A stretch of 64,000 bases of DNA from Patescibacteria group bacterium (lineage in GTDB: Bacteria > Patescibacteriota > Microgenomatia > JAMCZE01): assembly GCA_023485845.1 (NCBI GenBank), contig JAMCZE010000010.1, forward strand, positions 156,046-220,045. The letters run 5' to 3'. How positions within the stretch are numbered: the stretch's first letter is position 1; each line of letters starts with the position of its first letter. Positions 1 to 64,000 of this stretch are shown here, one piece after another. The position numbers and the translations under genes are program-made. The notes under the pieces were generated by a model. The model made no database searches and had not been told where the DNA came from. It worked only from the letters and a program-made list of their open reading frames with translations.

Positions 1-468
1 GCTGGGAAGAGTGGGATCTCGGCGGAATTTCAAGTTCACTAGATTATCTTTTCCATCAAAGATTGGCGTTACGATATTCTTACCGTCCCAACCGATTAAA
101 AATTTTTTTATTGTGTCATCAGTATACCCACGTTTTTTATGTAGCCAATCCAAAATATCTTTATGATTCCAAAGGTCGTTGTGATACCGGAGAATATCTT
201 CCTTGTCTAACGGTGGGAGTTCATATTCCTCTTTTTCTGTTAAACTCTTGAATTGAATGTCTCCGTCGGGTAATGAGAGTTCTTTTTGAAGTGTAGGAAA
301 CACACCCCCCTCACCGCAGTGGAAACAGTGCCAAAGTCCAGAAGCTGAGTTAATGTAGCATTTTTGTTTGGGGTTTTTGCAAAAAGGGCAAACTATCCGA
401 ACTTCCTTACCTTCGGAAGTAGAAATAAAAAGAATGTTTTGCCGTGTAAGATATTCTGAAAATGTCAT
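1..468 (-). CDS. DNA primase, N-terminal part (zf-CHC2 zinc finger); gene runs off the window start
   Basis: My own translation of the minus strand gives an open frame from ATG at 468 to position 1: MTFSEYLTRQNILFISTSEGKEVRIVCPFCKNPKQKCYINSASGLWHCFHCGEGGVF...RGYTDDTIKKFLIGW... The CPFC...CFHCGEGG pattern is the CHC2 zinc ribbon of DnaG-type primases. The ORF track omits it because there is no stop inside the window. Confidence 0.6.
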   Translation of the reverse strand, partial: MTFSEYLTRQNILFISTSEGKEVRIVCPFCKNPKQKCYINSASGLWHCFHCGEGGVFPTLQKELSLPDGDIQFKSLTEKEEYELPPLDKEDILRYHNDLWNHKDILDWLHKKRGYTDDTIKKFLIGWDGKNIVTPIFDGKDNLVNLKFRRDPTLPS

Positions 469-659
469 TTTTTCCTCACTTCCCCTTCCATTTGCAATTT
501 GTTTTTCCAACATCTCGGGGCAGCTTCCGAATAAATCAAGCGAAAAAGTTTAAGCATCGCAATAGCCTTCACTTCCGCTTCCGCATCAGAAAGATGTTCA
601 CCGAATTGCGTGACATAAATTTCTTTGAAACTGGAAATTGCTTCTGCCGATAAAGTCAT
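465..659 (-). CDS. hypothetical 64-aa protein, translationally coupled to the primase
   Basis: ORF present. Its stop overlaps the primase start as ATGA (465-468). No recognisable domain. Confidence 0.4.
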   Translation of the reverse strand: MTLSAEAISSFKEIYVTQFGEHLSDAEAEVKAIAMLKLFRLIYSEAAPRCWKNKLQMEGEVRKK

Positions 660-937
660 GTTTTGTCATTTGAAATTTGATAAAGTTTGTCTTTTAGTGT
701 TTTGGTTGCCATCTCGAATTCACGAGCGTCAACCATCACTTCCGGAGAATTTTTTTCTGCAAAATTAAACGACTGCACCAAGCTTTTTCTTTCCAATGTA
801 TCCAAAAACACAAACTGTGATCTTTGGGGAATTGCCCGATCAATGTCAACCAATCGAAGACCCTTTACATACAAGAAAATCGCACAGTAGAAGTTCGAGG
901 TAGCAAAATGTTCATTGCCATACGAATTTTTATCCAT
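656..937 (-). CDS. hypothetical 93-aa protein
   Basis: ORF present. It overlaps the next ORF by ATGA (656-659). No recognisable domain. Confidence 0.4.
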   Translation of the reverse strand: MDKNSYGNEHFATSNFYCAIFLYVKGLRLVDIDRAIPQRSQFVFLDTLERKSLVQSFNFAEKNSPEVMVDAREFEMATKTLKDKLYQISNDKT

Positions 938-996
938 ATGGCAATCGTAAAAAATATTAAGTTACTTGCATATTGTAGACTTAGCGGCCCCAAAAC

Positions 997-1497
997 CTAC
1001 ACCCCCTTCAAGAAATCACGATATTGCTTAATAGCTCTTATTATTGCCCCCTCTGTAACATTCTTTTCCAACTTATATATGGCTTTATAACTCACCCCGT
1101 TCATATGTTGCCGGTACCACTTTCTATCTCGTTGCAAATTCGACACGGTGTCTGGGAGTTTTCTATACGGTTCGTCGTTAAATACCGCGACTAGTTTATC
1201 GTCATTAGCAACTGCGATTGTTTTAAAGTAATACTTCCGCATAAAATTGAAGGTTTCCATCACCTCACTTGGGGAAGACTCCTTGTTCACTTGAATAGTT
1301 GCAACTTCGTTACCTTCGTCCATTTCATCCCGTAATTCTTTAACTGTTTTGCTATCTAAAATAAGCATTTGAGTTGCCAAAAAATCATCCGATTGAACGC
1401 GTCCATTCAAGATAGAGGCCAAAATAACAGGCAGGTAGAGTCTATGCTTTTTATGTTTTTTTTGTAAAACCTCGGCGAAAACGAGAGCCGCAGCCAA
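997..1497 (-). CDS. hypothetical protein (166 aa)
   Basis: ORF present. Acidic central region and a helical C-terminus. No motif recognised. Confidence 0.35.
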   Translation of the reverse strand: MAAALVFAEVLQKKHKKHRLYLPVILASILNGRVQSDDFLATQMLILDSKTVKELRDEMDEGNEVATIQVNKESSPSEVMETFNFMRKYYFKTIAVANDDKLVAVFNDEPYRKLPDTVSNLQRDRKWYRQHMNGVSYKAIYKLEKNVTEGAIIRAIKQYRDFLKGV

Positions 1498-1554
1498 AGG
1501 CTTATCGAGTTGACTAAGATAGATATGTTTTTCATCACAAACCCCTCGAAGTAA

Positions 1555-2099
1555 GTGACACTCCTCGCAGCAAGCTGCGAGGCATCTGCATTGCTAAAAT
1601 AGCCTGAGTTGGTCTTTTGATATTTGGACATAGTCTTTTGGTCTTCCTTGGTTTCTGATGTACTTTTGGATGACTGTCTCAGAATTGCTTCGTCCTACTG
1701 AATTTACGAAATACCCGTCAGTCCAAAACTGGGCTCCCCAAAGGCTTTCCCTCAACCCGGCAACTCGTTTGAGAAGTTCCCGGGCCAGGATACTTTTGAC
1801 CGTTCTGGCAATTTTGGTAGGAGAATATGTAGGCACTGACTGGATCAAAAAATGGACATGATCACCGTCGGCCCCAATCTCCACAAAATGCATCTCGTAC
1901 CTTTGGGAAATTTCCTGACAGATCTGTTTTAGTTGGGCATCCACCTCTGTCGAGATCACGAGTTGCCTTCCCTTGGCCACACAAACCAGATGGTACAAAA
2001 GCACCGAGACATTGTGCGCTTTGTGTATGTAGATACTCACGCATACAATTTTACCCTCTCGCGGCAAAGCCGCGGGGAATGAACCCTAAAAGAGATTCA
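1555..2099 (-). mobile_element. IS200/IS605-family insertion sequence, copy 1 (545 bp)
   Basis: Identical at every position to the 545-bp blocks at 17333-17877 and 18381-18925. It has subterminal hairpins (ctcgcagcaagctgcgag at one end, ccgcggcaaagccgcgg at the other) and no terminal inverted repeats, as expected for IS200. Confidence 0.85.
1594..2067 (-). CDS. tnpA: IS200-like Y1 (HUH) transposase TnpA
   Basis: 157 aa. HUH motif DHVHFLI and a downstream catalytic Tyr region (SVPTYSPTKIARTVKS). Typical IS200 TnpA size. Confidence 0.9.
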   Translation of the reverse strand: MPREGKIVCVSIYIHKAHNVSVLLYHLVCVAKGRQLVISTEVDAQLKQICQEISQRYEMHFVEIGADGDHVHFLIQSVPTYSPTKIARTVKSILARELLKRVAGLRESLWGAQFWTDGYFVNSVGRSNSETVIQKYIRNQGRPKDYVQISKDQLRLF

Positions 2100-2329
2100 A
2101 CTGTACCAAAAATGTTTAAATGTCCATTTTTATAAAAATTAACAACATTGTTCGCTTCACCATAAGTAAACTTGGGAAATAAATATGGTACAGACGTAAT
2201 CCCCGCCTTTCTCCTAACATCTGCAATATCAATTAAGAAACTTTCCTGGTCTACAAGGCGAGCAACCAAGCGAGCTTTATTTTCATCATCCCTGATGTCA
2301 ATATAAATTAACTGGGTGCACATATTCAT
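2051..2329 (-). pseudogene. 5' portion of a gene interrupted by IS200 copy 1; only 2100-2329 is native sequence
   Basis: The ORF reads from native DNA into the IS end at 2099. The final 16 codons are IS-derived. The native part has a vague thioredoxin-fold flavour (VNFYKNGH) but no CXXC motif. Confidence 0.35.
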
Positions 2330-2355
2330 CTTTATTTATATTTTTAAATTATCTT

Positions 2356-2724
2356 TTAAACATTCATTTCTAACATGCCCTTGAACCTCTGCTTCCGGTA
2401 TTTCAGGTTCAGGCACTTTCGACAACCAATTAAACTATTTACTATGTGCCGGTATATTACTCCCACTCGACGGGAGCACCTAGGACATATGAACCAAAAT
2501 CTCTCGCCGTCAAATTTGGTCTTTGAGGTTGTTAGCTTAATTTGAACCCCTAAGACATCCGTGTTTGCTGTTAAAAACAGCTTCTTAAACTCCTTATTTG
2601 CCAGTCTTGTCAACTCGTCAACTGACAATTTTTCGGATAACTCAACGAGCTGTAAAGTTCCTAAATCGTATGGGCTTATTAAATTATTCATGGTTATTTG
2701 CTTGTACAATCTGGTTTTGTCCAA
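2356..2724 (-). CDS. zinc-ribbon protein (CPRC...CRKC), function unknown
   Basis: 122-aa ORF with four Cys in two CxxC pairs near the C-terminus. Confidence 0.4.
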   Translation of the reverse strand: MDKTRLYKQITMNNLISPYDLGTLQLVELSEKLSVDELTRLANKEFKKLFLTANTDVLGVQIKLTTSKTKFDGERFWFICPRCSRRVGVIYRHIVNSLIGCRKCLNLKYRKQRFKGMLEMNV

Positions 2725-3301
2725 CTACCGCTGTCTCCGTCTTGATATTGACCTGCATAGTTGGCTGTCGCATAGTTTTTAGGGCCTGCATGGATGCTAG
2801 AAAGTGCCTATTTGCCCTGTCTAGTTCTTGGCCTAATACCTCTAAAAATCTTATATCTATCTTTGAAAGCCCTTCCTCCCTCGATAAGATACTATTTATT
2901 CTTTGTTGAGTTTGCATTGCCCTAACGAGATTTATTGCTGCTATTTCAGCGAGGGCGTTCTCACTTGGGGTTTTACAATCAAATTCGGCTCGGAGCTTTT
3001 GAAAGTAATCAAGCGCGAAGGTTCGAAAGAGATCAGAAACGGAGTTCCCTAACAATAGTCCCCTATCAAATTCAAAGACCGTCAGTGCTTTATAGAAATT
3101 ACTTTCTGGTTTTAATGGCCCAGCTTTTTGACCAATCTCCTTAATTCCTTCTTGTAGGACATGTTTTGGGTCGATGCTCAATTCAAGTTCTAGAAGGGAT
3201 TTTCTAATTTCATCAAATGTTTTTACTGGCACAACTGCTTTTTTCTTCATACCGCATTGTAATGCCCCGTTATATGTTATTGTCAAGTTAATTGAAACCA
3301 A
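2684..3301 (-). CDS. hypothetical protein (about 190-205 aa)
   Basis: ORF present. The start may be the internal Met (MKKKAVV...). No motif recognised. Confidence 0.4.
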   Translation of the reverse strand: MVSINLTITYNGALQCGMKKKAVVPVKTFDEIRKSLLELELSIDPKHVLQEGIKEIGQKAGPLKPESNFYKALTVFEFDRGLLLGNSVSDLFRTFALDYFQKLRAEFDCKTPSENALAEIAAINLVRAMQTQQRINSILSREEGLSKIDIRFLEVLGQELDRANRHFLASMQALKTMRQPTMQVNIKTETAVVGQNQIVQANNHE

Positions 3302-3319
3302 GGAAGTAACCAGAAAGCT

Positions 3320-3535
3320 TTAGTCGAATAGCTCAGAAAGTTTTATTCCTAAAACACGGGAGATTTTATCGGCGGTTTTAATTGATGGTACGCGCTGACC
3401 TTGTTCAATAAATCCGACGTAAGTAGAAGAAACGCCGATTCTTTCGGCTAATTCCTCTTGTGTAAGTTCAGCTTTCTTTCTGGCTTTTTGAATTTTTTGT
3501 CCAACATTTTTTAGTTGCCTAGTATTCACTCTCAT
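3320..3535 (-). CDS. XRE-family helix-turn-helix transcriptional regulator
   Basis: 71 aa. The segment LTQEELAERIGVSSTYVGFIEQGQRVPSIKTADKISRVLGIKLSELF is a Cro/C1-type HTH. Confidence 0.8.
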   Translation of the reverse strand: MRVNTRQLKNVGQKIQKARKKAELTQEELAERIGVSSTYVGFIEQGQRVPSIKTADKISRVLGIKLSELFD

Positions 3536-3638
3536 GACGCTATTATTACTAGCGTAGAGAGTATCTGCCTCAAACTATTTGTTAGGCTTTGTGCTAATAT
3601 CGAATAGAGAAGATTGTCTAACTATATGTTTGGGCAAT

Positions 3639-4229
3639 ATGAAAAAGATTGAAGATTTAAACAAAGGAGATCTTATTAAGGCAGACTTATATTCAAGGCC
3701 AAATTACATGGTCGGTAACTATAAAAATGGTCAAATCGTAGGACTAAATAATTTAGAAGAGGTTAAGAGTAGTGACGTTTTCTTTTTGGAAACATTAAAA
3801 GTAAGAGCTGATTCCGCTGATAAAATTTTCGCCGAGGCTGAAGCCCAAGGTAAAGATTTAAGTGATCCAAATGTATTGAAAAAATTAGGTGAAGAAATTA
3901 ACAATTTAGGAACTCCAGTTCATCAAAGTCAGTCGATAATGACGGCAGTTTTTGTTTCGTTACGATTGATGGCGTATTACGGAATTGCTATAGGGATTTG
4001 GGGACTAGTCCTTAAAAAGGGCTTCTTCGTATTTGTTTTTTATGGGGTTGTTGCGGGGTTTTTAATCAGTTTATTATCTGTCGCACCCGTAGTTGCTTTT
4101 CAGAGGACAAGGGAACGTATCAGGAATATGGTATTTGGCGCAGGTTTACTGTGGGGAAATTTAGGAATAGTTATTGGCGTTGGGGGTTTAATTGCGCTAA
4201 TCATTAGGATAATCTTTTTAGGTAAGTGA
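3639..4229 (+). CDS. membrane protein: soluble N-terminal domain plus 3-4 C-terminal transmembrane helices
   Basis: ORF 3579-4229; the likely start is MKKIEDL at 3639. Hydrophobic helices after about residue 110. Its stop overlaps the next gene by ATGA (4226-4229). Confidence 0.5.
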   Translation: MKKIEDLNKGDLIKADLYSRPNYMVGNYKNGQIVGLNNLEEVKSSDVFFLETLKVRADSADKIFAEAEAQGKDLSDPNVLKKLGEEINNLGTPVHQSQSIMTAVFVSLRLMAYYGIAIGIWGLVLKKGFFVFVFYGVVAGFLISLLSVAPVVAFQRTRERIRNMVFGAGLLWGNLGIVIGVGGLIALIIRIIFLGK

Positions 4230-4759
4230 TAAGTCCCAAATTGTTCCGTCTAATTAAATCCCAATATGATCTACCCATTAACTCTTTACATGGTTTACCT
4301 CACTGGAAGCATGTAGAAGCCCTTGGAAGGCGTCTAGCAACCTCGACCAAAGCTGATCTGCGTGTAATTACCCTTTTCGCGTATCTCCATGATTCTTGTC
4401 GTAAAAATGATGATTTTGATCCCGAGCATGGAGTCCGTGCAGTAAAATTTGTTAAAGAGTTGTTTGAAGCTAAAATGCTTAATATCACCACAAAACAACT
4501 TGAGACTTTAGTCTTTGCATGCCAGTTCCATAATCAAAAACAAATTAAGCCAAAGAATATAACTGTGGCGACTTGTTGGGATGCTGATAAATTGGATCTA
4601 GAAAGAATGGGAACTACTCCAGACTCCAATTATCTTTTTACAGAAGTGGCTAAGAAATATAACGCTGCTGGTCCAGGGGCTTCTCTGGCTATCCGAGAAC
4701 TAGCAGGATTTCTTTTGAGTAAATACAATCTTCTAACCCAAACTGGGAAAGAAATATAG
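4226..4759 (+). CDS. HD-domain metal-dependent phosphohydrolase (small, 177 aa)
   Basis: H...H (GLPHWKHV), HD (AYLHDS), H (CQFHNQ) and D (CWDADKLD) in the spacing expected for an HD domain. Confidence 0.55.
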   Translation: MISPKLFRLIKSQYDLPINSLHGLPHWKHVEALGRRLATSTKADLRVITLFAYLHDSCRKNDDFDPEHGVRAVKFVKELFEAKMLNITTKQLETLVFACQFHNQKQIKPKNITVATCWDADKLDLERMGTTPDSNYLFTEVAKKYNAAGPGASLAIRELAGFLLSKYNLLTQTGKEI

Positions 4760-4789
4760 TTGAAAAACTAAGAAGCGTTATGGCACCAG

Positions 4790-5803
4790 TTAGTTAACCG
4801 GGTGGGGATTTGCGAGACTTAATAACTGAGTAGCAATTATTTGGGCAATGATTGGATGACTTAATAGCTTACTGTTGATATCTCCCGGAATCTTCTTAAT
4901 TTTATCCCAAAGATCTCTAACTTTATTTTGTTCAGGTGTTGATTTTTGAATTTCAGTCTCAAGTTGAGAAACTAACTGAACCGCTTCTTCATTATTTTCG
5001 ATGTCCATCTTTCTAATTTCTTTCTTAACAGCATTAAACGCATCGCTAACCTGAGATTTAACAATGGTTGTGTTATTACTTCCATTGATTGTGGTAGCCA
5101 GAATATCTCCCCCAACATTTATTGTTTGTTGCTCAATTTGTAACGAAAAGAGTGAGTTAAATGTGGTCGGATTCTCATAAACATCAATTCCGTGTTTAGT
5201 TATTATTACTGCAACATAACCAATCGAACTTAAGTTAGCCTCAATAAAACCTCCCTCTTTTAGGTACTTTAGATTTCTTTCAATTTCAACGTCGGTAACA
5301 GGAATAGCTTTTTGCAGTCTGCCTTTTGTTACATAAGAATGGGGCGATTCCTGCCATTTCGCATAGCAAACTTTTATAATTTCCCTCCTTATTTGGGTAT
5401 TTGTTGGCATACTACTGGCAAAAATAACCTCTCGGGCAGTTGCCTCCATTGTCATAGCGGCTTGAAAGTAAATGACTCCTTCTTGTTTTTGGATACTGTC
5501 ATTACAGTGAAACACTATTTGTTTTCTTTCAGAGTCAGAAGGGTTGATTAAAGCCGGCAAAACTTGCCAAACAAAATCAGTTAGCTCGTCTTCGGATATT
5601 TTTCTACCAACACTTGCGGTCCACTGATTGATAACTCTATCGGTGACAGAAATAGAGATACCTTTTGCATTTTTATTTCCATCGATGTTGTATCTTAAAC
5701 CGACACCATAAATTATGTTAAGCGGCCCCTGAAAGCCTTTGCCCATTAACTGGATGGTATATTCGTGTTCATCGATATTTAGTGTCCTTTTGTCTTCGTT
5801 CAT
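4790..5803 (-). CDS. hypothetical protein (337 aa), co-transcribed downstream of the membrane trypsin-like protease
   Basis: ORF present. The upstream protease stop (5805) is 2 nt from this start (5803). No recognisable domain. Confidence 0.5.
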   Translation of the reverse strand: MNEDKRTLNIDEHEYTIQLMGKGFQGPLNIIYGVGLRYNIDGNKNAKGISISVTDRVINQWTASVGRKISEDELTDFVWQVLPALINPSDSERKQIVFHCNDSIQKQEGVIYFQAAMTMEATAREVIFASSMPTNTQIRREIIKVCYAKWQESPHSYVTKGRLQKAIPVTDVEIERNLKYLKEGGFIEANLSSIGYVAVIITKHGIDVYENPTTFNSLFSLQIEQQTINVGGDILATTINGSNNTTIVKSQVSDAFNAVKKEIRKMDIENNEEAVQLVSQLETEIQKSTPEQNKVRDLWDKIKKIPGDINSKLLSHPIIAQIIATQLLSLANPHPVN

Positions 5804-5804
5804 T

Positions 5805-7103
5805 TCAATAAATATTATTCAACCTCTGGGCGATACTGCCAGATTCATAACTCATCTTAACTACAGCATCCCACATAATAAGATCGTCCTGGGTCGCATT
5901 CTTTCCTGAGCCTAGCCGATTGACCAAAGTTTGACAAAAGATAATTTGCCGGTCGAAAGAATCCAGTAACTTGTTAATATCATCACTGGGATACTTATCT
6001 CTGTGTTTGAGCCAACTGTCTCGCCAACCATATAAATTATTAAGATAAGTTTGTATCTCTCCCAAGTTAAGAGTTGGGCTGTTGGAAGGAACGTTGGGAC
6101 TATTTGTATAAGTAGTGGTTTTTGCTACACCTGGGATTGCTGTATTTTCACTACCTTCTTTTATTAATTTATCAACAAGTGGAGCAATAGTCTGGGAAGA
6201 AATAGCGTTTCCCAATCCCTCAAGTGGTCGGGGCAACTGTTCGTCGGTCCAAATTTCTTTTAAGGTATTGATTCCTACAACACCACATTCGTTAATCAGC
6301 GGCCCGCCAGAATTGCCGGGGTTGATCGCCGCGTCGGTTTGAACGAAATCCAAACCACCTTCGTAGCGATTCAGTCGAGAATAGATTCCCTTTGTAATCG
6401 TGGAATCACCAACCGCCGTATTTGGCCAGCCTACAGCATACAACTCTTCGGCTAAATTAAGTTTTGAGGAGTCAAACCAGTTAATAGTAAATCCTTCATT
6501 GGGAAGCTTTATGATGGCAATATCCATCGTTGGGGAGTAATTCCAAAGTTTAAGTTCTTTTCTTTCCCCGTTAAGCCAGGTGTAAAGCTTTTTGGCTCCC
6601 TCGACAACGTGTTTGTTGGTAACCGCAAATCCTTTGGCCGTCGAAAAAGCACTGCCATGACCGCCATCGTCTCTCTCGACAAGCATTGTGCTCGACTTTG
6701 CCAAAGCGATCGTTTTCTCACGGTTACAACCGTTTCGGTTTTCGATCATATTGTCACTTACCGTTACACTAGAAGACGGTTGATTATAGGAACCACTCTT
6801 GGAAATAATGACAACCAAAATCGTTCCCATGATCCAACAAGCGATAAAACCAACGGCTACCAACCTAAAAGTTTTTTTCCAAAAAGTAAAAAAGGTAACG
6901 ATCATTGTGGCAAAGGCATAAAGAAATACGATTCGAACCACATTAATCATTCCTGTTTGTGCCATTTCTGACTGGCTACCGCTAGCTTGATTAAGAAAAG
7001 GAAACATGGCTACGAAACTAACAATATTAAGAATTACAAAAAGAAGTCCACTAAGAGCAAGTTTGCCAAAAATCGAGCCAATTTTTTTGATTTTTCCTGT
7101 CAC
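5805..7103 (-). CDS. membrane-anchored trypsin-like (S1 family) serine protease
   Basis: About 4 N-terminal TM helices. The catalytic triad is in trypsin order: H in TNKHVVEG, D in MDIAIIKL, S in GNSGGPL. A DegP-like terminal helix (AISSQTIAPLVDKLIKEG) is followed by about 110 aa of unknown domain. Confidence 0.8.
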   Translation of the reverse strand: MTGKIKKIGSIFGKLALSGLLFVILNIVSFVAMFPFLNQASGSQSEMAQTGMINVVRIVFLYAFATMIVTFFTFWKKTFRLVAVGFIACWIMGTILVVIISKSGSYNQPSSSVTVSDNMIENRNGCNREKTIALAKSSTMLVERDDGGHGSAFSTAKGFAVTNKHVVEGAKKLYTWLNGERKELKLWNYSPTMDIAIIKLPNEGFTINWFDSSKLNLAEELYAVGWPNTAVGDSTITKGIYSRLNRYEGGLDFVQTDAAINPGNSGGPLINECGVVGINTLKEIWTDEQLPRPLEGLGNAISSQTIAPLVDKLIKEGSENTAIPGVAKTTTYTNSPNVPSNSPTLNLGEIQTYLNNLYGWRDSWLKHRDKYPSDDINKLLDSFDRQIIFCQTLVNRLGSGKNATQDDLIMWDAVVKMSYESGSIAQRLNNIY

Positions 7104-7140
7104 ACGTAAATTATAATCCAGTCAGCTTATAATAGAAATT

Positions 7141-7980
7141 ATGAAAAGATACCGATTATATAATTTTGATTTTGATTCCCGCGCTAGTGTTTTAAACCTC
7201 GAAATTAAAGAAGAGTGGAAAGAGGAGACTAAACGACTGCATCGAGAAAATAAAATTAAGATTGAAGAGATGTTTATTGAGGAATATGGAAAGTTAAACT
7301 GGGACCAGAAAGTTAAAAACATAAAAGACTTGGGGTCGAAACCAATTTCCATTGTCGCCTTCCATAATCGTTTTTTTAATCAGATACGGAGCAGTTTTAT
7401 TATTGGCTCTTACTACCCAGCGCTCACAGGAGCTTGTGCGTTGGGGGAACGCATATTGAACCACTTAATTTTTGCTTTGAAGGAAGACTTTAGAAACACG
7501 CCAGAGTATAAAAAGGTCTATAACATAGAATCTATTGATGATTGGGATGAGATGTTGGATATTCTGGAAAAATGGAAAATTCTCTTACCTGACGTCATAT
7601 CCAATTATCGTTTGCTAAAAAATATTAGGAATAAGAAGGCCATTCATTTTGATAAAGAAACCGACACCGAAGATAGAAAGTTGGCGCTTGAAGCAATTAA
7701 GCTTTTGGCAATGATTATCACTGGGCAATTCTCATATGCAGGATACCAGCCATGGTTTATTGAAAATACCAGAGGATCGTTTTACATAAAGAAAAACTGG
7801 GAAGACAAACCGTTCATTAAAAGAATTTATCTTCCAAATTGTCGCTTAGTTGGGCCATATCACAAACTAGGAACCAATTTTGAGGTAATTGACAATTATC
7901 CCTATACTGATAAAGAAATTACCGACGCAGAGTTTGTTAGATTGATGGAACAAGCCCGGCAAGGTATATTTTTAAAATAA
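7141..7980 (+). CDS. hypothetical protein with a possible HEPN-type Rx5H motif (Abi-like?)
   Basis: 279 aa. RNKKAIH fits the Rx4-6H HEPN motif. Size is similar to AbiD/AbiF-type proteins. Weak support only. Confidence 0.4.
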   Translation: MKRYRLYNFDFDSRASVLNLEIKEEWKEETKRLHRENKIKIEEMFIEEYGKLNWDQKVKNIKDLGSKPISIVAFHNRFFNQIRSSFIIGSYYPALTGACALGERILNHLIFALKEDFRNTPEYKKVYNIESIDDWDEMLDILEKWKILLPDVISNYRLLKNIRNKKAIHFDKETDTEDRKLALEAIKLLAMIITGQFSYAGYQPWFIENTRGSFYIKKNWEDKPFIKRIYLPNCRLVGPYHKLGTNFEVIDNYPYTDKEITDAEFVRLMEQARQGIFLK

Positions 7981-7984
7981 AAGT

Positions 7985-8518
7985 ATGGATAATACATACG
8001 AGGCTGTAAGGCGTGTATTAAATGCACTAAACATAGATCAAAGCCAAAGAGATCAAGCGGAGTTATATGGAAAAATACGAAGGAAAGAAATTTCTTTGGA
8101 TGAATTTTTTGTTGTGCAAAAGCGATTGGATTTATCGATGATTAGCAAATCTACACCGTTTTCATGGAAAGATCTACTAAGAGAAAACGTTGATACCTAT
8201 AATCACGAAAGACGACATGAGGCTGTCTGGTACAAATATGGTGTAAAGACAAATTTGTTTAATTGGAACATACACCCTGACGCGTATTTTGTAATGGATT
8301 TGGATTTTCCAGAGGTTACAAAAACAAATGGCTTTAATGTCGACAAAGTAATCTCAATCTACAAAGAAATGTTGTCAGCTTCTTTCAAAAATCAAAACCA
8401 AATTACAAACTCTTACCTGATGGATGTGTTTTTCTTCGAAGTTTTGGACAAATTAGATGATTTTCGAGCAAACAGTATTTACGAGGTTTTCAAAAAGTAT
8501 AATTGGCAATACCCATAA
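7985..8518 (+). CDS. hypothetical protein (177 aa)
   Basis: ORF 5 bp downstream of the previous gene. No motif recognised. Confidence 0.4.
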   Translation: MDNTYEAVRRVLNALNIDQSQRDQAELYGKIRRKEISLDEFFVVQKRLDLSMISKSTPFSWKDLLRENVDTYNHERRHEAVWYKYGVKTNLFNWNIHPDAYFVMDLDFPEVTKTNGFNVDKVISIYKEMLSASFKNQNQITNSYLMDVFFFEVLDKLDDFRANSIYEVFKKYNWQYP

Positions 8519-8564
8519 TAGTGAATTCTGCTGAATAAAAACTTGAACTTTGCTAAAATAAGAT

Positions 8565-8960
8565 ATGAGTTCAAACGTCGAGAATAGCCCGTTGAATGAT
8601 GTTTTTCAAAACGTTAATACTTGGCAAGATTTTGCTGATGCCCTTCCACCTAGTTTAATAGAAACTTTTGGGAATGATGAGCAATTTTTTCTAACAATGC
8701 GACTTCTAGATGTTAATACCCCATCAAACACTCCTATAACCCATGATGCTTTTAAAGCACTTGTGGCAGTCAAAAGAAGTGATAAGGGATTTGTTCCGTT
8801 ACCCGGAGATGAAGCGGACCAGTTATTAGACAGTTCGTTAAAATCTGGCCTATTGCTACCAATGACTACAGAAGGCCCTCTTGGGTCTCGTTTTGCCCCC
8901 AATCCCCTGTTCAAGGAGGCAATCGCACGATTTGATAAGAACGAGCCAAAAGCTGAGTAG
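8565..8960 (+). CDS. hypothetical protein (131 aa)
   Basis: ORF present. No motif recognised. Confidence 0.35.
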   Translation: MSSNVENSPLNDVFQNVNTWQDFADALPPSLIETFGNDEQFFLTMRLLDVNTPSNTPITHDAFKALVAVKRSDKGFVPLPGDEADQLLDSSLKSGLLLPMTTEGPLGSRFAPNPLFKEAIARFDKNEPKAE

Positions 8961-9120
8961 TAATTTCATTTGAAGATTTTGAACGTAAAAAGTTTGAATG
9001 TGTTCCATCCGGGGCTGCTAAGAATAGTCTAGAGCGTATTGACGGCCTTAATTATGGCGTGACTGACAACAGGAACTTTGAAGAGTATTTGATCGGTGGT
9101 GCTATTCCCCACTCAACTCC

Positions 9121-9149
9121 TTGACAATCTTAAAAATACTTCCTACAAT
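9121..9149 (+). promoter_or_regulatory. sigma70-type promoter (TTGACA-17-TACAAT) with a 7-bp dyad operator (TATGAAT-GTAT-ATTCATA) just downstream, ahead of arsR
   Basis: Perfect consensus hexamers at 9121-9126 and 9144-9149. The dyad at 9149-9166 overlaps the arsR start region. Confidence 0.55.
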
Positions 9150-9153
9150 ATGA

Positions 9154-9522
9154 ATGTATATTCATATTATGTCGACAGAAACTAAAAAACTCCAGAAAAT
9201 ATTAAGTCTTATCGCCAATGACAATAAGCTAAAAATTGTCCTTCACCTGGCAAAAGGCGAAGCCTGTGTCTGCGATATGGGGGAAAAATTAGGAATTGAA
9301 CAATCGCTGGTTTCTCATCATCTTAATTCCTTAAAAGAAGCCAGACTGGTTAAGGATCGAAAAATCGGTGCATGGGTGCACTACTCTCTTAATAAGCAGG
9401 AGATGGAAAATTTTTTTCAACTAATTAGCAAACATCTCGGACCGAACAATATTTCCGGCAAAATGTGTTCGGTTCATGAGGCGTGTAAATGTCTGACGGA
9501 AGGAGTCGCGTATGCAACCTAA
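9154..9522 (+). CDS. arsR: ArsR/SmtB-family metalloregulator
   Basis: HTH plus the metal-binding CVCD motif (LAKGEACVCDMGEKLGIEQSLVSHHLNSLKEARLV). The true start may be MSTETKK at 9169. Confidence 0.85.
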   Translation: MYIHIMSTETKKLQKILSLIANDNKLKIVLHLAKGEACVCDMGEKLGIEQSLVSHHLNSLKEARLVKDRKIGAWVHYSLNKQEMENFFQLISKHLGPNNISGKMCSVHEACKCLTEGVAYAT

Positions 9523-9820
9523 ATTTATTATTTATGACCCGCCGATGTGTTGCTCAACCGGTGTCTGCGGACCCAACCCTGATCAATCCCTGATAAAACT
9601 GCAGGATACTCTGGCAGCCCTTAAAAAGTCCGGTTATGAGGTGGAAAGGTATCTTATCACCCAATCCCCGGAGAAATTCAAAGAAAATCCGGAAGTAATA
9701 AAACTAATTCAGGAACAACAATTAAAAGTCCTGCCAATTACTACCATGGACGGGGTAATTGTGAAGACCGGCGGTTATCCGGCATTGGAAGAATTTAAAA
9801 AGTTTGCTGAGAGCAAATAA
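9512..9820 (+). CDS. arsD: ArsD arsenic metallochaperone/repressor
   Basis: N-terminal MCCSTGVCG (vicinal Cys12-Cys13 plus Cys18 signature). About 100 aa. Sits between arsR and arsA. Confidence 0.85.
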   Translation: MQPKFIIYDPPMCCSTGVCGPNPDQSLIKLQDTLAALKKSGYEVERYLITQSPEKFKENPEVIKLIQEQQLKVLPITTMDGVIVKTGGYPALEEFKKFAESK

Positions 9821-9853
9821 ACAGAGTTTGTTTCTCGCTTAGCTCGAAATAAT

Positions 9854-11698
9854 ATGCGGACTAAATTTTATTTTTATTCAGGCAAGGGCGGGGTTGGCAA
9901 AACTACCATGGCCGCCGCCAGTGCTATTCATTTTGCCGCTTCAGGGAAGAAAACACTCATAATTACCACCGATCCCGCTTCAAATTTGGCCGATGTCTTT
10001 GAACAGCCGATTGGTCACAAAGTCACCTCAATTAAAGGAATACCAAACCTTTACGCGATGGAGCTTGATCCGGATATTGCCACGGCGGAATACAAGGAAA
10101 GAACTCTGGCTCCCCTACGGGGGCTTATCCCCGTTGAAAGTTTTGCCGTTCTTGAAGAGCAACTTAATTCCCCCTGCACCGCGGAAATGGCCGCTTTTGA
10201 CCGTTTCACTGATTTCTTAGGGGAATCGGAATATGAAGTTGTCATCTTTGATACGGCACCGACGGGTCACACTCTCCGACTTTTAGAATTGCCGGTTGAA
10301 TGGAGTGGCGTGATTGAAAAAGCTGCCAATGATGGCAGTGGCGGCCAAACCTGTATCGGTCCGGCAGCCGCCCTTGCCGAGTCCAAGGCGAAATTCGACA
10401 GGGCAATCAACGCTATGCGGGATCCCAGGCAAACTGTTTTTGTTTTTGTCCTAAGACCGGAAGTAACCCCCATATACGAAGCCAAAAGATCAATCGCTGA
10501 ACTCTTAAAATTAAAGATCACTTCACAGGAGCTTATCGTCAACAGCATTTACCCTAAAAGTGCCTGTGACAATCCCTTTATGCTCCGACGTTTTGCTAAG
10601 CAACAGGAGTTTTTGCAAAACATCAAAGATGCTTTTTCCATTCCGATTACCCTAATGGAACTTGAGCCGGGGGAAATAAAAGGCGGAAAACTCCTAACAA
10701 TCATCGGAAAAAAACTTTATGAAAAACCGATTATGCTTGCCGACTACACACCGGAAAAGATTGAAATAAAAGGAGACGGAATCACCAATAAATTTCCTAA
10801 GACCGGTAAAAATATCGTCAGCCTTCTGACCCCGAAAAACGGCAACAGACGAACGATATTTTTCGCCGGGAAAGGTGGTGTCGGCAAAACGTCAGTATCA
10901 GCCGCTACCGCTATTTGGGTCGCTAATCAGGGCTATAAAACTCTGCTTTTAACCACCGATCCGGCTTCCCACCTGGGTCAGATCTTTGAAACAGAAGTAA
11001 CCGATAAACCCACTCCAATTAAAGATCAACCAAACCTTTTTGTTACCAGGATTGATGCCCAAAAAGCCACCCGGGAATATAAGGAAAAAATTCTCGCTGA
11101 AGCCCGCCGGAAGTTTGATCAAAACCGGGTGATGGCCATTGAAGAAGAGCTAAACTCCCCCTGCACGGAAGAGATGGCGACTTTTGAAAAGTTTATTGAG
11201 TTTGCCACACTAAAAGATTTTCAGGTGGTCGTTTTTGACACCGCCCCCACCGGCCACACTCTCCGCCTGTTGGAATTACCGGTTGACTGGAATAAGCAGC
11301 TGGAAATCAAAACCTTTACCTCGACTGGGGAAACCGAGGTGGACAAAATCACTAAATCCCGCTTCAAAGAGGTTATCGACATGATGCAGGACATTGAAAA
11401 AACGACTTTCAGTTTTGTCATGTATCCCGAGTCCACGCCGATTGAGGAAGCCAGCCGGGCAATGAAGGAACTTCTGACCATCGGCGTCCCAACGGGACTG
11501 GTGGTAGCTAACTTTATTCTGCCGGATTCGATTGTTACCAATGACTACCTTAAGAAGCGTAAGGCGATGCAGGACAAATACCTTAAAGAGATGGATACCC
11601 GCTTTACCGCTCCCATTGTAAAGCTGTCTCTTCTGCCTGATGATTTAATTGGCAAAGATAAATTAGAAGAAGCCGGTTATTTACTTTATGGAAAATAA
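9854..11698 (+). CDS. arsA: ArsA arsenite-stimulated ATPase (two homologous halves)
   Basis: Two P-loops (GKGGVGKTT, GKGGVGKTS) and two DTAPTGHTLRLL signature sequences. 614 aa. Confidence 0.95.
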   Translation: MRTKFYFYSGKGGVGKTTMAAASAIHFAASGKKTLIITTDPASNLADVFEQPIGHKVTSIKGIPNLYAMELDPDIATAEYKERTLAPLRGLIPVESFAVLEEQLNSPCTAEMAAFDRFTDFLGESEYEVVIFDTAPTGHTLRLLELPVEWSGVIEKAANDGSGGQTCIGPAAALAESKAKFDRAINAMRDPRQTVFVFVLRPEVTPIYEAKRSIAELLKLKITSQELIVNSIYPKSACDNPFMLRRFAKQQEFLQNIKDAFSIPITLMELEPGEIKGGKLLTIIGKKLYEKPIMLADYTPEKIEIKGDGITNKFPKTGKNIVSLLTPKNGNRRTIFFAGKGGVGKTSVSAATAIWVANQGYKTLLLTTDPASHLGQIFETEVTDKPTPIKDQPNLFVTRIDAQKATREYKEKILAEARRKFDQNRVMAIEEELNSPCTEEMATFEKFIEFATLKDFQVVVFDTAPTGHTLRLLELPVDWNKQLEIKTFTSTGETEVDKITKSRFKEVIDMMQDIEKTTFSFVMYPESTPIEEASRAMKELLTIGVPTGLVVANFILPDSIVTNDYLKKRKAMQDKYLKEMDTRFTAPIVKLSLLPDDLIGKDKLEEAGYLLYGK

Positions 11699-12059
11699 TA
11701 TGAACGATTTTAATCAAAAGGTTAATGATTTTACTACCCTTATTCTGGAAACCCCCGAGTTTGCAGAACTCAAAGCAGCCACAGAAGAATTAAAAAAAGA
11801 TCCAAAGGCGACAAAACTAATAGACGACGTTCAAGCTAAAAAAGAAACAGTTATGACTTTACAGCAAACTGGATTACCAGTTTCCAAAAACCAGGAGCTT
11901 GATTTACAAGATGCTTTTGCCAACATGCGTTCCAACCCTACCTGTATGCGGCTTATTAAAGCCCAAAACGCTGCTATCCAAATAGCTAGAAAAGTATGCA
12001 ATCGGTTGACAGTGGCAACGGGAATACCCTTCTCCAGGGGCGGCGGTTGTTGCGGATAA
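11688..12059 (+). CDS. YlbF/YheA (UPF0342)-like helical protein with a C-terminal GGGCCG tail
   Basis: 123 aa. Helical pattern resembles the YlbF family. It ends in RGGGCCG, a vicinal Cys pair. Overlaps the arsA stop. Confidence 0.45.
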   Translation: MENNMNDFNQKVNDFTTLILETPEFAELKAATEELKKDPKATKLIDDVQAKKETVMTLQQTGLPVSKNQELDLQDAFANMRSNPTCMRLIKAQNAAIQIARKVCNRLTVATGIPFSRGGGCCG

Positions 12060-12063
12060 TTTT

Positions 12064-12546
12064 ATGCACAAATTTTATAAACTCCAATCGTTAGTTCTGC
12101 TCGCCGGGACAATTTTTGTCTGGTTCACGGTTTATACTGATTTCAGTCGATTTTATAAATTCTATGGCTCTTTAACCCGTATACAAAATTGCGTTATCCC
12201 CAACCCCATAACTACGCCATGTTTTTATGGTGCCTTTGCTTTCTTAATTGCTTTTATTTGGTCACTGTTTATCCTCAAAAAGAAAGTTGAAGAAAGATTG
12301 CCCCAGGAAATTAAACTAAGAATCCTTTTGATCGCTTCTACAATTTTCGCTTGGAGCAACTTTTTCTTGGGAATCAATCAATATTATTCTGCTATAAGCG
12401 GCCCAAAAGTTTCTTGTTCCGGAGTACCGACAAATAACCCCATTCTCACTGCTTGTTTTTTTGGTTCGATTATATTTTTGATAGCTCTTGCCGTTTCAAT
12501 AACTATTATCCGTAGCAATAGGCATTCTGCTGATAGTAGTTGCTAA
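12064..12546 (+). CDS. small 4-TM membrane protein with an internally duplicated TM-(Cys-x10-12-Cys loop)-TM unit
   Basis: 160 aa. Loops CVIPNPITTPCFYG and CSGVPTNNPILTACFFG each sit between two hydrophobic helices. Confidence 0.5.
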   Translation: MHKFYKLQSLVLLAGTIFVWFTVYTDFSRFYKFYGSLTRIQNCVIPNPITTPCFYGAFAFLIAFIWSLFILKKKVEERLPQEIKLRILLIASTIFAWSNFFLGINQYYSAISGPKVSCSGVPTNNPILTACFFGSIIFLIALAVSITIIRSNRHSADSSC

Positions 12547-12596
12547 CGTAGTTCACTAGGGACTGCCATTTTTCTAGGCACGATTTTAATATCAAA

Positions 12597-13775
12597 CTAC
12601 ATTAGGCCCGCAAAAGGAATCGAACTAATAAAACTTTTTTCCAGAATATCTAGCCCTCTATTTAAGTTTCTATTGCTAATTATCGCTGGTGGAAAAATAT
12701 CAATTACTCTTTCGTTAAGAGCCTCAATAACTAGCCCGTTTTCCAAACATTTATCAGCTATTTTCTTGGCCAATCCGTCTCGTTCAAACTCTATGAATGT
12801 TGCTAAACCTTTGCTGCGAATAGTACTCCCACTGGGTAAGTTCATACTTAAAAGTCTTTTATTAATAATTAAATTTAGTGAATTTACTTTTCCCAAAATA
12901 CTTTGTTTGTTTTTTAAAAAGTATTTTAGATATGCTAGCGTGATATCCACGTTAAGTGGTTGCCATGCAAATGTTGAATAATAGCTAAATTCAAATTCCA
13001 TCGTTTTCGCCAGTTTTTGATTCATAAGAGTTGCTCCTAAAACGGCATTCCCACCCGTTAATCCCTTTCCCAAACAAACAATATCTGGGAACAAATCAAA
13101 GTATTCTGAAGCAAACATTTTACCCGTTCGACCAAACCCTGTAGCTACCTCATCAATGATAAAAACAGTGCCATATTTTTTACAGGATTCCTGAACTAAT
13201 TGAAAATATTCTTTGCTTGGCTCAACTAGTCCGTTATTAAATATAAACGGTTCGGAAATGTAAGCAGCAATATCTCCCTTATTTATTCTATTAGCTACTT
13301 TTTGTCCAATTTTTCTATCTAGCTGCCCTTTAACCTTTTCGCAGGGCCACAAATGCGGAAATAAATCTTTGTAATGGGAAAACCCTACACTTAAAGCGGC
13401 TAATGAGTGACCATGATATCCTTCTGGAGAAATAAATTTCGATCTCTTAGTATGAAGGATTGCCGCTTGGAGAGCAATTTCGACAGCTTCGGTACCACCT
13501 GTTGCCCGAAAGACCTTTCCCATTTTTCCCGGCGCAATAGAAATCAGTAACTTAGCCAATTCTTCCCATGGTTCGTAAGAGAAGTTTGGATCAACGTAGG
13601 TCGGGCCAAGAAAGTTTTTTCTGGCACTTTGTACTTCCGGGAGACTCCAACCTAAGATACCGCACCAGTTAGTAGAGAAATCAATATATTTCTTGCCAGA
13701 AACGTCGAACAAGTTCTCCCCCTTGGCAGATTTAACATTAATTCTTCTTGCCGGAACATCTCGACCTAAATACAT
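12597..13775 (-). CDS. class III PLP-dependent aminotransferase
   Basis: Motifs DEVATGFGRTGKMFA and LGKGLTGG (PLP-lysine region). 392 aa. Confidence 0.85.
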   Translation of the reverse strand: MYLGRDVPARRINVKSAKGENLFDVSGKKYIDFSTNWCGILGWSLPEVQSARKNFLGPTYVDPNFSYEPWEELAKLLISIAPGKMGKVFRATGGTEAVEIALQAAILHTKRSKFISPEGYHGHSLAALSVGFSHYKDLFPHLWPCEKVKGQLDRKIGQKVANRINKGDIAAYISEPFIFNNGLVEPSKEYFQLVQESCKKYGTVFIIDEVATGFGRTGKMFASEYFDLFPDIVCLGKGLTGGNAVLGATLMNQKLAKTMEFEFSYYSTFAWQPLNVDITLAYLKYFLKNKQSILGKVNSLNLIINKRLLSMNLPSGSTIRSKGLATFIEFERDGLAKKIADKCLENGLVIEALNERVIDIFPPAIISNRNLNRGLDILEKSFISSIPFAGLM

Positions 13776-13906
13776 AAATCACAATAAGGCCTATTCTATC
13801 ATTTACCTTGGTAACAAGTTGCTGACATAGTTTATTAGGGTCTGCCAATTTTCTAGGCACGATTTTCGTAACAAACAACGTCAGACCCGCAAGAGGAATC
13901 GGACTT

Positions 13907-14620
13907 CTAAAAATTTTTACCAGTTCTGGAGATTTCGTCAATGAAACTTAAATTACCTTTAAAGGCTTTAACGATATTGATTTCTCTCATGAAAGCTTCC
14001 TTTGTCTGAAACGGTTTCGTGATGTAATTTTCTACTTCTGCTGCCTTAACCCACTCGTATTTACCTTCCTCACTTTCTACTAATTTACCTTCTGGATTTC
14101 TGAAAACGCATAACGCCAATAATAAATCGTCAAGTAATTCGCTCGTGGCTTCGTCAAGCGTGCAGTAGTGTAAAATTGCCACCACTTCCGGCTCACCGTT
14201 TAATCCTGTTTCTTCAAATAACTCTCTTTTCGCTGCGTCACCAAATCTTTCACCTAATTCCACTTTCCCTGCGGGAAAACCCTGACAACCATAAAATGGG
14301 TGTTTTAATCTAGTGTAAAGTAAAAACTTGGCGCCTTCCTTTTCTTCTTTTACACAGCACACTGCTACCCCAATTTTTGCTTGCTGGCGAATAGTTGCTT
14401 CCCCCAAATCCATACGTGCAGCAAATTTTTTCCCTTGTGTTGTTAAATAATATTTTCCGTCGTTTTTTTGAATACGACCTAATTTAATAAGCTGGTCCAA
14501 ATGAAACTGAAACTGGTTATTACCCATATCTTTATCTGGCTTAAGCTTGGTATAAGAGAGAGGCTGTTCGAAGGCAAGTTTCTTAATTATCTCAAGTTGG
14601 GTCTTATGTATATTCTCCAT
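13907..14620 (-). CDS. NUDIX hydrolase with an N-terminal winged-helix DNA-binding domain
   Basis: Nudix box GFPAGKVELGERFGDAAKRELFEETGL in the C-terminal half. The N-terminal roughly 90 aa is wHTH-like. Confidence 0.7.
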   Translation of the reverse strand: MENIHKTQLEIIKKLAFEQPLSYTKLKPDKDMGNNQFQFHLDQLIKLGRIQKNDGKYYLTTQGKKFAARMDLGEATIRQQAKIGVAVCCVKEEKEGAKFLLYTRLKHPFYGCQGFPAGKVELGERFGDAAKRELFEETGLNGEPEVVAILHYCTLDEATSELLDDLLLALCVFRNPEGKLVESEEGKYEWVKAAEVENYITKPFQTKEAFMREINIVKAFKGNLSFIDEISRTGKNF

Positions 14621-14889
14621 ATAAAGGGATTATACCTTGCTAGCAGCTCATTTCTAGTCTAGCCTTATTGACTACGCAGAAGATACTAGAACCGCCCTGC
14701 ATTTTCTTGGTAGTAGTTACTACTACAGTTCACTGGGATCTACTTGTGCAAGCATTACACAACTATAAACTTTTGAGCACAATAAGTTCGAATGTGTTCC
14801 ATCCAGGGCTGCCAATTTTCACTTTCAGAGTATTTAGCTACTATGTTGAATGGTACTGTCAAGTACCCCTTTTGTTGCACACTCTTTCT

Positions 14890-15654
14890 CTAAACCCGGC
14901 TTAGAAATTTTGCCTTGAATTTGACCGGGGAAGTCTTGAGCTTGGTGTGGATCCTCTCGTGGTTGTAATAGTTGATGGTTTTGTGAATAGCCTCCACAAA
15001 CTCGCCGATCGTCTCAAATCTTTCAAATTCCAATCCTAAGTCTGTTTTAAAGTTGTCGTAGAAGGATTCCTGGTAACCGTTCTCCCAAGGACTGGCTTTA
15101 GCAGACATGCTCACCTGGATTCCCAGGCCTTCTAAAAAGTTGGTGTAATCCTTCGAGTTGTACTCGGCTCCCTGATCAGTGTGAGCCACTACTGGTTTAC
15201 CCACTGTTTTAATGGCATCCAAGAAAGCCTCAAGAACCAACTCTGTAGTGTGCCTGGTGGAAATTGACCAGCCAACAATTTCCCGGGTAAACAGATCCAT
15301 AAAAGTGGCTAGGTAAATAATCCTCTGGTTCCAGGCTAGCCGGGTAAAATCCCCGGCAAAATAGACTCGGGGTTTGATGGGACAACTACCCTTAATTAGA
15401 TTGGGAAACTTTGACAGTGGATTTCCCCAATCTTTCTTTTTTGTCCACCTGGCCTTTCTCTTGTAGGGTTTAATCCCAAATAATTTCATCACTCGTCTGA
15501 CTCGTTTCTTCCCGATTTCCAAAGCCAAAGCTACTCTCCGGTGGCCATAACTAGGATTAGTTTCCAAGATCTTAAGGATTTGCTCTTTTAGAGCCGAATC
15601 TTTTGTCCCTTGCCTAAGGTTGTCGGTGTAAAGATTTCTTCGGGAGATGCCCAA
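14890..15654 (-). CDS. IS3-family transposase OrfB (DDE integrase core)
   Basis: rve-type core: D in HTDQGAEY, E in SPWENGYQESF. The frame is open upstream to the A-run. The track start is TTG. Confidence 0.85.
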   Translation of the reverse strand: MGISRRNLYTDNLRQGTKDSALKEQILKILETNPSYGHRRVALALEIGKKRVRRVMKLFGIKPYKRKARWTKKKDWGNPLSKFPNLIKGSCPIKPRVYFAGDFTRLAWNQRIIYLATFMDLFTREIVGWSISTRHTTELVLEAFLDAIKTVGKPVVAHTDQGAEYNSKDYTNFLEGLGIQVSMSAKASPWENGYQESFYDNFKTDLGLEFERFETIGEFVEAIHKTINYYNHERIHTKLKTSPVKFKAKFLSRV

Positions 15655-15706
15655 AGAATTGGAAATAAGGGACTTGGGTATTTGAGGAAGCTTGGCTTCG
15701 ACAATT

Positions 15707-15961
15707 TTACCTAAGTTTCTTTTTTTTTACCTTCTCCACTTCCAGAGACAAAACCCCAATGATCTCCTTTAGTTGCCGGTTCTCTTTTTTAAGTCTCAGG
15801 TGCTCAATCCAGCTGACTTTGTTGGTGGTGTTCCACCTAAGCCAGCCATAAATGGTTTTGGGGGAGATTCCGTAAGTTTGGGCCAGAGTGGCGGCAGATT
15901 CCCCGGATTTAATCTTGGCCAGGACCTCCTCTTTGACCTCTTTGGCAATAGCGGTTTTCAA
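15707..15961 (-). CDS. IS3-family transposase OrfA (HTH plus leucine zipper)
   Basis: 84 aa, HTH (LAQTYGISPKTIYGWLRW). It ends in the A9G slippery run GTAAAAAAAAAG. Confidence 0.85.
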   Translation of the reverse strand: MKTAIAKEVKEEVLAKIKSGESAATLAQTYGISPKTIYGWLRWNTTNKVSWIEHLRLKKENRQLKEIIGVLSLEVEKVKKKKLR

Positions 15962-16011
15962 AAATATTCACCCCCTTAAATAAGTGTCCTTAGTTTACAG
16001 ACACTGTGTGC

Positions 16012-16040
16012 ATTTTAAGGGGTACCTGTCCTACTGTCAA
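16012..16040 (-). promoter_or_regulatory. junction promoter formed by the abutted IS3 ends: TTGACA (16040-16035), 17-nt spacer, TAAAAT (16017-16012), reading toward orfA of copy A
   Basis: The -35 hexamer lies in the end of copy B and the -10 hexamer in the end of copy A. The 17-nt spacer was read directly from the sequence. Confidence 0.6.
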
Positions 16041-16067
16041 GTACCCCTTTTGTTGCACACTCTTTCT

Positions 16068-16832
16068 CTAAACCCGGCTTAGAAATTTTGCCTTGAATTT
16101 GACCGGGGAAGTCTTGAGCTTGGTGTGGATCCTCTCGTGGTTGTAATAGTTGATGGTTTTGTGAATAGCCTCCACAAACTCGCCGATCGTCTCAAATCTT
16201 TCAAATTCCAATCCTAAGTCTGTTTTAAAGTTGTCGTAGAAGGATTCCTGGTAACCGTTCTCCCAAGGACTGGCTTTAGCAGACATGCTCACCTGGATTC
16301 CCAGGCCTTCTAAAAAGTTGGTGTAATCCTTCGAGTTGTACTCGGCTCCCTGATCAGTGTGAGCCACTACTGGTTTACCCACTGTTTTAATGGCATCCAA
16401 GAAAGCCTCAAGAACCAACTCTGTAGTGTGCCTGGTGGAAATTGACCAGCCAACAATTTCCCGGGTAAACAGATCCATAAAAGTGGCTAGGTAAATAATC
16501 CTCTGGTTCCAGGCTAGCCGGGTAAAATCCCCGGCAAAATAGACTCGGGGTTTGATGGGACAACTACCCTTAATTAGATTGGGAAACTTTGACAGTGGAT
16601 TTCCCCAATCTTTCTTTTTTGTCCACCTGGCCTTTCTCTTGTAGGGTTTAATCCCAAATAATTTCATCACTCGTCTGACTCGTTTCTTCCCGATTTCCAA
16701 AGCCAAAGCTACTCTCCGGTGGCCATAACTAGGATTAGTTTCCAAGATCTTAAGGATTTGCTCTTTTAGAGCCGAATCTTTTGTCCCTTGCCTAAGGTTG
16801 TCGGTGTAAAGATTTCTTCGGGAGATGCCCAA
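16068..16832 (-). CDS. IS3-family transposase OrfB (copy B)
   Basis: Identical to 14890-15654. Confidence 0.85.
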   Translation of the reverse strand: MGISRRNLYTDNLRQGTKDSALKEQILKILETNPSYGHRRVALALEIGKKRVRRVMKLFGIKPYKRKARWTKKKDWGNPLSKFPNLIKGSCPIKPRVYFAGDFTRLAWNQRIIYLATFMDLFTREIVGWSISTRHTTELVLEAFLDAIKTVGKPVVAHTDQGAEYNSKDYTNFLEGLGIQVSMSAKASPWENGYQESFYDNFKTDLGLEFERFETIGEFVEAIHKTINYYNHERIHTKLKTSPVKFKAKFLSRV

Positions 16833-16884
16833 AGAATTGGAAATAAGGGACTTGGGTATTTGAGGAAGCTTGGCTTCGACAATT

Positions 16885-17139
16885 TTACCTAAGTTTCTTT
16901 TTTTTTACCTTCTCCACTTCCAGAGACAAAACCCCAATGATCTCCTTTAGTTGCCGGTTCTCTTTTTTAAGTCTCAGGTGCTCAATCCAGCTGACTTTGT
17001 TGGTGGTGTTCCACCTAAGCCAGCCATAAATGGTTTTGGGGGAGATTCCGTAAGTTTGGGCCAGAGTGGCGGCAGATTCCCCGGATTTAATCTTGGCCAG
17101 GACCTCCTCTTTGACCTCTTTGGCAATAGCGGTTTTCAA
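16885..17139 (-). CDS. IS3-family transposase OrfA (copy B)
   Basis: Identical to 15707-15961. Confidence 0.85.
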   Translation of the reverse strand: MKTAIAKEVKEEVLAKIKSGESAATLAQTYGISPKTIYGWLRWNTTNKVSWIEHLRLKKENRQLKEIIGVLSLEVEKVKKKKLR

Positions 17140-17332
17140 AAATATTCACCCCCTTAAATAAGTGTCCTTAGTTTACAGACACTGTGTGCATTTTAAGGGG
17201 TACCTGTCCACTTTATAAAGATAATGCAACCATAAGGCAAGCGGATTTCCCATTGTTAATTGATGTTTTTTTTGAAAATGCTAAGCCTAATATCCAAAAA
17301 CTTTTGGCTGTAGAAGCAGAAATTATTAGAGA

Positions 17333-17877
17333 GTGACACTCCTCGCAGCAAGCTGCGAGGCATCTGCATTGCTAAAATAGCCTGAGTTGGTCTTTTGATA
17401 TTTGGACATAGTCTTTTGGTCTTCCTTGGTTTCTGATGTACTTTTGGATGACTGTCTCAGAATTGCTTCGTCCTACTGAATTTACGAAATACCCGTCAGT
17501 CCAAAACTGGGCTCCCCAAAGGCTTTCCCTCAACCCGGCAACTCGTTTGAGAAGTTCCCGGGCCAGGATACTTTTGACCGTTCTGGCAATTTTGGTAGGA
17601 GAATATGTAGGCACTGACTGGATCAAAAAATGGACATGATCACCGTCGGCCCCAATCTCCACAAAATGCATCTCGTACCTTTGGGAAATTTCCTGACAGA
17701 TCTGTTTTAGTTGGGCATCCACCTCTGTCGAGATCACGAGTTGCCTTCCCTTGGCCACACAAACCAGATGGTACAAAAGCACCGAGACATTGTGCGCTTT
17801 GTGTATGTAGATACTCACGCATACAATTTTACCCTCTCGCGGCAAAGCCGCGGGGAATGAACCCTAAAAGAGATTCA
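17333..17877 (-). mobile_element. IS200/IS605-family insertion sequence, copy 2
   Basis: Identical to the 545-bp copy 1. Confidence 0.85.
17372..17845 (-). CDS. tnpA: IS200-like Y1 transposase TnpA (copy 2)
   Basis: Identical to 1594-2067. Confidence 0.9.
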   Translation of the reverse strand: MPREGKIVCVSIYIHKAHNVSVLLYHLVCVAKGRQLVISTEVDAQLKQICQEISQRYEMHFVEIGADGDHVHFLIQSVPTYSPTKIARTVKSILARELLKRVAGLRESLWGAQFWTDGYFVNSVGRSNSETVIQKYIRNQGRPKDYVQISKDQLRLF

Positions 17878-17899
17878 CAATCTTAAAATAGCTTTTAAT

Positions 17900-18355
17900 T
17901 CAGATAACCAGTTTTGCAAAAAGACTTTTGGAGGGAGGCGTGAGTTTAACCTTTGCTAATTCTTCAAGAGTAAACCATTTGTATTCTGACAATTCATCAT
18001 CAAGCTGAACTTTTACCTCACTGCTATTTCTATCATTGATGTCAATTCGATAGACGTTGAAATGCATTTCAACAAGAACCCTCTCATTTGTGTCCTTTAA
18101 GGTTTTTTCTGATGTTCCCGTTCCCTCATCATTAACAAGTTCAGTTGCGTACCCTTCAACCTCTAACCCTATTTCTTCTTTCAGTTCTCTTCTTAATGCC
18201 TGAGTCTTGTTTTCGCCTTGATCCACACCTCCTCCTGGAATATGCCAGCAATCAATATAAACTCCACCGCCAGTTGGATTCTTTTTTACCATCAATAATC
18301 TTTTATCTTTTGAAAAAAGTAAGCCCGATACAATTTCTCTCTTGATCGTTCTCAT
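17900..18355 (-). CDS. NUDIX hydrolase
   Basis: Nudix box GGGVDQGENKTQALRRELKEEIGL. 151 aa. Lies between IS200 copies 2 and 3. Confidence 0.85.
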   Translation of the reverse strand: MRTIKREIVSGLLFSKDKRLLMVKKNPTGGGVYIDCWHIPGGGVDQGENKTQALRRELKEEIGLEVEGYATELVNDEGTGTSEKTLKDTNERVLVEMHFNVYRIDINDRNSSEVKVQLDDELSEYKWFTLEELAKVKLTPPSKSLFAKLVI

Positions 18356-18380
18356 ATTATTTCTTTACGTTGTAATGTAA

Positions 18381-18925
18381 GTGACACTCCTCGCAGCAAG
18401 CTGCGAGGCATCTGCATTGCTAAAATAGCCTGAGTTGGTCTTTTGATATTTGGACATAGTCTTTTGGTCTTCCTTGGTTTCTGATGTACTTTTGGATGAC
18501 TGTCTCAGAATTGCTTCGTCCTACTGAATTTACGAAATACCCGTCAGTCCAAAACTGGGCTCCCCAAAGGCTTTCCCTCAACCCGGCAACTCGTTTGAGA
18601 AGTTCCCGGGCCAGGATACTTTTGACCGTTCTGGCAATTTTGGTAGGAGAATATGTAGGCACTGACTGGATCAAAAAATGGACATGATCACCGTCGGCCC
18701 CAATCTCCACAAAATGCATCTCGTACCTTTGGGAAATTTCCTGACAGATCTGTTTTAGTTGGGCATCCACCTCTGTCGAGATCACGAGTTGCCTTCCCTT
18801 GGCCACACAAACCAGATGGTACAAAAGCACCGAGACATTGTGCGCTTTGTGTATGTAGATACTCACGCATACAATTTTACCCTCTCGCGGCAAAGCCGCG
18901 GGGAATGAACCCTAAAAGAGATTCA
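18381..18925 (-). mobile_element. IS200/IS605-family insertion sequence, copy 3
   Basis: Identical to the 545-bp copy 1. Confidence 0.85.
18420..18893 (-). CDS. tnpA: IS200-like Y1 transposase TnpA (copy 3)
   Basis: Identical to 1594-2067. Confidence 0.9.
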   Translation of the reverse strand: MPREGKIVCVSIYIHKAHNVSVLLYHLVCVAKGRQLVISTEVDAQLKQICQEISQRYEMHFVEIGADGDHVHFLIQSVPTYSPTKIARTVKSILARELLKRVAGLRESLWGAQFWTDGYFVNSVGRSNSETVIQKYIRNQGRPKDYVQISKDQLRLF

Positions 18926-18958
18926 GGAATGGGAAGCACAAGGAGGATTTAATAAGAA

Positions 18959-19174
18959 ATGAAGCTCGGAAAATACCAACATTCCAAAACTGGAAACTTC
19001 TACAGAGTTATTGGTATTGCAAAACACTCTGAAACACTTGAGGATTTGGTCGTTTATGAATGTTTATACGATAACCCTAAAAGCAAGCTATGGGTACGCC
19101 CTAAGAAAATGTTTTTAGAAAAAGTTGAGATCAACGGAAAGAAAGTACCTCGCTTTAAGTTTATTGAAGAATAA
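18959..19174 (+). CDS. DUF1653-family protein
   Basis: YRVIGIAKHSETLEDLVVYECLY...LWVRPKKMFLEKV...VPRFKFI matches the DUF1653 pattern. Confidence 0.7.
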   Translation: MKLGKYQHSKTGNFYRVIGIAKHSETLEDLVVYECLYDNPKSKLWVRPKKMFLEKVEINGKKVPRFKFIEE

Positions 19175-19295
19175 TAGCTGGTTGAGGATTTAAGAACTGT
19201 CTGATCTTTCCAACGTCAAAAGAGCTTATTTCATGCCAAACTTGTCGAAGTTCGGACACGAAGGCCTGCCCTTGAAATTCTGCTAAAATACACAC

Positions 19296-19637
19296 ATGCA
19301 AATTGCCACCGGAACTGTCCACACGGTGCCCCCGGACTTGAAAAAAGCCCTGGCGGCTGACCCCGGCGCGCTGGAAAAATGGAACAGTCTGACGCCGCTG
19401 GCCCGAAACGAATGGATTTGCTGGACAACTTTTGTTAAAAAAGCGCAGACCAGGGAAGAGCACGTTGACCGGGTGTGCTCCGAACTTAAAGACGGCATGC
19501 GCCGGCCGTGTTGCTGGCTAGGCTGCATTCACCGCCCCGACAAACCCCTAAGTCCGTCAGTGAAATATGTGCTTAGCCGAAAAAATATGGTAAAATGGAG
19601 GCATGGTGAATTGGTCCACGGACGAAAAAAAGTTTAA
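19296..19637 (+). CDS. YdeI/OmpD-associated family protein
   Basis: Pattern LKKALAADPGALEKWNSLTPLARNEWICW...AQTREEHVDRV is typical of that family. Confidence 0.6.
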   Translation: MQIATGTVHTVPPDLKKALAADPGALEKWNSLTPLARNEWICWTTFVKKAQTREEHVDRVCSELKDGMRRPCCWLGCIHRPDKPLSPSVKYVLSRKNMVKWRHGELVHGRKKV

Positions 19638-19854
19638 GCGGAACTATCCCAGGGAATATAAACTTTGGCACTTAATCCAACTTATTAATTATGGACTTGA
19701 AGGGGAGAAGCTTGACGAGAAAGAGGTTAGGAAAGCCTGGCCAAGAATAAGGGACCAGTTAGACCCCCATAAGGCAACTTATCTTGAATTCTTATTATGG
19801 GATCACAAACCATCCTCAATCCAATTCAACGAGAATTTCTGGGCCTTATCATAA
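19603..19854 (+). CDS. hypothetical 83-aa protein overlapping the start of the next gene
   Basis: ORF only. 58-bp overlap with the NTase gene in another frame. Confidence 0.3.
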   Translation: MVNWSTDEKKFKRNYPREYKLWHLIQLINYGLEGEKLDEKEVRKAWPRIRDQLDPHKATYLEFLLWDHKPSSIQFNENFWALS

Positions 19855-20462
19855 AGGAACCATATATTCTCAAACATTATTACTGGACCGGTGGGACCGC
19901 ACTGGCTGAATTCTATCTTCGCCATCGGGAATCGGAAGATATTGATCTGTTTTCGGAAAACGAAGTTAATGTCGGGGCGATCTCAAATTTCGTTGGAGCG
20001 ATGGCCAAAAAAATTGAAGCGACCGATATAACCAGCCAGCGTTTCCTTGGGCTCTACAGTTTCACTTTCCACCTGCCGAAAACATCACTAAAAGTTGATT
20101 TTAACTACTATCCTTTCCTTCGAATTGATCAAAAGAAAAAATGGCAAGGATTAGCCGTTGACAGTCTCGAGGACATCGCCGTCAATAAAGTGCACACGAT
20201 GTTTATGAAGCCGCGGGCGAGGGATTTTGTTGATCTTTACTTTATTCTCAAAAAAGAATACGAGTTTTCTTTGGAAAGATTAATCAATCTAGCCGATGCC
20301 AAGTTTGATTGGCACATCGAACCGGTGCAGCTCGGAGAAAACTTTGCCAAAGTGGTTGCAATTAAAGATTTCCCAAAAATGCTCGTTCCTTTTGACAAAA
20401 AAGCCATGGAAAAATTTTTTCTGAATTTAGCAAAATCACTAAAACCGCAGATTTTCCAATAA
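19797..20462 (+). CDS. AbiEii/DUF1814-like nucleotidyltransferase
   Basis: The GGTAL...SEDIDLF motif (GSx10DxD NTase signature) lies near the N-terminus. About 220 aa. Confidence 0.5.
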   Translation: MGSQTILNPIQREFLGLIIKEPYILKHYYWTGGTALAEFYLRHRESEDIDLFSENEVNVGAISNFVGAMAKKIEATDITSQRFLGLYSFTFHLPKTSLKVDFNYYPFLRIDQKKKWQGLAVDSLEDIAVNKVHTMFMKPRARDFVDLYFILKKEYEFSLERLINLADAKFDWHIEPVQLGENFAKVVAIKDFPKMLVPFDKKAMEKFFLNLAKSLKPQIFQ

Positions 20463-21247
20463 TGATCACCAGCATTCATAATCCACTAATTAAAGAGGTT
20501 CGGGGCTTGCAACAGATGAGAAAACGCAAGCAGGCGGGGCTGACGGTGCTGGAGGGTTTCCGGACACTGCGCCACGCGGCGCAAAATGGTTGGAAAATTC
20601 GCACTGTTCTCTTTGTTCCCGAAAAAATTAACGCCGATGACAAAAAGTTATTGGACCAATGCCGGGCGGCCGGAGCCAGGCTGGAAGAAATCACCGAGCC
20701 GATTCTGGAGAAACTTTCCCGCCGGGAAGGGCCGTTGGGGGCCATTGCCGTGATTTTTTGGCAGGAAAAATATACTTTGGAGACTTTGCCGCTGCCAAAA
20801 AATCCTTTAATTCTGGTGGCCGAGGCGATCGAGAAGCCGGGCAACTTGGGAGTGTTAATCCGCTCCGCCTCCGCTGCCGGAGCCGACGGCGTGATTTTGT
20901 GCGACGCGCTCACCGCTTTCCATGACCCTTCCTGTGTCCACTCGTCCTTAGGTTCCGTGTTCACTCTCCCCTGCGTGACTACCACCACCCGGGAGTGTCT
21001 GGCCTGGCTAAAGGCGAAAAACATCACCTCGGTGGTCACCACCCCGGCGGGAAAAATCGCTTATACCCGGCAGGATTTCACCCGCCCCACCGCCATCATC
21101 ATGGGCAACGAACACGCCGGGGCCAGTCAGGCTTTCCTGGACCAGGGCGTCACCGTCCAAATCCCGATGCATGGGCCGATGGACAGCCTTAACGTTTCCG
21201 TCGCCGGCGCTCTGTTTCTCTTTGAAGCCATCCGCCAACGCTCCTAG
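20462..21247 (+). CDS. TrmH/SpoU-family RNA 2'-O-methyltransferase (SPOUT)
   Basis: SPOUT motifs EKPGNLGVLIRSASAAG, IIMGNEHAG and SLNVSVAGALFLFE. Confidence 0.85.
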   Translation: MITSIHNPLIKEVRGLQQMRKRKQAGLTVLEGFRTLRHAAQNGWKIRTVLFVPEKINADDKKLLDQCRAAGARLEEITEPILEKLSRREGPLGAIAVIFWQEKYTLETLPLPKNPLILVAEAIEKPGNLGVLIRSASAAGADGVILCDALTAFHDPSCVHSSLGSVFTLPCVTTTTRECLAWLKAKNITSVVTTPAGKIAYTRQDFTRPTAIIMGNEHAGASQAFLDQGVTVQIPMHGPMDSLNVSVAGALFLFEAIRQRS

Positions 21248-21432
21248 TTTTTCAGTCTTTACTCAGACGGGGGAAATAAGCTAAGATCACGTTACAATAA
21301 ATATATGTATCTTGATCCGGGAACCGGGAGTTATTTGTTCCAAATGTTAATCGCCGGCCTTTTGGCCGGGGGATTTGTTTTCAAAGACCGCCTGGCCAAA
21401 GCCGCCGGTTGGTTTAAGGACAAACTTAAAAA

Positions 21433-22749
21433 ATGACCATTCTCCCCTCCTCGTTTAAGGACCCCGCCGGCTTCATGTTTAAACAAAACGGCCAGTTGTT
21501 TCGCCAAATAAATCCCGCCGGCGCCGCCGATTTCGCCCAATTTTGCCAATCCGGCTTGTGCGACGAGCTAGTGGCGCAAAAAATGCTCATCCCCCATCAG
21601 CAAATCAGACCCGGGGTCATTAAGCCGCAGTTGGTGCCGTTTATTTCCTATGCCTATGAATGGTGTTTTGACCAGCTTAAAGACGCGGCCCTTCTCACCC
21701 TGGCCATCGAGAAAATTGCCCTGAAGCATGACATGACCCTTAAGGACGCCGCCAGTTTTAATATCCAATTTCTTTGTGGAGCGCCGGTTTTAATCGACAC
21801 GTTATCCTTCACTAAATATGTTCCCGGCCAACCATGGATCCCCTATAAACAGTTTTGTGAACAATTTTTGGCCCCGTTAGCGCTGATGGCGGCTAGGGAT
21901 ATCCGCTTAGGCCGGCTGCTGCGCTCCTTTGTCGGCGGCCTGCCACTAGACTTGGTGGCTAGTCTCCTGCCGGTCAAAAGCAAACTCCAGCCGGGAATTT
22001 TAATGCATTTGGTTCTTCACGCCCGCAGCCAGGGGCAAGCGCGTCGGGCCAAAATCAGCCGGCCGGCCAACTTTAGCCGGCAGTCTTTGCTGGGATTGAT
22101 TGACAGCTTGGAAAGCACCATTGAATCCCTAAAATGGGATCCGCCAGCCGGCGGATCCTGGGCCGACTATCAGATCTCGGCCGGCAAGGAAAAAATTGTC
22201 GCCGGCATGCTTAAAATCGCCAAACCAAAAGCCCTGTGGGACATCGGCGCCAACACCGGCACTTTCTCCCGCCTGGCCGCCGGCCAAAAAATTAACGTGC
22301 TGGCCATCGACAGCGATCCAGCCGTGGTGGAAACCAACTATCAACAGATAAAAAAGGATAAGGAAACCAGGATTTTACCGTTGTGGCTGGACATTGCCAA
22401 TCCCAGCCCGGCGCTGGGCTGGGCCAATCAGGAACGCGATGACCTTTTTTCCCGGTCCCGCCCGGACGCGGTTTTATCCTTAGCCCTAATCCACCATTTA
22501 GCCATCAGCCAAAACTTGCCCCTGCCCCGGCTGGCCAAGTTTTTTGCCGCCCTTTCCCCTAATTTAATCATCGAATTTGTTCCCAAGGATGACCCCAGAG
22601 TTCGGGAGCTGCTGGCTTTGCGCCAAGACATTTTTCCAAACTATAATCAGGTATCTTTTGAAAAAGGGTTTGCCCGTTATTTTAAAATAATCCGCCGGAC
22701 GAGCCTGCCAAAATCCGGCCGCCAGGTATACTTAATGAAACACCGATGA
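21433..22749 (+). CDS. class I SAM-dependent methyltransferase with an N-terminal domain of unknown function
   Basis: Motif I LWDIGANTGTFSRLAA in the C-terminal half. 438 aa. Confidence 0.6.
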   Translation: MTILPSSFKDPAGFMFKQNGQLFRQINPAGAADFAQFCQSGLCDELVAQKMLIPHQQIRPGVIKPQLVPFISYAYEWCFDQLKDAALLTLAIEKIALKHDMTLKDAASFNIQFLCGAPVLIDTLSFTKYVPGQPWIPYKQFCEQFLAPLALMAARDIRLGRLLRSFVGGLPLDLVASLLPVKSKLQPGILMHLVLHARSQGQARRAKISRPANFSRQSLLGLIDSLESTIESLKWDPPAGGSWADYQISAGKEKIVAGMLKIAKPKALWDIGANTGTFSRLAAGQKINVLAIDSDPAVVETNYQQIKKDKETRILPLWLDIANPSPALGWANQERDDLFSRSRPDAVLSLALIHHLAISQNLPLPRLAKFFAALSPNLIIEFVPKDDPRVRELLALRQDIFPNYNQVSFEKGFARYFKIIRRTSLPKSGRQVYLMKHR

Positions 22750-24227
22750 CTAAACTTTTTCTCACCCCGATTTTGTTAACCGTGGCCTACATCGGCATGG
22801 TTTTTTTGACCAACATTAATCTTTTGTCGCTAAGCGAAATCATCCCCCCGCTGCTGACTTTTGGCCTTGGCGCCGTTATTGTTTGCGCCCTGTTTCTGCT
22901 TTTTTCCAAAAACAAAACCAAGGCGGCTGTCGCCTGCTCCCTCTGTGCGGTGGCCTTTTTTTCCTATGGCCTGGTTCATGAGTGGTCCGGTGCCGCGCTC
23001 CTGGTGGTTCTAGTTTTAATCTGGCGGACCAAACGGGACCTGGCCCCGGTCGCTCGGGTCTTGTTTGCCGCCGCGGTGATTATCACCCTGATCAGCTTCC
23101 TGCGCATTGCCGTTTTTCAAATCCAGCGGACGACCAAAACTAATAATCCCAGCCCGCTTGTGTTGCCGGCCGTGGCCACCCCCGCAAAATTGCCCGACAT
23201 CTATTATATTGTCCCCGAAGATTATTCTTCAGCGGCCGTGATGGCCAAATATTTTTCCACCGACATCTCCGATTTTCTCGGCTTTCTCACCGATAACGGC
23301 TTTTTTGTCGCTTCCCAAAGCGCTTCCAATTATCCCAAATCGTTTCTTTCCATCGCCTCAACACTGAATATGGAATATCTCGATTATCTGTCCAAATACA
23401 AAAATTCTTCCGATCAAACCATCGCCACTCCACTGATTGAGGACAACAACGTGATGCGTTTTTTGCGCGGCCAGGGCTATAAATATTACCAGATGGGCTC
23501 CTGGTGGGACCCGACCAAGGTCAACCCCTTTGCCGATGACAATTTTGTTTTGGAGGACGCCAACAACGCCGGGGTGGACGAGTTAACCTACACCGCCCTG
23601 GAGGGAACAATGGTCCGGCCGATTCTGAATCGGATTTTCCCCCAGGCGCTGATCACCGACTCCAACAAGGATAAGCGCCGGAGGATTCTCTACCAATTTG
23701 ACAAACTGCCTGACGTTATTGATTTGCCCGGACCGAAATTTGTTTTCCTCCATGTCATCGCCCCACACGGGCCCTATGTTTTCGACCAGGACTGCAAGTT
23801 CATCGGTGCCGCGATCGTCAACGCCCAGCCGGAGACCAAAAGCTATGGCGACCAGGCCCACTGCATTAACTTAAAACTGGAAAACGCCATTAACCAAATT
23901 ATTTCCGGCTCGGCCACCCCGCCGGTGATTTTGCTGCAAACCGATGAAGGAGCGCCGTTTCTGGGAGGGATGGTGTCGCCGGCGGACAATTGGAAAACCG
24001 CCAGCCCGGATCTGTTGAAAGAGAAGTTCCCCATTATCGCCGCCTACTATCTGCCGGGAATAAAAGCCACCGGCCTCTATCCCGCCATCACCCCGGTCAA
24101 TTCTTTCCGCTTAATTTTGAATGATTATTTCCACACTAACTTTCCCCTTTTGCCGGACGAGAACTTCATCTTTGCCGACGCCAACCACCTTTATGAGTTC
24201 ACCGACGTGACCGCCATTGCCCACTAG
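22746..24227 (+). CDS. membrane-anchored alkaline-phosphatase-superfamily protein (sulfatase/LtaS-like)
   Basis: N-terminal TM helices, then an extracytoplasmic domain with the HVIAPHGPY motif. Confidence 0.5.
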   Translation: MTKLFLTPILLTVAYIGMVFLTNINLLSLSEIIPPLLTFGLGAVIVCALFLLFSKNKTKAAVACSLCAVAFFSYGLVHEWSGAALLVVLVLIWRTKRDLAPVARVLFAAAVIITLISFLRIAVFQIQRTTKTNNPSPLVLPAVATPAKLPDIYYIVPEDYSSAAVMAKYFSTDISDFLGFLTDNGFFVASQSASNYPKSFLSIASTLNMEYLDYLSKYKNSSDQTIATPLIEDNNVMRFLRGQGYKYYQMGSWWDPTKVNPFADDNFVLEDANNAGVDELTYTALEGTMVRPILNRIFPQALITDSNKDKRRRILYQFDKLPDVIDLPGPKFVFLHVIAPHGPYVFDQDCKFIGAAIVNAQPETKSYGDQAHCINLKLENAINQIISGSATPPVILLQTDEGAPFLGGMVSPADNWKTASPDLLKEKFPIIAAYYLPGIKATGLYPAITPVNSFRLILNDYFHTNFPLLPDENFIFADANHLYEFTDVTAIAH

Positions 24228-26524
24228 CTCCGATAGGCCGCTTTTGCCAACTCAGTGATTTGCATCCATAAAAGTGACCAGAGCCAGACGAAAAGAATTA
24301 AGGACAAAGGCAGGGCCGCCGGCATAAACAAGCCAAAGAAAACGGCAATTGAGGCCGCCAGCTGGGTGATGGTCGTGGCGGCAATCACCGGCCGGCTGGG
24401 CAGCCAGCGCCACCAGCGTTCTTTCGTGTGGGCCACATAGATGAGCAAATGGCCGGAAACGGTTAATTTAAGAAAATAAGCCGTTTGAATAATCGGCCAG
24501 GCCAGGTGCCAACCAGAATACATTAAAGTGAACAGCAATAAACTGTTAGCCACTCCCGCCAGCCCAAAAAGAGAACTCAAAACAAAACGACTCCGGACGT
24601 TAATTTTGGCCGGACTAAGGGTGTTGGCCACCCGGTCGGTGGCCAGAGAAATAATGGGGATGTCATTAAGCAAGGCGATCAGAATAATCTGCAGGGGGGT
24701 TAAAGGATAGGTCCGAAAGATCAATCCCAAAATGACAATGGTGACAATGAGCCGGAAACTTTCCGAGAGCCGGTAGAGGGAATAGGTGTAGAGCCGGGAG
24801 AAAATCTTGCGGCCCTCAATGATCGCGTCTTTAATGACGGCAATGCCGTTGGCGAGAAGCACGATGTCGGCCGTGGCTTTCAGGGCGGAGACGGCGTTAG
24901 CCACGGCAATCCCCACGTTGGCCTCCTTCACCGCCGGCAGATCATTAATACCATCGCCGTTAGTAGCCACGGTGAAAAACTTCTTGGCCCGGCGCACCAG
25001 CGCCAACTTATCTTCCGGATAGATCTCGGCAAAGGCCTGGGTCTGGCGAAAAAAATTAATGTCCAGGTTATCCCAATCTAATTTTTCCAACTGGTCCTTG
25101 GTGACAATCTGGCTGCCGGGAATGGCCAACTGCCGGCCGATGTCAGCGGCAATAGTCCGGTTGTCCCCGGTGACCATCGCCACTTCAATTTGGTTGGCCG
25201 CCAGAAAAGCCATCACCTCCGCCGCTTCCGGCCGGACCTCGTCGGACAGCCCCAGCAGCCCAACTAATTTAAACTTGCCGTCAACCTTTTGCGCCACGGC
25301 AATCGTTCGCGCCCCGGCCAGCGGATTTATCTTGGCATCACAAAGGGCGGCAATCACCTGCGGTGCCCCGGCCGTCACCTCATAGGTTTTGCCCGCCAAT
25401 TTCACCGTGGCCGCCGTTCGCTTATTCACCGAATCGCCGGGAGTGAAAGCTAGCACTTGGGGATTTTCGACTTTAATTTCCGCTGCTTGAAATTTCTGGC
25501 CAATGGCCAGACTAATTAAACTTCGCTCATCCTTAAACGAGGCCAAATAGGCCGCCAGCATTAAGTCCCGATCGGAAAACTCGCCCGCCGGCGCCATTTG
25601 AGAAACGACAATCTGGTTTTTAGTCAGCGTTCCCGTTTTGTCGGTTAAAAGCAAATCCACTTTGGCCAAATCCTCCAGGGCGGACAGCCGCCGGACCACC
25701 GCCTGTTTTTTGGAAAGCTCCAGCACCCCGAGGGCAATAATGAGCGTCATCACCGTGGGTAAACTCACCGGAATGCCGGCAATAATTAAACTCAGGCCCA
25801 AGGTTAGCAGTTCCGGCAGCGGCACTTTTTCCCAAAAGAAAACGGTCGTAATAATCACCGTCCCCGCCAGGCTTAAGACAGAAAGAAATTTGGAAATGCG
25901 AATGATGTCCTCTTCCAAAAAGCTTTTTTTTGCTGTGGTTTCCACCGCGCTGACCGTTTTGCCAAACTTGGTGTTCGGGCCAATTGCCGTGACCGCCATC
26001 ACCGCAATCCCGGTGGTGATAAACGAGCCGGAAAATAGCCAATCACCGACCTTTTTCTCTTTGGGCAGCGACTCACCGGTGAGGGCCGCTTCACTGACAG
26101 ACACGTTGCTGTCCTGGGTCAAATGGCCGTCGGCGGGAACCACTTCCCCAGCCGCCAGTTGGACCACATCCCCCGCCACCAGTTCCCGAGTGGGCAAATC
26201 CTGCCAGTTCCCGTCCCGGCGCACTTTCACCAAGCTCTTAAGTTGGTCATTTAGTTTGGCAATCGCGTCGTCGGCTTTGGCCTCCTGCCAAACGGACACG
26301 CCGACGTTAATTAGAAGCAAAACTAAAATAAACGCCCCGTCGAAGGTTTTTTGGTCAAAAAAGGACAGGCCGGCGGCGGCCAAAAGCATCAGGGAAATCG
26401 GCGAGAAAAACAGCCGCACCAGATTGCCCGCCGCGGACTGTTTCTTTTCCGCCAGCTCATTAAACCCAAATTTTTTCTGGAGCTCCTGCGCCTCTTTGGT
26501 CGTCAGCCCACCCAAATTTTCCAT
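24224..26524 (-). CDS. cation-transporting P-type ATPase
   Basis: Motifs DKTGTLT, TGDN and GDGINDLPA. The N-terminal GGLTTKEAQELQKKFGFNEL resembles the P-type IIIA/IIA N-terminus. 766 aa. Confidence 0.9.
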   Translation of the reverse strand: MENLGGLTTKEAQELQKKFGFNELAEKKQSAAGNLVRLFFSPISLMLLAAAGLSFFDQKTFDGAFILVLLLINVGVSVWQEAKADDAIAKLNDQLKSLVKVRRDGNWQDLPTRELVAGDVVQLAAGEVVPADGHLTQDSNVSVSEAALTGESLPKEKKVGDWLFSGSFITTGIAVMAVTAIGPNTKFGKTVSAVETTAKKSFLEEDIIRISKFLSVLSLAGTVIITTVFFWEKVPLPELLTLGLSLIIAGIPVSLPTVMTLIIALGVLELSKKQAVVRRLSALEDLAKVDLLLTDKTGTLTKNQIVVSQMAPAGEFSDRDLMLAAYLASFKDERSLISLAIGQKFQAAEIKVENPQVLAFTPGDSVNKRTAATVKLAGKTYEVTAGAPQVIAALCDAKINPLAGARTIAVAQKVDGKFKLVGLLGLSDEVRPEAAEVMAFLAANQIEVAMVTGDNRTIAADIGRQLAIPGSQIVTKDQLEKLDWDNLDINFFRQTQAFAEIYPEDKLALVRRAKKFFTVATNGDGINDLPAVKEANVGIAVANAVSALKATADIVLLANGIAVIKDAIIEGRKIFSRLYTYSLYRLSESFRLIVTIVILGLIFRTYPLTPLQIILIALLNDIPIISLATDRVANTLSPAKINVRSRFVLSSLFGLAGVANSLLLFTLMYSGWHLAWPIIQTAYFLKLTVSGHLLIYVAHTKERWWRWLPSRPVIAATTITQLAASIAVFFGLFMPAALPLSLILFVWLWSLLWMQITELAKAAYRS

Positions 26525-26560
26525 GTAACCATCTTAGTCGCACCTTGCCAGTCAAGCAAA

Positions 26561-26812
26561 TCAGGCGCTGGCGAAGCGGGTTTCGAGGTGTTCCACCCGC
26601 CCTTTGAGGTCATCAAACTCTTTGATTGTCGGGGTGTCATCTTCCAGTTCGGCAATTTGTTCGCCAAGTTTATCAAGCCGCTCCGTGACTGTCTTAAAAC
26701 CGCTCACTGTCTCTGTCTTGAGCGCTACGATCTGATCCAGAATTGCCTGCAATAGTTTATTGTCCGCCATAATTCTATTTTTCCCCATTGATGAATCAAA
26801 TGCAAGGGCCAA
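26561..26812 (-). CDS. small coiled-coil protein between the two P-type ATPases
   Basis: ORF; heptad-like sequence. The start is probably an internal Met (MADNKLL). Confidence 0.35.
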   Translation of the reverse strand: MALAFDSSMGKNRIMADNKLLQAILDQIVALKTETVSGFKTVTERLDKLGEQIAELEDDTPTIKEFDDLKGRVEHLETRFASA

Positions 26813-29206
26813 TTAACTAAAATCCAAAAACCGGAAACGGGCGTTGAGGAATTTCAGAAAGTCAAAGATAAGAATGAAAACAAAGGCGGCGGCCAGAGCC
26901 ATCAACCACTCCCGGCCACCAAGCGGCGTGGTTTCAAAAACGGTGTTAATCGGCAGATAAATAATCGCCAGAGAGAGAACTAGGGACAACCCGGCGGCGC
27001 CGAAAAGATAGCCGTTGGTCAGCGGCGACCGGGTGAGACTCTGCTGGCGCAGCGAGCGAAAATTAAAAGCATTGGCCACCTCCAGAATAATTAAAGCTAA
27101 CAGCGCCTCGGTTCGGCCCGCCAGCCCAAAGACCAGCAGGGTTAAGACCGTCATCAACCCCCCGGCCAAAAAAGCCACCAGAATAAGCCGATTGGTGAGA
27201 ATCTCCGGCTTCTTTCTCGGCGGCTCATCCATGACGTCCTGCGACGATCTATTAAACGCGAAGGTGATCGCCGGCAAATCATCAGTCACCAAATTTAAAA
27301 ATAAAATCTGCAGGGCCAACAGCACCGGCGTTTGCCAGCCAAAAAGCGGCGCCAACAGCACCCCGAAAAACAAAATTGCCAGTTCCGCCAAATTGCAGGA
27401 AAGTTGATAAGTGACAAACTTGCGCATGTTATTAAAAATGGTCCGGCCTTCCCGGATGGCCGTGACAATCGTGGCGAAATTATTATCTTTCAGCGTTAAA
27501 TCGGCCACCGACCGAGCCACATCTGTCCCCCCGATCCCCATCGCCACCCCAATATGCGCCTCTTTGAGAGCCGGACTGTCATTAACGCCGTCGCCGGTCA
27601 TCGTTACCACCTCGCCGAGACTGCGAAGGGCTTTAACGATGCGCAGTTTGTGCTCTGGCCGAACCCGAGCAAAAATGGCCGTTTGCGCCACCACCCGGCC
27701 CAGCTCGTCATCAGTCATCTGGTCCAGTTTCGTTCCTTCCAGCACTTCTCCGGTTAAACCGATTTGCCCGGCCACTGCCAGGGCCGTTTGGCGATGGTCC
27801 CCGGTGATCATCTTAACGGCGATCCCCGCCGCCCGCGCCTCGACGATGGCTTCTTTGACTTCCGGCCGCGGCGGATCGGCCAGCCCCACCAGGCCAAAAA
27901 ACGTTAGATTTGTTTCTCCCCGGCTCGGCCGACCGGCCAGGGCAATTGTGCGATAGGCCGCCCCTGTCCACTCCTGATTAATTTTTTCAATTTCCGTTTT
28001 ATTAAAATTTTTGCACCGGGCTAATACCACTTCCGGCGCCCCTTTAATAAAGGAATAATTTTTCCCGCCCATCTTGCCAAAAACCGCCATCATTTTTTTC
28101 TCAGAACTGAAAGGAATTTCTTCCTCCCGGGTAAAATTTAAGTCCTCACGGAAAACTTTTTCTTTGGCTGCTGCCGCCAAAAGCGCTGCTTCCGTCCCCC
28201 GCCCATTCCCTCCGGCGGGCGTGTCATTGCACAGCACCGCCGCTTGCCAGAGCTTTTCCAAATTCTTGCTGAAAACTTTTTCCACCGTCATCTGCCCGGT
28301 GGTAATCGTCCCCGTCTTGTCCGCGCAAATCACTGTCGTTTCCCCCAGTGTTTCAATAATGGACATCCGGTTAACGATGGCGTTTTTCTTGGCCATCCGG
28401 GAAGCGCCCATCGCCAATGATGTGGCCAAAACCACCGGCATCCCCTCGGGAAAGGCCGAGACCATCAGGGCAATCACCACCACTAAAATGTGAACCAGGG
28501 TTTCCATTGTCACCACCGGGGCGCGAACTATTAATAGGAAACCCGTTAGGGCGGAAATAATAATTGCGATCACCACCATGACCCGGGCAATATTATTGAC
28601 CTTGCCGGCTAGCGGCAATTCTTTTTCGGTGCGCGCGACCAGTTTCACGATCTGGCCAAATTTTGTGCTCATTCCCGTATGTTGGATCGTCGCTGTGGCC
28701 CGGCCGGCCAGGATATATGTGCCGGCAAAAACCATCTCCCCGACTTTTTTGGTGATTGGTTCTGACTCGCCGGTTAACACCGCTTCATCCACCGCCAGCT
28801 GGGACAACTGTGTGATTTTTCCGTCGGCCGGGATCTTTTCCCCAGCCCGCAAAATCACCGTGTCTCCCGGAACAACCGCCGTGGTGGGCACCGATTGTTC
28901 CTGGCCGTCGCGCACCACGGTGGAGCTGGCGGCGGTCATCTCCCGCAACCTTGCCACCGCATTTTCTGCCCGGTATTCCTGAAAAAAGCCCATCCCCACC
29001 ACCAGGAAAATTACACCCGTCACCGTCACTCCCGTCACGTTCTCCCTGATTAGAAAGGAAATTAAGGCTGCCAAAATCAGCAGATAGACAATGAGGTTAC
29101 CCTTAATCTGGGCCAGAACAATGCGCACCGCCGACACCGCGTCCGGGTTAATAATTTTATTCGGCCCCCATTGGACCAAAAGTTTGGCTGCCTCTTGACT
29201 GCTCAC
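26813..29206 (-). CDS. cation-transporting P-type ATPase (P2-like)
   Basis: Motifs CADKTGTITT, MITGDH and VTMTGDGVNDSPALKEAHIGVAMG. 797 aa. Confidence 0.9.
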   Translation of the reverse strand: MSSQEAAKLLVQWGPNKIINPDAVSAVRIVLAQIKGNLIVYLLILAALISFLIRENVTGVTVTGVIFLVVGMGFFQEYRAENAVARLREMTAASSTVVRDGQEQSVPTTAVVPGDTVILRAGEKIPADGKITQLSQLAVDEAVLTGESEPITKKVGEMVFAGTYILAGRATATIQHTGMSTKFGQIVKLVARTEKELPLAGKVNNIARVMVVIAIIISALTGFLLIVRAPVVTMETLVHILVVVIALMVSAFPEGMPVVLATSLAMGASRMAKKNAIVNRMSIIETLGETTVICADKTGTITTGQMTVEKVFSKNLEKLWQAAVLCNDTPAGGNGRGTEAALLAAAAKEKVFREDLNFTREEEIPFSSEKKMMAVFGKMGGKNYSFIKGAPEVVLARCKNFNKTEIEKINQEWTGAAYRTIALAGRPSRGETNLTFFGLVGLADPPRPEVKEAIVEARAAGIAVKMITGDHRQTALAVAGQIGLTGEVLEGTKLDQMTDDELGRVVAQTAIFARVRPEHKLRIVKALRSLGEVVTMTGDGVNDSPALKEAHIGVAMGIGGTDVARSVADLTLKDNNFATIVTAIREGRTIFNNMRKFVTYQLSCNLAELAILFFGVLLAPLFGWQTPVLLALQILFLNLVTDDLPAITFAFNRSSQDVMDEPPRKKPEILTNRLILVAFLAGGLMTVLTLLVFGLAGRTEALLALIILEVANAFNFRSLRQQSLTRSPLTNGYLFGAAGLSLVLSLAIIYLPINTVFETTPLGGREWLMALAAAFVFILIFDFLKFLNARFRFLDFS

Positions 29207-30038
29207 CCTTCCAGTCTAGCAAATTCAACAGGGCCTTGCCCACCCGGCCTCCCGGGCGCAGGCGAAAGAGAAAGAAGCGGTTTGCCGGGCTTTGGACCAG
29301 GCCGGGCAACGTGGAAACGGCCGTGCGAAAACCGGACGCTTTAACAACACTGATGGCCTGGGCGTCAAAAGAACCATAGGGATAAGCAAAGGAAACGACC
29401 CGTTTATTAATAATCTGTTCCAACTGCCATTTGCTCTGGAGAATTTCCGTTTGCGACCGGGCGGACGGCAGGCCCCGCAGTCCAACGTGGTGGACGGTGT
29501 GGGCGCCGATCTCCACCAAACCGTCGGCGGCAATTTGGGCAATCTCCCCCGCCGTCATGTGGTCCACAGCCCCAATCATTCCGGAAATAACATATTGGGT
29601 CGCCGCCGCGTGGTATTTTTTCAAAATCGGATAAACGTCGACATAAAAATCACTGTAGCCGTCGTCAAAAGTCAACAGCACCGGCCTTTCCGGCAGAGCT
29701 TTTTTATTATCCAAAACGTCCGCCAGGTCGGCGGCGGTCAAAAAAGAATAACCGGCGTCGGCCAAGGTTTTAACCTCCAGATCAAAAGTCGCCGGGCTGG
29801 TGTCCAGAGACAGACGGGTTTTGTCATCCTTGTTTTGGAGATATTCCACGTAGTGGAACATTAAAATCGGCACTTTGATCTGGCCCGAGGCGCTGGCGCT
29901 ATCCGCCACCAGCTTTTTGATGTCAGCCGGCACTGGCGCCGGAGCCGGTGTCGGCACTCTGGCCCAGGTCATCCCCGCCCAAAAAGCCAGTCCGGTAACC
30001 AATATTAACAGCAGAAAAAACACCCCAATTTTCCTCAC
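29157..30038 (-). CDS. polysaccharide deacetylase (NodB-homology domain), secreted
   Basis: Signal/TM N-terminus. Motifs LTFDDGY and HTVHH. Confidence 0.85.
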   Translation of the reverse strand: MRKIGVFFLLLILVTGLAFWAGMTWARVPTPAPAPVPADIKKLVADSASASGQIKVPILMFHYVEYLQNKDDKTRLSLDTSPATFDLEVKTLADAGYSFLTAADLADVLDNKKALPERPVLLTFDDGYSDFYVDVYPILKKYHAAATQYVISGMIGAVDHMTAGEIAQIAADGLVEIGAHTVHHVGLRGLPSARSQTEILQSKWQLEQIINKRVVSFAYPYGSFDAQAISVVKASGFRTAVSTLPGLVQSPANRFFLFRLRPGGRVGKALLNLLDWKGEQSRGSQTFGPMGAE

Positions 30039-30161
30039 CCGCTAATCATAACATCTTTTAATTAGGGAGAGACCCTGCCGCCCCACAGGGTCTCTCCCTG
30101 CGAAGGTGCAAATTTTGTCAAATTGGAATAAGGGCTGTATAATCAATCTAATTACGAAATT

Positions 30162-30407
30162 ATGGCAATAATTGAAATAAAAGAGGCCACTTACAAACCA
30201 TCCGGTACCTTGCGAATTGTATTGGATACCCCACTAAGTTATCACCAGTTGCTCTCTCTCGCTGGATCAGTTTCTCAAAGATTGAAGAAAATGGCCGAGA
30301 CTCTCGACCCGGATCCAAGCGAAAAGTTCGAGGTAGACGCACGCCCCATGCGCCCTATTGAGGAACCAGAAATTTGGTTCAATCTGGGTAAAAAATACTA
30401 CATTTAG
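30162..30407 (+). CDS. hypothetical small protein
   Basis: ORF in an AT-rich patch. Confidence 0.3.
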   Translation: MAIIEIKEATYKPSGTLRIVLDTPLSYHQLLSLAGSVSQRLKKMAETLDPDPSEKFEVDARPMRPIEEPEIWFNLGKKYYI

Positions 30408-30513
30408 GCCGAATGAATTAATCCTTCATGCCCGCCATGACCGCCTTGGTTTGGATAGCAACCCGTTAGACCGCCAAGTGGAATATTATTAGAACCGCTG
30501 AATATTAACTACC

Positions 30514-30882
30514 ATGACAGAAGCAGAAGGAGAAAAATTACGAGGGAAAGTCAATTGGCAAATGAAAGCATCTTCGCCGGGCGGAGCGAGATATATAAGT
30601 GGCCTCGAAGAACTTGAACAGGATATCCCCTTTTTTAAAAAGCGCGATGGTATTGTTTTTTGGCTCTTTCGGGACATTGCGATTGCAAAAGGTAATCCCG
30701 GAGGCGAGCAACAGGATGTTGTCAAAAATGCCAAACTACTGGTGGAGCAAGGCAAACTTACTCAAGATCAATTAAATCATATTTACCACCAATTTGAGTT
30801 TGACCCGGAAACATATCGGCCGCTGAACCTAAAAGCCCAATGGGAAAGAATAGCTAACGCCTTACGAGATAGAACCAGTTAG
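30514..30882 (+). CDS. hypothetical protein (122 aa)
   Basis: ORF in an AT-rich patch. Confidence 0.35.
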   Translation: MTEAEGEKLRGKVNWQMKASSPGGARYISGLEELEQDIPFFKKRDGIVFWLFRDIAIAKGNPGGEQQDVVKNAKLLVEQGKLTQDQLNHIYHQFEFDPETYRPLNLKAQWERIANALRDRTS

Positions 30883-30936
30883 TTTATATTTGAATCTTAC
30901 TAAATAGCCAGGAGCCTAGGATTAATAGGGCGGCGG

Positions 30937-32070
30937 CTAGAGAATAAAGTCTAGATAGTTTTCCCGGTTGATGGCGGAAAACTTGGAACCCGGGTAGGCA
31001 GTAGACCAGCCGATTGGCGCCCGGGGCTTCCTATCACCAAACTTAAATTCAAACCCGGAAAGTTTCCCGTCTTTATCCTCCACGTAGTCCAATTCCGCCC
31101 CAGTGTAGGTCCGCCAAAAATAAGCGGCGGCAAAATCCTGGGTGTAGGCCAGTTTTTTCATCCGCTCAACCATGAGAAAATTTTCCCACAATTGCCCGGC
31201 ATCGTTGCGGTCCCGAAGTGGCTTGTGGTTATCAATAAGAACGTTGCGCACCCCTAAATCATAAAAATAAATCTTATCCATCTTCACCACTTCCTTGCGC
31301 AGATTCCGGCTCAAGCCCTTAAGCCGAAAAATGACATAGGATTTTTCCAATAGGTCAATGTAGCGGGCCACCGTTTCTTTGCCCGCCCTGAGTGCGCCGG
31401 CAAGCTCTGAAAGCGACGCCTGCGACCCAACCTGGAAGGCCAACAACTTTAATAAGTCGCGTATTTGAGCGGAGTTTCGCAACCCGCCAAATTCAATTAA
31501 ATCTTTGTATAAATAAGCGTCGCTCAAATTTTGCAGGTATTCCCGCCGCTGGGTCTCGCCCGGTAGAGAAAAAATTTCCGGATAGGAACCGAAGATTAAT
31601 CTTTCTTCCAACTGCGCGTCCAATTCCGCCCGGTTATGAATTTTTGCCAGCTCCAAAAAAGTCATCGGGAAAAGATGATAGCTCCAGGTCCGGCCCGTGA
31701 GCGGCTCACTGATTTTACTGGCCAAATTCAGCGACGAGGAACCGGTCACCAAAACTTTCAACGGAGCAAGGTTGTCCAGAATAATTTTTAAGTTCAGGCC
31801 AATCTCGGGAATGCGCTGAGCCTCATCAATAAAAAGCAACTCATAACCGGCAGTCAGCGCTTTAATCCTTCCCAAATCCCGGCTGGAAAAAACGTCCTGA
31901 AACCGGCTCTGATCACCGTTAACAGTCAGGGTCTTAAGCCCCAGCTCGCGGATCACCTCATTAGCCAAAGTGGTCTTACCCACCTGCCGGGCGCCATAGA
32001 TCACCACTCCCTTCGACGAGGTTTTAAGCTTACTAACAACCGTTTTAATAAGAATTCGCGGCAACATCAC
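30937..32070 (-). CDS. AAA-type ATP-binding protein (AAA_14 plus DUF4143-like)
   Basis: P-loop GARQVGKTT. C-terminal YFWRT...ELDYV pattern typical of the DUF4143 ATPase family. Confidence 0.7.
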   Translation of the reverse strand: MMLPRILIKTVVSKLKTSSKGVVIYGARQVGKTTLANEVIRELGLKTLTVNGDQSRFQDVFSSRDLGRIKALTAGYELLFIDEAQRIPEIGLNLKIILDNLAPLKVLVTGSSSLNLASKISEPLTGRTWSYHLFPMTFLELAKIHNRAELDAQLEERLIFGSYPEIFSLPGETQRREYLQNLSDAYLYKDLIEFGGLRNSAQIRDLLKLLAFQVGSQASLSELAGALRAGKETVARYIDLLEKSYVIFRLKGLSRNLRKEVVKMDKIYFYDLGVRNVLIDNHKPLRDRNDAGQLWENFLMVERMKKLAYTQDFAAAYFWRTYTGAELDYVEDKDGKLSGFEFKFGDRKPRAPIGWSTAYPGSKFSAINRENYLDFIL

Positions 32071-32114
32071 TGCATATTAGCGCGAATTGCGCCGGTTGTC
32101 AAGCGGAATTAACG

Positions 32115-32948
32115 CTAAATCTGTATCTTTGAGAACAGCCAGGAGCCCAGGACCAGAAGGGCAACAGTGACACCACAGAGAACCAAGAGATCCAAGGACA
32201 GTGGGAAATAGCCGGCGCCGGTCAGGGTCTGGCGCAGGCCGTCGACCCCATAGGACAGCGGATCAATTTTAACCACCACCTCAAGCGCCCCCGGCAGGTT
32301 ACTTAGCGGAAACAGCGCCCCGGACAGGAAAAACAGCGGCATAATCAAGAAATTCATAATTAATTGAAACCCCTGCATGTCTTCCAGCACCGAAGCAATC
32401 GCCGTTCCCAGGGCGGTGAACAGCGTGGCCGTAAGAATCATAATTAAAATTGCCGGGATAACGGACCAGAGGCTGACAGGACGAAACCCGGCCAGTGTGG
32501 CAATAACCAGAACAATCACGCCCTGCAGTGTCGCCACCGTCGCTCCCCCGGCGGTCCGCCCGATCATAATGGACAGCCGTGACACCGGCGCCACCAGGGT
32601 TTCTTTCAAAAAACCAAACTGGCGGTCCCAAATAATTTCAATGCCGGTGAAAACGGAGGTGAACAGCACCGCCATGGCCACCACGCCCGGGGCCAAAAAC
32701 TCCAAATAGTTGCCGGCCCCGGCTTTTTGGAAAACCGGGCCAAAGCCAAACCCGAGGGCCACCAAAAACAAAATCGGCTGGCCCAAAGAACCGACAATGC
32801 GTGAACGGGAGCGCAAATAGCGCTTCAGTTGCCGCAACCATAATATGTATATCGCGTTCATAGTTAATTTGAAATTGTTTTTATCGTCTCCTCCCCCACA
32901 TTCTTGCTCCGGCGCGCAAATGGTCAATCGCCCCTGCTTCTTCATCAC
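32115..32948 (-). CDS. ABC-2-type transporter permease
   Basis: Six hydrophobic segments. The likely start is MNAIYILWLRQ at about 32861. Confidence 0.75.
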   Translation of the reverse strand: MMKKQGRLTICAPEQECGGGDDKNNFKLTMNAIYILWLRQLKRYLRSRSRIVGSLGQPILFLVALGFGFGPVFQKAGAGNYLEFLAPGVVAMAVLFTSVFTGIEIIWDRQFGFLKETLVAPVSRLSIMIGRTAGGATVATLQGVIVLVIATLAGFRPVSLWSVIPAILIMILTATLFTALGTAIASVLEDMQGFQLIMNFLIMPLFFLSGALFPLSNLPGALEVVVKIDPLSYGVDGLRQTLTGAGYFPLSLDLLVLCGVTVALLVLGSWLFSKIQI

Positions 32949-33711
32949 GAATTGCGTGGCCGGTGAGGGTCAGGAAAGCATCCTCCATGGAAGTCTTTTT
33001 TGTCTGTTTTTTCAGCTGGGCGGGGGTGCCGGCAGCAATAATCTTGCCGTGGTCCATAATCGCCACCTTGCCTGCCGGCAGGCAGGCCCGCTCGGCCTCG
33101 TCCATATAATGCGTTGTGAAGAACACGGTGATGTTTTCTGTTTTATTCAAATTTTTGATGTACTCCCAAATATGATTGCGCGTCTGTGGGTCCAGTCCTT
33201 GGGTTGGCTCGTCCAGAAAGAAAATCTTCGGATGATGAAGCAGGCCGCGAGCAATCTCTAACCGCCGCTTCATTCCCCCGGAAAAGTTTTTCACTAAATC
33301 ATTGCGCCGCTCCCAAAGTTCAACAAATTTTAAAAGTTCCTCGGCTCTTTTGCGACCCAGGTCGCGCGGGACACCATAAAGCACTCCATGAAACTCCAGG
33401 TTTTCCCAGGCCGTCAGCTCGTCATCCAGGCTGGGATCCTGAAAAACAATGCCGAAAGCCCGGCGGACTGCCTCCTGGTCGGTCGCCGGGTCGGCGCCAT
33501 TAATTTCAATCCTGCCCGATGTCGGCGCCAAAAGGGTGGTCAGCATTTTAATCGTCGTGGTCTTGCCCGCCCCGTTGGGCCCCAAAAACGCGAAAATCTC
33601 CCCGGCGGCCACATCAAAAGAAATGTTGTCCACCGCCAGAAAATTATTGAACTTTTTTGTCAACCCGGAAACTTTAATCATGAAAGTTATGCTATCATTG
33701 GACGATGCCAA
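32881..33711 (-). CDS. ABC transporter ATP-binding protein
   Basis: Walker A GPNGAGKTT, signature LSGGMKRRLEIARGL, Walker B IFFLDEPTQGLD. Confidence 0.9.
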   Translation of the reverse strand: MASSNDSITFMIKVSGLTKKFNNFLAVDNISFDVAAGEIFAFLGPNGAGKTTTIKMLTTLLAPTSGRIEINGADPATDQEAVRRAFGIVFQDPSLDDELTAWENLEFHGVLYGVPRDLGRKRAEELLKFVELWERRNDLVKNFSGGMKRRLEIARGLLHHPKIFFLDEPTQGLDPQTRNHIWEYIKNLNKTENITVFFTTHYMDEAERACLPAGKVAIMDHGKIIAAGTPAQLKKQTKKTSMEDAFLTLTGHAIRDEEAGAIDHLRAGARMWGRRR

Positions 33712-34727
33712 AATACAAGCCGGAGATTGACATCCTCAAAGCGACCGCCATTATCGCCGTGGTTTTGATTCACGTCAGCGCCGCCTATATGGCCCACGGC
33801 TACGATCTAATTAACCTGACAGTCAACCAGGCCGCCCGTTTTGCAGTCCCTGTTTTTGTTGCTCTGTCCAGTTTTGGCTTGGCCGGTAAATACCTAGCAA
33901 CTAAGCTGGAGTTGAAAGATTTCTTCGTCCGTCGGGCCCTGCGGCTTTTACCCTGGTTTTTCTTCTGGGAGGTCATCATTTTTGTCACCGTCACCTATGT
34001 TTTGCGCCAAAGCTGGATTCTTTATGACGGGCTGCCATTATGGAAAATTTTTATACTCGGAAAGGCCGATTATCACCTCTATTTCGTGCCAATGATCTTC
34101 GTTCTTTATCTGTTTTTTCCGATATTATTGCAATTTATTAAACGCTTTCCAAAGCTGACCTTGCTAGCTGCTTTTCTGTTTCAAATTTACTGGTATTGGC
34201 AAATCACGACCCAAACCGAACTGCTTTCCAACCGCAATAATGTCTGGACGGACCAAATGCAATATCTCAACCCCCTCACCTGGATTTTTTACTTCGTTTT
34301 CGGCATGTTTTTAGCTCGTGCTAAAAGCTACAAGCTACAAGCTATTAGCCTAGTTGCTTTGTTAGTTGGTCTTGTCTGGACTGTTGCCAGTTCTGGTTAT
34401 CTGATGTCGTCTGGTTTTGAGATCACCGTCGCCACCCGTTTCACCCGCTTCCCGGTCCTACTCTACTCGATTGGGGTAATCTTGTCTGGCCTTCTCGTCT
34501 TACCTTCTCTCCCGCTTACCCGCTTACCCACTTTCCTCACCCGTCTTGGTAAATTATCGTTATTGGTTTATCTCTGCCACACCCTCGTTCTTCGCGCTGT
34601 GCCGCTAACCTTTCCCGAACCGATAGTCTTTATTTTAGTTTTGGCCGGCAGTTATCTCATCGCTGAAGTTTGCTCCCACATTAGCTTCAAGAGACCACCT
34701 CTCGTGAAGCTACTTGCAAAAAACTGA
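33705..34727 (+). CDS. acyltransferase-3 (OafA-like) family membrane acyltransferase
   Basis: N-terminal IDILKATAIIAVVLIHV motif plus about 10 TM segments. Confidence 0.75.
   Translation: MPKYKPEIDILKATAIIAVVLIHVSAAYMAHGYDLINLTVNQAARFAVPVFVALSSFGLAGKYLATKLELKDFFVRRALRLLPWFFFWEVIIFVTVTYVLRQSWILYDGLPLWKIFILGKADYHLYFVPMIFVLYLFFPILLQFIKRFPKLTLLAAFLFQIYWYWQITTQTELLSNRNNVWTDQMQYLNPLTWIFYFVFGMFLARAKSYKLQAISLVALLVGLVWTVASSGYLMSSGFEITVATRFTRFPVLLYSIGVILSGLLVLPSLPLTRLPTFLTRLGKLSLLVYLCHTLVLRAVPLTFPEPIVFILVLAGSYLIAEVCSHISFKRPPLVKLLAKN
34682..34712 (+). repeat. 31-bp hairpin-containing repeat tagcttcaagagaccacctctcgtgaagcta (left flank of the RAYT gene)
   Basis: Identical to 35408-35438. Contains the imperfect palindrome cttcaagaga-ccacc-tctcgtgaag. 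Confidence 0.8.
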
Positions 34728-34747
34728 GAATCAACTATGATTAAACC

Positions 34748-35410
34748 ATGGCGGCCAAAAACTCGATCAAGGCTTACATCCCTGATGGCTACTACCATTT
34801 ATATAATCGTGGGGTTGCTAAAAATGATATTTACCACGATGAAGTTGACTACGCAGTTTTCTTATCCTATTTAAAAGCCTATTTGCTCCCCAAAGACGAA
34901 GAAAAACTACTAGCTATTGTTGCTTCTCCCCAGGCTAGTTATAAGGAAAAGTATCAGGCAACGAAGCTACTGAACTTAAAAAATTTCTGCGGGGAAATAA
35001 CCTTGCTGGCCTATGCTCTCATGCCTAATCATTTCCATTTGTTAATCAAGCAAAAATCGGCCAGCACAATCGATAATTTTATGAATGCGTTGGGCACCAG
35101 ATATGCTGGTTTCTTTAATCGCAAATATCATCGGGTGGGGCCGTTATTCCAGGGGGTTTACAAAGCCGTTCCGATCCAAACCGAAGAACAACTACTCCAT
35201 GTCTCCCGATATATTCACTTAAACCCTAAGGGACAAGGAAATCTGCCCACTTCTCTACCAGAATATCTTGGCCAACGCGACACCGCTTGGGTAAATAGCA
35301 GTGACATCTTGCACCACTTTAACAAGAAAAGTCAAAATAACTCTTATATTGATTTTATGAAAGCCGTTCCCGACTTGACCACAATTCCCCAACTATTAAT
35401 CGACCTTTAG
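34748..35410 (+). CDS. IS200-like/REP-associated Y1 (HUH) transposase (RAYT-type)
   Basis: N-terminal YHLYNRG, HUH motif MPNHFHLLI, catalytic Tyr region GPLFQGVYKAV. 220 aa. AT-rich. Confidence 0.75.
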   Translation: MAAKNSIKAYIPDGYYHLYNRGVAKNDIYHDEVDYAVFLSYLKAYLLPKDEEKLLAIVASPQASYKEKYQATKLLNLKNFCGEITLLAYALMPNHFHLLIKQKSASTIDNFMNALGTRYAGFFNRKYHRVGPLFQGVYKAVPIQTEEQLLHVSRYIHLNPKGQGNLPTSLPEYLGQRDTAWVNSSDILHHFNKKSQNNSYIDFMKAVPDLTTIPQLLIDL

Positions 35411-35438
35411 CTTCAAGAGACCACCTCTCGTGAAGCTA
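35408..35438 (+). repeat. 31-bp hairpin-containing repeat (right flank of the RAYT gene)
   Basis: Identical to 34682-34712. Confidence 0.8.
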
Positions 35439-35457
35439 ATCGCGGAGACATCCAGTG

Positions 35458-36144
35458 CTACTGGCGCAGCTCTTCGGAGACTTGCTCGATCCGTTGCCGA
35501 ACCTGGGCATTTCGAAAACTCCCTTTAGTCGCCCACCAACCAGTGGCACCGCCAAAGGCCAAACCGGTCAACAAGATGTAATTTTGGACATTACCATCAG
35601 TCGTTTTCCCAGCAAAGTCTAATGCCAGCCCAGCAAGCCCACCGCCCAAAAAGCTGAGAGCCTTGTTTTTTAGGCCTTCTTGGCTAGTAATGTCTGGATG
35701 GCCCAAAACCTCAACCGACTTTTCCAATTGAAGTAGAGAGCCGAGAACACCACCAACCAAGCCACTGGTGAAATATTGGTGACTGCCATTAATAAGGTCA
35801 GCAGATTTGAGAACTATAACAATTCCGGCGCCAAGAAGAAATTTTTCCACCAAAGAACGATCGAACTTCCACTTTTCCCCCCTCAGATAAATAAGGCTTG
35901 CCAGGCCACCGAGCGCAATATTGCCCAGGTCCGTTTCCACTGCCGCTTTGATAAGGGTAAGAGTAGTATTAACCCCCAAATTTCCAGCGTTGCCAGCAAC
36001 ACTCGCCACATCGGGGGCATTGCAGCCGGTCAGAGCCAGGGCACCCAAAATCAACGCCGAGGCAGCGACCACCTTCGGATCAATTTTAATCCCCCGCTTT
36101 TTTTCCGCCGTCTTCTCACCATTACTATAGTCTATTTCTTTCAT
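35458..36144 (-). CDS. glycine-rich membrane protein, unknown function
   Basis: ORF with several Gly/Ala-rich hydrophobic segments. Confidence 0.4.
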   Translation of the reverse strand: MKEIDYSNGEKTAEKKRGIKIDPKVVAASALILGALALTGCNAPDVASVAGNAGNLGVNTTLTLIKAAVETDLGNIALGGLASLIYLRGEKWKFDRSLVEKFLLGAGIVIVLKSADLINGSHQYFTSGLVGGVLGSLLQLEKSVEVLGHPDITSQEGLKNKALSFLGGGLAGLALDFAGKTTDGNVQNYILLTGLAFGGATGWWATKGSFRNAQVRQRIEQVSEELRQ

Positions 36145-36228
36145 GGGTCATATATTAACCTATAATGAAACAAATTTCAACTTCTATAGGTTGATTATTT
36201 AATTATAACATAGTATAATCCCTGCCAT

Positions 36229-36561
36229 ATGGACAAAAATGAGACACGGGGAGCGAGATATAGAGATGTCACTGGAAGATGGCGTAACGCTAGGGATCAG
36301 GGTCGCGAAGCAACTGATGTTGCCATCGGCCAAGGACTAGACCATGACAGCTCTCTGGCAATTGGCCTACACGTTGCTACCACTGCCGGTGGTGTAGATG
36401 CAGCCAAAGAGCTTACACAGATGTACTATCAAGCACAAACGTCCAAAGGGATTATAAGAGTGGTCCTAGCAGAACCAAAAGTTGCCCACAAAAAGAACGA
36501 GGGACCTGGCCTTTTACGCCGTCTTTTCATCGTTGCCTTTGCCAGAAATAAGCCTTATTAA
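36229..36561 (+). CDS. hypothetical protein (110 aa)
   Basis: ORF only. Confidence 0.3.
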   Translation: MDKNETRGARYRDVTGRWRNARDQGREATDVAIGQGLDHDSSLAIGLHVATTAGGVDAAKELTQMYYQAQTSKGIIRVVLAEPKVAHKKNEGPGLLRRLFIVAFARNKPY

Positions 36562-37775
36562 CTCTTTTTTACCCCGATGATGATTTCAATCTCCGCGCTG
36601 GTGGAAGCCAGCGGTTCCACAGCCACGGTTTGATAAGTTTGTAAAAGAAGCGTTTGGAGTCCGGCCACGATTTTCTCCGGAACATCTGACGTCGCTAGGA
36701 TCTTTGTCGTGGTGAAACCCGCCGAGGTGGCGTTTTTGGCGTCCAAAACAGTGTAGCCGTCGCCCTTAAGCGTGTCCGCCAATCGGCCCGCTTCTCCAGT
36801 CACCAGTGTTCCATTAAGAACACGGACCGGATAATCGGAAATCTTGGGTTCGGGGGCTGGCGGTGGGGCTGGCTGCTCAACGACTGGTGAGGGCGTCTCT
36901 GGTTTTTGCTGCCCGACAGTCTTTATAATCACGGCCGTTAAGAGCGCCCCGACAATAATAGCCGCTAAAAGCAGAAGAACTTTTTTGCTTGGCCGGCCGG
37001 CAGGCAGATTGGGCAACCTAAAATTAAATCTCCGACCAGTGCGGGCGGAAAGATTAACAATTTGGTCATAAATATCCGTTGTTGCCAAAGGGGTGATTTC
37101 CAGCCCTTGCTGGGTCCGCAATTTATTAGCTGTTTCCGGGTCAAACACCCCGACGGTGTAGGCTTTTTTGATCCCGTCAAGATTATGATTGGCGACAAAC
37201 TCGCCAAATCGGGTAACAAAAACACTTTTTTCAAAAGCGGCAATCTCGGAAACCGCCCCGTTGAGCGCCACCGCCACAGCAATCTCCTTGTCAAACGAGG
37301 CTAATAGCAAATATTGTCCCTGTTGGGGCAAACCGGTTATCAACACATTAAGGGCACTTTTCACCGCCACCACCTTTTTGCCCGATTCCAAAAAAGGTTT
37401 TTGCAAATCTTCGACCAATTTTTTTTCAAAAGCAACATAAGTTATTTTGTCCTTGCCTAACTGATTATTGGAGATGACTAATTCTTCCTTAAAATAGGGC
37501 AGGGACTGGACAAAACCGTCCACCGGATCGGTGGCGGGCAGGGTTTTAGTGAAAGTTTTGTCCGCCGGCAAAAACAGCGTCACTTCCGGGTCTTCCCGCA
37601 GAGCGTCTTTTTGGGAAAAGGCCATTTTCAATTGGCCGGAAAACTTGGCAGCGTCAGCCACATAAGCATCGCGCAGCACCTCAGGGGAGAAACTGATCTG
37701 GCCGGCAAACAAGCGTGTGCTGCCTTTATAAGCCAATAGTTTCACATTGTCCTTCTCCAGAAAGGCCACTAACAT
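36558..37775 (-). CDS. membrane protein with a C-terminal LytR_C domain
   Basis: TM helix near residue 250, a Pro-rich linker, then YPVRVLNGTLVTGEAGRLADTLKGDGYTV (LytR_C-like). Confidence 0.55.
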   Translation of the reverse strand: MLVAFLEKDNVKLLAYKGSTRLFAGQISFSPEVLRDAYVADAAKFSGQLKMAFSQKDALREDPEVTLFLPADKTFTKTLPATDPVDGFVQSLPYFKEELVISNNQLGKDKITYVAFEKKLVEDLQKPFLESGKKVVAVKSALNVLITGLPQQGQYLLLASFDKEIAVAVALNGAVSEIAAFEKSVFVTRFGEFVANHNLDGIKKAYTVGVFDPETANKLRTQQGLEITPLATTDIYDQIVNLSARTGRRFNFRLPNLPAGRPSKKVLLLLAAIIVGALLTAVIIKTVGQQKPETPSPVVEQPAPPPAPEPKISDYPVRVLNGTLVTGEAGRLADTLKGDGYTVLDAKNATSAGFTTTKILATSDVPEKIVAGLQTLLLQTYQTVAVEPLASTSAEIEIIIGVKKS

Positions 37776-37787
37776 AGCAGTTCTAGT

Positions 37788-38411
37788 CTAGATAAAGTTT
37801 TTAACAAAAGCAAGTCGGTGAAAGCGGCTTGGGCCGTGCTTTTTAATCGCGGCGATGTGTTTCGCCGTTCCATACCCCTTATTTTGGCGCCAGCCATAGA
37901 CACTGCGCTTTTTCATTAATCTGTCCCGGTGAACCTTGGCAATAATGGAAGCGGCGGCGATGGAAAGAGACTTTTGGTCGCCCTTAATAATGGCTCTTTG
38001 ATTGGCCAGTCCCACGCCGGGAATATATTTAATATGGAAAGCGTCCACTAACACAAATTGACGATCCCCGGCCACCTGGGCCACGGCGCTTCGCATGGCT
38101 TTAGCTGTCGCCTTGACAATGCCGTGCTTATTAATAAAGCTCACACTTGCCTCCCCAATCCCCCAGGCCGCGTTCTGTTTAATTATTTTCGCCAGTTCTT
38201 CCCTTTTCTTCGCCGACAGTCTCTTCGAGTCATCAATCTCGTCTAAAAAAGAACCGTTCTTAAAAAGAACAGTTCTTTTTAAGCTAACCGCCCCCGCCAC
38301 GACCGGGCCAGCCAGGGCTCCCCGCCCCACTTCGTCCACCCCGATTACCGTTTTATATCCTCGCCGCCAGGCCTGTTTCTCAAAACCGAAATCCGGTTTT
38401 TTGCTAATCAT
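37788..38411 (-). CDS. rnhB: ribonuclease HII
   Basis: VIGVDEVGRGALAGPVVAGAV active-site region. 207 aa. Confidence 0.9.
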   Translation of the reverse strand: MISKKPDFGFEKQAWRRGYKTVIGVDEVGRGALAGPVVAGAVSLKRTVLFKNGSFLDEIDDSKRLSAKKREELAKIIKQNAAWGIGEASVSFINKHGIVKATAKAMRSAVAQVAGDRQFVLVDAFHIKYIPGVGLANQRAIIKGDQKSLSIAAASIIAKVHRDRLMKKRSVYGWRQNKGYGTAKHIAAIKKHGPSRFHRLAFVKNFI

Positions 38412-38433
38412 CAGCCAATTTTAGCACTCCAAC

Positions 38434-38790
38434 TTGACAAATCGACTATCAAGATGGAAAATGCCATTAATGACAATTAGGGAAAGAAATCGCATTTTAC
38501 ATGGGGTTGACAAGTTAGCTGATAAAAGTGCCAAGGTTGCTTTTAAGTCCGAGGAAAAGGATCAGCCTGTCCACTCTATTAAATCATTATTAGCAGGACT
38601 TGACGGGCTAAAAGGTTATAGTGAGGTAGCGACTTCCTGTAATAGACTTGGGCTGTTGACTTCAGAGGAGAAAGAAGTAGTCGGTGACCACATAAAAGCA
38701 ACACGAAGCGCACTTTCCCACGCCGTTGATGAGGCCTTAACCGATGAGCGGCTTAGGGTCCGGGCGGCTAAGTCCAAAAAGTCCTCTTGA
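38434..38790 (+). CDS. hypothetical protein (118 aa)
   Basis: ORF only. Confidence 0.3.
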   Translation: MTNRLSRWKMPLMTIRERNRILHGVDKLADKSAKVAFKSEEKDQPVHSIKSLLAGLDGLKGYSEVATSCNRLGLLTSEEKEVVGDHIKATRSALSHAVDEALTDERLRVRAAKSKKSS

Positions 38791-38856
38791 TTTCCTAATT
38801 AAGGCAGAGTATACTAGCCCTTGACAACTCCGGAAGGAGTATTTTTTTAGGCTTAT

Positions 38857-39087
38857 ATGGCCAATATTGGCGACAATTTCACGATCACCAGACCGGATTT
38901 TGGCAAGAACCCGGTGGTGTTTTTTCAGGAAGTCAAAGCCGAGTTGTCCAAAGTGATTTGGCCAAAGCGCCCGGAGCTTATTAAACTGACCGCGGTGGTC
39001 ATCGGCGTTTCTGCCCTTGTCGCCGCCTATTTAGGCGGGTTAGACTATATATTTTCTAAAGGGATAGAATTACTGTTAAAAAAGTAG
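38857..39087 (+). CDS. secE: preprotein translocase subunit SecE
   Basis: FQEVKAELSKVIWPKRPELIKLTAVVIGVSALVAAYL. Position immediately upstream of nusG. Confidence 0.75.
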   Translation: MANIGDNFTITRPDFGKNPVVFFQEVKAELSKVIWPKRPELIKLTAVVIGVSALVAAYLGGLDYIFSKGIELLLKK

Positions 39088-39110
39088 CACAATTTAAAAT
39101 TTGTAAAGGT

Positions 39111-39677
39111 ATGGACGATCAGACTCAACAGACAACTCAGGAGGTCATTCCCGACAATGCCCGGTGGTACGTGCTGCACACATATTCCGGTCATGAGAAC
39201 AAGGTGGCGGCGGCAATCCGCCAGCGCGTGGACGCGATGAAAATTGTGGGGCGCGTGTTTGACATTTTGGTGCCCACCCGGGAGATTGTGACCGTGAAGC
39301 GGGGCAAGAAAGAGGAAGTTAAGGAAAAGATTTTTCCGGGCTATATCCTGGTCCGCATGATTTTGGATGATGATTCCTGGCTGGTCGTCCGGACCACTCC
39401 CGGTGTCACCTCCTTTGTTGGCACCGGCAACCGGCCCACGCCGTTGTCAGAAAAAGAAGTCGACGCGATCATGAAGTTTTCCGCCCTGGCGGCGCCGAAA
39501 TTCAAGTCCACCTTCTCCGCCGGCGAAGCGGTCAAAATTGTGGACGGCCCATTTGCCGACTTTTTGGGCACGGTGGAAAGTCTGGACGACGCGCGAGGAA
39601 AAGTCAAAGTGCTAGTAAGCATATTTGGCCGAGAGACACCAGTGGAACTCGACTTTTTGCAAGTCTCAAAACTTTAA
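39111..39677 (+). CDS. nusG: transcription antitermination factor NusG
   Basis: NGN domain (WYVLHTYSGHENKV) plus KOW motif (GEAVKIVDGPFADFLGTV). Confidence 0.9.
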   Translation: MDDQTQQTTQEVIPDNARWYVLHTYSGHENKVAAAIRQRVDAMKIVGRVFDILVPTREIVTVKRGKKEEVKEKIFPGYILVRMILDDDSWLVVRTTPGVTSFVGTGNRPTPLSEKEVDAIMKFSALAAPKFKSTFSAGEAVKIVDGPFADFLGTVESLDDARGKVKVLVSIFGRETPVELDFLQVSKL

Positions 39678-39678
39678 A

Positions 39679-40104
39679 ATGGCCAAGAAAGTTAAAACAA
39701 TCATTAAATTAAATTTGAAGGCCGGGGAAGCCACTCCTGCCCCGCCGGTGGGTCCGGCATTGGGCCAGCACGGGCTGCCGATCATGGACTTTGTCCGGGC
39801 CTACAACGAAAAAACCGCCGACAAAAAAGGCCAGGTTATTCCAGCCGTGATCACGGTTTATGAAGACCGAACGTTTTCTTTTGTCACCAAACTGCCGCCG
39901 GTGTCCGAACTGATTAAGAAAGAATTAAAACTAGAGCACGGGTCAAAAAAACCAGGCCGGGAAGAGGCGGGCGTGTTAACCACGGCTGCGGCTAAAATCA
40001 TCGCTAAAGTTAAAATGCAGGATCTTAATGCCGACGGCGACCTTGAGGCGGCCACAAAAATCGTCCAAGGCACAGCAAGAAGCATGGGGATACGCACAGA
40101 ATGA
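39679..40104 (+). CDS. rplK: 50S ribosomal protein L11
   Basis: MAKKVKTIIKLNLKAGEATPAPPVGPALGQHG. The start was chosen at the internal ATG at 39679. Confidence 0.95.
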   Translation: MAKKVKTIIKLNLKAGEATPAPPVGPALGQHGLPIMDFVRAYNEKTADKKGQVIPAVITVYEDRTFSFVTKLPPVSELIKKELKLEHGSKKPGREEAGVLTTAAAKIIAKVKMQDLNADGDLEAATKIVQGTARSMGIRTE

Positions 40105-40120
40105 GCAATGAGCAATAACT

Positions 40121-40873
40121 ATGGGAAAAATTAAAACTGTCAAAATGGGTGATTTGGAAGCAGAAGAGAAAGCTCGGGAGAAAGCCGAGGTCAAACGTGA
40201 GCAAAAGAAAGCAGCCAAGGGAGAGATAAAAGAAGAAAAGCCAGAGACTAAAATCAAGAAAAAAGAGATCAAAAAAGCAGGCCGCGGCAAGAGATATCTT
40301 GAGGTGCGAAGCCTGGTTGACACCAAGAAAAAATATTCGATTGCGCAGGCGGTGGAATTAGTCAAGAAAACCTCAATTTCCAAGTTTGACGGCGCGGTGG
40401 AAGTGCACATTAATGTGGCAGACAACCTGCCTGCCGGCAGGCAGGGGGCTTTGCGCGGCAGTGTTGCTCTCCCCCACGGCGCGGGCAAACAGGTGCGCGT
40501 CCGCGTTGCTGACGACGAGCTAATTGCTAATCCAAAAATCGATTTTGACATTTTAGTTGCCAGTCCGGAGATGATGCCAAAACTGGCCAAGATCGCCAAA
40601 ATCCTCGGCCCGCGGGGGCTGATGCCCAACCCAAAGAACGGCACCATTGGTGATGATCCGGAAAAACTGGCCCTTCGACTCCGCTCTGGGCAGCAAAGCT
40701 GGAAAACGGAGACCGCTGCCCCGATTATTCACACCATTATCGGCAAAGTCTCCTTTGAACCCAAAAAACTGGAAGAAAACTTTTCCGCGTTGACAAAATC
40801 GGTCGGAACGGATAAAATAAAATCGCTTTTTATCAAAGCGACCATGGGGCCGAGTATTCAACTCGAACTCTAA
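40121..40873 (+). CDS. rplA: 50S ribosomal protein L1
   Basis: LRGSVALPHGAGK and ASPEMMPKLAKIAKILGPRGLMPNPK motifs. Confidence 0.95.
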   Translation: MGKIKTVKMGDLEAEEKAREKAEVKREQKKAAKGEIKEEKPETKIKKKEIKKAGRGKRYLEVRSLVDTKKKYSIAQAVELVKKTSISKFDGAVEVHINVADNLPAGRQGALRGSVALPHGAGKQVRVRVADDELIANPKIDFDILVASPEMMPKLAKIAKILGPRGLMPNPKNGTIGDDPEKLALRLRSGQQSWKTETAAPIIHTIIGKVSFEPKKLEENFSALTKSVGTDKIKSLFIKATMGPSIQLEL

Positions 40874-40936
40874 AGCGACGAGCAAGTCGCGATTCCAGAG
40901 ACCGTAAGCGTTAACTAAGTCTTACGCAGGAAATAT

Positions 40937-41431
40937 ATGGCAAACCAAAAAAACATTGATATTGTTTCTTCACTCTCGGAAAAACTTTCCCGGGCAAAAT
41001 CTGTCGTCCTCACCGACTACCGCGGCCTGACCCACAAACAATCGGAAGAACTGCACCGCGCCGTTAAAAAAGTCGGCGGTGAATATGTTATTGCCAAAAA
41101 CTCCCTTTTAAAAATAGCCTGCCTGCCGGCAGGCAGGCCGGTGCCCAATTTGACGGAGCCAACGGGAGCGCTCCTGGCTTATGACGACGCCCTGGCCCCC
41201 CTTAAGGAGCTGTTCAAAACCGTCAAGACTCTGGGGATTCCCAAAGTGAAGTTTGGTTTTATTGAAAACAAGGAGTACTCCGGTAGCGAAATTGAGACTA
41301 TCGCCAAAATCCCCTCTCGGGAAATCCTGCTGGGACAACTTGTTTTTACTCTGAACTACAACATTCAACAATTAGCATATGTTCTCGATCAAGTTAAAAA
41401 TCAAAAGTCAAAAGTCAAAAATTCAAGTTAA
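40937..41431 (+). CDS. rplJ: 50S ribosomal protein L10
   Basis: Position and sequence (VVLTDYRGLTHKQSEELHRAV...VIAKNSLL). Confidence 0.9.
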   Translation: MANQKNIDIVSSLSEKLSRAKSVVLTDYRGLTHKQSEELHRAVKKVGGEYVIAKNSLLKIACLPAGRPVPNLTEPTGALLAYDDALAPLKELFKTVKTLGIPKVKFGFIENKEYSGSEIETIAKIPSREILLGQLVFTLNYNIQQLAYVLDQVKNQKSKVKNSS

Positions 41432-41463
41432 AATTTTTAATTTTGTGTGAGAGGTGGTGAATT

Positions 41464-41850
41464 ATGTCTGACAAGATTACTAAAATTATTGAGGAGGTTG
41501 ACAAACTGACGGTCATTGAACTGTCGGAGCTGGTGAAAGCGCTGGAGGAAAAATTTGGCGTTTCCGCGGCCCCGTTGGCGGTGGCCAGTGCCCCGGTCGG
41601 CGAAGCGGGGACGAGCGCAGCTGATGCTCCCGAACAAACGACTTTCAATGTGGTTCTCACCAACGCGGGCGCCAATAAGATTTCGGTTATTAAAGCCGTT
41701 CGGGAAGTGGTTCCCACTCTAGGACTGGCCGAAGCCAAGACTCTGGTGGAATCCGCCCCGAAAGAGGTAGTGACCGGCGTCAATAAAGAAACTGCCCAGG
41801 AGGCCAAAACAAAACTGGAAGCCGCCGGAGCAACGGTGGAATTAAAGTGA
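41464..41850 (+). CDS. rplL: 50S ribosomal protein L7/L12
   Basis: [29 protein letters not shown]...[31 protein letters not shown]. Confidence 0.95.
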
Positions 41851-41868
41851 AATTAAAAGTAAAAGAAG

Positions 41869-42084
41869 TTAAGCGGTTTTTTGCTCGATTCCCAAGAGCC
41901 AAAGGACCGCTTCTTTTTTGTAGCGCCGATCCCCCCGGGAGTTAATGCGCAGGGGAACCAGTTTCCCTCTTTTGCCCCAGCGCTTAATCGTTAAAATGGA
42001 AACCCGAAAAATGCTGGCCACCTCTTTGACCGTTAAAAGATCTGGTAAGTTATCAAGTGATAGCTTTTGAGCAACATCAGGCAT
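41869..42084 (-). CDS. excisionase/MerR-type HTH DNA-binding protein
   Basis: LTVKEVASIFRVSILTIKRWGKRGKL (HTH_17-like). 71 aa. Confidence 0.55.
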   Translation of the reverse strand: MPDVAQKLSLDNLPDLLTVKEVASIFRVSILTIKRWGKRGKLVPLRINSRGDRRYKKEAVLWLLGIEQKTA

Positions 42085-42250
42085 AGAACTATACTTTTCT
42101 AATTGTTTATATAACCAAACACATCATCTGTCAAGACACAAAATCAATAAAAAAAATTATTTTAAAATTTCGAGCGAATAAAAAGCGCAGACGAGGTACC
42201 GCGAGCGAAGCGAAGTGGTCAAAGAGCGAGCATTCTTATTGCGAGAAATT

Positions 42251-43186
42251 TTAGATTGCCGCTTTATACTCCTCCGCTGCTTGTTTCGGATCGACAATGT
42301 TGACCGACAGTCCCGTTCCCAATTCCAATCCCGCCCGGTGAATCAACCGCGGGATAATGCGCAAATACCAATCCAGGCCGTGATAAATATAGAAATTATA
42401 GGGAATGTCCGTCTCTCCCTTGAACTTGCCAACCACCACCTTCAAAATTTTTTGCAGCAACGCCGCCAAGTCGGCAATTTGCTCGTCAGTAATCTGACCA
42501 AAATTAAAATTATTCGCATTAATTTGCTCTTGATTCGCATCCATTCGCATGTTTGGTGAGACCCAAATCTCATATGGCCATTGGGAGAAATTGGGACAGT
42601 AGGCGGTGAAACGCGTCGTTTGCGCGACCACATTTTCCACCGGCTCCTTTGGCAGCGTTTCCAAACTAATTTCCCGCGGCACCACGACCAGCTGGGAATG
42701 GGGATGGCCTAGACTGGCCCCGGCGTGAATGTCGTGGTTATTAAAAACAAGGACAGTTCCAAATTGTTTATTATAGTTATACCGCGCCCGGTAGGTCTGC
42801 AAAATCAGTTCAACTTGAGATAGCGGCAGTTCATCAATGTCTTTGTTGTGATCCGGGCTGTGGATAATCACCTCGTGTATGTCGGTTAAGGGATACTTAT
42901 TAGTAATAACGCGGACTTGCCACGGATCTCCCACGCTGAATAATTCCTTATTCAACTCTTCCTGTCCCGGGCAAAATGGACACAGTTTAGACGAACCAGA
43001 CGATTTGTCAGACAAACCAGACGCACTCGCGGAAATTTCCTGTCCATCGTCTGCTCGCCGTCTCATCATCGTCTGATTTCCCGTCTGATTATCTGGTACC
43101 GATGGATTATCGTGGGGTCTCTTCACTCGCCCCGGGGCAATTATTACCCAGCGATTGGTCTTGGTGTCATGAACAAATCTCGCCAT
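42251..43186 (-). CDS. galactose-1-phosphate uridylyltransferase-like (HIT superfamily, GalT family)
   Basis: CPFCPGQEE zinc motif and the HPHSQ (HxHxQ) nucleotidyl-histidine motif. Contains a low-complexity insert. Confidence 0.65.
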   Translation of the reverse strand: MARFVHDTKTNRWVIIAPGRVKRPHDNPSVPDNQTGNQTMMRRRADDGQEISASASGLSDKSSGSSKLCPFCPGQEELNKELFSVGDPWQVRVITNKYPLTDIHEVIIHSPDHNKDIDELPLSQVELILQTYRARYNYNKQFGTVLVFNNHDIHAGASLGHPHSQLVVVPREISLETLPKEPVENVVAQTTRFTAYCPNFSQWPYEIWVSPNMRMDANQEQINANNFNFGQITDEQIADLAALLQKILKVVVGKFKGETDIPYNFYIYHGLDWYLRIIPRLIHRAGLELGTGLSVNIVDPKQAAEEYKAAI

Positions 43187-43189
43187 AAT

Positions 43190-44089
43190 TTATTGGCACT
43201 CCCCTTTCGTCTTAATTATTTCCCCATTATCAATCTGGACACAATAGTCTTCTCCGGTAGTCTTGTCAGGAATAACAATCCCCTTGCCCACCGAGAGCTG
43301 GCCGGAAATGGTGGCATCACCGGCGACATTAAGATTACTATTAACAGTCACCAGGCCGGTGAGGCTGGAAATTTCCGCTTTGATGTCGTCAAAATGCAGG
43401 AACCCAACTTGCAAATTTCCCCCAATGGTGGTGTTAGCCAATTGGGCGTCGCCGATTACCGTGAGCTGGCCGGAAATGGTGGCCAGGTCCGCAGAAAGAG
43501 AGGCAAACGAGCTGGAGAGTGGGAGAGCAGGTAAGACGGAAAGTAAGGAACTTACCTGCTCTCCTGCTAACCTGCTTCCCGACTCGTCTTCGTGCCAGCC
43601 CGGGTTCACTTTCACCAACACTGTCCCGTCGGGCTGCTGGCCCGCCACCGCGATGCCGACAATATAGCCTCTGGTTGTCTGTTTTTGGCCATATCCATTA
43701 TTTACCACGCCGATGGCATCACCGGGGGTAATCATAGCAGAGCCGGTGGCAATTTTAACGGGGATCTGGCCGATCATGCCCACAATCACTTTGTTATCAC
43801 CGGGAATTCCACCCAAAAAACCGGTGTGGGCGGAAACCACACCAACAATCCTAGCACTGTCGCTAGCGGTGCACGGTGCCACACCACTAGCTCCCTGGCA
43901 CATAATCGTCCCTTCATTGGGCAACTTACTTGCTAGTGTCATATATTCTCCAAAATCTGCTACCCCTTGGACGGCGTAAGCAATTCCGCTAGTGCCGTTT
44001 GCCTGGATGCTGCCAATGTTTACCCCGTTGAGATCCAGGAAATTAAGAAAGTGAGAGGTTGAATTTAACGTTGTCGAATCCAACTTCAC
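43190..44089 (-). CDS. hypothetical secreted beta-helix-like protein
   Basis: Repetitive Gly/Thr-rich sequence. C-terminal CVQIDNGEIIKTKGEC. Confidence 0.4.
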   Translation of the reverse strand: MKLDSTTLNSTSHFLNFLDLNGVNIGSIQANGTSGIAYAVQGVADFGEYMTLASKLPNEGTIMCQGASGVAPCTASDSARIVGVVSAHTGFLGGIPGDNKVIVGMIGQIPVKIATGSAMITPGDAIGVVNNGYGQKQTTRGYIVGIAVAGQQPDGTVLVKVNPGWHEDESGSRLAGEQVSSLLSVLPALPLSSSFASLSADLATISGQLTVIGDAQLANTTIGGNLQVGFLHFDDIKAEISSLTGLVTVNSNLNVAGDATISGQLSVGKGIVIPDKTTGEDYCVQIDNGEIIKTKGECQ

Positions 44090-44091
44090 CG

Positions 44092-46539
44092 TTAATCCGG
44101 TAATCCGGAGATATTAGAATTGGTGGAAGTATTTTCAACAAAGGCTGAACTCGTCGACGTGCTCGAACTTACCACATCTAAAACCGTTCTCGGTGTCGTC
44201 GTTCCGATCCCCACATTGCCACTTTGTTTAACTACAAAACGGGAAAGTCCTGACGATGAAGCCGTGAAGAGGTCGCCAATGGAATTATCGACAACTAATG
44301 CTGCTTTACTTGTTGCCCCGGAAACAGTTGCCACAGGCAATGTGCCTGATAAAGCCCGAATATCAAGTGTGCCCAAATAGGAGCTTGTCCCAATGCCGAC
44401 ACTGCCTAAGGTATAGATTGGGGGGGTGCTATTAACCACATCGCCAATTCCTATGCTCCAGGCACTTAATAATGACAGGTCGGCTACGTTCCGAGCAAAT
44501 ATCAAATTATATGGAGGACCAGAAGCATCAAACGTGTTGGTGATCGAATACAAACCCCCGGGCACTGCCGTCCCACCGCCAAAATAACTGGTAGTGAGAA
44601 TACTGGTAACTTCCCCCGTTTTTGGAGCCAAAATCAATTGCGGGATGATTCCCGCCGCTTGTGGGGCCCGGATTTCTACCCGACCAGTTGGCGTTGTCGT
44701 TCCGATCCCCACATTCCCGTTCTGGGTAATCACAAAGCGAGAGAGGCCGGAGGAGGAGGCAGTGAAAAGGTCGCCAATACCTTTATTATCCACGATTAAA
44801 CTGGCCATTGCCGTCTGACCGGAAATGGAGGCCACGGGGGTAATCCCGGAATTGCCCCGAAGATCCAAAGTGCCCAGAGGCAGGGTTGTCCCAATTCCTA
44901 AGTTGCCAGAGCTATCCAGTCTCATTCGCTCCACTGCCACGGAACCATTTCCGGTATAAAAGGCCAAGACTCTAGTGTCAGGCAAACCGATTCCCGCCCC
45001 GCCGGCGGCCAACGTCGTTGATACGCCGGGACCAAAGGCCAAGCCGGGCACAGTTGCGCCAAAAGTGGAATTATCAAAGGAAAATCGCGGTTGTGCCTCG
45101 GTGGTGTAATACCCCGCAAGTGTACCAGCGGTGCCACTGGTAGTAAACCGGATATTGACTCCTGTCGTTGAGCCAATTTGAAATTGAGTTAACGGCGTTG
45201 TTGTCCCAATTCCCACATTCCCCGTCCCAGCCACGTAGAGACCTAATGTATTATTTGGATAGAGTTTAACCCCACCAGTGGTAGCACCACCAAGAACCAG
45301 ATCGGCCATACTGGTAGTTCCAATCGATGGTGTGTTATAAACGGTTAAAGCACCGGAAATGGAGGCAGTAGAGTCACTCTTAAAAATAGCTCCATTCACA
45401 GTCACCGAGGCGCCGTTAATGAGAGTAGCCGCGCCATTGCGACCGATGGTTAGCGATGTCTGATTAGCTGTGCCAATCCCCAGAGTACCTGTGGCATCAA
45501 GGGTCTGTGAACCGGTGAGATTAATATTGCCAGCAGTAACGGTTATCCCGTTAGAAACTAGCAGACCAGAGGCGCCACTGATGGTTACCAAGCTGCCATT
45601 ATCAGTGATTGTGGAATCAGCAATCGTTGTCGCATCCGAGAATTTAGCTAAATAGTTTGCCGTTCCCGATCCGTTGATCGTTCCGGTGGGACAATTGCCG
45701 GAAGTGAGACATATCGTTCCGGTTTGATCGGGTACCGTTATTTGGCTGCCGGACCCAACCACAATTTGGCCCGATGCTGCCGGCAAAGTGAGCGAGGTGA
45801 TGCTAATGTCACTTGCCAGAGCCAAACTTGTGCTGCCACCCAGACTGACATCGCCGCCGCCGGAAAGATTGGACCCGGCCGTCACCGTCACTTTGGAATT
45901 GGCCAGAGCGGAATTAGGAATGTTCGTGAAAGTGTTCGCCGAGCCGGAGAGAGATTTATTCGTTAGAGTCTGGGTGCTATCGGGAAGAACCAAAGTCCCA
46001 GCCGTTAGGGTTAAATTGGCGAAAGTGGGGGTCGAGGTGGTCGTCAGGGGCTGATCCAATCCAGCAGCATATTGCAAGTTATTGGCAGTTAAATTGCCAT
46101 TCACCGTGACATCGGTGTTTACTTCTAAAAATTGTCCGCTGGGGGTGGCTGTAGCGAGAACGGAACCACCCGGGATGTTTCTCAAGACGTGGTCTTGTTC
46201 GACAAGACCACGTCTTATAAAGATTCCCCCGATTATCAGCCCCGCCAGAACAGCAAAAACAGGCAAAGCAATCTTCTTGTATATAGTAGTCTTTGGCGCC
46301 ACAAAAGAAATTTCTTCCATCGGCGCTTCCACCACCACTGGCTTGATCCACTCTTCGGGCGCCGGCGGCGGGGTGCTTGGCGGCAAGGGTGGCTTGGGAA
46401 ACTGTGTCACGTCATAAACCCTTGTTCCTCCGGGGGTGCGGACGGAGAGCAGTTTACCGGAGTTGCTCCAGCGCCGCACGGTGTCGATGGAAACACCCAG
46501 GATCTTTGCCGCTTCACCTATCTTAACAGTCTGCTTCAT
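44092..46539 (-). CDS. large repetitive surface protein with an N-terminal HTH domain and TM anchor
   Basis: The start was chosen at MKQTVKIGEAAKILGVSIDTVRRW (HTH). One TM helix follows, then about 700 aa of G/T/S-rich repeats (GNVGIGTTTP). Confidence 0.55.
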   Translation of the reverse strand: MKQTVKIGEAAKILGVSIDTVRRWSNSGKLLSVRTPGGTRVYDVTQFPKPPLPPSTPPPAPEEWIKPVVVEAPMEEISFVAPKTTIYKKIALPVFAVLAGLIIGGIFIRRGLVEQDHVLRNIPGGSVLATATPSGQFLEVNTDVTVNGNLTANNLQYAAGLDQPLTTTSTPTFANLTLTAGTLVLPDSTQTLTNKSLSGSANTFTNIPNSALANSKVTVTAGSNLSGGGDVSLGGSTSLALASDISITSLTLPAASGQIVVGSGSQITVPDQTGTICLTSGNCPTGTINGSGTANYLAKFSDATTIADSTITDNGSLVTISGASGLLVSNGITVTAGNINLTGSQTLDATGTLGIGTANQTSLTIGRNGAATLINGASVTVNGAIFKSDSTASISGALTVYNTPSIGTTSMADLVLGGATTGGVKLYPNNTLGLYVAGTGNVGIGTTTPLTQFQIGSTTGVNIRFTTSGTAGTLAGYYTTEAQPRFSFDNSTFGATVPGLAFGPGVSTTLAAGGAGIGLPDTRVLAFYTGNGSVAVERMRLDSSGNLGIGTTLPLGTLDLRGNSGITPVASISGQTAMASLIVDNKGIGDLFTASSSGLSRFVITQNGNVGIGTTTPTGRVEIRAPQAAGIIPQLILAPKTGEVTSILTTSYFGGGTAVPGGLYSITNTFDASGPPYNLIFARNVADLSLLSAWSIGIGDVVNSTPPIYTLGSVGIGTSSYLGTLDIRALSGTLPVATVSGATSKAALVVDNSIGDLFTASSSGLSRFVVKQSGNVGIGTTTPRTVLDVVSSSTSTSSAFVENTSTNSNISGLPD

Positions 46540-46678
46540 GCAAATTGTAAATTGAAAATTCGTGTGTATCCAGTGTGCCCAGATTTGCATAGATTTGTCA
46601 AGAGTGTACATAGATTTTTGTGAAAATAGAATCAAAAAGTAGAGCAAAGTATATCAAATTTGTGAAGGAACCGTGAAG

Positions 46679-49125
<2,447 letters not shown>

Positions 49126-49126
49126 G

Positions 49127-50650
49127 TTATTTCACTGGCTGCGGTGCCTCAATAGGCACAGCTGCTTTTTTTATCTGTGTCACATTTGAGGGTATCATGG
49201 TTTCTAGTTTGTCTTTGACACCATCCAAATCCACGATCAAACTATCGAGATTATCATTGCTGAATGATTCATCGCGAATTTTTTTCAGGGCAGGGTCAGT
49301 TCCGAAGGCAGTAACTATCTTATCAAGATTAGCCTTGACAAAAGTTCGGTCTTTGTCAGCCAAAAATTTGCTAAACGGCAAAGACAACAAGATAACTTGC
49401 ATCTCTTTAGTAAATGACTGTCCGGACTTTTGAATCAAGAGCTCCTCGATTAAACCTTTTTGGGATAGAATTCGCTTAGTTTCCAGGGGCAATTCTGAGC
49501 CAAAACGACTGACAATTTCCAATTGACCACCCCGGGCGAGAGTTTCTTTGACTCTCGTTGCTAAGGAATTTTGGAGGCGTTTTTGTGTTTGCGAGCCCAC
49601 CCGAGTGACAGACAAACTTAAATCCAGCGCCGGCTGTTGGCCCTTTTGTGCCAGAGCAGAACGAAACAGGAGATGGCCATCAGTCATACCCATCAAATTC
49701 GTCGGAATAAATGCCTGGAGATCAGACAAAGCCAATTCAATCACGGGTAAAGCAGTTATTGATCCTCCTCCGGCTTTTTCGTCAAAGCTACCTGCTCGTT
49801 CCAAGAGACGAGCCTGTTGGTAGAAAATATCACCAGGATAAGATTCCCGACCAGGAGGCCGGCCGGAAACCAGAGAAAGTTCCCGATAATTACGGGCATG
49901 AACTCCCATGTCGTCCAAGATTACTAACACATCCTTTCGTTTCCTTCGGAAGAAATCTGCCACAGTCAAGGCCGTCTGTGGCGTGAGAAAAACCATTGGC
50001 GCCGGATCAGTTGAGGTTGACATCACCACCACAGTGTGCGTCAATATTCCTCGGTTTTCCAGTTGGCGCCAAACGTCCCTTGCCTCCGCGATTGGCTTGC
50101 CAATGAGACAAAGTACACAGATAACCCCCTGATCTTTCTGGTTCGCAATGACATCAAGAAGAAAAGCTGTTTTCCCGGCTCGCGATTCGCCGATCACTAA
50201 TTCCCGCTGACCCTTGCCTAATGGGAACAGTGTGTCAATCACTATTATTCCTGTCTCAAACTGTTCTTCAATATATCGTCGCCCAACGATTCCTACAGCT
50301 GGCTGGTCTAAGGAGACCTTGTCTGTTGCCTCCATTTTTTGACCAATCGCCCCCTTTTCATCAAGGGGGATACCTAGGGGGCTGATAACCCGACCCAGGA
50401 GACCATCGCTTGGAATAACGCCCAAAAAATCACCACTGCGGCGAAACATTTGGCCTGGCTCGACATTATCATCGGAAAGCAGGTAAACCTCAATATAGTC
50501 GACAAATAGTCCAGCTATATAGCCTTGGGCCCCGTTTTCGCCAACCACCAATTCCCCAACTTTGGCACTGGGCAGCCCGGAAACGCTGGCAATTTTGCCT
50601 TTAACACTCTGGACAAACCCGACTTCTTCGATTTTGGACGAATTGTTCAT
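49127..50650 (-). CDS. atpA: F-type ATP synthase alpha subunit
   Basis: GESRAGKTAFLLD P-loop. 507 aa. Confidence 0.95.
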   Translation of the reverse strand: MNNSSKIEEVGFVQSVKGKIASVSGLPSAKVGELVVGENGAQGYIAGLFVDYIEVYLLSDDNVEPGQMFRRSGDFLGVIPSDGLLGRVISPLGIPLDEKGAIGQKMEATDKVSLDQPAVGIVGRRYIEEQFETGIIVIDTLFPLGKGQRELVIGESRAGKTAFLLDVIANQKDQGVICVLCLIGKPIAEARDVWRQLENRGILTHTVVVMSTSTDPAPMVFLTPQTALTVADFFRRKRKDVLVILDDMGVHARNYRELSLVSGRPPGRESYPGDIFYQQARLLERAGSFDEKAGGGSITALPVIELALSDLQAFIPTNLMGMTDGHLLFRSALAQKGQQPALDLSLSVTRVGSQTQKRLQNSLATRVKETLARGGQLEIVSRFGSELPLETKRILSQKGLIEELLIQKSGQSFTKEMQVILLSLPFSKFLADKDRTFVKANLDKIVTAFGTDPALKKIRDESFSNDNLDSLIVDLDGVKDKLETMIPSNVTQIKKAAVPIEAPQPVK

Positions 50651-50879
50651 AAATCCCCTTTAAAATATCTTCGTTTTCGGCAAATTTCGCTTTTAACGAA
50701 TAATCTTTATATAAACCATTAATGGATAAGGCCGCCCCACCGATTAATGACGGGTCGATTTTAATTTCCACCGGCTGGCCGGCTTTGTCGGCCAATTGGG
50801 CGACTTGGTCATCAGACAACGGCGCCGGAGTGCAAATGACTAGCTTATCAGATAAATTTGTCTTTTTTGGCATCGTCAA
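50601..50879 (-). CDS. atpH: F-type ATP synthase delta (OSCP) subunit, C-terminal domain only
   Basis: IDPSLIGGAALSINGLYKDYSLKAKF matches the delta C-terminal domain. The N-terminal helical domain is not in this ORF. Confidence 0.5.
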   Translation of the reverse strand: MTMPKKTNLSDKLVICTPAPLSDDQVAQLADKAGQPVEIKIDPSLIGGAALSINGLYKDYSLKAKFAENEDILKGIYEQFVQNRRSRVCPEC

Positions 50880-51417
50880 GCGCTTGGGAGATTAACTGTG
50901 TCTGGTCTTGCGAAGAAAGTTGCTTGCCGATTAATGTTTTGATCACCCGGTCCAACACTTCGACTACATCCTGGTCGGTGAGGGCCAGCATCTTCTGCCG
51001 GTAGGCTTGTGCTTCTAATTTCACCCGTATCGTCTCCTCCTGAGCTAACTTAAGAATCTGGTCTTCAACCGCCGTCATTTTTTCTTCCAGTCTTTTAGTG
51101 AAGCCTGTCATAGCATCGTCAACCACCGCGGCGCTATTTTTTTGCAACCCGGACAAAAACTTGCCATACTCCTGCTGGGCAGCGGCAATTACTCCCGCCA
51201 GATCCTTTTCCATCCGGGTGTCCACCTGATGCAGTTGATCCTCATATCCGGATGTGATTTTTGCCTCGTCCTCCCGGGTTTTATGGACTGTCCGGTGCCA
51301 GAGAGTTTCGTTGCGCCGGAGAAAATCCCGCTCCGTTTTCCAAAGATACACTGCCAGGGCAATCTGGCCTACGGCCAAGAGGGCAAATAACACTAAATAT
51401 ATATTAGGCAGGAACAT
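50848..51417 (-). CDS. atpF: F-type ATP synthase b subunit (single TM plus coiled coil)
   Basis: N-terminal TM helix followed by a long charged helix. Position in the operon. Confidence 0.6.
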   Translation of the reverse strand: MFLPNIYLVLFALLAVGQIALAVYLWKTERDFLRRNETLWHRTVHKTREDEAKITSGYEDQLHQVDTRMEKDLAGVIAAAQQEYGKFLSGLQKNSAAVVDDAMTGFTKRLEEKMTAVEDQILKLAQEETIRVKLEAQAYRQKMLALTDQDVVEVLDRVIKTLIGKQLSSQDQTQLISQALDDAKKDKFI

Positions 51418-51431
51418 AAAATTAGTGTAGA

Positions 51432-52196
51432 TTAAAATCTAAGAATTAGCAAGGCACCGGCAATGCCGATAATCCCCACTACGGCAATCATTCCCACGTT
51501 AAGCGCCATGGACAAATAAATCGTGTGCCGGGCCAAGGGATTGCGCCCGATCGCCTCGACCGCTTTGGGCAGCGACCGGGAAAAAGTGATAAAACCGAAG
51601 CCAAAGCTAATGAGCAAAACCACGGCCGCCAAGATATAGCGGACAATCATCCCGAACTGCTCCGGGTTCTTCACATTAGAGAAGAAAGATGCCCCAAGAT
51701 ACTCTAACAACCGATTGGCGTTACGCGCTGTTGTTAGTTCCGCATACTCAATCCGCAGTGCCACCGGAACTTGGCCATCCTTATCGGCGCTAGCCAAAGC
51801 AATACCCAAAACATAGCCCGATTGGGTGGCTTTCTGGGCCTTGCCGGGAGTTTGTGACGAGGTCAAATAGTCCCCGGCGGCAATTGCTCCGTTGGCCATC
51901 ACCACGTTAACAGTGGCCACTCCGGTGCGCGCCACTGGCCGAGCGCCAGCTTCCCCACTTTGCAGCACCACCACAGAGTTATCGGCTAAAACACCGAAAA
52001 TATTATTGTCATAAGGAATCGTCGCTCGTTTAAAGCCGTTTTGGGTGCTAACAATAATATCACCACTGGTTGCACCAGGATCGTTAATCGCAAATGTCCC
52101 AGCCGCATCAAGCCCCTCCGCGTGAACGGGAATTGGGCTAATTGGATTAATTAGGTAAATTAGACTAATTAGACAAATTTGAATTATTTTCATCAT
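51432..52196 (-). CDS. c-subunit-like 2-TM hairpin fused to a roughly 170-aa N-terminal secreted domain, in the atpE position
   Basis: The C-terminus GFGFITFSRSLPKAVEAIGRNPLARHTIYLSMALNVGMIAVVGII resembles c-subunit helix-loop-helix (GxGxG, SR...IARQPE, MIAV). No Asp/Glu in TM2. Signal peptide at the N-terminus. Confidence 0.4.
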   Translation of the reverse strand: MMKIIQICLISLIYLINPISPIPVHAEGLDAAGTFAINDPGATSGDIIVSTQNGFKRATIPYDNNIFGVLADNSVVVLQSGEAGARPVARTGVATVNVVMANGAIAAGDYLTSSQTPGKAQKATQSGYVLGIALASADKDGQVPVALRIEYAELTTARNANRLLEYLGASFFSNVKNPEQFGMIVRYILAAVVLLISFGFGFITFSRSLPKAVEAIGRNPLARHTIYLSMALNVGMIAVVGIIGIAGALLILRF

Positions 52197-52876
52197 TTCC
52201 AGAATACCAGCTTTTCTTGCAGAAGCAAAAGGGGAAAGATAATTGTTGCATTAATAATTCTTTTGACATGGTTTGGTCGATTATGTTCCCGTACTAGTCG
52301 CCAAACCCATTCCAGACCAAGTTTGGCCAACCACTCCGGCGGCAAGGGTTTTGTCCCGGAAATATAATCAAAAGCCCCACCGACACCCATACCCACACGA
52401 AATTTACAATTTACAACTTTCAATTTACAATCCCAAAGAAACTTTTCTTGTTTTGGGTGGCCAAGGGCAACGAAGAATAAATCGGGGTTTTGAGAAACGA
52501 TCTTTATCCCGGGGAAAAGTTGGCACAAGCGGTCGGCAGTTTTTTCCGCCACTCCCGCCGCTGCCCCATACAGTCCCACCGTCCAGTTTTTTTTGGCCGC
52601 CAGCCGGCAAAGGTCTAGCATTAACTCTCGACCCGGCAGTCGATGTTTTATCTTTCCAAAAAGTCGTAAGCCAATCCCCTCCGGTAAACTTAAATCCGTG
52701 TTGTCCAAAATCTCTTTAAACGCCAAATCTTTTTGGGCGGTGACCAAAAATTCCGGGCCGACTGTCACTATAAGTCTTTGTTTTTTAGACTTCCCTATAA
52801 GCCATGAAGAAATAATCCCAAGAACTTCATTTTTTGGGTAATCATCGATTTTTATGCCTAAGATTTTTTTTGTCAT
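52193..52876 (-). CDS. WecB/TagA/CpsF-family glycosyltransferase
   Basis: GHPKQEKF...VGGAFDY...LGLEWVWRL signature. Confidence 0.8.
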   Translation of the reverse strand: MTKKILGIKIDDYPKNEVLGIISSWLIGKSKKQRLIVTVGPEFLVTAQKDLAFKEILDNTDLSLPEGIGLRLFGKIKHRLPGRELMLDLCRLAAKKNWTVGLYGAAAGVAEKTADRLCQLFPGIKIVSQNPDLFFVALGHPKQEKFLWDCKLKVVNCKFRVGMGVGGAFDYISGTKPLPPEWLAKLGLEWVWRLVREHNRPNHVKRIINATIIFPLLLLQEKLVFWK

Positions 52877-53054
52877 CTGATCCGGTTTGATCCACTCCCG
52901 TTGGGATCTCCCCTGCTAAAAACTCTAAGATAGAAAATTGTCACTTTTTTAAAACTGCCAAACTGCCAAATCTGAACACTTTTTTTCGAGCCTAAAATCT
53001 GGTTTATGTGACTTAAGTAACTTAAGTTACTTAAGTCACTTATAGGTCGTCGCT

Positions 53055-54059
53055 TCAGCGACGACTTAGGCTCTTTTTATAAAATTCAATGTTCTCCATC
53101 GCTACCCCGCAGCCCTTGACGACACAAAAAAGTGGGTCATCGGCCACATGGACCGGAACACCAAGAGTATGGGTCATCAACTTATCTAAATTTCGCAGAT
53201 TAGCCGTCCCTCCACTAAGCACGATGCCCTTATCAATTATGTCTGAGGCTAATTCTGGGGGGGTTTCCTCTAGCACTCCCTTTACGGCACTGATAACGAG
53301 CGTCAAGGTCGCCGTTATCGCCTCCACGACCTCATTGGAAGTCAAATTAAGCATTCGGGGCAGCCCGGACGCGCCATCTCGACCGCGAACTTCCATTTGC
53401 CCGGTGGCTGGCAGGGCCGAGCCAATAGTCATTTTAATCTCTTCCGCAGTGCGTTCCCCCACCATGAGATTATATTTTTTCTTAAGATAAGTTTGGATTG
53501 CTTCGTCGATTTTGTTGCCCGCCACCCGGGCCGACCGATGAATCACCACTCCACCCAAAGAGATCACTGCCGCTTCGGTGCTGCCGCCGCCGATGTCCAC
53601 GATCATTGACCCATTGGGGTTGGCAATGGGAATTTTCGCCCCGATGGCCGCCGCCAGCGGTTCGTCAATTAAGTAAGCCGTCTTAGCCCCGGCAGAAACG
53701 GTGGCGTCCATCACCGCCCGGCGCTCCACCTGTGTCACACCGGCGGGAACGCAGATCATCACCTCCGGACGAAACAGGCGGGAATTGCCGCAGGTCCGAT
53801 CAATAAAATAAGCCAGCATTGCCTGGGTGACTTCGTAGTCGGCAATCACCCCGTCGCGCATCGGCCGCTTGGCCATGATGTTGCCGGGGGTCCGCCCGAG
53901 CATTTGTTTGGCTTCATTGCCCACCGCCACCACTTTACCGTCATCCACCGTCACCACCACCACGGTCGGTTCATTAAGCACCACCCCCTGGCCCACCAAA
54001 AAGACCAGGGAGTTTGCTGTCCCCAAATCAATGCCTAACCGCTTTCCAAAATTAAACAT
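53055..54059 (-). CDS. mreB: rod shape-determining protein MreB
   Basis: LGIDLGTANS, DIGGGSTE and LSGGTA actin-fold motifs. Confidence 0.95.
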   Translation of the reverse strand: MFNFGKRLGIDLGTANSLVFLVGQGVVLNEPTVVVVTVDDGKVVAVGNEAKQMLGRTPGNIMAKRPMRDGVIADYEVTQAMLAYFIDRTCGNSRLFRPEVMICVPAGVTQVERRAVMDATVSAGAKTAYLIDEPLAAAIGAKIPIANPNGSMIVDIGGGSTEAAVISLGGVVIHRSARVAGNKIDEAIQTYLKKKYNLMVGERTAEEIKMTIGSALPATGQMEVRGRDGASGLPRMLNLTSNEVVEAITATLTLVISAVKGVLEETPPELASDIIDKGIVLSGGTANLRNLDKLMTHTLGVPVHVADDPLFCVVKGCGVAMENIEFYKKSLSRR

Positions 54060-54195
54060 AATTCGCGAATTTGAAATTTGAAATTTTCAATTTGAACTAA
54101 AACTTAACAATTCTTCAAATTCTAATTTTCAAATTGAATATTCAATTCAAATTTTAAATTGTAAATTTCAAATTGTTTTGTGCTAGAATTGTGTC

Positions 54196-55368
54196 GTGTC
54201 TCGTTCTACCATTGCCATTATATCAGCCCTGGTGATCCTTGGTGGGGCAATTTTTGTGGCCATTGCCCTGGCCCGCGGCTTCCAATTTGACCTTTCGAAA
54301 AGATCTCTGTCACCCACCGGCATTCTGGTGGCCACTTCCGATCCCGACGGCGCCGAGGTTTTTATTAACAGCAAACTAGCCACTGCTACCAATAACACCA
54401 TTAATCTTGCCCCGGGCCGCTACAGCGTAAAAATTACCAAGGACGGTTTTGTCTCTTGGGAAAAAAACATTGAGATTAAGCCGGAGGAAGTCTACAAAAC
54501 TAATGTTTTTTTGTTTCCCTCCCTGCCGGATTTGCGGCCGCTGACTTTAACCGGCGCCCAGGATCCCAGTTTGTCCTCAGATGGCACCAAGATTGCCTAC
54601 GTGGTCGCCTCCGCGTCCGCTGCGGAACGCAATGGGGTGTGGATTGCCGACATGGGCCGGCTGATTCCCTCGCCGTTTGCTTCCAGCGCCGATCTGCGTC
54701 AAATCTACCGCGGCGACATTAGCACCGCCAGTTTTCTCTGGTCCCCCGACGGCACTCAACTGCTGGCGTCTGTCAGCGGGAAACTAAATATTCTTCTGGT
54801 GACCAGCCAAATTAATGACCAACCCACATTCCTGGCCACCCCCGGCGCCACCCTGGCTTTGTGGGCAAGCCAGGCGGCGGCAAAACTCGCCACCCAGGAA
54901 ACCAAGCTCGCCCCAACCGTGCTGGCCACCCTGGCGACCGCCAGCGCTGATCTCACTTTCTCCCCCGATGAAACTAAAATCCTCTACCAAGCCACTTCTT
55001 CCGCCTACTTACCTACTTACCTACTTACCTACTTACCGGGGACTAACCCGACCCCCCAAGTTCGCCATCTCACCGCCGGCAACACCTATGTTTATGACCT
55101 AAAAGAAGACCGAAATTATTTAATTAAAAACTGTTCTAATTGCACCTGGTTTCCGTCATCAAGGCATCTGTTGTCCCATACGGACAAGGTTATTTCGGCC
55201 ATGGAATATGACGGCACCAATGAGGCGATCCTCTATGCCGGACCATTTGTTCCTCCGCCGGCCGGCGGGGTTTTTGCCTGGCCCAATTGGAGCAAAATTG
55301 TCATCCTCACCTCCCTCAACGGCGCCGGGGGAATCGGAGAAAACTTGTACACGATTAATCTTAGATAA
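54196..55368 (+). CDS. PEGA-domain plus TolB-like beta-propeller protein, membrane anchored
   Basis: N-terminal TM. PEGA-like (PDGAEVFINSKLA) region. Repeated SPDG(T/E)K motifs of TolB-like blades. Confidence 0.6.
   Translation: MSRSTIAIISALVILGGAIFVAIALARGFQFDLSKRSLSPTGILVATSDPDGAEVFINSKLATATNNTINLAPGRYSVKITKDGFVSWEKNIEIKPEEVYKTNVFLFPSLPDLRPLTLTGAQDPSLSSDGTKIAYVVASASAAERNGVWIADMGRLIPSPFASSADLRQIYRGDISTASFLWSPDGTQLLASVSGKLNILLVTSQINDQPTFLATPGATLALWASQAAAKLATQETKLAPTVLATLATASADLTFSPDETKILYQATSSAYLPTYLLTYLPGTNPTPQVRHLTAGNTYVYDLKEDRNYLIKNCSNCTWFPSSRHLLSHTDKVISAMEYDGTNEAILYAGPFVPPPAGGVFAWPNWSKIVILTSLNGAGGIGENLYTINLR
55006..55037 (+). repeat. octanucleotide microsatellite (tacttacc) x4 inside the PEGA/TolB-like gene
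   Basis: Four exact tandem units. Encodes YLPTYLLTYLP. Confidence 0.85.
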
Positions 55369-55452
55369 TTTAAAAATCAAAATTTAAAAGTTAAAAGTTC
55401 GAGTTAAAATTATTAATTCTGACTTGCAATTTTGCCTTTTGATTTTTGAATT

Positions 55453-56118
55453 TTAACTTGTTTTTAACCGGGCAAACACCAGCAACCGTTCCAGCGTTGT
55501 TCCCGGTGGCCAACAGGTCTGGAGTGTCAGCATGGAGAAATTCGCCTGAGCGGTTAAATAGCCGGTGGCGTCCGGCGGGACAATCTTCTTGTCATAGACC
55601 ACGTAGATAAACCGCCGACCCTGGTAGAAAAGATCCACTTCATCGCCGGGGGCCAGCTCCCGCAGCAGATAGAACACCGCGTTCCAACGGTTGACTTCCC
55701 AGAAATTACCCACCGAATGGGCAAAAAGAAACACGTCACCGACCTGGCCAGGATTAACCGTTCCCCTGGCCTGGGCCACCCCTTGTTTTAAGGCCGCCAA
55801 ATACTCCGTTTCATTGCCCGGGTCAACATTGGGAATCACTTTCGCGTTAGCGTTAATCTTGGGAATAACCACGCCAAAATCGAGGTCCACTGGGGTGATT
55901 GGCAGAGTGTTGGGAGCCACGGCCAGGAGATTAGCTCGCTGCTGCGGTGTGTCCACCACCACAAACTGTTTGCCGGCCAGATTATCATAGCGATAAACCA
56001 CTTCCGCCTGGATCGCCGGAGAAAAGGTCAAAATGACCCCGGCAATCGCCGAAAGCAACAAAAAATTGCCAACAGTTCTCAAAACGAAAATTTTGATGAA
56101 ATCACTACCAATCGTCAT
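55453..56118 (-). CDS. sortase-family transpeptidase
   Basis: N-terminal TM. His in FAHS, the LTLQTC (TLxTC) active-site Cys motif, and a downstream Arg. Confidence 0.7.
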   Translation of the reverse strand: MTIGSDFIKIFVLRTVGNFLLLSAIAGVILTFSPAIQAEVVYRYDNLAGKQFVVVDTPQQRANLLAVAPNTLPITPVDLDFGVVIPKINANAKVIPNVDPGNETEYLAALKQGVAQARGTVNPGQVGDVFLFAHSVGNFWEVNRWNAVFYLLRELAPGDEVDLFYQGRRFIYVVYDKKIVPPDATGYLTAQANFSMLTLQTCWPPGTTLERLLVFARLKTS

Positions 56119-56155
56119 TGAAAATTGTAAATTGGAAATTGAAAATTCGCGTGTG

Positions 56156-56229
56156 TGCTCCCGGGCAGAGTCGAACTGCCAGTCTTTCCCTTAGGACGGG
56201 ACTGCTCGATCCAATTGAGCTACGGGAGC
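56156..56229 (-). tRNA. tRNA-Arg (anticodon CCT)
   Basis: Cloverleaf folded by hand. 7-bp acceptor stem GCTCCCG/CGGGAGC, T-loop TTCGACT, anticodon loop GTCCTAA. Confidence 0.75.
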
Positions 56230-56272
56230 TCACTCCTAATTATACTGCTTAATTATGTTAAAATGGGGTTCA

Positions 56273-56347
56273 CGGGGTGTAGGTCATCGGTAGACCGCTC
56301 GGTTCGGGTCCGAGAGGCAGTGGGTTCAATTCCCGCCACCCCGACCA
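56273..56347 (+). tRNA. tRNA-Pro (anticodon CGG), CCA encoded
   Basis: Acceptor stem CGGGGTG/CACCCCG, anticodon stem-loop CTCGG-TTCGGGT-CCGAG, T-loop TTCAATT, 3' ACCA. Confidence 0.8.
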
Positions 56348-56958
56348 GGCTTTTTCTCCCAATCAACCGAATAAAGGATCTCGTCCTGCGCCCGTTTATA
56401 ATCGAAAATTTCCTCCGGTTTAAACCAAATTTTGATCTCATGCTCAGCCTCTTCGACTGTTCCGGAAGCGTGAACCAAAGTACGCACTGACCGGCGATCC
56501 TCATCAGCCAAAAAGTAAGAATCAACCGTATAATCCGCGGTGATCGTTCCCACTTCGGCCTGCAACGGGTTGGTGTGTCCGCGCATCTTGCGCACTTGGG
56601 CCACCGCGTGAGCTCCCTCAATCACCATCACCAACACCGGACCGGCCGAGAGATAACTTTTCAGCCATGACTGAATTCTTTTGGCAATTTGCAGCGGGGT
56701 TTCCTTCATCTCAATCCCCCGCTCCCTAAATGAGGCGATTGTTCGCTCCCCCAAAAGCCGGGCGGCCGACTCCGGCTGGTCATAGTGAATGCCAGCTAGC
56801 TTCTCATCCGGCCAAACCATCTTCATCGCCACAATTTTCAGACCCTTGCGCTCAAACCGGGTGATAATTTCTCCCATGATCCCCCGCGCCACCACATCCG
56901 GTTTTAAAATCACCAGTGTTTGCTCAATGAATTTAGATTTCTTAGGCATATAAAACAA
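56326..56958 (-). CDS. ndk: nucleoside diphosphate kinase
   Basis: TLVILKPDVV, NPLQAEVGTI and VHASGTVEEA motifs. The ORF 3' end overlaps tRNA-Pro on the other strand, so the true stop may differ. Confidence 0.85.
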   Translation of the reverse strand: MFYMPKKSKFIEQTLVILKPDVVARGIMGEIITRFERKGLKIVAMKMVWPDEKLAGIHYDQPESAARLLGERTIASFRERGIEMKETPLQIAKRIQSWLKSYLSAGPVLVMVIEGAHAVAQVRKMRGHTNPLQAEVGTITADYTVDSYFLADEDRRSVRTLVHASGTVEEAEHEIKIWFKPEEIFDYKRAQDEILYSVDWEKKPGRGGGN

Positions 56959-56987
56959 AATGACGCGAACAAATTTTTAATTGAGCG

Positions 56988-58250
56988 TCATAATTTTATA
57001 ATTTTATCAAATTCCCCTTCATTTTTGAACGGGCCGATGATGGCCAGATTTAGGTTTTTATTTTGGAAAATGTCCCGGGCAACGCGCTGGATGTCGGCAG
57101 CCGTCACCTTGTTGACCTTCTCCAAAATCTCCTCCGGTGTTTCGATTTTATTTAACAACACTTCTTGGGAAGTGTAGAAGGAGGCAACTCGGAAGGAATC
57201 CTCCAGGGCCAGGACCATTTTCCCTTCGGTGTTGTCCTTTGCCCGTTGAAGCTCAACGGCGGAGACAGGCTTGGCGGTCAGCTTACCAAACTCTTCCACA
57301 ATCACCTTGACCGCGTCAGCGGCTTTAGGTAAGCTCACCCCCGCTTGGGCCACCAGATAGCCAACATCATGAAACTCTTCGGCGCTGGAGTGGACATAAT
57401 AGGCCAAACCACGTTTCTCGCGAACCTGTAAAAATAGCCGACTGGACATGTTTCCGCCCAAAATATTATTGAGAACCCCTAGAACATAACGATCGGGATG
57501 ATCGGCCGGATAGGCCCGCACTCCCAAACATAGATGCGCTTGGTCGGTTTTTTTAAAATGCACCAACCTGGCCGGTTTGGTTTGTTGGTCTTTGGCCACG
57601 ACAAATTTATTTTCCTGGCCGGCAGTGACTTCTTCGAAATACTTTCCTACTTTCTTGCTTTCTTGCTCTCCAACTCCCCCGGCAATCCCGACCACAACCG
57701 ATTGGGTGTGATACATTGTGTTAACATAGTCCACCATGTCCCGGCGGGAAATCTCCAGGATATTTTTTTTCTCCCCGGAAATGCGCCGGGCCAGCGGATG
57801 GTTCTGATAGAGCAGTTGCTCGAAAAGTTCCCCCACTCGGGCCTGCGGCTGGTCTTCATACATGTTAATTTCTTCAATAATTACGCCCCGCTCTTTGTTC
57901 ATTTCCCGGCTGTCAAACAGCGAGTTGGTCAGCATGTCCGAGAGGACATCCAGAATTAAATCGCGATGCTCGGCGGCCGCTTTAATGTAGAAGCCGGTGG
58001 TTTCCTTGTCGGTAAACGCGTTGAAACTGCCGCCGATGCCGTCCACCAGCGAGGTGATGGCCAGACTGTTGGGTCGTTTCTTGGTCCCCTTGAAAATCAT
58101 GTGCTCCAAAAAGTGGGAGATGCCGTTATTCTTGGCAGTTTCGTAGCGGCTGCCGGCGGCCACCATAACGAGGGCCGCGACGCTTTTAACCTGGGGCATG
58201 GGAACAGAAATCACCCGCAGTCCGCCGGGCAAAGTCGTTTTTTTAAACAT
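56988..58250 (-). CDS. M16-family (pitrilysin-like) zinc peptidase
   Basis: HFLEHMIFKGT (HxxEH) zinc-binding motif. Confidence 0.85.
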   Translation of the reverse strand: MFKKTTLPGGLRVISVPMPQVKSVAALVMVAAGSRYETAKNNGISHFLEHMIFKGTKKRPNSLAITSLVDGIGGSFNAFTDKETTGFYIKAAAEHRDLILDVLSDMLTNSLFDSREMNKERGVIIEEINMYEDQPQARVGELFEQLLYQNHPLARRISGEKKNILEISRRDMVDYVNTMYHTQSVVVGIAGGVGEQESKKVGKYFEEVTAGQENKFVVAKDQQTKPARLVHFKKTDQAHLCLGVRAYPADHPDRYVLGVLNNILGGNMSSRLFLQVREKRGLAYYVHSSAEEFHDVGYLVAQAGVSLPKAADAVKVIVEEFGKLTAKPVSAVELQRAKDNTEGKMVLALEDSFRVASFYTSQEVLLNKIETPEEILEKVNKVTAADIQRVARDIFQNKNLNLAIIGPFKNEGEFDKIIKL

Positions 58251-58267
58251 GAAGGGATTGTAGCAGA

Positions 58268-58450
58268 TTAACCTTCTTTTGTCTCTGGGCGATTCCTTTT
58301 TTCTCGAGCCCGCCTCTCCACTTCCTCCGCTAACCGCCGGTTAGCTTCTTGTTGCAGTTGGGTCACGTCGCCACGATCAGCTGCCTTTTGTTCCTGCTGT
58401 CTGATCTGTGCTTCTTTAAGTCTTTTTGTTAGTGGTCCAGCCATCATCAC
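58268..58450 (-). CDS. small charged hypothetical protein
   Basis: ORF only. Confidence 0.3.
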   Translation of the reverse strand: MMMAGPLTKRLKEAQIRQQEQKAADRGDVTQLQQEANRRLAEEVERRAREKRNRPETKEG

Positions 58451-60057
58451 ATCCTTTCCAAGGCTTCGATGCCCAAAAGATTTAAGCCGTTTTTTAAAAC
58501 ATCCGCTGTCGTCGCGGTCAATTTCAACCGCAAATCATTGCCCAAAATCGGGCAATTGTTATAGAAATTATTATAGCGCTTCGCCAGTTCAAATAAATAG
58601 GAACAGACTAAATTTGGGGCATATTGCCTAGCCGCCGCCTCCACCACCTCGGGAAAACGGTAGAGATAGCGCAAAAGAGCCAGTTCTTCATTAGTTAGTT
58701 CTCCCGTGATTTTTGCCTTTTGATTTTTGCCTTTTGATTTGCGAAGTACGCTCTGCGCACGAGCAAACGTGTATTGCAAATACGGCCCCGAGTCACCCTG
58801 CAGTTCAAACATTTTCTCCCAATCAAAAACAATGTCGCTTTGGACACCATGTTTTAAGTCAAAATATTTAATCGCCCCAATCCCCACAGCCTGGGCAGCT
58901 TCCTGACTGCCCAATTTAGCCGCCCTGGCAATCGCCTCCTGTAAGATGCCTTCCAATTTTGGTGTGTTTCCTTCTCTGGTCCGGAATCGGCCGCTGGGCC
59001 AGCGGTACATCCCATGGCGAGTGTGGCACAAAATCGCTCCCTGTTTAACATAGCCCAGTTGTCTTGCCACCGCAAAAACCTGACGAAAATGCAGTTCCTG
59101 ATCAACACCCACTTCATAGATCATTATGTCCGGATTCCACTGTTCTTTACGAAATTTTAACGTGGCCAAATCACGAGTGGCGTAAGTGGTTGCCCCATCG
59201 CTTTTAACCAGCATCAGCGGGATTTTAATGCCGGGAATTTCAACCACTCGGGCGCCATCACTTAACTTGGAAATTTTTTGCGCGTCCATAATCACTGCCG
59301 GCATTTTGTCCTCATAGAAACTTTCCCCATAAGCAAAGTCAATCTTCACACCAAGCAGGTCAAAAATCCGGTTAAATTCTTCCATGGAAACATCCACGCA
59401 CTTTTTCCAAAGATTCCGGGCCTTTTTGTCGCCGTCTTCCAGCCGCTTGAACCAGAATCTGGCGGCCGCTTCCATCTGCGGTGTTGACTGCCGGTGAAAT
59501 TCAACGTACCATTTTTCCAAATCATCAATGGTGAAATCGCCCTTTGCCTTCTCGTTAATCATGTAGAGCAGCTTGCCGAATTGGGTTCCCCAGTCGCCCA
59601 GATGGTTGTCACCGATCACTTTGTAGCCCAATGACTGATAAATGTTATAAAGAGCCTGGCCAATGATCGTGGAGCGCAGATGGCCCACGCCAAAACGGCG
59701 GGCAATGTTAGGAGCCGCATAGTCAATCACCACCGTTTTTCCTTTGCCAATTGGCGCGATCTCAATCTTTTGCGCTGCTTCCATTAACGCTGCTGGGGAC
59801 AAGGTGAAGTTAATAAATCCCGGCCCAGCAACACTAGCTTCAAGAGAGGTGGTCTCTTGAAGCTGGACCACAATTTTTTGTGCCACTTCCCGGGGATGGC
59901 CAGTTTTTAACTTCAGGGCAATGTTTGTGGAATAATCGCGGTGCTCCTGGGCTGTCGGGTGTTCCAGCTCAATATCTTCCGGCTTTAGATTAATTTCCGG
60001 GAAAGCTGTTTTCACAGCTTTTAAAACGGCCTGGCGAATGTCATCGGCAATCATCAT
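58447..60057 (-). CDS. argS: arginyl-tRNA synthetase
   Basis: AGPGFINF, the class I HIGH-type region (APNIARRFGVGHLRST), and overall length. Confidence 0.9.
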   Translation of the reverse strand: MMIADDIRQAVLKAVKTAFPEINLKPEDIELEHPTAQEHRDYSTNIALKLKTGHPREVAQKIVVQLQETTSLEASVAGPGFINFTLSPAALMEAAQKIEIAPIGKGKTVVIDYAAPNIARRFGVGHLRSTIIGQALYNIYQSLGYKVIGDNHLGDWGTQFGKLLYMINEKAKGDFTIDDLEKWYVEFHRQSTPQMEAAARFWFKRLEDGDKKARNLWKKCVDVSMEEFNRIFDLLGVKIDFAYGESFYEDKMPAVIMDAQKISKLSDGARVVEIPGIKIPLMLVKSDGATTYATRDLATLKFRKEQWNPDIMIYEVGVDQELHFRQVFAVARQLGYVKQGAILCHTRHGMYRWPSGRFRTREGNTPKLEGILQEAIARAAKLGSQEAAQAVGIGAIKYFDLKHGVQSDIVFDWEKMFELQGDSGPYLQYTFARAQSVLRKSKGKNQKAKITGELTNEELALLRYLYRFPEVVEAAARQYAPNLVCSYLFELAKRYNNFYNNCPILGNDLRLKLTATTADVLKNGLNLLGIEALERM

Positions 60058-60062
60058 ATATA

Positions 60063-61316
60063 TTAAACCACATCAGCCCGCTTTCTTCCAGACCACCCCA
60101 AAATCAATCCCCCTAACAAGAGATAGTAGCCAAAGACAAATGTCAAATCAACCCCGGTTATCTTTAGCAAAAATTCCGGGTGACTGCCAAAGGCATTGAC
60201 CACCCAAAGGAAGAAATCCAGAAGTACGCTCGCCGGCAACATTACCAGCCGAGCTAGATCAATCGATATCACACCCACTAAACCAGTAAAACCACCCAAA
60301 ATCATTAACGGTTCCACCGTCCAGAGGACTAAAACGTTAGTTATGAGTGAAACCAATGAAAAACTGGTGAAAAAAATCAGGATTATTGGGAGCGTGAAGG
60401 TTATGGCCAGAAAACTCTGGAGAAAATTCTCAATAATTAATTGTCTAACGTTTGGCAATTTAATCTTAAGACTGCTAAGAAATATCTGGCTGGCCATGGA
60501 AGTGAAACTCAATAAAAAGCTCGCGCTCACCAGAAGCTCTGGCAGGGCCCATAACATCAGGTAGGCGGCAGTTAACAGGCTCACTAGGCCGGCTTTTTGC
60601 CGCCCAAGGTACTCCCCAAGCAGGGCAACCACCGCCATGATGGTGGCACGCACAATTGGGGGCGCAAACCCGGTTATAGTGCAGTAAAACCCTATCGAAA
60701 TAATAATTAATAGCGCTCTTACTATCTTTGTGGGTCGGAAAGCGTTAATTAACCAAATGACAAAACCCGAAAACAGGCTCACATTCATTCCGGAGGCGGC
60801 CACCACATGGGTTAGGCCAACATTGGCCAACTTAATTTTAAACTGGCGATCCAACCCAATGCTCCCCAAGACAATACCGGACAAAAGCTGGGCTTGATTA
60901 TTAAAAAGGGCCTCGCGGTAGATAGTGGTGAACCGGCCGCGCACCGCCAGGGCCGTTTTCACCCACCAGTTGGGTTCTCGGCTGGCCACCAGTTCCACAG
61001 TAACTTTGGTCAGACAGCTTCCCGAACAGGCCACCGTGCCGCTGGTTTTTAACCGGTCACCATACTGCCAAACCGGGGCCAGCGGCGCGTAGACACGCAT
61101 TTGATCAATCATAAAGACCTGCCGGCCCTGATCCACCGTCGGCTGCTCACCCAGCTCTCCTTCCAGTGTCACCTGTTGGCCGACAACATAAGTGATCCTG
61201 TCAAATTGCCAATAATGCCAGACTCGCAGCAGCAGGGTAACAAAGAGGAAGCTAATAAACAGCCACCGCATCTTTAATCTTATCATAAACTGACTGGCTA
61301 ACAACCTTGCGGTCAA
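60063..61316 (-). CDS. comEC: ComEC/Rec2-family competence channel protein (no metallo-beta-lactamase domain)
   Basis: Competence-domain motif GLTHVVAASGMNVSLF. Multiple TM helices. 417 aa. Confidence 0.7.
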   Translation of the reverse strand: MTARLLASQFMIRLKMRWLFISFLFVTLLLRVWHYWQFDRITYVVGQQVTLEGELGEQPTVDQGRQVFMIDQMRVYAPLAPVWQYGDRLKTSGTVACSGSCLTKVTVELVASREPNWWVKTALAVRGRFTTIYREALFNNQAQLLSGIVLGSIGLDRQFKIKLANVGLTHVVAASGMNVSLFSGFVIWLINAFRPTKIVRALLIIISIGFYCTITGFAPPIVRATIMAVVALLGEYLGRQKAGLVSLLTAAYLMLWALPELLVSASFLLSFTSMASQIFLSSLKIKLPNVRQLIIENFLQSFLAITFTLPIILIFFTSFSLVSLITNVLVLWTVEPLMILGGFTGLVGVISIDLARLVMLPASVLLDFFLWVVNAFGSHPEFLLKITGVDLTFVFGYYLLLGGLILGWSGRKRADVV

Positions 61317-61842
61317 TCAAATCGGAAATACTCTGATAGGGCCGACTAGTAATAATCTTAGTGGCCGTCGCCGGACCGACCCCGGGAAGGGCATCCAGTT
61401 CCTGGGCCGTGGCCGAATTAATATTAATTAAGTTACCTAAGTTATTATTTTGAGATTCCTCCTGCGTCGGAATAAAGATTTTCATCCCGTCAGTTAATCG
61501 TTGAGCTAGATTGATTGATTTAGACACATACATTCGGTCGGCATTCGCTGCCAGTCCTCCTGCGGAAATGAGCACGTCATTGACGCGGGAATCATTTGGC
61601 ATTTCATATAATCCGGGCTTCTCCACCGCTCCAGAGATGTCAATTTTCACTGTTTTTGCTTTTATTACCCCGGCGGACGACGCCACCCCGGTTGAATCTG
61701 ACAAGGTTTCTGATGTTGTTTGGTTCGTTTTGAAATAGTTAATGGTTAAGCCGGCAACCATTAAAATAACACCGGCCCCCGCCATAATTAGGGGAAGAAA
61801 TTTCTTAAGCGGTGACAAAATTGATAATTTTTCCGGGAACAT
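61252..61842 (-). CDS. comEA: ComEA DNA-binding protein (helix-hairpin-helix)
   Basis: INSATAQELDALPGVGPATATKII HhH motif. N-terminal TM. Confidence 0.8.
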   Translation of the reverse strand: MFPEKLSILSPLKKFLPLIMAGAGVILMVAGLTINYFKTNQTTSETLSDSTGVASSAGVIKAKTVKIDISGAVEKPGLYEMPNDSRVNDVLISAGGLAANADRMYVSKSINLAQRLTDGMKIFIPTQEESQNNNLGNLININSATAQELDALPGVGPATATKIITSRPYQSISDLIDRKVVSQSVYDKIKDAVAVY

Positions 61843-63976
61843 AAACAGTCTTGAGAATCTTCTTGCCGGCTAAGTTCTTAGCCACGCGTTCCTGGTTTTG
61901 GGCCATGGCAATCACCTTATCTTCCTTAAGCGCTTCCTTATCATGACTGCCAATCTCCAGCACGGCCCGGGTTTTGCCATTCACACAGACGGCCAGGCGA
62001 ACTGTCTCGATAACTTCCGCTTCTGCTTTGGCCTGCGGCCAGGCTTGCTGATGCACGCTGTCCCTTCTCCCCAGCCGGCTCCACAACTCCTGCGCTAAAT
62101 GAGGAACAAAGGGGGCCAGAATTTTAATGAAGACTTCCCGATCTGCTAAAGACAGTTTAGCACTCTTCTCCCAAAGATTGACAAACTCCATCATCGCCGC
62201 CACCGCCGTGTTAAATTTGAAGCTCTCAATATCCGCGCCGACTTTTTGCACTAATCGGTTCAGAGCAATGGTCAAAGCGTCATCGGTCGGCTTGGGCTCT
62301 TGAACCGAAAGGTTATAGATCCGGTTCACAAACCGATGGACGCCGGCGACGCTGTTGACGTTCCAGGGCTTGTCAACCTCGAACGGAGCCATGAACATCT
62401 CATAGAGGCGCATCGTGTCGGCGCCATATTGTTCGACGACGTCGTCGGGGGTGATCACATTATTCCAGCGCTTACTCATTTTGCGGCTGTCCGGTCCCAG
62501 AATCCAGCCGGGGACTTTCAGGGTCGAAAACGGCTCATCGCCGACGCTTTTGCCCAGATAACCGGCGTCAAAAAGGACCTTCTCAAAAAACCGGGCAAAT
62601 AATAAATGCTGGACGGTGTGCCCGCCGCCGACGTAGGTGTCCACCGGCAGCCATTTTTTAATTTCATTTTTGGCGGCAAACTCTTTCTTATTTCTGGGGT
62701 CAACAAAGCGCAGGAAATACCAGGAGGAGTCTACAAATGTGTCCATGGTGTCCACCTCACGCCGGGCCGGGCCGTGACAATTCGGACAGACAACGCCTCT
62801 CTGAAAGGACGCGGAGCGGCCGATCGGGCTCTCCCCGGTCGGGCGAAAATCCACGTCTGTGGGCAGCCGCACCGGCAGTTCTTCCTCGGGCACCGGTTGC
62901 CATTGGCATTTTTCACACCAGATCATCGGAATCGGCGCCCCCCAATAACGCTGCCTGCTCACTAGCCAATCGCGCAAATGATAGGTCACCGCTTTTTTGC
63001 CATAAACTTGATCCGTAAACTTTGCCTCGACGACCGGCAAATTATGTTTCTTGGCAAAAACCAGATCACGCTGGTCATAAGCCGGCACTCCCATGATCGC
63101 CCCGGTGCCCACCTCGTCAAGAACATATTCATCAACAAAAACGGGGATTTCTTTCTCGGTCGCCGGGTTGGTAACCGTCTTAACCTTGCCGGCCAGCGGA
63201 TGGTTGGGAGAGAGAACAACGAACGCCGCTCCTAAAATCGTTTCCGGCCGGGTAGTGAAAACTTCCACCACCCCAAACTTAATCAGGCTCCCCTCTTTGC
63301 GGCCGATCCAATTTTTTTGCATCAACCTTGTTGATTTTGGCCAGTCAATCCGATCCAAACCCTCAATCAACCGATCGGCGTAGGCAGTGATTTTGAAAAA
63401 CCACTGGTCCAGGTCCTTTTGCACCACCGGTGTGCCGCAGCGCTCACACTTGCCGTCCACCACTTGTTCATTGGCCAGGACCGTTTCGCAAGACGGACAC
63501 CAATTAGCCGGGGCTTTTTTCTTGTAGGCCAAACCCATTTTAAAAAGAAGAATAAAAAGCCACTGAGTCCACTTATAATAGTCAGGGTCGCTGGTGTCGA
63601 TTTCCCGGTCCCAGTCATAGGAAAGGCCGAGCATTTTCAGCTGCTGGCGAAAAGTGTCGATATTTTTGTGTGTGGATTGGTCCGGTGGCACCCCGGTTTT
63701 GATGGCATAGTTTTCCGCCGGCAGCCCAAAAGCATCCCAGCCCATTGGGTGCAGCACCGAAAAACCTTTCATGCGCAGATAGCGGCTGAAAACGTCGGTG
63801 GCGACATAACCCTCCATGTGGCCCACATGCAGCACCGCGCCGGAGGGATAAGGATACATGTCTAAAACATACTTCTTGGGGCGTTCTCCTGTCGGCTCGG
63901 GGGTTCTATCAAGTTTCTTTTTCTTCCACCACGCCTGCCATTTAGGCTCAATCTCCGCCGGATCATATTTCTCCAT
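61805..63976 (-). CDS. leuS: leucyl-tRNA synthetase (short form)
   Basis: HVGHMEGY (HIGH-type motif), KMSKR (KMSKS-like motif), WIGRKEGS LeuRS-specific region. Confidence 0.9.
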   Translation of the reverse strand: MEKYDPAEIEPKWQAWWKKKKLDRTPEPTGERPKKYVLDMYPYPSGAVLHVGHMEGYVATDVFSRYLRMKGFSVLHPMGWDAFGLPAENYAIKTGVPPDQSTHKNIDTFRQQLKMLGLSYDWDREIDTSDPDYYKWTQWLFILLFKMGLAYKKKAPANWCPSCETVLANEQVVDGKCERCGTPVVQKDLDQWFFKITAYADRLIEGLDRIDWPKSTRLMQKNWIGRKEGSLIKFGVVEVFTTRPETILGAAFVVLSPNHPLAGKVKTVTNPATEKEIPVFVDEYVLDEVGTGAIMGVPAYDQRDLVFAKKHNLPVVEAKFTDQVYGKKAVTYHLRDWLVSRQRYWGAPIPMIWCEKCQWQPVPEEELPVRLPTDVDFRPTGESPIGRSASFQRGVVCPNCHGPARREVDTMDTFVDSSWYFLRFVDPRNKKEFAAKNEIKKWLPVDTYVGGGHTVQHLLFARFFEKVLFDAGYLGKSVGDEPFSTLKVPGWILGPDSRKMSKRWNNVITPDDVVEQYGADTMRLYEMFMAPFEVDKPWNVNSVAGVHRFVNRIYNLSVQEPKPTDDALTIALNRLVQKVGADIESFKFNTAVAAMMEFVNLWEKSAKLSLADREVFIKILAPFVPHLAQELWSRLGRRDSVHQQAWPQAKAEAEVIETVRLAVCVNGKTRAVLEIGSHDKEALKEDKVIAMAQNQERVAKNLAGKKILKTVYVPGKIINFVTA

Positions 63977-64000
63977 AATCTTGATGCTTGCTTGACTAAC

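Follow-up and report, generated by a model that had tools for sequence, protein, structure and literature searches.

Two direct repeats of 45 bp bracket a 5.7-kb block of accessory genes in the 64-kb stretch of Patescibacteria DNA analysed here (the window), raising the question of what the repeats are and how the genes between them arrived. The original prediction took the repeats for att sites of an integrated islet, with a regulatory or RNA element as the alternative. The genomes of Patescibacteria (CPR) are tiny, and the routes by which these bacteria acquire accessory genes are poorly known.

The repeat pair and the modules between its copies

The repeats were found as predicted, at 8977-9021 (copy A) and 14771-14815 (within copy B), on the same strand and matching at 38 of 45 positions. 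Their 23-nt core, GAATGTGTTCCATCCRGGGCTGC, occurs at only two sites in the window even with three mismatches permitted, and 100 dinucleotide-preserving shuffles gave no match. An HMM of the 45-mer, trained on 18 copies, likewise returned just copies A and B from the window at E<1. Aligned as nucleotides, the two sites showed no similarity outside the 45 nt; at the protein level, the similarity of copy B extends ~41 nt rightward, reaching the end of an IS3-family tandem dimer.

The block had been described as undivided, but a second direct repeat of 107 nt (12538-12644 and 13817-13923; 82% identity) lies inside it. Protein-level comparison showed that this repeat and the 45-mer are diverged forms of one gene tail, that of a large serine recombinase (LSR) gene discussed below. 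The 45-mer HMM misses the 107-nt repeats at the nucleotide level, and the kinship is visible in protein only. The window therefore contains four co-oriented tail remnants (A, r1, r2 and B), which split the interval into three modules: an ars operon, an aminotransferase and a wHTH-NUDIX gene (Table 1). The composition of the interval is mosaic, and the repeats sit at module borders within a low-GC accessory region.

Table 1. Features of the interval between the repeats and of the adjoining IS3 dimer. The LSR assignment is from sequence comparison.
Feature	Position	Strand	Remarks
Copy A, solo 45-nt remnant of the putative LSR gene 3' end	8977..9021	-	reads QPRMEHIQTFYVQ
Module 1 cargo: arsR, arsD, arsA, YlbF-like gene, 160-aa membrane ORF	9154..12546	+	
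Remnant r1, second LSR-tail variant, ..LILKSCLEKWQSLVNYVSNYYQQN	12512..12644	-	arm of 107-nt repeat (12538-12644)
Module 2 cargo: class-III aminotransferase	12597..13775	-	
Remnant r2, same tail variant as r1, ..CLENWQTLINYVSN	13815..13923	-	other arm of 107-nt repeat
Module 3 cargo: wHTH-NUDIX gene	13907..14620	-	
Copy B and upstream extension, final 33 codons plus stop of the putative LSR gene, VPFNIVAKYSESENWQPWMEHIRTYCAQKFIVV*	14755..14856	-	
IS3-family tandem dimer truncating the putative LSR gene	14857..17209	-	

The coding sense of copy A is the minus strand, with a stop codon immediately upstream in the same frame. Remnant r1 contains the end of the aminotransferase ORF, in a different frame. 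The upstream continuation of copy B, ...PFNIVAKYSESENW, is severed by the IS3 end at 14856/14857. The dimer itself consists of copy 1 (14857-16031), a TAC spacer and copy 2 (16035-17209), and no LSR body was found to its right. The region of the interval is rearranged and contains many IS elements. The retrievable contigs carrying the window's flanking proteins all come from one strain and are broken at IS copies. Homologues of the wHTH-NUDIX gene were located in three contexts in other Microgenomates-type contigs, where the surroundings are ordinary and the element is absent nearby.

A coding frame and its recombinase origin

Translated on the minus strand, all 18 copies of the 45-mer conform to QPWME[HDNS][IVLT]RT[FY][YC]xQ with conservative replacements, and this frame (m2) has the top substitution score of the six. 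The plus-strand peptide FERKKFECVPSRAA and the minus frame LAALDGTHSNFL were rejected as coding frames, as both lack ORF continuity and have substitution scores below that of m2.

The identity of the gene emerged from another contig, L048, in which an uninterrupted ORF of 123 aa, ..KRDILATIGSNLILEDGKL..VQPWMENLRTFCAQNYLFVE*, has the end copy as its C-terminus. Both this fragment (a) and the one beside it (b) match the C-terminal part of a phage protein of 533 aa that has the Pfam domains Resolvase, Recombinase and Zn_ribbon_recom. Fragment a aligns to the last 73 residues of this phage LSR with an E value of 1e-6; fragment b is 34% identical to it over 89 aa (E 2e-4 in the phage collection, 1e-10 pairwise) and also matches a 'recombinase family protein' of a Legionella plasmid (E 3e-3). 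Altogether, the LSR link of the two fragments spans 80-105 residues at 23-34% identity. In the window, copy B together with the 41 nt between it and the IS3 end reads PFNIVAKYSESENWQPW.., matching PFNIVAKYAKNENWQ of fragment b, and r1 and r2 both encode the b-type tail. In both arrays that contain an LSR fragment (window and L048; 2/2), the sense-upstream end copy runs into the fragment, the contiguous 3' part of the LSR measuring 33 codons in the window and 123 codons in L048.

At the level of sequence comparison, these results identify the 45-bp repeats as remnants, all in one orientation, of the final ~13 codons of a predicted LSR gene, and copy B as the end of such a gene destroyed by the IS3 dimer. 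The enzyme pointed to is an LSR ending in QPWMExIRTFYAQ. The post-coiled-coil region of the fragments is homologous to known LSRs; an N-terminal resolvase catalytic domain, a recombinase domain and a zinc ribbon are not present, all fragments being C-terminal. A tblastn search with a full-length LSR found nothing else in the window or the other loci, and we therefore describe these sequences as remnants rather than genes. No intact LSR gene is seen in the window or L048 because IS3-type sequences truncate both at the 5' side.

An intact LSR bearing this tail was not found in the examined loci, protein libraries or viral contigs, and none of 10 genuine copies from the collection scans lies inside an intact gene. 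Nor is there a recombinase among the module cargo, as judged from the window ORFs and, at other loci, from the 25 families listed of 59 matched. A six-frame peptide query of an index of 5.8 billion proteins yielded no candidates, with the caveat that X spacers may have lowered its sensitivity, and the 34-aa tail from the window gave a single chance match, to a repeat protein, among 1.84 billion representatives. Plasmids and phages contained only chance matches to the 45-mer, of 17-22 nt, and viral contigs scanned with nucleotide and back-translated patterns gave chance matches or none. A literature search for the 45-mer string returned nothing relevant.

Arrays of the element in unrelated contigs

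The same 45-mer is present in at least eight unrelated MAG or metagenome contigs, with unrelated flanks, and the HMM search adds diverged copies in those contigs. Between contigs, the element is 75-78% identical, compared with 27-34% for the flanks. All copies within a contig share the same strand, an arrangement that would arise by chance with a probability of ~1/512. The orientation of the copies is independent of the neighbouring genes, which face both ways in equal numbers.

There are four copies in L012, three in L008 and in L003/L048, and two in L007 and in the window. The intervals between copies often consist of one ORF in either orientation and measure 0.3-1.2 kb, with some of ~5.5 kb: the four copies of L012 enclose three single-ORF intervals, while L003/L048 has one single-ORF interval and one of 5.5 kb. 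At the tightest spacing there is one ORF per copy, with gaps of 0-30 nt. The cargo of the arrays includes NUDIX, GNAT, AbiEii, DinB-like, GIY-YIG and ArsR proteins, and a homologue search classed the single-ORF module of L003 as an ORFan. Many copies from different contigs have a common upstream boundary just before CAG CCC TGG. Remnant lengths vary (45, about 66, at least 99, 107, about 370 and about 470 nt), and there is therefore no single breakpoint. The search for further copies had been suggested with the original prediction; those in other contigs all lie at module borders and are not dispersed away from them. As a conserved, orientation-locked marker of 45 nt, the element offers a handle for finding gene-capture arrays in metagenomes.

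Proposed serial insertion, rival explanations and known systems

The placement of co-oriented tail copies between blocks of accessory genes suggests that genes were stacked successively at the end of the recombinase gene, and we infer serial insertion at the LSR gene 3' end that left att-type scars. This reading, in which the remnants are LSR-tail copies partitioning the cargo and each module was added by site-specific insertion, is the one we favour, with a rough probability of 0.55. An incoming module would bring its own copy of the LSR gene end, which would restore the LSR reading frame, and the previous gene end would be displaced downstream as a scar. For the window, the annotation changes to three separately bounded modules (ars, aminotransferase and NUDIX) beside an IS3-disrupted putative recombinase gene.

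The proposed logic would be shared with islands that build up at the 3' ends of tRNA genes and with SCC elements, whose target is rlmH. In staphylococcal SCC, the large serine recombinases CcrAB and CcrC act at the 3' end of rlmH. Tandem modules with or without their own recombinase, parted by co-oriented repeats of the target gene's 3' end, are common to SCC and the present arrays, as is the involvement of a large serine recombinase, although LSR catalysis is putative here. The arrays differ from SCC in copying the end of the recombinase gene itself, where SCC copies that of a housekeeping gene, in having longer repeats (45-107 nt vs about 15-30 nt) and in that many modules are single ORFs. 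In tRNA and tmRNA islands, including elements of the tycheposon type, co-oriented partial copies of the gene's 3' end mark successive insertions, and the intact gene stands at one end of the array. The series of co-oriented partial gene ends is similar in our arrays, but the target is a protein-coding recombinase gene. Neither ARAGORN nor Rfam detected a tRNA or tmRNA at the sites, and there was no tyrosine integrase nearby among the window ORFs or the matches listed for L002, L003, L007 and L016.

If copies A and B were the attL and attR of a single 5.7-kb islet carrying the ars, aminotransferase and NUDIX genes, direct repeats at both ends of the interval would be expected, and the ars operon does stand out in GC content (44%, vs 36% in the left flank and 0.36-0.39 in the neighbours overall). 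Such an islet is nonetheless improbable, given that the block encloses two more remnants of the same tail in the same orientation, that it has no integrase and a mosaic composition, and that the element belongs to a widespread family separating single ORFs in arrays in other genomes. The idea of att sites survives in part: the repeats point the same way, mark the borders of modules and come from a recombinase gene's 3' end, but the pair does not bound one islet. The remnants could instead be inert debris, i.e. pseudogene fragments without any role as sites, left behind as several prophages or integrative elements with LSR genes decayed at random. We consider this unlikely. The conservation of the element across unrelated contigs with flanks at background, the strictly common orientation within contigs, the close spacing and the upstream boundary shared by many copies all speak against it, and repeated survival of just the last 45 nt is not expected from random deletion; the wide range of fragment lengths, the IS-rich and rearranged surroundings and the lack of an intact LSR are what decay would produce.

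A cis-acting RNA or regulatory DNA recurring between genes, such as a terminator, UTR motif, small RNA or operator, would account for an intergenic, highly conserved element that is frequently found directly after a stop codon. Yet there was no relevant Rfam match at gathering thresholds or even at E<=10. The mean folding z-score of the 18 copies on both strands was +0.8/+0.5 without flanks and +0.2/-0.05 with 40-nt flanks, i.e. at least about zero, and neither the consensus nor the two window copies folded better than shuffles. Moreover, adjacent genes lie equally often in either direction, and the copies vary in keeping with a protein frame that runs on into LSR ORFs. The regulatory or RNA alternative of the original prediction is thus very hard to sustain. 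Two hairpins (GARY..GUUC and GARYRY..GUGUUC) seemed plausible on transitions alone and fell with unbiased copies and folding statistics. A tRNA or tmRNA fragment was also discarded (ARAGORN was negative and manual arm checks failed), and by-eye likeness to a dif/Xer site, a sigma-70 or sigma-54 promoter, a Ter site or a relaxase nic site was weak.

Returning to serial insertion at the LSR gene end, the attP and attB sites of known LSRs are about 40-50 bp long, with an imperfect dyad around a central dinucleotide; the partner sequences differ, only the 2-bp crossover being shared. The 45-nt length fits this range, but the 45-mer has no conserved dyad, and its copies are all alike rather than split into P and B types. 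In many copies, the left arm of the only dyad, TTTGAGC-N7-GTTCGAA, is lost with no compensating change. Also counting against serial insertion are the unequal remnant lengths, the failure to find an intact LSR or a module-borne recombinase, and the 23-34% identity behind the LSR link. SSV1-type integrases and the integration-dependent immunity of mycobacteriophages are comparable in that, in our arrays too, the recombination site would overlap a coding 3' end and insertion would swap the C-terminal tail. In those systems a single element uses a single site, and there are no arrays of cargo modules.

With integrons and CALINs, the arrays share co-oriented sites that part compact, mostly single-ORF units with typical cassette cargo. 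They differ in that the sites do not fold like attC, are conserved in sequence and not in structure, and derive from the tail of a serine recombinase gene; the ORFs run in both directions and no IntI was found. There was no Phage_integrase match in the window ORFs, in the 25 listed of the 59 families matched by 44 ORFs of L002, L003, L007 and L016, or in the precomputed Pfam matches and seven scanned ORFs of L048. Tentatively, the arrays may represent a serine recombinase counterpart of integrons, in which the LSR gene carries an insertion site in its own last ~13 codons and the LSR inserts and excises tail-bearing cassettes; we view this as possible, with the odds against it. If the sites are active, a serine recombinase would here take the place that the tyrosine recombinase has in the cassette system of integrons. 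The cassettes would be small circles of one ORF and a copy of the LSR gene tail, and the LSR would excise them between adjacent tails. As insertion would occur at the end of the LSR gene, each cassette site would have to work as the C-terminus of the enzyme, a requirement that would account for the protein-like variation and the ~76% identity of solo sites across unrelated Patescibacteria-type genomes.

The 45-nt repeat pair and its relatives

Two 45-nt direct repeats, copies A and B, were proposed in the original prediction, and the pair was borne out: coordinates, orientation (same strand) and match (38/45) all hold. A 23-nt core of the repeat occurs in the window only at these two sites, even with three mismatches allowed, and was matched in none of 100 shuffles. 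Nucleotide alignment of the two sites revealed no similarity beyond the 45 nt. The plus strand between the copies carries arsR, arsD and arsA, followed in our list by a YlbF-like gene and a membrane ORF; the minus strand carries genes for a class-III aminotransferase and a wHTH-NUDIX protein. There is no recombinase among them. To the right of copy B follow an IS3-family tandem dimer and then IS200-type copies. Up to 20.4 kb, the window has 38-44% GC and carries accessory genes, and the part beyond has ~50% GC and housekeeping genes (ArgRS, LeuRS, MreB, ATP synthase).

One core scan each of a genome collection and a metagenome collection located the whole 45-mer in eight contigs (L002, L003, L007, L008, L012, L013, L015, L016); the remaining matches were chance matches to the core only. 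These contigs have 34-43% GC, and the genes flanking the repeat are unrelated. An HMM built from the 45-mer copies added further, more diverged ones from these contigs, each on the strand of the contig's first copy. L012 and L008 contain four and three co-oriented copies, respectively, each set within 2 kb; L003 contains three (exactly three were confirmed in L048, a 20.8-kb view of the same genome) and L007 two. With the window pair included, copies are co-oriented in 5/5 multi-copy loci (chance, ~1/512), and the adjoining genes have both orientations about equally often. In L012, every interval is occupied by a single ORF, which is separated from the elements by 0-30 nt. Identity between contigs is 75-78% in the element versus 27-34% in the 45-nt flanks.

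Positions of the features discussed (in the window, unless another contig is named)
Feature	Position	Remark
Copy A	8977-9021	45-nt repeat
Copy B	14771-14815	45-nt repeat
Remnant r1	12538-12644	107-nt repeat
Remnant r2	13817-13923	107-nt repeat
Aminotransferase ORF end	12597-12644	inside r1, different frame
IS3 dimer	14857-17209	head-to-tail
IS3 spacer	16032-16034	TAC, between IRR and IRL
IS200-type Y1 transposase copies	1551-2067; 17329-18893	three near-identical copies
NUDIX gene, 151 aa	17900-18355	between two IS200-type copies
GC step	~19200-20462	~38-44% to ~50%
AbiEii/SpoU-methylase junction	20462	
Y1_Tnp-like gene, 220 aa	34748-35410	RAYT-resembling
Hairpin-forming repeats, 37 nt	34681-34717; 35407-35443	95% identical
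Third hairpin-forming repeat	59834-59870	inverted
AAAGTCAAAAG-type repeats	41391-41445; 55367-55460; 58711-58755	direct and inverted
Match in L007	1830-1880	second tail variant
IS3-type sequence in L048	16721-16768	

The tail of a serine recombinase gene

The rightmost copy of the L048 array lies inside a 123-codon minus-strand ORF with the C-terminal sequence ..KRDILATIGSNLILEDGKL..LWIQNPSVQPWMENLRTFCAQNYLFVE*. Read in this frame, 18/18 copies give QPWME[HDNS][IVLT]RT[FY][YC]xQ, and the replacements are conservative (I/V/L, F/Y, H/D/N/S). The frame has the best substitution score of the six, with a mean BLOSUM62 value of -0.14 versus -0.73 to -2.12 (differing residues only, in copies free of search-pattern bias). 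A neighbouring fragment at the same locus, fragment b, reads ..KRELLRFVVSNLILKDGKLDITLRLPFNIVAKYAKNENWQGLVNYVSNFYREN.. and aligns with residues 417-497 of a phage protein of 533 aa, which is a large serine recombinase (LSR) by its Pfam domains (Resolvase, Recombinase, Zn_ribbon_recom). Fragment b also matches a 'recombinase family protein' from a Legionella plasmid, at the C-terminal end of that protein. The 123-aa fragment aligns to the C-terminal 73 residues of the phage LSR, placing VQPWMEN opposite the terminal VKGWCPN.

The minus-strand translation of copy B plus the 41 nt up to the IS3 dimer is VPFNIVAKYSESENWQPWMEHIRTYCAQKFIVV*, which matches PFNIVAKYAKNENWQ of fragment b. Given this match and an IS3 inverted repeat starting at 14857, copy B is the 3' end of an LSR gene that IS3 has truncated. 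The body of the LSR was not found beyond the IS cluster of the window. Copy A comprises the 45-nt tail only, with an in-frame stop codon directly upstream, and some copies elsewhere (in L012, L015 and L008) show homology ~8 codons farther upstream (FE[AV]K..QPW). Remnants measure 45, ~66, at least 99, 107, ~370 and ~470 nt.

TAC also precedes the first IS3 copy and ACT follows the second; thus, there is no target duplication on the right side. This and the missing rest of the recombinase gene on the right are consistent with an IS-mediated deletion. In L048, the 5' end of the 123-codon fragment is joined to an IS3-type inverted repeat (TGCCAAGCACCCCTTTTGTTGCACAC..) and ~45 nt from the interior of the IS. 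This inverted repeat closely resembles the IRL of the window IS3; one IS family thus adjoins the same gene in two different genomes, in different positions and orientations.

Modules and their proposed serial insertion

A second direct repeat lies between copies A and B. Its two arms, r1 and r2, are 82% identical and encode ..LILKSCLEKWQSLVNYVSNYYQQN and ..CLENWQTLINYVSN on the minus strand, a variant of the LSR tail resembling fragment b (62% identity over 21 residues). The nucleotide HMM of the 45-mer does not detect this repeat, so its kinship with the tail rests on the protein level. It is well supported that four co-oriented LSR-tail remnants delimit three modules beside an IS3-disrupted LSR gene: a 3.5-kb one with the ars operon and two further genes, a 1.2-kb one with the aminotransferase and a 0.85-kb one with the NUDIX gene. 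GC content differs among the modules. The 45-mers had been likened to att sites of an integrated islet; this stands in part as to the kind of feature, but not as to unit and origin.

As the aminotransferase ORF ends inside r1, its last ~16 codons come from the remnant, and the module border falls within the 3' end of the ORF. In L007, a stretch of 17 aa weakly matches the ENWQGLVNYVSN-type tail, the second variant, with 65% identity (E 0.03). It has the same sense as the two 45-mer copies there and may be a third remnant in that contig.

A series of partial copies of a gene's 3' end, all in one orientation, is a known signature of serial site-specific insertion there, as is an array-end copy that continues into the gene itself. 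Serial insertions of this kind are known from tRNA genes (genomic islands) and from rlmH (SCC elements). We consider serial site-specific insertion at the 3' end of the LSR gene somewhat better than an even bet (probability about 0.55); each incoming DNA would bring a new gene end and displace the old one. The protein-like variation fits a model in which any tail may act, at one time or another, as the C-terminus of the recombinase. Four observations speak for tails that serve as sites, or did so until recently, rather than for random debris: solo tails are highly conserved compared with their unrelated flanks, many copies from different contigs have a common boundary, the spacing is one ORF, and 0/10 genuine copies from the collection scans lie within an intact gene. 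Against their use as sites, the loci, protein libraries and viral contigs searched yielded no intact LSR ending in this tail, and the breakpoints are not unique. Moreover, LSR att sites normally have only 2 bp in common and dyad symmetry, and the latter is not seen in the tails. The dyad TTTGAGC-N7-GTTCGAA was rejected as a conserved feature, its left arm varying without compensation.

Rfam gave no match to the element at gathering thresholds or at E<=10, and there is no tRNA or tmRNA at the element. On neither strand does the consensus or the set of copies show more folding than shuffled sequences, be it as RNA or as single-stranded DNA, and the hairpin that defines integron attC sites is therefore absent. 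The arrays are like integron arrays in layout, but the element is not an attC site: it lacks the folding, and the searches turned up no IntI. The window ORFs include no tyrosine integrase or other recombinase, nor do the 25 families listed (59 were matched) for 44 ORFs of four loci or the recorded Pfam hits of L048. When plasmids, phages and viral contigs were searched for the element, chance matches alone came back. In logic, the element is akin to SCC and tRNA-island accretion; it differs from these and from integrons in that the repeated unit is a serine-recombinase gene tail, in Patescibacteria-type genomes. Full-text literature searches found no description of such arrays. That they represent an LSR-based cassette platform seems to us rather doubtful.

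Other features of the window

The GC step coincides with the AbiEii/SpoU-methylase junction. The window AbiEii is 46% identical to that of L008, which has a 45-mer copy directly after the gene, unlike its window counterpart. The 151-aa NUDIX gene and the IS200-type copies beside it involve a 1048-bp tandem unit. In the housekeeping part, the Y1_Tnp-like gene has a hairpin-forming repeat on each side and, with the third copy, looks like a REP/RAYT arrangement. The AAAGTCAAAAG-type repeats are A+T-rich, of low complexity and intergenic, and lie near tRNA-Arg and tRNA-Pro.

Follow-up and report, generated by a model that had tools for sequence, protein, structure and literature searches.

The window analysed here, a 64-kb stretch of a 227-kb contig from a Patescibacterium, carries within a low-GC, IS-rich segment an arsRDA cassette that is followed by two further genes, one encoding a protein that resembles the haloarchaeal HcsL and the other a 160-residue membrane protein, referred to below as Mem160. 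The five genes are co-directional on the + strand at positions 9154–12546 (Table 1), and follow one another at spacings of 1 to 33 nt or overlap. All five had been listed on this strand in the original prediction and were recovered when the ORFs were re-read and family scans were added, while the position given there as the start of the cluster, 9121, proved to be the beginning of a promoter-like site and of no gene. This site is the sole 11/12 match in a scan of positions 8500–13000, and at the other end of the run a terminator-like hairpin lies directly 3' of the Mem160 gene and 5' of a convergent aminotransferase gene. The arrangement suggests that arsR through Mem160 form one ArsR-controlled transcription unit with a putative promoter before arsR, which itself may start at the ATG at 9169.

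Table 1. Genes and putative control sites of the cassette, in window coordinates
Feature	Position	Strand	Description
Promoter-like site	9121–9149	+	Sigma-70-type, TTGACA-17 nt-TACAAT; 11/12 consensus match, 5' of arsR
Palindrome ATGAATGTATATTCAT	9151–9166	+	Candidate ArsR operator in the promoter–arsR interval, inferred from reading the sequence
arsR	9154–9522	+	ArsR/SmtB metalloregulator with CVC motif (EACVCDM)
arsD	9512–9820	+	Short metallochaperone, 102 aa
arsA	9854–11698	+	Two-half ArsA ATPase, 614 aa, haloarchaeal-type clade by sequence
hcsL-like gene	11700–12059	+	119 aa, predicted YlbF/Ric fold; ORF also readable from 11688
Mem160 gene	12064–12546	+	Tetraspan membrane protein, 160 aa, no annotated family
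Terminator-like hairpin	12548–12576	+	Weak, with T-rich tail; consensus match only

ArsR, ArsD and the ArsA ATPase

The regulator is matched by HTH_5 (1.6e-14) and by NF033788, at 85 bits against a cutoff of 55. ArsD scores 111.6 bits with NF033727, above the cutoff of 90 that defines curated ArsD membership, and has a metal site, Cys-Cys-x4-Cys (MCCSTGVC), of the Cys12-Cys13-x4-Cys18 type. The R773 ArsD carries vicinal pairs in its C-terminus, Cys112-113 and Cys119-120 (PMC4562236), and comparison of the window ArsD with others found no pairs of this type at its C-terminal end. Every ArsD of 102–109 residues in the related cassettes is without a Cys tail, the exception to this pattern being locus L085, where ArsD is 140 residues long and has a Cys-rich tail. 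In Listeria, the canonical long form coupled to Acr3 ends in SGGCCGGEGCC-stop.

ArsA is recognised by PF02374 in two stretches (2e-148) and is built of tandem halves, each with one GKGGVGKT P-loop (residues 10–17 and 339–346). Its top NCBIfam model is NF041417, ArsA_halo, at 637 bits and below the cutoff of 800, with the canonical TIGR04291 giving 485 bits, below an equivalog cutoff of 650. Among 72,556 plasmids the nearest ArsAs are exclusively haloarchaeal, at 41–43% identity, against about 35% for those of Listeria and E. coli; in direct comparison it is 42–44% identical to the ArsA of Halobacterium pNRC100 and 36% to transporter-linked ArsA. Cys108, Cys167 and Cys437 align to cysteines that are kept in 12/12 ArsAs, those of Listeria, Cytobacillus and haloarchaea among these, and we take them to be the metalloid triad C113/C172/C422 of R773, itself a protein outside the alignment. 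A further cysteine, Cys238, is invariant in 10 HcsL-linked ArsAs and is replaced by His in both transporter-linked ones. Because its nearest plasmid relatives are haloarchaeal, an hcsL-like gene lies next to it and Cys238 is held in common, the window ArsA is, as judged from its sequence, a member of the haloarchaeal-type clade.

A YlbF-family protein with a Gly/Cys-Cys tail

Since 19/19 homologues of the HcsL-like protein begin MN(D/N), its start is most likely at 11700, which gives a protein of 119 residues and a gene that begins 1 nt after the arsA stop, without the overlap that had been claimed for a 123-residue ORF. Its C-terminus is GGGCCG, the CCG of which is invariant in 20/20 close homologues. 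Family scans match it to PF06133 (Com_YlbF; 6e-16, 59.3 bits against a gathering threshold of 23.9) and, below the cutoff of 140, to NF041416, HcsL (44.4 bits, E 2e-11), with an alignment that runs end to end (residues 9–122 against profile positions 3–113 of 113). The AF2 model (pLDDT 92.5) has a disordered tail at residues 115–119, and its best 11 PDB matches are YlbF/YheA/RicA-RicF structures (2oeq, 2iaz, 2pih, 6prk, 6prh), with a Foldseek probability of 1.0 and TM scores up to 0.73 against the Ric structures; as modelled, the protein is of the YlbF/Ric fold. It also answers to the description of HcsL, namely about 120 residues, YlbF family, a Gly-rich Cys-Cys end and a gene directly after arsA. 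As size, tail, position and ArsA clade all match, it corresponds, in Patescibacteria, to the haloarchaeal ‘halo-CC-star’ HcsL, which in Halobacterium has 122 residues and ends in GGGCC-stop. A literature search for HcsL, HcsS and Mem160 found no paper on any of them and no experiment, whatever the organism.

In 9/9 other non-haloarchaeal cassettes (8 of them distinct; L080–L085, L090/L091 and L096, with L081 only partly read) the hcsL-like gene lies directly 3' of arsA, as it does in haloarchaea, which upholds the original placing of a helical, GGGCCG-tailed protein as a companion of arsA. On pNRC100 and one Haloferax plasmid the order is arsD-arsA-hcsL-hcsS, with overlapping genes. A second CC-tail protein is often encoded after the hcsL-like gene, either HcsS/DUF8067 or an 82–84-residue Zn-ribbon protein with the end GGGGCCGGGGCCG, and L090 has a separate 68-residue ORF with the C-terminus GGCC. 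Since arsA-hcsL adjacency holds in Patescibacteria, in the archaeal-type L096 and in haloarchaea, we argue that HcsL is functional and no passenger. The HcsL and HcsS pair also occurs in DPANN archaea without ArsA and is therefore no strict accessory of ArsA; all HcsL-like loci examined, DPANN included, lie within or adjoin ars genes. In DPANN the pair also adjoins thiol-redox, radical-SAM and lipoate genes.

Of 150 diverse representatives of the YlbF family, taken regardless of genomic context, about half have Cys-Cys or Cys-rich tails, and the tail alone is therefore no proof of an arsenic role. Being of the same Gly/Cys-Cys type as the C-terminus of a long ArsD, that of Listeria, it nonetheless fits a thiol-based role in arsenic handling, and we infer that it could serve ArsD/ArsA as an As(III) dithiol arm acting in trans.

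The cassette shares with the haloarchaeal cluster (Halobacterium salinarum NRC-1 pNRC100, Haloferax plasmids; NF041417, NF041416, NF041415) the order arsD, arsA and a YlbF-family GGGCC protein of about 120 residues, tight packing, the same ArsA clade with Cys238, a short ArsD without a Cys tail and the lack of a linked ArsB or Acr3. It differs in its host, which is a Patescibacterium and not a halophilic archaeon, in scores below the cutoffs of HcsL (44 vs 140) and ArsA_halo, in an extra Gly after the CC of the tail, in having arsR as a co-directional first gene, and in being without HcsS, the place of which is taken here by Mem160 and in sister loci by the unrelated Zn-ribbon CC-tail protein. 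With the canonical arsRDABC and arsRDA-acr3 operons (E. coli R773; Listeria pLIS5) it has in common an ArsR repressor, an ArsD site of the Cys12/13/18 type and an ArsA of two halves, with three conserved cysteines that the Listeria and Cytobacillus proteins also have. Unlike in these operons, no ArsB or Acr3 gene adjoins arsA, the ArsAs being only about 36% identical, and ArsD has no vicinal Cys pairs at its C-terminus, a tail of similar kind being borne by a separate protein.

A tetraspan membrane protein with four conserved cysteines

Mem160 had been described as two TM-Cys-loop-TM repeats. The AF2 model with its four TM helices and the internal two-fold repeat agree with this, and the spacing needs correction, since the single Cys pair of each loop is C43-x9-C53 or C118-x12-C131 and not x10–12. 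All four cysteines are invariant in 25/25 diverse homologues, and, taken with the invariant tail of the HcsL-like protein, this means that the cysteines of both proteins are not chance features. In 25/25 sequences the K+R bias puts the Cys loops outside, so that they are predicted, from charge bias alone, to face outward and away from cytosolic ArsA.

A Pfam/NCBIfam scan of Mem160 gave no match at E <= 0.1 except one spurious match at 0.059, and comparison detected no specific fold, transporter or MerT/MerF-like arrangement. HMM and structure comparisons had been proposed as checks on both downstream proteins, and where they assign the HcsL-like one to the YlbF/Ric fold they match Mem160 to no well-known unrelated family. 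As a candidate ArsB (PF02040) or Acr3 (PF01758) it was rejected on the lack of an HMM match and on its 4 TM helices, against 8–12 for the permeases; as a candidate DsbB/VKOR it was rejected on the lack of a CxxC motif. Mem160 resembles DsbB, VKOR and MerT/MerF in its small size, its helical membrane-spanning form and its conserved Cys pairs. DsbB and VKOR likewise have a core of four helices, with the Cys pairs placed in loops outside the cytoplasm; unlike MerT/MerF, Mem160 has no vicinal Cys pair in a TM helix or on the cytosolic side.

About 90% of Mem160-family loci have no arsenic context, and ArsA, ArsD and HcsL, sought within 8 kb, were found at 0/79 species-representative loci. Conversely, Mem160 is encoded in none of the nine other non-haloarchaeal arsDA-hcsL cassettes or the haloarchaeal loci, haloarchaeal megaplasmids hold no relatives of it, and it is joined to an arsRDA-hcsL-like cassette in this window only. 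Since ArsA is missing from all family loci and Mem160 from all other cassettes, Mem160 is not a general ArsA partner or conduit. The original prediction is not supported on this point, against which the predicted outside position of the Cys loops also speaks. It is right in part, the GGGCCG tail, like that of the long ArsD, being consistent with the thiol-based arsenic handling that it also offered.

Within the family, arsenic genes lie within 4 kb at 8 of 21 loci with at least 55% identity, compared with 0 of 53 below that value (Fisher p = 1.4e-5). The usual neighbours of the closest relatives are Patescibacterial arsR-arsE(Trx3)-arsP-type permease operons and arsM, examples being arsM-Mem160 in L097 (79–81% identity) and arsR-arsE-arsP-Mem160, with overlapping genes in L001 and L098 and a 10-nt gap in L005. 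Mem160 usually closes the co-directional run at these loci, as it does in the window, and often overlaps the preceding gene; beside arsM it is found after that gene or immediately upstream of it. Unlike them, the window has no arsP, arsE or arsM, and Mem160 comes after arsRDA-hcsL. The sub-clade of the window protein is significantly linked to arsenic genes (arsM; arsR-arsE-arsP), which makes a role for Mem160 in arsenic handling plausible, but not as a substitute for ArsB.

Probable arsenite handling without a linked permease

None of the window's ORFs with at least three predicted TM segments encodes ArsB, Acr3 or ArsP. The multi-TM ORFs comprise P-type cation ATPases, an ABC-2 permease, an acyltransferase, ComEC and a sulfatase-like protein, together with three that have no Pfam match (3579–4229, 39976–40647 and 51432–52196; 216–254 residues, 3–4 predicted TM segments). 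The predicted absence of a linked ArsB or Acr3 thus holds over the whole 64 kb; ArsA has no adjacent partner of either kind in the window, and no As(III) export route is encoded in cis. Flanks of 2.9–8 kb around the five related loci for which gene calls and Pfam annotations were available (L083–L085, L090 and L096) hold no ArsB or Acr3 either. In Halobacterium NRC-1, arsADRC makes the cells resistant to As(III)/Sb(III); the chromosomal arsB has no role in this, and a novel transporter has been proposed (PMC3600143).

We favour, with moderate confidence, one ArsR-controlled unit that joins an arsD-arsA-hcsL-like module with Mem160, the latter being an accessory and not an ArsA-docking channel. 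The first module would be the counterpart of the haloarchaeal ArsA system that works without ArsB. Here, the HcsL-like tail would provide, on a separate protein, the vicinal-thiol site for As(III) that is part of the C-terminus in long ArsDs, and may dock on ArsA/ArsD, as the Cys tails of RicA/RicF do on RicT, sharing a metal centre, so that the protein would join in As(III) capture and hand-off around the ArsA ATPase. Mem160, as the second module, would serve arsenic islands as an accessory part of the envelope and may, at the outer face, either bind or handle arsenicals (trivalent or methylated) or carry out thiol-disulfide chemistry.

A canonical pump is an explanation that we consider rather unlikely. 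It would have an unlinked Acr3 or ArsB elsewhere in the genome and would make the two downstream genes accessories or passengers of an IS-rich mobile island, for which it can draw on the low-GC, IS-rich surroundings, on the mobile or metal-resistance islands that related cassettes occupy elsewhere, and on a view confined to 64 kb of the contig and of a larger genome. The chromosomal arsB of Halobacterium would be a precedent, but it is irrelevant to resistance (PMC3600143). A transporter-coupled arsA normally adjoins its permease gene, as in Listeria arsRDA-acr3 and Cytobacillus, whereas the examined cassettes of this ArsA clade have no permease in their flanks, and the strict arsA-hcsL adjacency in Patescibacteria, L096 and haloarchaea also argues against it.

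It is quite improbable that Mem160 is itself the missing membrane partner of ArsA, either as an ArsB/Acr3 substitute or as a thiol relay in which As(III) passes from ArsD/ArsA to its cysteines and out, with the GGGCCG tail perhaps as an intermediate. Such a role would suit a co-directional gene that starts 4 nt past the hcsL-like stop and precedes the terminator-like hairpin, in a window with no other candidate arsenic transporter, as well as the four invariant cysteines, the two-fold repeat and the arsenic-linked sub-clade. It is hard to reconcile with the 0/79 family loci and the other cassettes, with Cys loops predicted to be extracytoplasmic, with only four TM helices in no transporter or MerT/MerF-like arrangement, and with relatives whose ars operons already hold a real permease of the ArsP type.

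The RicA and RicF proteins (YmcA/YlbF, Bacillus RicAFT) share with the HcsL-like protein a helical fold and a flexible Cys-bearing C-terminal tail; their C-terminal cysteines ligate a shared [4Fe-4S] cluster, and the tails are needed for RicT binding (PMC6751060). That the HcsL-like tail does likewise, in redox or Fe-S sensing or protection, regulation or RNA processing and not with arsenite, is very improbable, since the fold, the Cys-rich tails widespread in the YlbF family and the ArsA-less DPANN pair beside thiol-redox, radical-SAM and lipoate genes are outweighed by a vicinal CC in place of spaced cysteines (the RicAFT authors knew of no documented example of one Fe-S cluster being coordinated by neighbouring cysteines; PMC6751060), by cassettes whose listed genes include no annotated RicT/YaaT-like partner, by a tail motif that matches that of the long ArsD, and by an ars context at every HcsL-like locus examined, where As(III) is the presumed ligand, in contrast to RNase Y/developmental regulation.

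On the favoured reading of two joined modules, a transporter-less arsenic cassette of salt-loving archaea is also carried by a tiny-genome Patescibacterium.

An ArsR-headed operon with no transporter in cis

The ars operon of the window comprises five co-directional, tightly packed genes within 9121-12576, the last two encoding a 119-residue protein that we call HcsL-like, after the HcsL proteins of haloarchaea, and a four-helix membrane protein of 160 residues, Mem160. Family scans bear out arsR, arsD and arsA. A scan of all window ORFs in which three or more transmembrane segments are predicted turned up no ArsB, Acr3 or ArsP, three of these ORFs matching no Pfam family. The lack of a linked ArsB or Acr3, as originally noted, is therefore confirmed: there is one ArsR-headed operon and no transporter in cis within the 64 kb. 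The operon and its proteins are otherwise as first described, apart from small corrections to the start codon of the HcsL-like gene and to a Cys spacing in Mem160. Because all 19 homologues of the HcsL-like protein begin MN(D/N), its start most likely lies where the gene opens 1 nt past the arsA stop.

Features of the ars operon, its surroundings and related loci
Feature	Sequence	Position	Description
Promoter-like site	window	9121-9149	TTGACA-17-TACAAT, 11/12 consensus match
Palindrome	window	after promoter-like site	ATGAATGTATATTCAT, sequence reading
arsR	window	9154-9522	HTH_5; NF033788 above cutoff
arsD	window	9512-9820	NF033727, 111.6 bits (cutoff 90); MCCSTGVC site
arsA	window	9854-11698	two-half ATPase, PF02374 2e-148
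hcsL-like gene	window	likely start 11700	119 aa, small helical protein ending GGGCCG
Mem160 gene	window	12064-12546	160 aa, hydrophobic
Terminator-like hairpin	window	after last gene of operon	weak; consensus match
Direct-repeat pair	window	14854-15153, 16032-16331	100% identical, each at least 300 nt
rve-type ORFs	window	14890-15654, 16068-16832	254 aa, in IS-like repeats
Direct-repeat pair	window	17332-17631, 18380-18679	100% identical, each at least 300 nt
157-aa ORFs	window	17372-17845, 18420-18893	in IS-like repeats
P-type cation ATPase	window	24224-26524, - strand	Cation_ATPase_N
P-type cation ATPase	window	26813-29206, - strand	Cation_ATPase_N, Cation_ATPase_C
Zn-ribbon CC-tail genes	L081; L082; L083	6528-6782; 2281-2553; 8365-8619	ending GGGGCCGGGGCCG or GCGCNPGDGCCG
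ArsP_1-type unit	L081	1455-3443, - strand	also has arsR and arsE/Trx3
ArsP_1-type unit	L085	1-455	
Gene upstream of arsR	L085	4744-5286	180 aa, ending ...IDCCRE
Long arsD	L085	5691-6113	140 aa, Cys-rich tail
ORF between arsD and arsA	L090	3885-4091	68 aa, ending ...NEDGGCC
Mem160 relative	L099/L100	around 6001-6471	69% identity

The G+C content is 38-44% in positions 1-20000, which hold the operon and the IS copies, against about 45-54% in 20001-64000, a contrast that suggests an acquired or variable segment. The direct-repeat pairs form tandem IS-like units just downstream of the operon. Further along lie two adjoining P-type cation ATPases, in neither of which a heavy-metal-associated domain was detected.

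The HcsL-like protein and its ArsA clade

The HcsL-like protein matches Pfam Com_YlbF (6e-16) and, end to end, the NCBIfam HcsL model (2e-11; 44 bits, below the cutoff of 140). Its AlphaFold2 model is a helical bundle (pLDDT 92.5) with the final five residues disordered; in the PDB its 11 nearest matches are all structures of YlbF/YheA/YmcA or RicA-RicF. The close family is small, with only 20 clusters in a set of 5.8 billion proteins, Patescibacterial wherever named, and only three loci in a metagenome scan; all 20 clusters end in GGGCCG or a near variant. In every retrieved locus (L080-L085, the more distant L090/L091, and L096) arsA lies directly upstream, preceded by arsR-arsD where the contig reaches far enough, and no ArsB or Acr3 was found in the 2.9-8 kb flanks of the cassettes with genes listed.

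A related arrangement, arsD-arsA-hcsL-hcsS with overlapping genes, is annotated on Halobacterium pNRC100 and a Haloferax plasmid, and is already part of the NCBI annotation rules for halophilic archaea. The haloarchaeal HcsL (122 residues, ending ...SLGGGCC) resembles the HcsL-like protein in both its position after arsA and its GGGCC-type tail; HcsS is shorter (62 residues, ending ...SDCC). The connection was reached through ArsA and profile searches, tblastn of the HcsL-like protein against plasmids having missed haloarchaeal HcsL.

The ArsA of the window scores best against the NCBIfam model ArsA_halo (637 bits versus 485 for the canonical TIGR04291), and its nearest relatives among 72,556 plasmids are all haloarchaeal, at 41-43% identity, with the Listeria and E. 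coli ArsAs at about 35%. In an alignment of 12 ArsAs, Cys108, Cys167 and Cys437 (window numbering), which we take to be the equivalents of C113, C172 and C422 in the metalloid site of R773 ArsA, are conserved throughout. Cys238 (about 10565-10567) lies in the motif P-x-x-x-C-[DET]-[ND]-[PD]; all 10 HcsL-linked ArsAs, from Patescibacteria, L096 and haloarchaea, have this Cys, whereas His replaces it in both transporter-linked ArsAs, those of Listeria (Acr3) and Cytobacillus (ArsB), a small sample; this residue is a candidate contact for the Cys-Cys tail. The HcsL-like protein is an HcsL-type companion of one particular ArsA clade. A Get3-like role of ArsA in targeting tail-anchored proteins was dropped from consideration, because the tail is Gly/Cys-rich and non-hydrophobic and because ArsD and the conserved cysteines of ArsA are all intact.

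ArsA is the textbook ATPase energising a secondary arsenite carrier, and a canonical Acr3 or ArsB encoded at an unlinked site could carry out export, leaving the two genes after arsA as accessories or passengers; we regard this as rather unlikely. To our knowledge, the missing ArsA partner of Halobacterium NRC-1 has never been found. According to a review, the Halobacterium arsADRC genes confer As(III)/Sb(III) resistance in which the chromosomal arsB has no role, and a novel transporter was proposed (PMC3600143). Two other cassettes (L081 and L085) have ArsP_1-type permease units beside or near them, which may offer an alternative exit route; the window contains no ArsP_1-type permease gene.

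The Mem160 family and its arsenic-linked branch

Mem160 has no Pfam or NCBIfam family but more than 195 homologues, mostly Patescibacterial, with a few in records titled Gallionellaceae, Betaproteobacteria and Gemmatimonadota. Its loops carry two repeated motifs, CxxPNPxTTPCFYG and CSGx9TxCFxG, which contain its four invariant cysteines. Across 25 members, the N-terminus, middle loop and C-terminus count 6.4 Lys plus Arg and the two Cys loops 3.3, a bias seen in 25 of 25, from which the Cys pairs are predicted to lie on the outer face.

The suggestion that Mem160 serves ArsA as a membrane partner or conduit, in effect a substitute for ArsB, is not borne out. ArsA, ArsD and HcsL are absent within 8 kb from all 79 species-representative Mem160 loci, which share no dominant conserved neighbour, and Mem160 is missing from every other cassette and has no relative on any plasmid searched; we therefore reject it as a general ArsA partner, and consider an ArsB-like function in this operon distinctly improbable. 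A gene of 163-170 codons after ArsP_1 in DPANN loci and L085 was likewise rejected as a relative, the HMM search being empty and the product a secreted CxxC protein.

The closest relatives of Mem160 do lie among arsenic genes. In L097 the homologue (79-81% identity) directly follows an arsenite methyltransferase (NF008823, 361 bits versus 263), and in L001 and L098 (69%) and L005 (60%) it ends arsR-arsE(Trx3)-ArsP_1-permease operons, overlapping the preceding gene in the first two and separated by 10 nt in the third. In three further loci (L003, L016, L017) arsM adjoins it, and in L006 it lies 1.2 kb from an arsP unit. Overall, ars genes occur within 4 kb in 8 of the 21 loci that share at least 55% identity versus 0 of the 53 below that (Fisher p = 1.4e-5), and are strictly adjacent in 6 of 21 versus 0 of 53 (p = 2.9e-4). 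Since these relatives reside in ars operons, and since methylarsenite efflux has been reported for the ArsP permease (PMC7229686), this sub-clade of Mem160 is a candidate for an accessory arsenic function at the envelope. Another relative (L099/L100) is last in a DUF5320-DUF134-Mem160 unit beside Fur and a ZIP transporter, a metal-related, non-arsenic context.

Cys-Cys tails and the proposed handling of As(III)

Comparable tails occur on ArsD itself. The Listeria ArsD, whose partner is an adjacent Acr3, ends SGGCCGGEGCC, and R773 ArsD reportedly carries C-terminal vicinal pairs (Cys112-113, Cys119-120) besides its Cys12/13/18 chaperone site (PMC4562236). The ArsDs of Patescibacterial and haloarchaeal cassettes have 102-109 residues and no such tail, with the exception of the long ArsD of L085, where a further CC-containing protein is encoded just upstream of arsR. 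One cassette (L090) has a separate small CC-tail ORF. In three Patescibacterial cassettes the hcsL-like gene is immediately followed by one for a Zn-ribbon protein of 82-84 residues with two CxxC pairs, which matched nothing in Pfam or NCBIfam, HcsS included; in L096 an HcsS/DUF8067 protein ending SCCG takes this place. A search of the window for a second CC-tail ORF or a copy of the 84-residue Zn-ribbon protein left the hcsL-like gene as the only one with a CC tail. Overall, the Gly/Cys-Cys tail looks like a module that can be part of ArsD or be provided in trans by small scaffold proteins.

Experimental precedent for docking comes from RicA and RicF of the same YlbF family, which share with RicT a metal cluster bound by their C-terminal cysteines, and which need their tails to bind RicT (PMC6751060). 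As ArsD tails, R773 pairs, second CC-tail genes and the Ric precedent converge, the tail probably handles As(III), and we infer that it binds the metalloid and docks on ArsA or ArsD. Two caveats apply: similar CC or Cys-rich tails occur in about half of 150 diverse YlbF-family representatives (exhaustive profile search), and an HcsL-like/HcsS (DUF8067) pair stands without ArsA in four DPANN loci from Nanoarchaeia/Woesearchaeota MAGs (L092-L095). There the pair is flanked upstream by GcvH, Trx/Grx, pyridine-nucleotide disulfide oxidoreductase, radical-SAM and lipoate-ligase genes, and downstream by arsR-(arsM or ferredoxin)-arsE-ArsP_1-secreted CxxC protein-DsbD. A Ric-like Fe-S function of the HcsL-like tail seems very improbable.

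Judged by sequence, the ArsD chaperone site is intact and the three ArsA cysteines and the HcsL-type partner are conserved. In the proposed scheme, As(III) would release ArsR, ArsD and the HcsL-like dithiol tail would bind As(III) and pass it to and from ArsA, and Mem160 would act outside the cytoplasmic membrane. More broadly, and only tentatively, this ArsA clade and its CC-tail proteins (HcsL-like, HcsS or Zn-ribbon) may constitute an ArsB/Acr3-independent arsenite resistance of haloarchaea, DPANN archaea and Patescibacteria, with the Cys-tailed proteins as obligate acceptors or adaptors of the ATPase and Mem160 as an arsenic-specific envelope protein and new ars gene.

Literature searches for 'halo-CC-star', HcsL, HcsS, or ArsA plus YlbF found nothing relevant. 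New here are the occurrence of the arsDA-hcsL type beyond halophiles, in Patescibacteria and in the archaeal-type metagenomic locus L096, and its ArsA-less form in DPANN; the connection between CC tails and the C-terminus of long ArsD, Cys238 as a mark of the ArsA clade, and the alternative Zn-ribbon protein; and, in an unannotated tetraspan family, a branch linked to arsenic. That branch, within a large family, tracks arsM, arsP and arsRDA, making Mem160 a candidate new ars gene. The likeness of the tail to the Cys pairs of long ArsD provides a concrete biochemical hypothesis. With the same ArsA clade and a Cys-tailed YlbF-fold protein found in Patescibacteria and L096 and no linked transporter, the HcsL type, until now an annotation confined to halophiles, becomes a conserved candidate for the missing function that can be put to the test. 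The tentative ArsB/Acr3-independent mechanism, if true, would supply the 'novel transporter/partner' that was postulated in 2004 for Halobacterium. The long-standing question of ArsA without ArsB becomes directly testable.

Follow-up and report, generated by a model that had tools for sequence, protein, structure and literature searches.

Head-to-tail dimers of IS elements, with the promoters that form at their junctions, are textbook intermediates of copy-out-paste-in transposition and are hyperactive in transposition. To our knowledge, almost all such dimers have been described in E. coli plasmid systems; genome assemblies have seldom shown them, because of their instability and because short-read assemblers collapse them. 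Within the IS3 family, production of the fused transposase classically relies on -1 recoding at an A6G or A7 motif. The IS30 dimer, (IS30)2, can arise either by site-specific dimerisation or by insertion of a circle beside a resident inverted repeat. IS911-type strand transfer predicts a spacer identical to the flank of the IRR, one of the element's two terminal inverted repeats (IRL and IRR), and made without microhomology (PMC3299598), and chromosomal IS dimers are stable enough for spread in a population (PMC9333248).

The window analysed here, meaning the whole stretch of 64,000 nt, covers positions 156,046-220,045 (forward strand) of contig JAMCZE010000010.1 in assembly GCA_023485845.1, a Patescibacteria group bacterium. 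The host is an uncultivated, small-genome, groundwater-type (CPR) bacterium. Two minus-strand copies of a 1175-bp IS, copy A (14857..16031) and copy B (16035..17209), stand head to tail and are 100% identical (0 mismatches), and no further IS copies were found in the 64-kb window. The repeat period is 1178, and the run of identity, 14854-16031, takes in the triplet tac at 14854..14856 beside the copy A IRR; the same triplet (gta in gene orientation) forms the 3-nt junction spacer at 16032..16034, which gives copy A a tac on both sides and the locus the layout ggTAC, IS, TAC, IS, ACTtta. Read on the minus strand, copy A opens at 16031 with the IRL (5'-GGACAGG) and closes at 14857 with the IRR (...CTTGACA-3'). 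In the direction of the genes, copy A lies downstream. The upstream copy B corresponds to the single copy of other assemblies: the flank ...ataaagt that precedes GGACAGG in loci L001 and L159 is that of the window from 17210 onward. The duplication is bounded by IS ends, one boundary lying at an IS tip and the other 3 nt outside the opposite tip, with no microhomology at the duplication end points (...gtcc/actt versus ...atgg/tact). Chance accounts for neither the repeat nor its register. For recognition in other data, the diagnostic sequences are CTTGACAGTAGGACAGG for the junction, ATAAAGTGGACAGG for the right flank and IRL, and CTTGACAGTACCATTC for the IRR and left flank.

Each copy encodes, on the minus strand, orfA (84 aa, HTH) and orfB (254 aa, rve DDE domain). 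In copy A, orfA (15707..15961, minus strand) has a TTG start with the ribosome-binding sequence AAGGGGGTG ahead of it, and orfB (14890..15654, minus strand), which holds the DDE/rve catalytic domain, has a frame open from 15726, just inside an A9 slippery run at the orfA/orfB overlap (15720..15728, minus strand). The corresponding ORF calls in copy B are 16885..17139 for orfA and 16068..16832 for orfB (both minus strand), with the A9 equivalent at 16898-16906 and the orfB stop 33 nt before the IRR tip. The frame of orfB behind the A9 run is +1 relative to orfA, compared with -1 in the classic IS3 arrangement, and recoding is required for OrfAB. Fusing orfA and orfB by deleting one A or inserting two yields a product that fits the IS3 transposase profile NF033516 end to end (241 bits against a cutoff of 160, in one stretch over profile positions 1-368/369), which assigns the element to the IS3 family; models for IS481, IS21 and IS630 scored below their cutoffs on the fused OrfAB, and the domains found were rve, rve_2, rve_3 and HTH_21. 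The A9 run is kept in 45/51 clade members, and the A8 variants have a -1 frame. OrfAB may be made by slippage on the A9 run, with ribosomal +1 frameshifting as the alternative.

At the junction, the IRL of copy A (15993..16031, minus strand) and the abutting IRR of copy B (16035..16073, minus strand), each about 36-39 nt, were recovered by an inverted-repeat search as arms 75% complementary to one another and, as scored, 9 nt apart; the junction folds into a long palindrome, which abutted inverted repeats should form. The IRR ends in CA-3', while the IRL opens with GG in place of the canonical TG. Among IRL tips in metagenomes, GG accounted for 39/74, TG for 30 and AG for 3, the tip base being lineage-specific. 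An alternative IRL, TGGACAGG, in which the preceding T would lie inside the IS, was rejected, since the base before GGACAGG varies within one lineage and is a in copy A.

The best promoter-like site between 14600 and 17500 spans this junction. It consists of a -35 hexamer, TTGACA (16035..16040, minus strand), which is the terminal 6 nt of the copy B IRR, and a -10 hexamer, TAAAAT (16012..16017, minus strand), at positions 15-20 of the copy A IRL; the two are separated by 17 nt on the minus strand (16040..16012), match the consensus at 11/12 positions and place the -10 hexamer 51 nt upstream of the copy A orfA TTG start (15961). The spacing equals 14 nt plus the length of the spacer, and it is the 3-nt spacer that sets it to 17. 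No terminator was predicted between the copy B orfB stop and the junction. Five sites this near consensus were observed in the 64-kb window against 0.44 expected; one of the five precedes an arsR-like gene by 21 nt. The abutted ends create a predicted consensus-like promoter directed into copy A orfA. A preliminary description of the locus had claimed two identical 1175-bp IS3-family copies, separated only by tac with the triplet also preceding copy A, and a TTGACA/TAAAAT pair spaced 17 nt on the minus strand and pointing into copy A orfA; the absence of mismatches, the start of the identity run at 14854, the family assignment of the fused transposase and the 11/12 match bear out each of these statements.

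The conservation of the two promoter halves was followed across the element's clade, which is found almost exclusively in Patescibacteria (CPR) MAGs. With relatives for the end comparison anchored on OrfB only, 28 were resolved with a TTGACA IRR tip and 7 without it. The motif TAnnnT was present at IRL positions 15-20 in 26/28 of the former, the remaining two reading CATAAT and AATAAT, and in 0/7 of the latter. Both halves thus co-occur in the clade, such that a spacer of 2-4 nt would build a consensus-like promoter, and this co-occurrence argues that the split promoter is a design of the family and not a chance arrangement. Across 80 genome and 73 metagenome loci of relatives, no other abutted IRR-IRL junction was seen. 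A scan of metagenome contigs for the abutted ends of the subgroup, GGTACTTGACA-N0-10-CAGGTACCCC, gave 0 matches, and a control scan of these contigs for the IRL alone gave 73 loci, which places the subgroup in that material.

In an independent k=31 assembly of run SRR10252151, the Logan contig SRR10252151_488079 consists of the IS plus GTA (1178 nt) and begins at the IRL tip, and SRR10252151_44272 starts at IS position 1149, its first 31-mer being 27 nt of IRR followed by gta and c. These contig breaks are exact k=31 branch points, explained by the presence in the reads of both IRR-gta-GGACAGG and IRR-gta-ccattc. The junction is therefore very unlikely to be an invention of the assembler, its k-mers being implied by the exact break points of the SRR10252151 contigs. 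Contig SRR10278331_96865, on the other hand, passes straight through one IS copy with no branch, and the NCBI MAG GCA_023379465.1 also has a single copy; the flanks of GCA_023379465.1 and SRR10278331 are 100% identical to the window over 12.1 kb. What looked like a homopolymer indel separating L001 from the window, considered as a clue to a long-read origin, proved to be an artefact of alignment where the IS ends, the sequences being 100% identical; the orfB ORF is called in L001 as well. A junction in SRR10252151 and single copies in SRR10278331 and GCA_023379465.1 together indicate that the junction is polymorphic between samples. The dimer is at best polymorphic and probably a recent allele. 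Polymorphism between samples within one strain is also the sole indirect hint of instability or activity of the junction. A literature search by run and assembly accessions found nothing.

Taken with the sequence features, this leads us to favour, as the probable explanation, a chromosomal head-to-tail dimer, IS-gta-IS in gene orientation, made by the transposase of an IS3-family element in a CPR lineage. The copies are identical and direct, IRR and IRL abut, and the 3-nt spacer equals the IRR flank, as in (IS)2 structures of the IS911, IS2, IS30, IS21 and IS256 type, whose spacers of 1-4 bp are taken from a flank. At the level of sequence, from which promoter activity, slippage and transposition are here inferred, the junction also has the make-up of an active one, with the -35 hexamer in the IRR, the -10 hexamer in the IRL, 17 nt between them and a direction towards the transposase genes. 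The earlier reading of the locus as (IS)2 with an active junction is hence supported, both by the conserved co-occurrence of the promoter halves and by the graph signature in an independent assembly. Against a dimer stand the single-copy datasets, the lack of other abutted junctions among the loci of relatives, the expected instability of a dimer with a strong junction promoter, and the non-canonical CC-3' terminus of the IRL, the presumed donor end.

On the model of IS911, IS2 and IS30, such a dimer could have formed by either of two routes, both of which would yield exactly the observed sequence. In the first, a site-specific dimerisation, the 3'-OH of the IRL (...CCTGTCC-3', plus strand) would attack that same strand at a point 3 nt beyond the sister copy's IRR. 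In the second, an excised minicircle would insert next to the resident IRR, at the gta there, duplicating 3 bp. Once formed, the junction promoter would raise transcription of orfA and orfB, slippage on the A9 run would join orfA to the +1 frame to give the transposase OrfAB, and the abutted ends would serve as a paste-in substrate, leading to insertions, deletions, inversions or dissolution to one copy.

The strongest competitor is a single chromosomal copy accompanied by abundant excised minicircles, which would carry the same IRR-gta-IRL joint made by the same chemistry and whose loop the assembler would have threaded once. A de Bruijn graph has the same signature for a dimer and for a single copy plus minicircles, as in SRR10252151, and an assembler walking the loop once prints a dimer in either case. 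Single-copy contigs of the same strain exist, and a spacer equal to the flank of this very locus is what a circle copied from the locus would carry (PMC3299598). However, minicircles are not replicated and are as a rule very scarce, whereas the junction would probably need to reach at least several percent of genome equivalents to survive a minimum k-mer abundance and graph cleaning and to be taken as the main path by the assembler of the window. Such frequencies are easier to reach for a heritable chromosomal dimer (PMC9333248), and we consider the minicircle explanation unlikely, though still a serious contender.

A pure assembly artefact, in which a repeat was collapsed or duplicated and no molecule with abutted IS ends exists, is very improbable. 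Identical tandem repeats are a classic product of mis-assembly and other assemblies have one copy, but contigs run through the IS in two assemblies, showing it to be single-locus in the strain, and a single-locus IS offers no repeat ambiguity to generate an end-to-end join; moreover, the independent k=31 assembly breaks at both points that the junction predicts, and the 3-nt spacer matches the strand-transfer signature of the IS3 family and gives exactly the 17-nt promoter spacing. Weakest of all, and scarcely credible, is a transposase-independent tandem duplication of the 1178-bp segment, whether through replication slippage or through unequal crossing-over, since, while tandem duplications of about 1 kb do arise spontaneously, the chance of one end point falling precisely on an IS tip and the other 3 nt beyond the opposite tip is negligible and those end points have no microhomology.

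The resident copy is flanked by agt and gta, without the 3-5 bp target-site duplication of the IS3 family, and a 3-4 bp target duplication was present in only 4 of about 60 resolved relatives, with no convincing signal for target duplications at shifted registers. The tac at 14854..14856 either supplied the spacer or makes up half of a 3-bp target duplication flanking copy A; the tac/tac pair may be a copied spacer or a target duplication. The missing duplications could be the footprint of intramolecular events driven by junctions, such as adjacent deletions or inversions; alternatively, they could reflect an integration step without staggered target cleavage. A disrupted host gene or an empty site, sought by joining the flanks in silico, and a pseudogene remnant of the neighbouring NUDIX gene, sought in the 122-bp right flank, were rejected, the similarity being weak and non-significant (E ~0.3-0.5).

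The appearance of this intermediate in a CPR bacterium, polymorphic between samples and within a clade whose conserved ends would form a consensus-like promoter once joined, suggests an IS911-type positive-feedback circuit operating in CPR bacteria and a locus that is transposing now, and it offers a concrete locus with public read sets for measuring IS activity in a natural CPR population. More speculatively, and on balance doubtfully, the data could represent a CPR-specific IS3 clade that transposes mainly via chromosomal IR-IR junctions or dimers and has been caught mid-event in a natural population, its traits being a hard-wired split promoter, a CC-3' IRL donor, +1 slippage on A9 and near-absent target duplications.

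Among the closest known systems is IS911 with its dimers and minicircle pjunc. The shared features are an IS3-family OrfA/OrfB organisation, a 3-bp spacer from the flank of one end, a -35 in the IRR and a -10 in the IRL that give a strong promoter, here a predicted one, only once the ends are joined, and the ability of either end to be the donor. Unlike IS911, which recodes by -1 at A6G, the element described here has orfB at +1 behind A9; its IRL tip is GG and not TG, its resident copy has no 3-bp target duplication, and its setting is an uncultivated CPR host in a natural population where that of IS911 is an engineered plasmid. In its recoding signal the element resembles the IS elements using transcriptional slippage on long A/T runs that were reportedly described by Baranov et al. 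(2005, Genome Biol), the likeness being a conserved A9 at the orfA/orfB overlap and a downstream frame that appears to lie beyond a simple -1 tRNA slip. IS2 likewise has asymmetric ends with one non-canonical terminal dinucleotide and a Pjunc that strictly needs the 17-nt spacing set by the spacer (PMC3299598). However, the non-canonical IRL of IS2 (TA-3') is a recipient only and its spacer is 1 bp as opposed to 3 bp here, whereas the origin of the present spacer from the IRR flank makes the non-canonical IRL (CC-3') appear to be the donor. IS30 differs in transposase family, in its 2-bp spacer and in its single ORF, yet (IS30)2 is likewise a head-to-tail dimer whose IR-IR junction carries a strong Pjunc, its two origins are the routes proposed here, and its chromosomal dimers can persist and spread in a population before dissolving to one copy (PMC9333248). 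The locus is therefore a new IS3-family example of the dimer type already known from IS911, IS2 and IS30, and reveals no new mechanism.

Self-comparison of the window showed that the 1175 bp at 14857-16031 (copy A) and 16035-17209 (copy B) are identical throughout and that no other copy or fragment of the IS3-family element lies in the 64-kb window. The repeat has a period of 1178 and the identity run begins at 14854, so that the repeated unit is tac plus the IS and the plus-strand order is ggTAC / IS / TAC / IS / ACTtta, the head-to-tail arrangement with tac between and before identical copies that the preliminary description had reported. Each copy carries orfA (15707-15961 and 16885-17139, minus strand; 84 aa with HTH domains) and orfB (14890-15654 and 16068-16832, minus strand; 254 aa from the first start codon, with rve/rve_2/rve_3 DDE domains), and its inverted repeats, ~36 nt each, are 75% complementary. 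One edge of the duplication falls at an IS tip and the other 3 nt beyond the opposite tip, with no microhomology. Boundaries so placed rule out slippage as the origin of the duplication and point to transposase chemistry.

When fused across an A-run, orfA and orfB scored 241 bits against the NCBIfam IS3 transposase model (cutoff 160) in a single stretch covering profile positions 1-368 of 369. The run is an A9 in the orfA/orfB overlap GTA AAA AAA AAG (15720-15728 in copy A, 16898-16906 in copy B), and, unlike in the classic IS3 layout, orfB occupies frame +1 with respect to orfA. The same run (TCAAAAAAAAAGA) with a +1 orfB was present in 45 of 51 distinct relatives; a few had A8, and their orfB was in the -1 frame, a pattern that rules out a sequencing slip. 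A message with one A fewer, or two more, brings the two frames together. This suggests that the transposase is expressed by transcriptional slippage, a mechanism known from long A runs in other ISs, rather than by classic -1 ribosomal frameshifting. Among one-genome-per-species contigs, OrfB relatives were nearly all from Patescibacteria (CPR) MAGs (Woesebacteria, Amesbacteria, Levybacteria, Microgenomates and others), with 79% identity for the nearest; a CPR bacterium is accordingly the most likely host of the window.

The junction promoter proposed earlier, TTGACA and TAAAAT spaced by 17 nt and pointing into orfA of copy A, was recovered by a promoter scan at 16040..16012 (minus strand) as the top site of the region, with 11/12 matches. 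Its -35 is the final six bases of copy B (the IRR tip) and its -10 is IRL positions 15-20 of copy A, with the orfA TTG start, preceded by AAGGGGGTG, 51 nt downstream. Sites with at most one mismatch to consensus at 17-nt spacing numbered 5 in the whole window against 0.44 expected. The four others (TTGACA-17-TATAAT, one mismatch each) lie at 9121-9149 (+), 30115-30143 (+), 40790-40818 (+) and 42106-42134 (-), the first being separated by 21 nt from a downstream arsR-like gene, which heads an arsD/arsA cluster. This excess, together with the site before the arsR-like gene, suggests that the organism uses consensus sigma-70-type promoters. The single-copy promoter upstream of copy B depends on the flank and is weak (TTTATA-18-TAAAAT, 9/12 matches); the junction promoter would replace it and drive orfA and orfB of copy A. 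Because no terminator was predicted between copy B orfB and the junction, copy A may also receive read-through from copy B orfB. With more OrfAB acting on a pre-formed junction, the expected outcomes would be insertion at new sites, deletion or inversion of adjacent DNA, or a return to a single copy.

Element ends across the clade, delimited by contigs breaking at the repeat and by multi-copy sets, were 5'-TGACAGGTACCCCTTAAAAT... for IRL and ...GGGGTACTTGACA-3' for IRR. Promoter halves were then counted in resolved elements, using a survey anchored on OrfB only and hence without bias toward the ends. TAnnnT occupied IRL 15-20 in 26 of the 28 elements ending in TTGACA (as TAAAAT, TAAACT, TATAAT, TATACT, TATAGT and others; the remaining two had CATAAT and AATAAT) and in 0/7 of the more distant elements ending in TTCCA, TTGCA or CTCCA. 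Thus, in this clade the two half-promoters either co-occur or are both absent. With 14 IRL bases ahead of the -10, the optimal spacing of 17 nt is reached by a 3-nt spacer, and spacers of 2-4 nt give 16-18.

The same locus in an NCBI MAG (GCA_023379465.1, contig JAMCTM010000031.1) was 100% identical over 12.1 kb and held a single IS copy (...ataaagt / GGACAGG...CTTGACA / gtaccattc). The reality of the junction was examined in two independent k=31 assemblies (Logan) of public runs SRR10278331 and SRR10252151. In SRR10278331, a 14.1-kb contig joined the right and left flanks without a break, with one IS copy between them. In SRR10252151, the IS stood alone in a contig exactly 1178 nt long that started with the IRL tip G, ended with GTA and was 100% identical to the window IS over its IS part, while the left-flank contig began at IS position 1149, its first 31-mer comprising 27 nt of IRR, gta and c. 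These are the k=31 de Bruijn branch points predicted if both paths are in the reads: ...CTTGACAgta is followed by c (flank) or G (the next copy's IRL), and the base before GGACAGG is t on the flank path and a on the spacer path. Had a second copy been inserted at some unrelated locus, the break would fall at the IRR tip itself rather than 3 nt further on; an unrelated flank would begin with gta by chance in 1 of 64 cases. From the exact break points we infer that a molecule with abutted ends exists in the raw reads of SRR10252151; in SRR10278331, another run of the same strain, it is absent or below detection.

The sequence features given in the preliminary description are all confirmed, and its reading as an (IS)2-type junction is supported by the clade promoter design and the k=31 break points. 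One chromosomal IS copy plus minicircles supplying the junction would give the same de Bruijn graph as a chromosomal dimer, and read depth does not discriminate between a dimer at fraction f and circles at c=f. Yet minicircles are non-replicating and usually very rare, and the junction passed both the minimum-abundance filter and the graph cleaning of one assembly and, judging from assembler behaviour, was taken as the main path by the window's assembly. For these reasons we regard a chromosomal dimer allele at appreciable frequency as the probable explanation and minicircles as a considerably less likely one. Chromosomal IS30 dimers are stable enough to spread in a population before dissolving (PMC9333248). 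A pure artefact or a transposase-independent duplication is, even jointly, very improbable, the latter being at odds with edges placed at the IS tips without microhomology.

In gene orientation the junction reads CTTGACA-gta-GGACAGG, in which gta is the IRR-side flank. Under the IS911 model, the IRL 3'-OH (…CCTGTCC-3', plus strand) would have attacked, on the same strand, a position 3 nt beyond IRR, producing a dimer if the target was the sister copy and a circle if the attack was in cis. The spacer would then identify the IRL end as the donor, since an IRR donor predicts agt. Alternatively, a circle could have inserted into the gta next to the resident IRR and duplicated 3 bp, in line with the tac on both sides of copy A; the product would be identical. 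IS30 circles are known to insert next to a resident IR (PMC9333248). Sequence alone does not tell these routes apart.

Both IRL tips in the window (16025-16031, 17203-17209) are GG, with a 3' end of CC, where the canonical tip is TG (CA-3'). Across 74 metagenome IRLs the tip was GG in 39, TG in 30 and AG in 3. The tip base was lineage-specific and constant in multi-copy lineages across differing insertion sites, which indicates that the G tip belongs to an active element and that a non-canonical tip is compatible with transposition. On one metagenome contig (ERZ1292629...68047), a degenerate second IRL-like sequence (TGGACAGGTACTCCCC) lies ~37 nt upstream of the intact copy's IRL and may be what is left of a previous insertion into this position (IR targeting). 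No target duplication was found around the resident copy (flanks 14854-14856 and 17210-17212, agt/gta). Only 4 of ~60 relatives with resolved ends had a 3-4 bp duplication (loci L006, ttg; L016, cgat; L147, gaa; L148, ttt), and long-read MAGs and multi-copy sets are among the sources of copies lacking one. Some duplications may be missing because contigs are chimeric across repeats; alternatively, junction-driven intramolecular rearrangements may have split them.

Three IS200-like elements of 546-549 bp, 100% identical, lie at 1551-2099, 17332-17877 and 18380-18925, each with a 157-aa Y1 transposase (NF033573, 124 bits) and a terminal hairpin (CCTCGCAGCAAGCTGCGAGG); they are unusually small for IS200. 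Two of them, in direct orientation, bracket a NUDIX gene (17900-18355, 151 aa) in a block that starts 122 bp away from the IS3 dimer. At both of its ends the NCBI MAG contig stops 127-128 nt inside IS200-like repeats. The intervening 122 bp (17210-17331) bears a weak, non-significant likeness to the 5' end of the NUDIX gene (18300-18355), next to the following IS200-like copy (23 nt at 78%; protein-level E ~0.3-0.5); it may be a degraded NUDIX paralogue or a shared IS200 target.

These results support the presence of an IS911/IS2/IS30-type IR-IR junction with its promoter (pjunc) in a natural CPR population. The mechanism itself is already known; here the junction was caught in situ, and public read sets allow testing. 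The pjunc of IS911 and IS2 has the same design, with the promoter halves split between the two ends (PMC3299598). In IS2 a non-canonical IRL acts as recipient only (PMC3299598), whereas here the non-canonical IRL appears to have been the donor.

Follow-up and report, generated by a model that had tools for sequence, protein, structure and literature searches.

The closest described system is IS1447 (also called IS120), which belongs to the IS3 family and comes from Clostridium thermocellum (Liu et al. 2018, PMC6211511); in it, as at the locus described here, orfA ends in a run of nine A residues (A9) and orfB lies in the +1 frame. All genomic clones of IS1447 carried A9 (30/30), and the cDNA clones included species with eight (A8, 9/52) and ten (A10, 8/52) residues; slippage needed at least seven A residues, and the transposase is encoded by the A8 species only (PMC6211511). 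Conserved runs of nine or eight A residues in overlapping IS reading frames had been proposed as slippage sites by Baranov et al. in 2005, and in many bacterial genomes it is from a length of nine that slippage-prone runs show signs of being selected against (PMC1088944). Classical IS3 elements, in contrast, rely on −1 programmed ribosomal frameshifting on an A6G motif, and a 2016 review by Atkins states that no IS with +1 ribosomal frameshifting has been identified (PMC5009743).

The element studied here is a 1175-bp insertion sequence present as two identical head-to-tail copies on the minus strand of a 64,000-nt stretch of DNA, referred to as the window (Table 1). It belongs to the IS3 family. 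The best Pfam matches of orfA are HTH_Tnp_IS630, HTH_28, and HTH_Tnp_1, and its TTG start in copy A is preceded, 9 nt to the 5′ side, by a Shine-Dalgarno-like GGGGG run; the orfB frame matches rve, rve_2, rve_3, and HTH_21. The terminal inverted repeats of copy A (IRL on the left and IRR on the right) are imperfect, about 36 nt long and 75% complementary. The right end, ...CTTGACA-3′, is an IS3-type CA-3′ end, and at the left end the window element and two relatives (L001 and L002) have GG, but nearly all others have TG. Left ends that deviate from TG are known in IS3 members, being TA in the IRL of IS2 (PMC3219604) and likewise at the end of IS1447 (PMC6211511). No target-site duplication is seen in the window, where the flanks are AGT and GTA, and among about 25 relatives with both ends recognisable a flanking repeat is present only in L015 (CGAT/CGAT). 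Two copies of IS1447 also lack such a duplication (PMC6211511), and a duplication of 3–5 bp is typical of the IS3 family but not strictly defining.

Table 1. Positions of the features of the tandem insertion sequence, numbered from the first letter of the window
Feature	Position	Strand	Description
IS copy A	14857..16031	-	1175 bp, 5′-GGACAGGTACCCC...GGGGTACTTGACA-3′; ends set by alignment to relatives
IS copy B	16035..17209	-	1175 bp, identical to copy A
orfA, copy A	15707..15961	-	84 aa, TTG start, helix-turn-helix and heptad region, C terminus ...EKVKKKKLR*
orfB reading frame, copy A	14890..15726	-	278 codons plus stop, +1 to orfA; HTH_21 and rve DDE catalytic core
orfA, copy B	16885..17139	-	counterpart of the copy A orfA
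orfB reading frame, copy B	16068..16904	-	counterpart of the copy A orfB frame
A9 run, copy A (slippage-prone tract)	15720..15728	- (T9 on + strand)	orfA-frame register GT[A AAA AAA AA]G
A9 run, copy B	16898..16906	-	identical to the copy A run, 1178 nt upstream
Shift window	15707..15729	-	bounded by two TAA stops, that of the +1 frame (15729..15727) and that of orfA (15709..15707)
GTA spacer	16032..16034	-	separates the copy B IRR from the copy A IRL
Junction promoter-like site	16012..16040	-	TTGACA-17 nt-TAAAAT; faces orfA of copy A
CTT AGG	15710..15715	-	final two sense codons of orfA; with the next T, Ty1-like +1 heptamer CUU_AGG_U

On the minus strand orfA ends GAG AAG GTA AAA AAA AAG AAA CTT AGG TAA. 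Codon starts fall at 1 mod 3 in orfA and at 0 mod 3 in orfB, which places orfB +1 (equivalently −2) to orfA, with an overlap of 20 nt between the two frames. Translated around the run, frame 0 reads ...LEVEKVKKKKLR*; the +1 frame reads ...WKWRR*KKRNLGKIVEAKLPQIPK... (also written ...WKWRR*KKRNLGKIVEAK...), opening directly after the TAA embedded in gTAAaaa and continuing for 278 codons to 14890; and the −1 frame reads ...GEGKKKET* and shuts after three codons. A first-pass annotation of the window had described orfB as +1 rather than −1 and open from this TAA, with the same arrangement in copy B; the three-frame translation and the base-for-base identity of the two runs agree with this on both points. 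The interval that it gave, 15708-15728, covers the feature but is 1–2 nt short on each side, the 24 nt that it quoted extending from 15730 to 15707. Only two runs of nine or more residues occur in the window, both within the orfA/orfB overlaps of the two IS copies. The run by itself is unremarkable, because about 0.8 A9/T9 runs are expected by chance in 64 kb (0.266^9 × 128,000, an estimate from base composition); chance expectation is exceeded by where the run lies and by how widely it is kept there (in 45 of the 67 distinct loci related to the element), not by its mere presence.

Deletion of one A from the run gives a fused protein of 356 aa (...LEVEKVKKRNLGKIVEAK...), the product expected of an A8 mRNA. 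This protein matches the NCBIfam model for IS3 transposases, NF033516, with 237 bits (cut-off 160), residues 8-348 aligning with model positions 1-368 of 369 without a break across the junction, which upholds the family assignment made in the first-pass annotation. It also aligns through the junction with the OrfAB protein of IS1447 (LSLEVEKVKKRNLG versus LSYEVAWLKKNLAS). In the orfB frame of copy A there is no ATG, GTG, or TTG ahead of a TTG at 15654; this codon lacks a Shine-Dalgarno sequence and is situated halfway along the conserved helix-turn-helix (LISxxLGISRRNLY), so that initiation there would split the motif. The closest relatives preserve the protein sequence encoded by the +1 frame, beginning directly at the run (KKRQVGKxxEAKLP). 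With no usable start for orfB and with coding from the run onward, the transposase must therefore be an OrfA-OrfB fusion joined within 15729..15707, and such a fusion appears to be actually produced.

With each GTDB species represented by a single genome, a scan identified at least 434 related loci, of which 80 were fetched; 67 distinct loci were tabulated, each with its orfA, its orfB, and whichever A-run was longest close to the orfA stop. Many of the names given to the metagenome-assembled genomes (MAGs) of these relatives are unreliable, but where hosts are reliably named they are Patescibacteria (CPR): Woese-, Ames-, Levy-, Davies-, Beckwith-, and Paceibacteria, together with Moran-, Falkow-, Staskawicz-, and Doudnabacteria, Saccharimonadales, and others. 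Among the 67 loci, orfB is +1 with runs of A9 (34 loci), A8 (11), and A6 (1), is −1 with runs of A5 (3), A6 (3), A7 (10), and A8 (3), and is in frame with runs of A7 (1) and A8 (1). Run length thus tracks frame: at eight or more A residues, 45 loci are +1 versus 3 that are −1, whereas at seven or fewer the numbers are 1 and 16 (Fisher's exact p = 2e-11, uncorrected for phylogeny, in loci that share ancestry). The A7/−1 relatives have the canonical in-phase A_AAA_AAG. The sole A6/+1 locus, L080, looks like an A7/−1 element that has lost one A, and it is among the relatives that are visibly decayed (L034, L047, L049, and L080).

Neighbour joining of the OrfB sequences, with IS1447 as root, places the window element within a large A9/+1 clade at 54–78% identity, the A6-7G/−1 elements in a separate clade, and the A8/+1 elements in further groups. 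It is the more distant relatives of the window element that combine A5–A7 runs with the classical −1 frame. A single lineage therefore holds both the classical −1 arrangement of the IS3 family and the A8-9/+1 arrangement, and the latter, with an intact orfB, is kept in elements down to 45% identity.

The codon composition of the run indicates what is being conserved. In the A9/+1 loci that share the register of the window element (NNA AAA AAA AAG), the first A of the run comes from a codon ending in A in 32/32 cases, namely TCA in 12 loci, GTA in 6, TTA in 6, ACA in 4, GCA in 2, and CTA and GGA in 1 each. Six different amino acids are thereby encoded; in the rest of the same genes the third position is A in 31% of codons, and AAA makes up 68% of lysine codons. 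That the third base is fixed as A despite changes in the amino acid argues for selection on the nucleotide run itself. In an alignment of 25 A9/+1 elements no columns around the site other than those of A9GA are invariant, and the adjoining synonymous positions vary freely. In several relatives the shift window is reduced to 11–14 nt, which is essentially the A-run alone, so that the recoding event is confined to the run, as had been supposed when the run was first put forward as the recoding site.

These results establish the frames, the presence and conservation of the run, and that the fused protein is intact. The OrfAB transcripts probably arise through slippage of RNA polymerase on the A9 run, mainly with loss of one A. 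On the T9 template the A-U RNA:DNA hybrid would realign in a fraction of elongation events, giving some A8 and some A10 transcripts. Nine nucleotides is also roughly the length of the RNA:DNA hybrid in the elongation complex. Unedited A9 mRNA would direct synthesis of the 84-aa OrfA, with a presumed DNA-binding and regulatory role, and A10 mRNA would encode an OrfA variant ending in KKKET*, whereas A8 mRNA, and rarely A11 mRNA, would bring orfB into frame and encode the 356-aa transposase, the amount of which would be set by the frequency of slippage. This reading is favoured because run length tracks frame, nine A residues are selected at the nucleotide level, and no flanking RNA structure is conserved. 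Slippage with loss of one nucleotide or gain of two had been preferred at the outset, and these observations, together with the precedent of IS1447, lend that preference support. IS1447 is just 27% identical, and the mechanism is proposed here by analogy; that the frame changes at transcription is suggested jointly by the precedent and the comparative pattern.

The same fusion could in principle be made by ribosomes that slip by +1 or −2 on the A-run of an unedited A9 mRNA or, in this copy, by +1 at CUU_AGG_U before the stop, but this is considered unlikely. A homopolymeric A-run would let tRNA-Lys re-pair perfectly in any frame, and A_AAA_AAG is present in phase within the run. A tandem −2 slip, however, requires only about seven A residues, yet the ninth A is retained in 32/32 loci, and the distance from the run to the orfA stop varies among the relatives from 0 to 19 nt. 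The CUU_AGG_U heptamer adjoins the orfA stop in the window copy and includes AGG, the least used arginine codon in the long ORFs of the window (7.5% of Arg). Against its use, CTTAGG is absent in 45/45 of the +1 relatives and a tRNA-Arg(CCU) gene is present; the heptamer is specific to the window element and was ruled out as a conserved +1 site. Ribosomal frameshifting in the +1 direction, moreover, is not known in any IS (PMC5009743).

The RNA flanking the run bears on the same question. A hairpin 3′ to the run in the window copy folds better than shuffled controls (z = −3.8) and could assist a ribosomal shift, but the folds of the relatives do not show it with a fixed location or form, and neither a stimulatory structure nor a Shine-Dalgarno-like element is conserved. 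For 25 A9/+1 elements, RNAalifold returned zero conserved pairs on either side of the run (70 nt upstream, 95 nt downstream). The upstream region is no better folded than shuffles (z = +0.5), and a 5′ stem-loop of the type present in IS1447 or in the IS630 element of Roseiflexus was found neither in the window copy nor in the 25-element alignment. Rfam scans gave no match in the IS region at E ≤ 1 and, at the gathering threshold, only a tRNA in the whole window.

The A9/+1 clade has Microgenomates as its named hosts. These bacteria are without ribosomal protein bL9 (PMC7304191), which restrains frameshifting (PMC6815119). The more specific proposal, in which a +1/−2 shift on the A-run (or at CUU_AGG_U in this copy) takes place on Microgenomates ribosomes that naturally lack this fidelity protein, must be regarded as somewhat less likely than ribosomal slippage in general. 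The A8/+1 elements are also found in MAGs named Doudna-, Komeili-, and Buchananbacteria, which are Parcubacteria lineages, and loss of bL9 is not reported for that group in PMC7304191. Were ribosomal slippage nonetheless the correct explanation, this would be the first IS shown to use ribosomal frameshifting in the +1 direction, and the −1/+1 switch within this IS3 lineage of Patescibacteria would be tied to the composition of the host ribosome.

A further possibility places the change of frame in the DNA. Replication slippage would switch the run in the genome from A9, the off state, to A8, the fused on state, and back, with the transposase coming from an A8 subpopulation. There are A8 variants at the tips of the A9 clade (L005, L017, L019, L022, L028, and L034), and IS copies in Nostoc vary from 8 to 10 A residues (Baranov et al. 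2005, PMC1088944). However, phase variation is very unlikely here: four of four consensus copies of the element have A9, namely the two in the window, one in contig JAMCTM010000031.1 of assembly GCA_023379465.1 (L081), and one in a Logan contig from run SRR10252151 (L082). Moreover, in L005, L017, and L028 the A8 variant has orfB in the −1 frame, not in frame with orfA, and the in-frame A8 variant, L034, is broken again downstream and is thus decayed rather than an "on" allele. The idea that L034, L035, and L036 are active, permanently fused alleles was dropped, the one inspected (L034) being interrupted further downstream. L035 and L036 are near-identical copies of L034 in the same genome.

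Slightly less probable again, and very improbable in itself, is the view that no fusion is made, OrfA and OrfB being separate proteins or the element a decaying pseudogene. Gene callers do annotate two genes in L081 and L082, and some relatives are decayed, as noted above. On the other hand, orfB has neither a start codon nor a Shine-Dalgarno sequence before the point at which the helix-turn-helix would be truncated, the fused protein matches the full IS3 model, the arrangement is conserved with an intact orfB to 45% identity, and the two copies are identical and are joined by an IRR-IRL junction.

This junction deserves consideration in its own right. The two copies form a perfect head-to-tail repeat of 1178 bp, the unit of which is the 1175-bp IS plus GTA, the same triplet as in the flank of the copy A IRR (14854-14856). 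L081 is equivalent to the window minus one unit, with 0 mismatches over 3575 nt; either the L081 assembly collapsed the repeat or the window assembly rendered a chromosomal copy plus circles as a tandem. L082, a Logan unitig, is exactly one 1178-bp unit running from GGACAGG to GTA, which is the output of a de Bruijn assembly if reads branch at both borders, and this would mean that reads containing the IRR-GTA-IRL junction exist. The junction sequence, TTGACA-17-TAAAAT, has 11 of 12 consensus positions and is promoter-like; its −35 hexamer is the tip of the copy B IRR and its −10 hexamer lies in the copy A IRL. Wherever the ends of family members are recognisable, TTGACA is kept at the right tip, and a −10-like TAAAAT or TAAACT recurs at an unchanged distance from the left tip. 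Promoters assembled at such junctions are known from IS911 and IS2 (PMC3219604). Abutted IRR-IRL ends of this sort, with a few flanking bases in between, are characteristic of the copy-out/paste-in pathway of the IS3 family. The junction, whether in a tandem dimer or a circle, is a product of IS3-type transposase activity and so argues that OrfAB is produced; its presence in reads would imply a functional transposase. An IRR-GTA-IRL junction with a promoter-like site thus suggests that the element is active.

Finally, a homopolymer miscall concealing a true run of A8 or A10, which the first-pass annotation had offered as the alternative, is excluded for practical purposes even though homopolymers are error-prone on some sequencing platforms, because A9 is present in L081 and L082, which are two independent assemblies of the same element, and recurs in 34 distinct loci, drawn from many studies, at the corresponding position and again with orfB in +1, and because with A10 orfA would enter the −1 frame, shut after three codons, and leave orfB still out of frame.

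The arrangement is therefore real, but less unusual than had been implied when it was first noted, having already been described in IS1447. The slippage mechanism itself is established, so that a specialist is unlikely to be surprised by it, and the present element is a further example in a new and widespread lineage; no description of an A9/+1 arrangement in Patescibacteria was found in the literature. Transcriptional slippage on the run, if it operates as proposed, would extend an arrangement demonstrated experimentally only in IS1447 of Firmicutes to a distant IS3 lineage that is abundant in Patescibacteria. It would also affect annotation, as the loci (at least 434 in the GTDB species representatives) are called as two genes, as in L081 and L082, where a single transposase made by slippage on a 9A tract should be recorded. 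The coexistence of A6-7G/−1 and A8-9/+1 elements in one lineage provides a natural series for the switching of recoding mode.

The Roseiflexus IS630 element makes its transposase through transcriptional realignment at a T5C5 site (cited in PMC5009743 and PMC6211511), and it is listed with studies of insertion sequences that include several +1 shifts (PMC5009743). As described there, its motif is heteropolymeric and needs an upstream hairpin in the nascent RNA, whereas the site in the present element is a pure homopolymer with no conserved hairpin. Other known cases are the 9A/8A sites in insertion sequences of Deinococcus radiodurans, Nostoc, and others (PMC1088944) and in dnaX of Thermus thermophilus, with which the element shares a conserved run of 8–9 A residues. 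The sites discussed by Baranov et al. in 2005 also place the run in the overlap of two ORFs and yield mRNAs of mixed length, as is proposed here, but they belong to other IS families or to cellular genes, and for the insertion sequences the evidence there is also comparative (PMC1088944).

With the classical IS3 elements (IS911, IS3, IS150, and IS2) the present element shares its layout, with a helix-turn-helix and zipper in orfA and the DDE core in orfB, a transposase available only as a fusion, the in-phase A_AAA_AAG, and the CA-3′ right end. It also shares with them the circle or tandem junction that builds a −35/−10 promoter with 17-bp spacing (PMC3219604). It differs in that orfB is +1 and the −1 frame used by the classical elements is closed, in that the run has 9 A residues rather than 6–7, and in that the downstream stem-loop or pseudoknot of those elements is not conserved. 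The target-site duplications of classical IS3 elements are, likewise, mostly not seen in the family of the present element.

The resemblance to IS1447 lies in the recoding site. In both elements the run is located at the homologous point after the leucine-zipper region, and in IS1447, the relatives of which carry 7–9 A residues, the synthesis of OrfAB from A8 mRNA has been shown experimentally (PMC6211511). In other respects the two diverge. The OrfAB proteins are 27% identical over their full length, which is below the 35% (at ≥50% coverage) used to define IS1447-like elements (Liu et al. 2018), and the element does not group with the Firmicutes branch: a long branch separates IS1447, the root of the neighbour-joining tree, from all 67 relatives. 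IS1447 is 1447 bp long, against 1175 bp here; its inverted repeats are 48–49 nt and begin with TA, whereas those of the present element are about 36 nt and begin with GG (TG in relatives); and its run is in the register AAA AAA AAA T rather than NNA AAA AAA AAG. A stem-loop abuts the 5′ side of the run in IS1447, whereas no 5′ stem-loop is conserved here; its hosts are Firmicutes rather than Patescibacteria; and no IRR-IRL junction was detected for it, in contrast to the junction seen in the window. The present element thus appears, by analogy, to work like IS1447 while standing outside the IS1447/IS120 subgroup, as a member of a distantly related IS3 lineage with the same solution.

A few elements within the clade defined by a nine-adenine run and a +1 orfB frame (A9/+1) combine an A8 run with a -1 orfB (loci L005, L017/L018 and L028 of the related insertion sequences, L001-L080, fetched from a scan of one genome per GTDB species). 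In L005, this arrangement stems from a run that is one A shorter together with 2 additional nucleotides downstream. These variants indicate that the same position of the run can serve either frame, as would be expected if slippage yields A(n-1) as well as A(n+1) transcripts. The end of orfA in the window also contains a Ty1-like +1 frameshift heptamer; its AGG is the least used Arg codon in the long open reading frames of the window, and a gene for the tRNA-Arg(CCU) is present. However, the heptamer occurs in 0 of 45 +1-type relatives and is therefore probably coincidental.

Microgenomates, from which ribosomal protein bL9 has been reported to be missing (PMC7304191), make up most of the hosts with names in the A9/+1 clade, and the A6-7G/-1 clade occurs mainly in metagenome-assembled genomes with Parcubacteria names. 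However, A8/+1 elements are present also in genomes named as Doudna-, Komeili- and Buchananbacteria, and many of the metagenome-assembled genome names for L001-L080 look unreliable, for example, "uncultured Gammaproteobacteria."

Features of the IS3 locus and its surroundings (window positions)
Feature	Positions
Two IS3 copies, perfect tandem IS-GTA-IS-GTA	14854-17209
Left IS terminus, 5'-GG	16025-16031; 17203-17209
IS junction, TTGACA-17 nt-TAAAAT	16012-16040
Ty1-like heptamer at orfA end, CTT AGG, then TAA	15710-15715
tRNA-Arg(CCU) gene	56155-56229
546-bp element, three near-identical copies	1554-2099; 17332-17877; 18380-18925
157-aa ORF of the 546-bp element	17372-17845; 18420-18893
151-aa ORF	17900-18355

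The 546-bp element has palindromic ends, and its sole open reading frame (157 aa, motif ...HVHFLIQSVP...) looks, by eye, like an IS200/IS605-type TnpA. Two of its copies bracket the 151-aa open reading frame, which by the same visual judgment resembles NUDIX proteins, and directly adjoin the IS3 dimer.

The window has two IS copies, whereas a second assembly carrying the element, GCA_023379465.1, has a single copy at the same locus; the end of that contig falls within one of the 546-bp copies. A Logan contig (SRR10252151) corresponds exactly to one 1178-bp unit, indicating that junction reads exist. The arrangement in the window may be a genuine tandem dimer, or it may reflect one copy in the chromosome accompanied by free circles.

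The locus in the window has no target-site duplication (flanks 14854-14856 and 17210-17212), and of the roughly 25 relatives in which both termini could be recognized, only L015 has one of 3-5 bp (CGAT), a near-absence that is unusual for the IS3 family. The left end is 5'-GG in the window element and its two closest relatives (L001 and L002) and 5'-TG in L003 and nearly all others. The GTA spacer of the junction derives from DNA flanking the right inverted repeat; under the IS911/IS2 model, the left terminus, which is non-canonical, would then be the donor. The junction itself is similar to Pjunc, the promoter found in circles and dimers of IS911/IS2.
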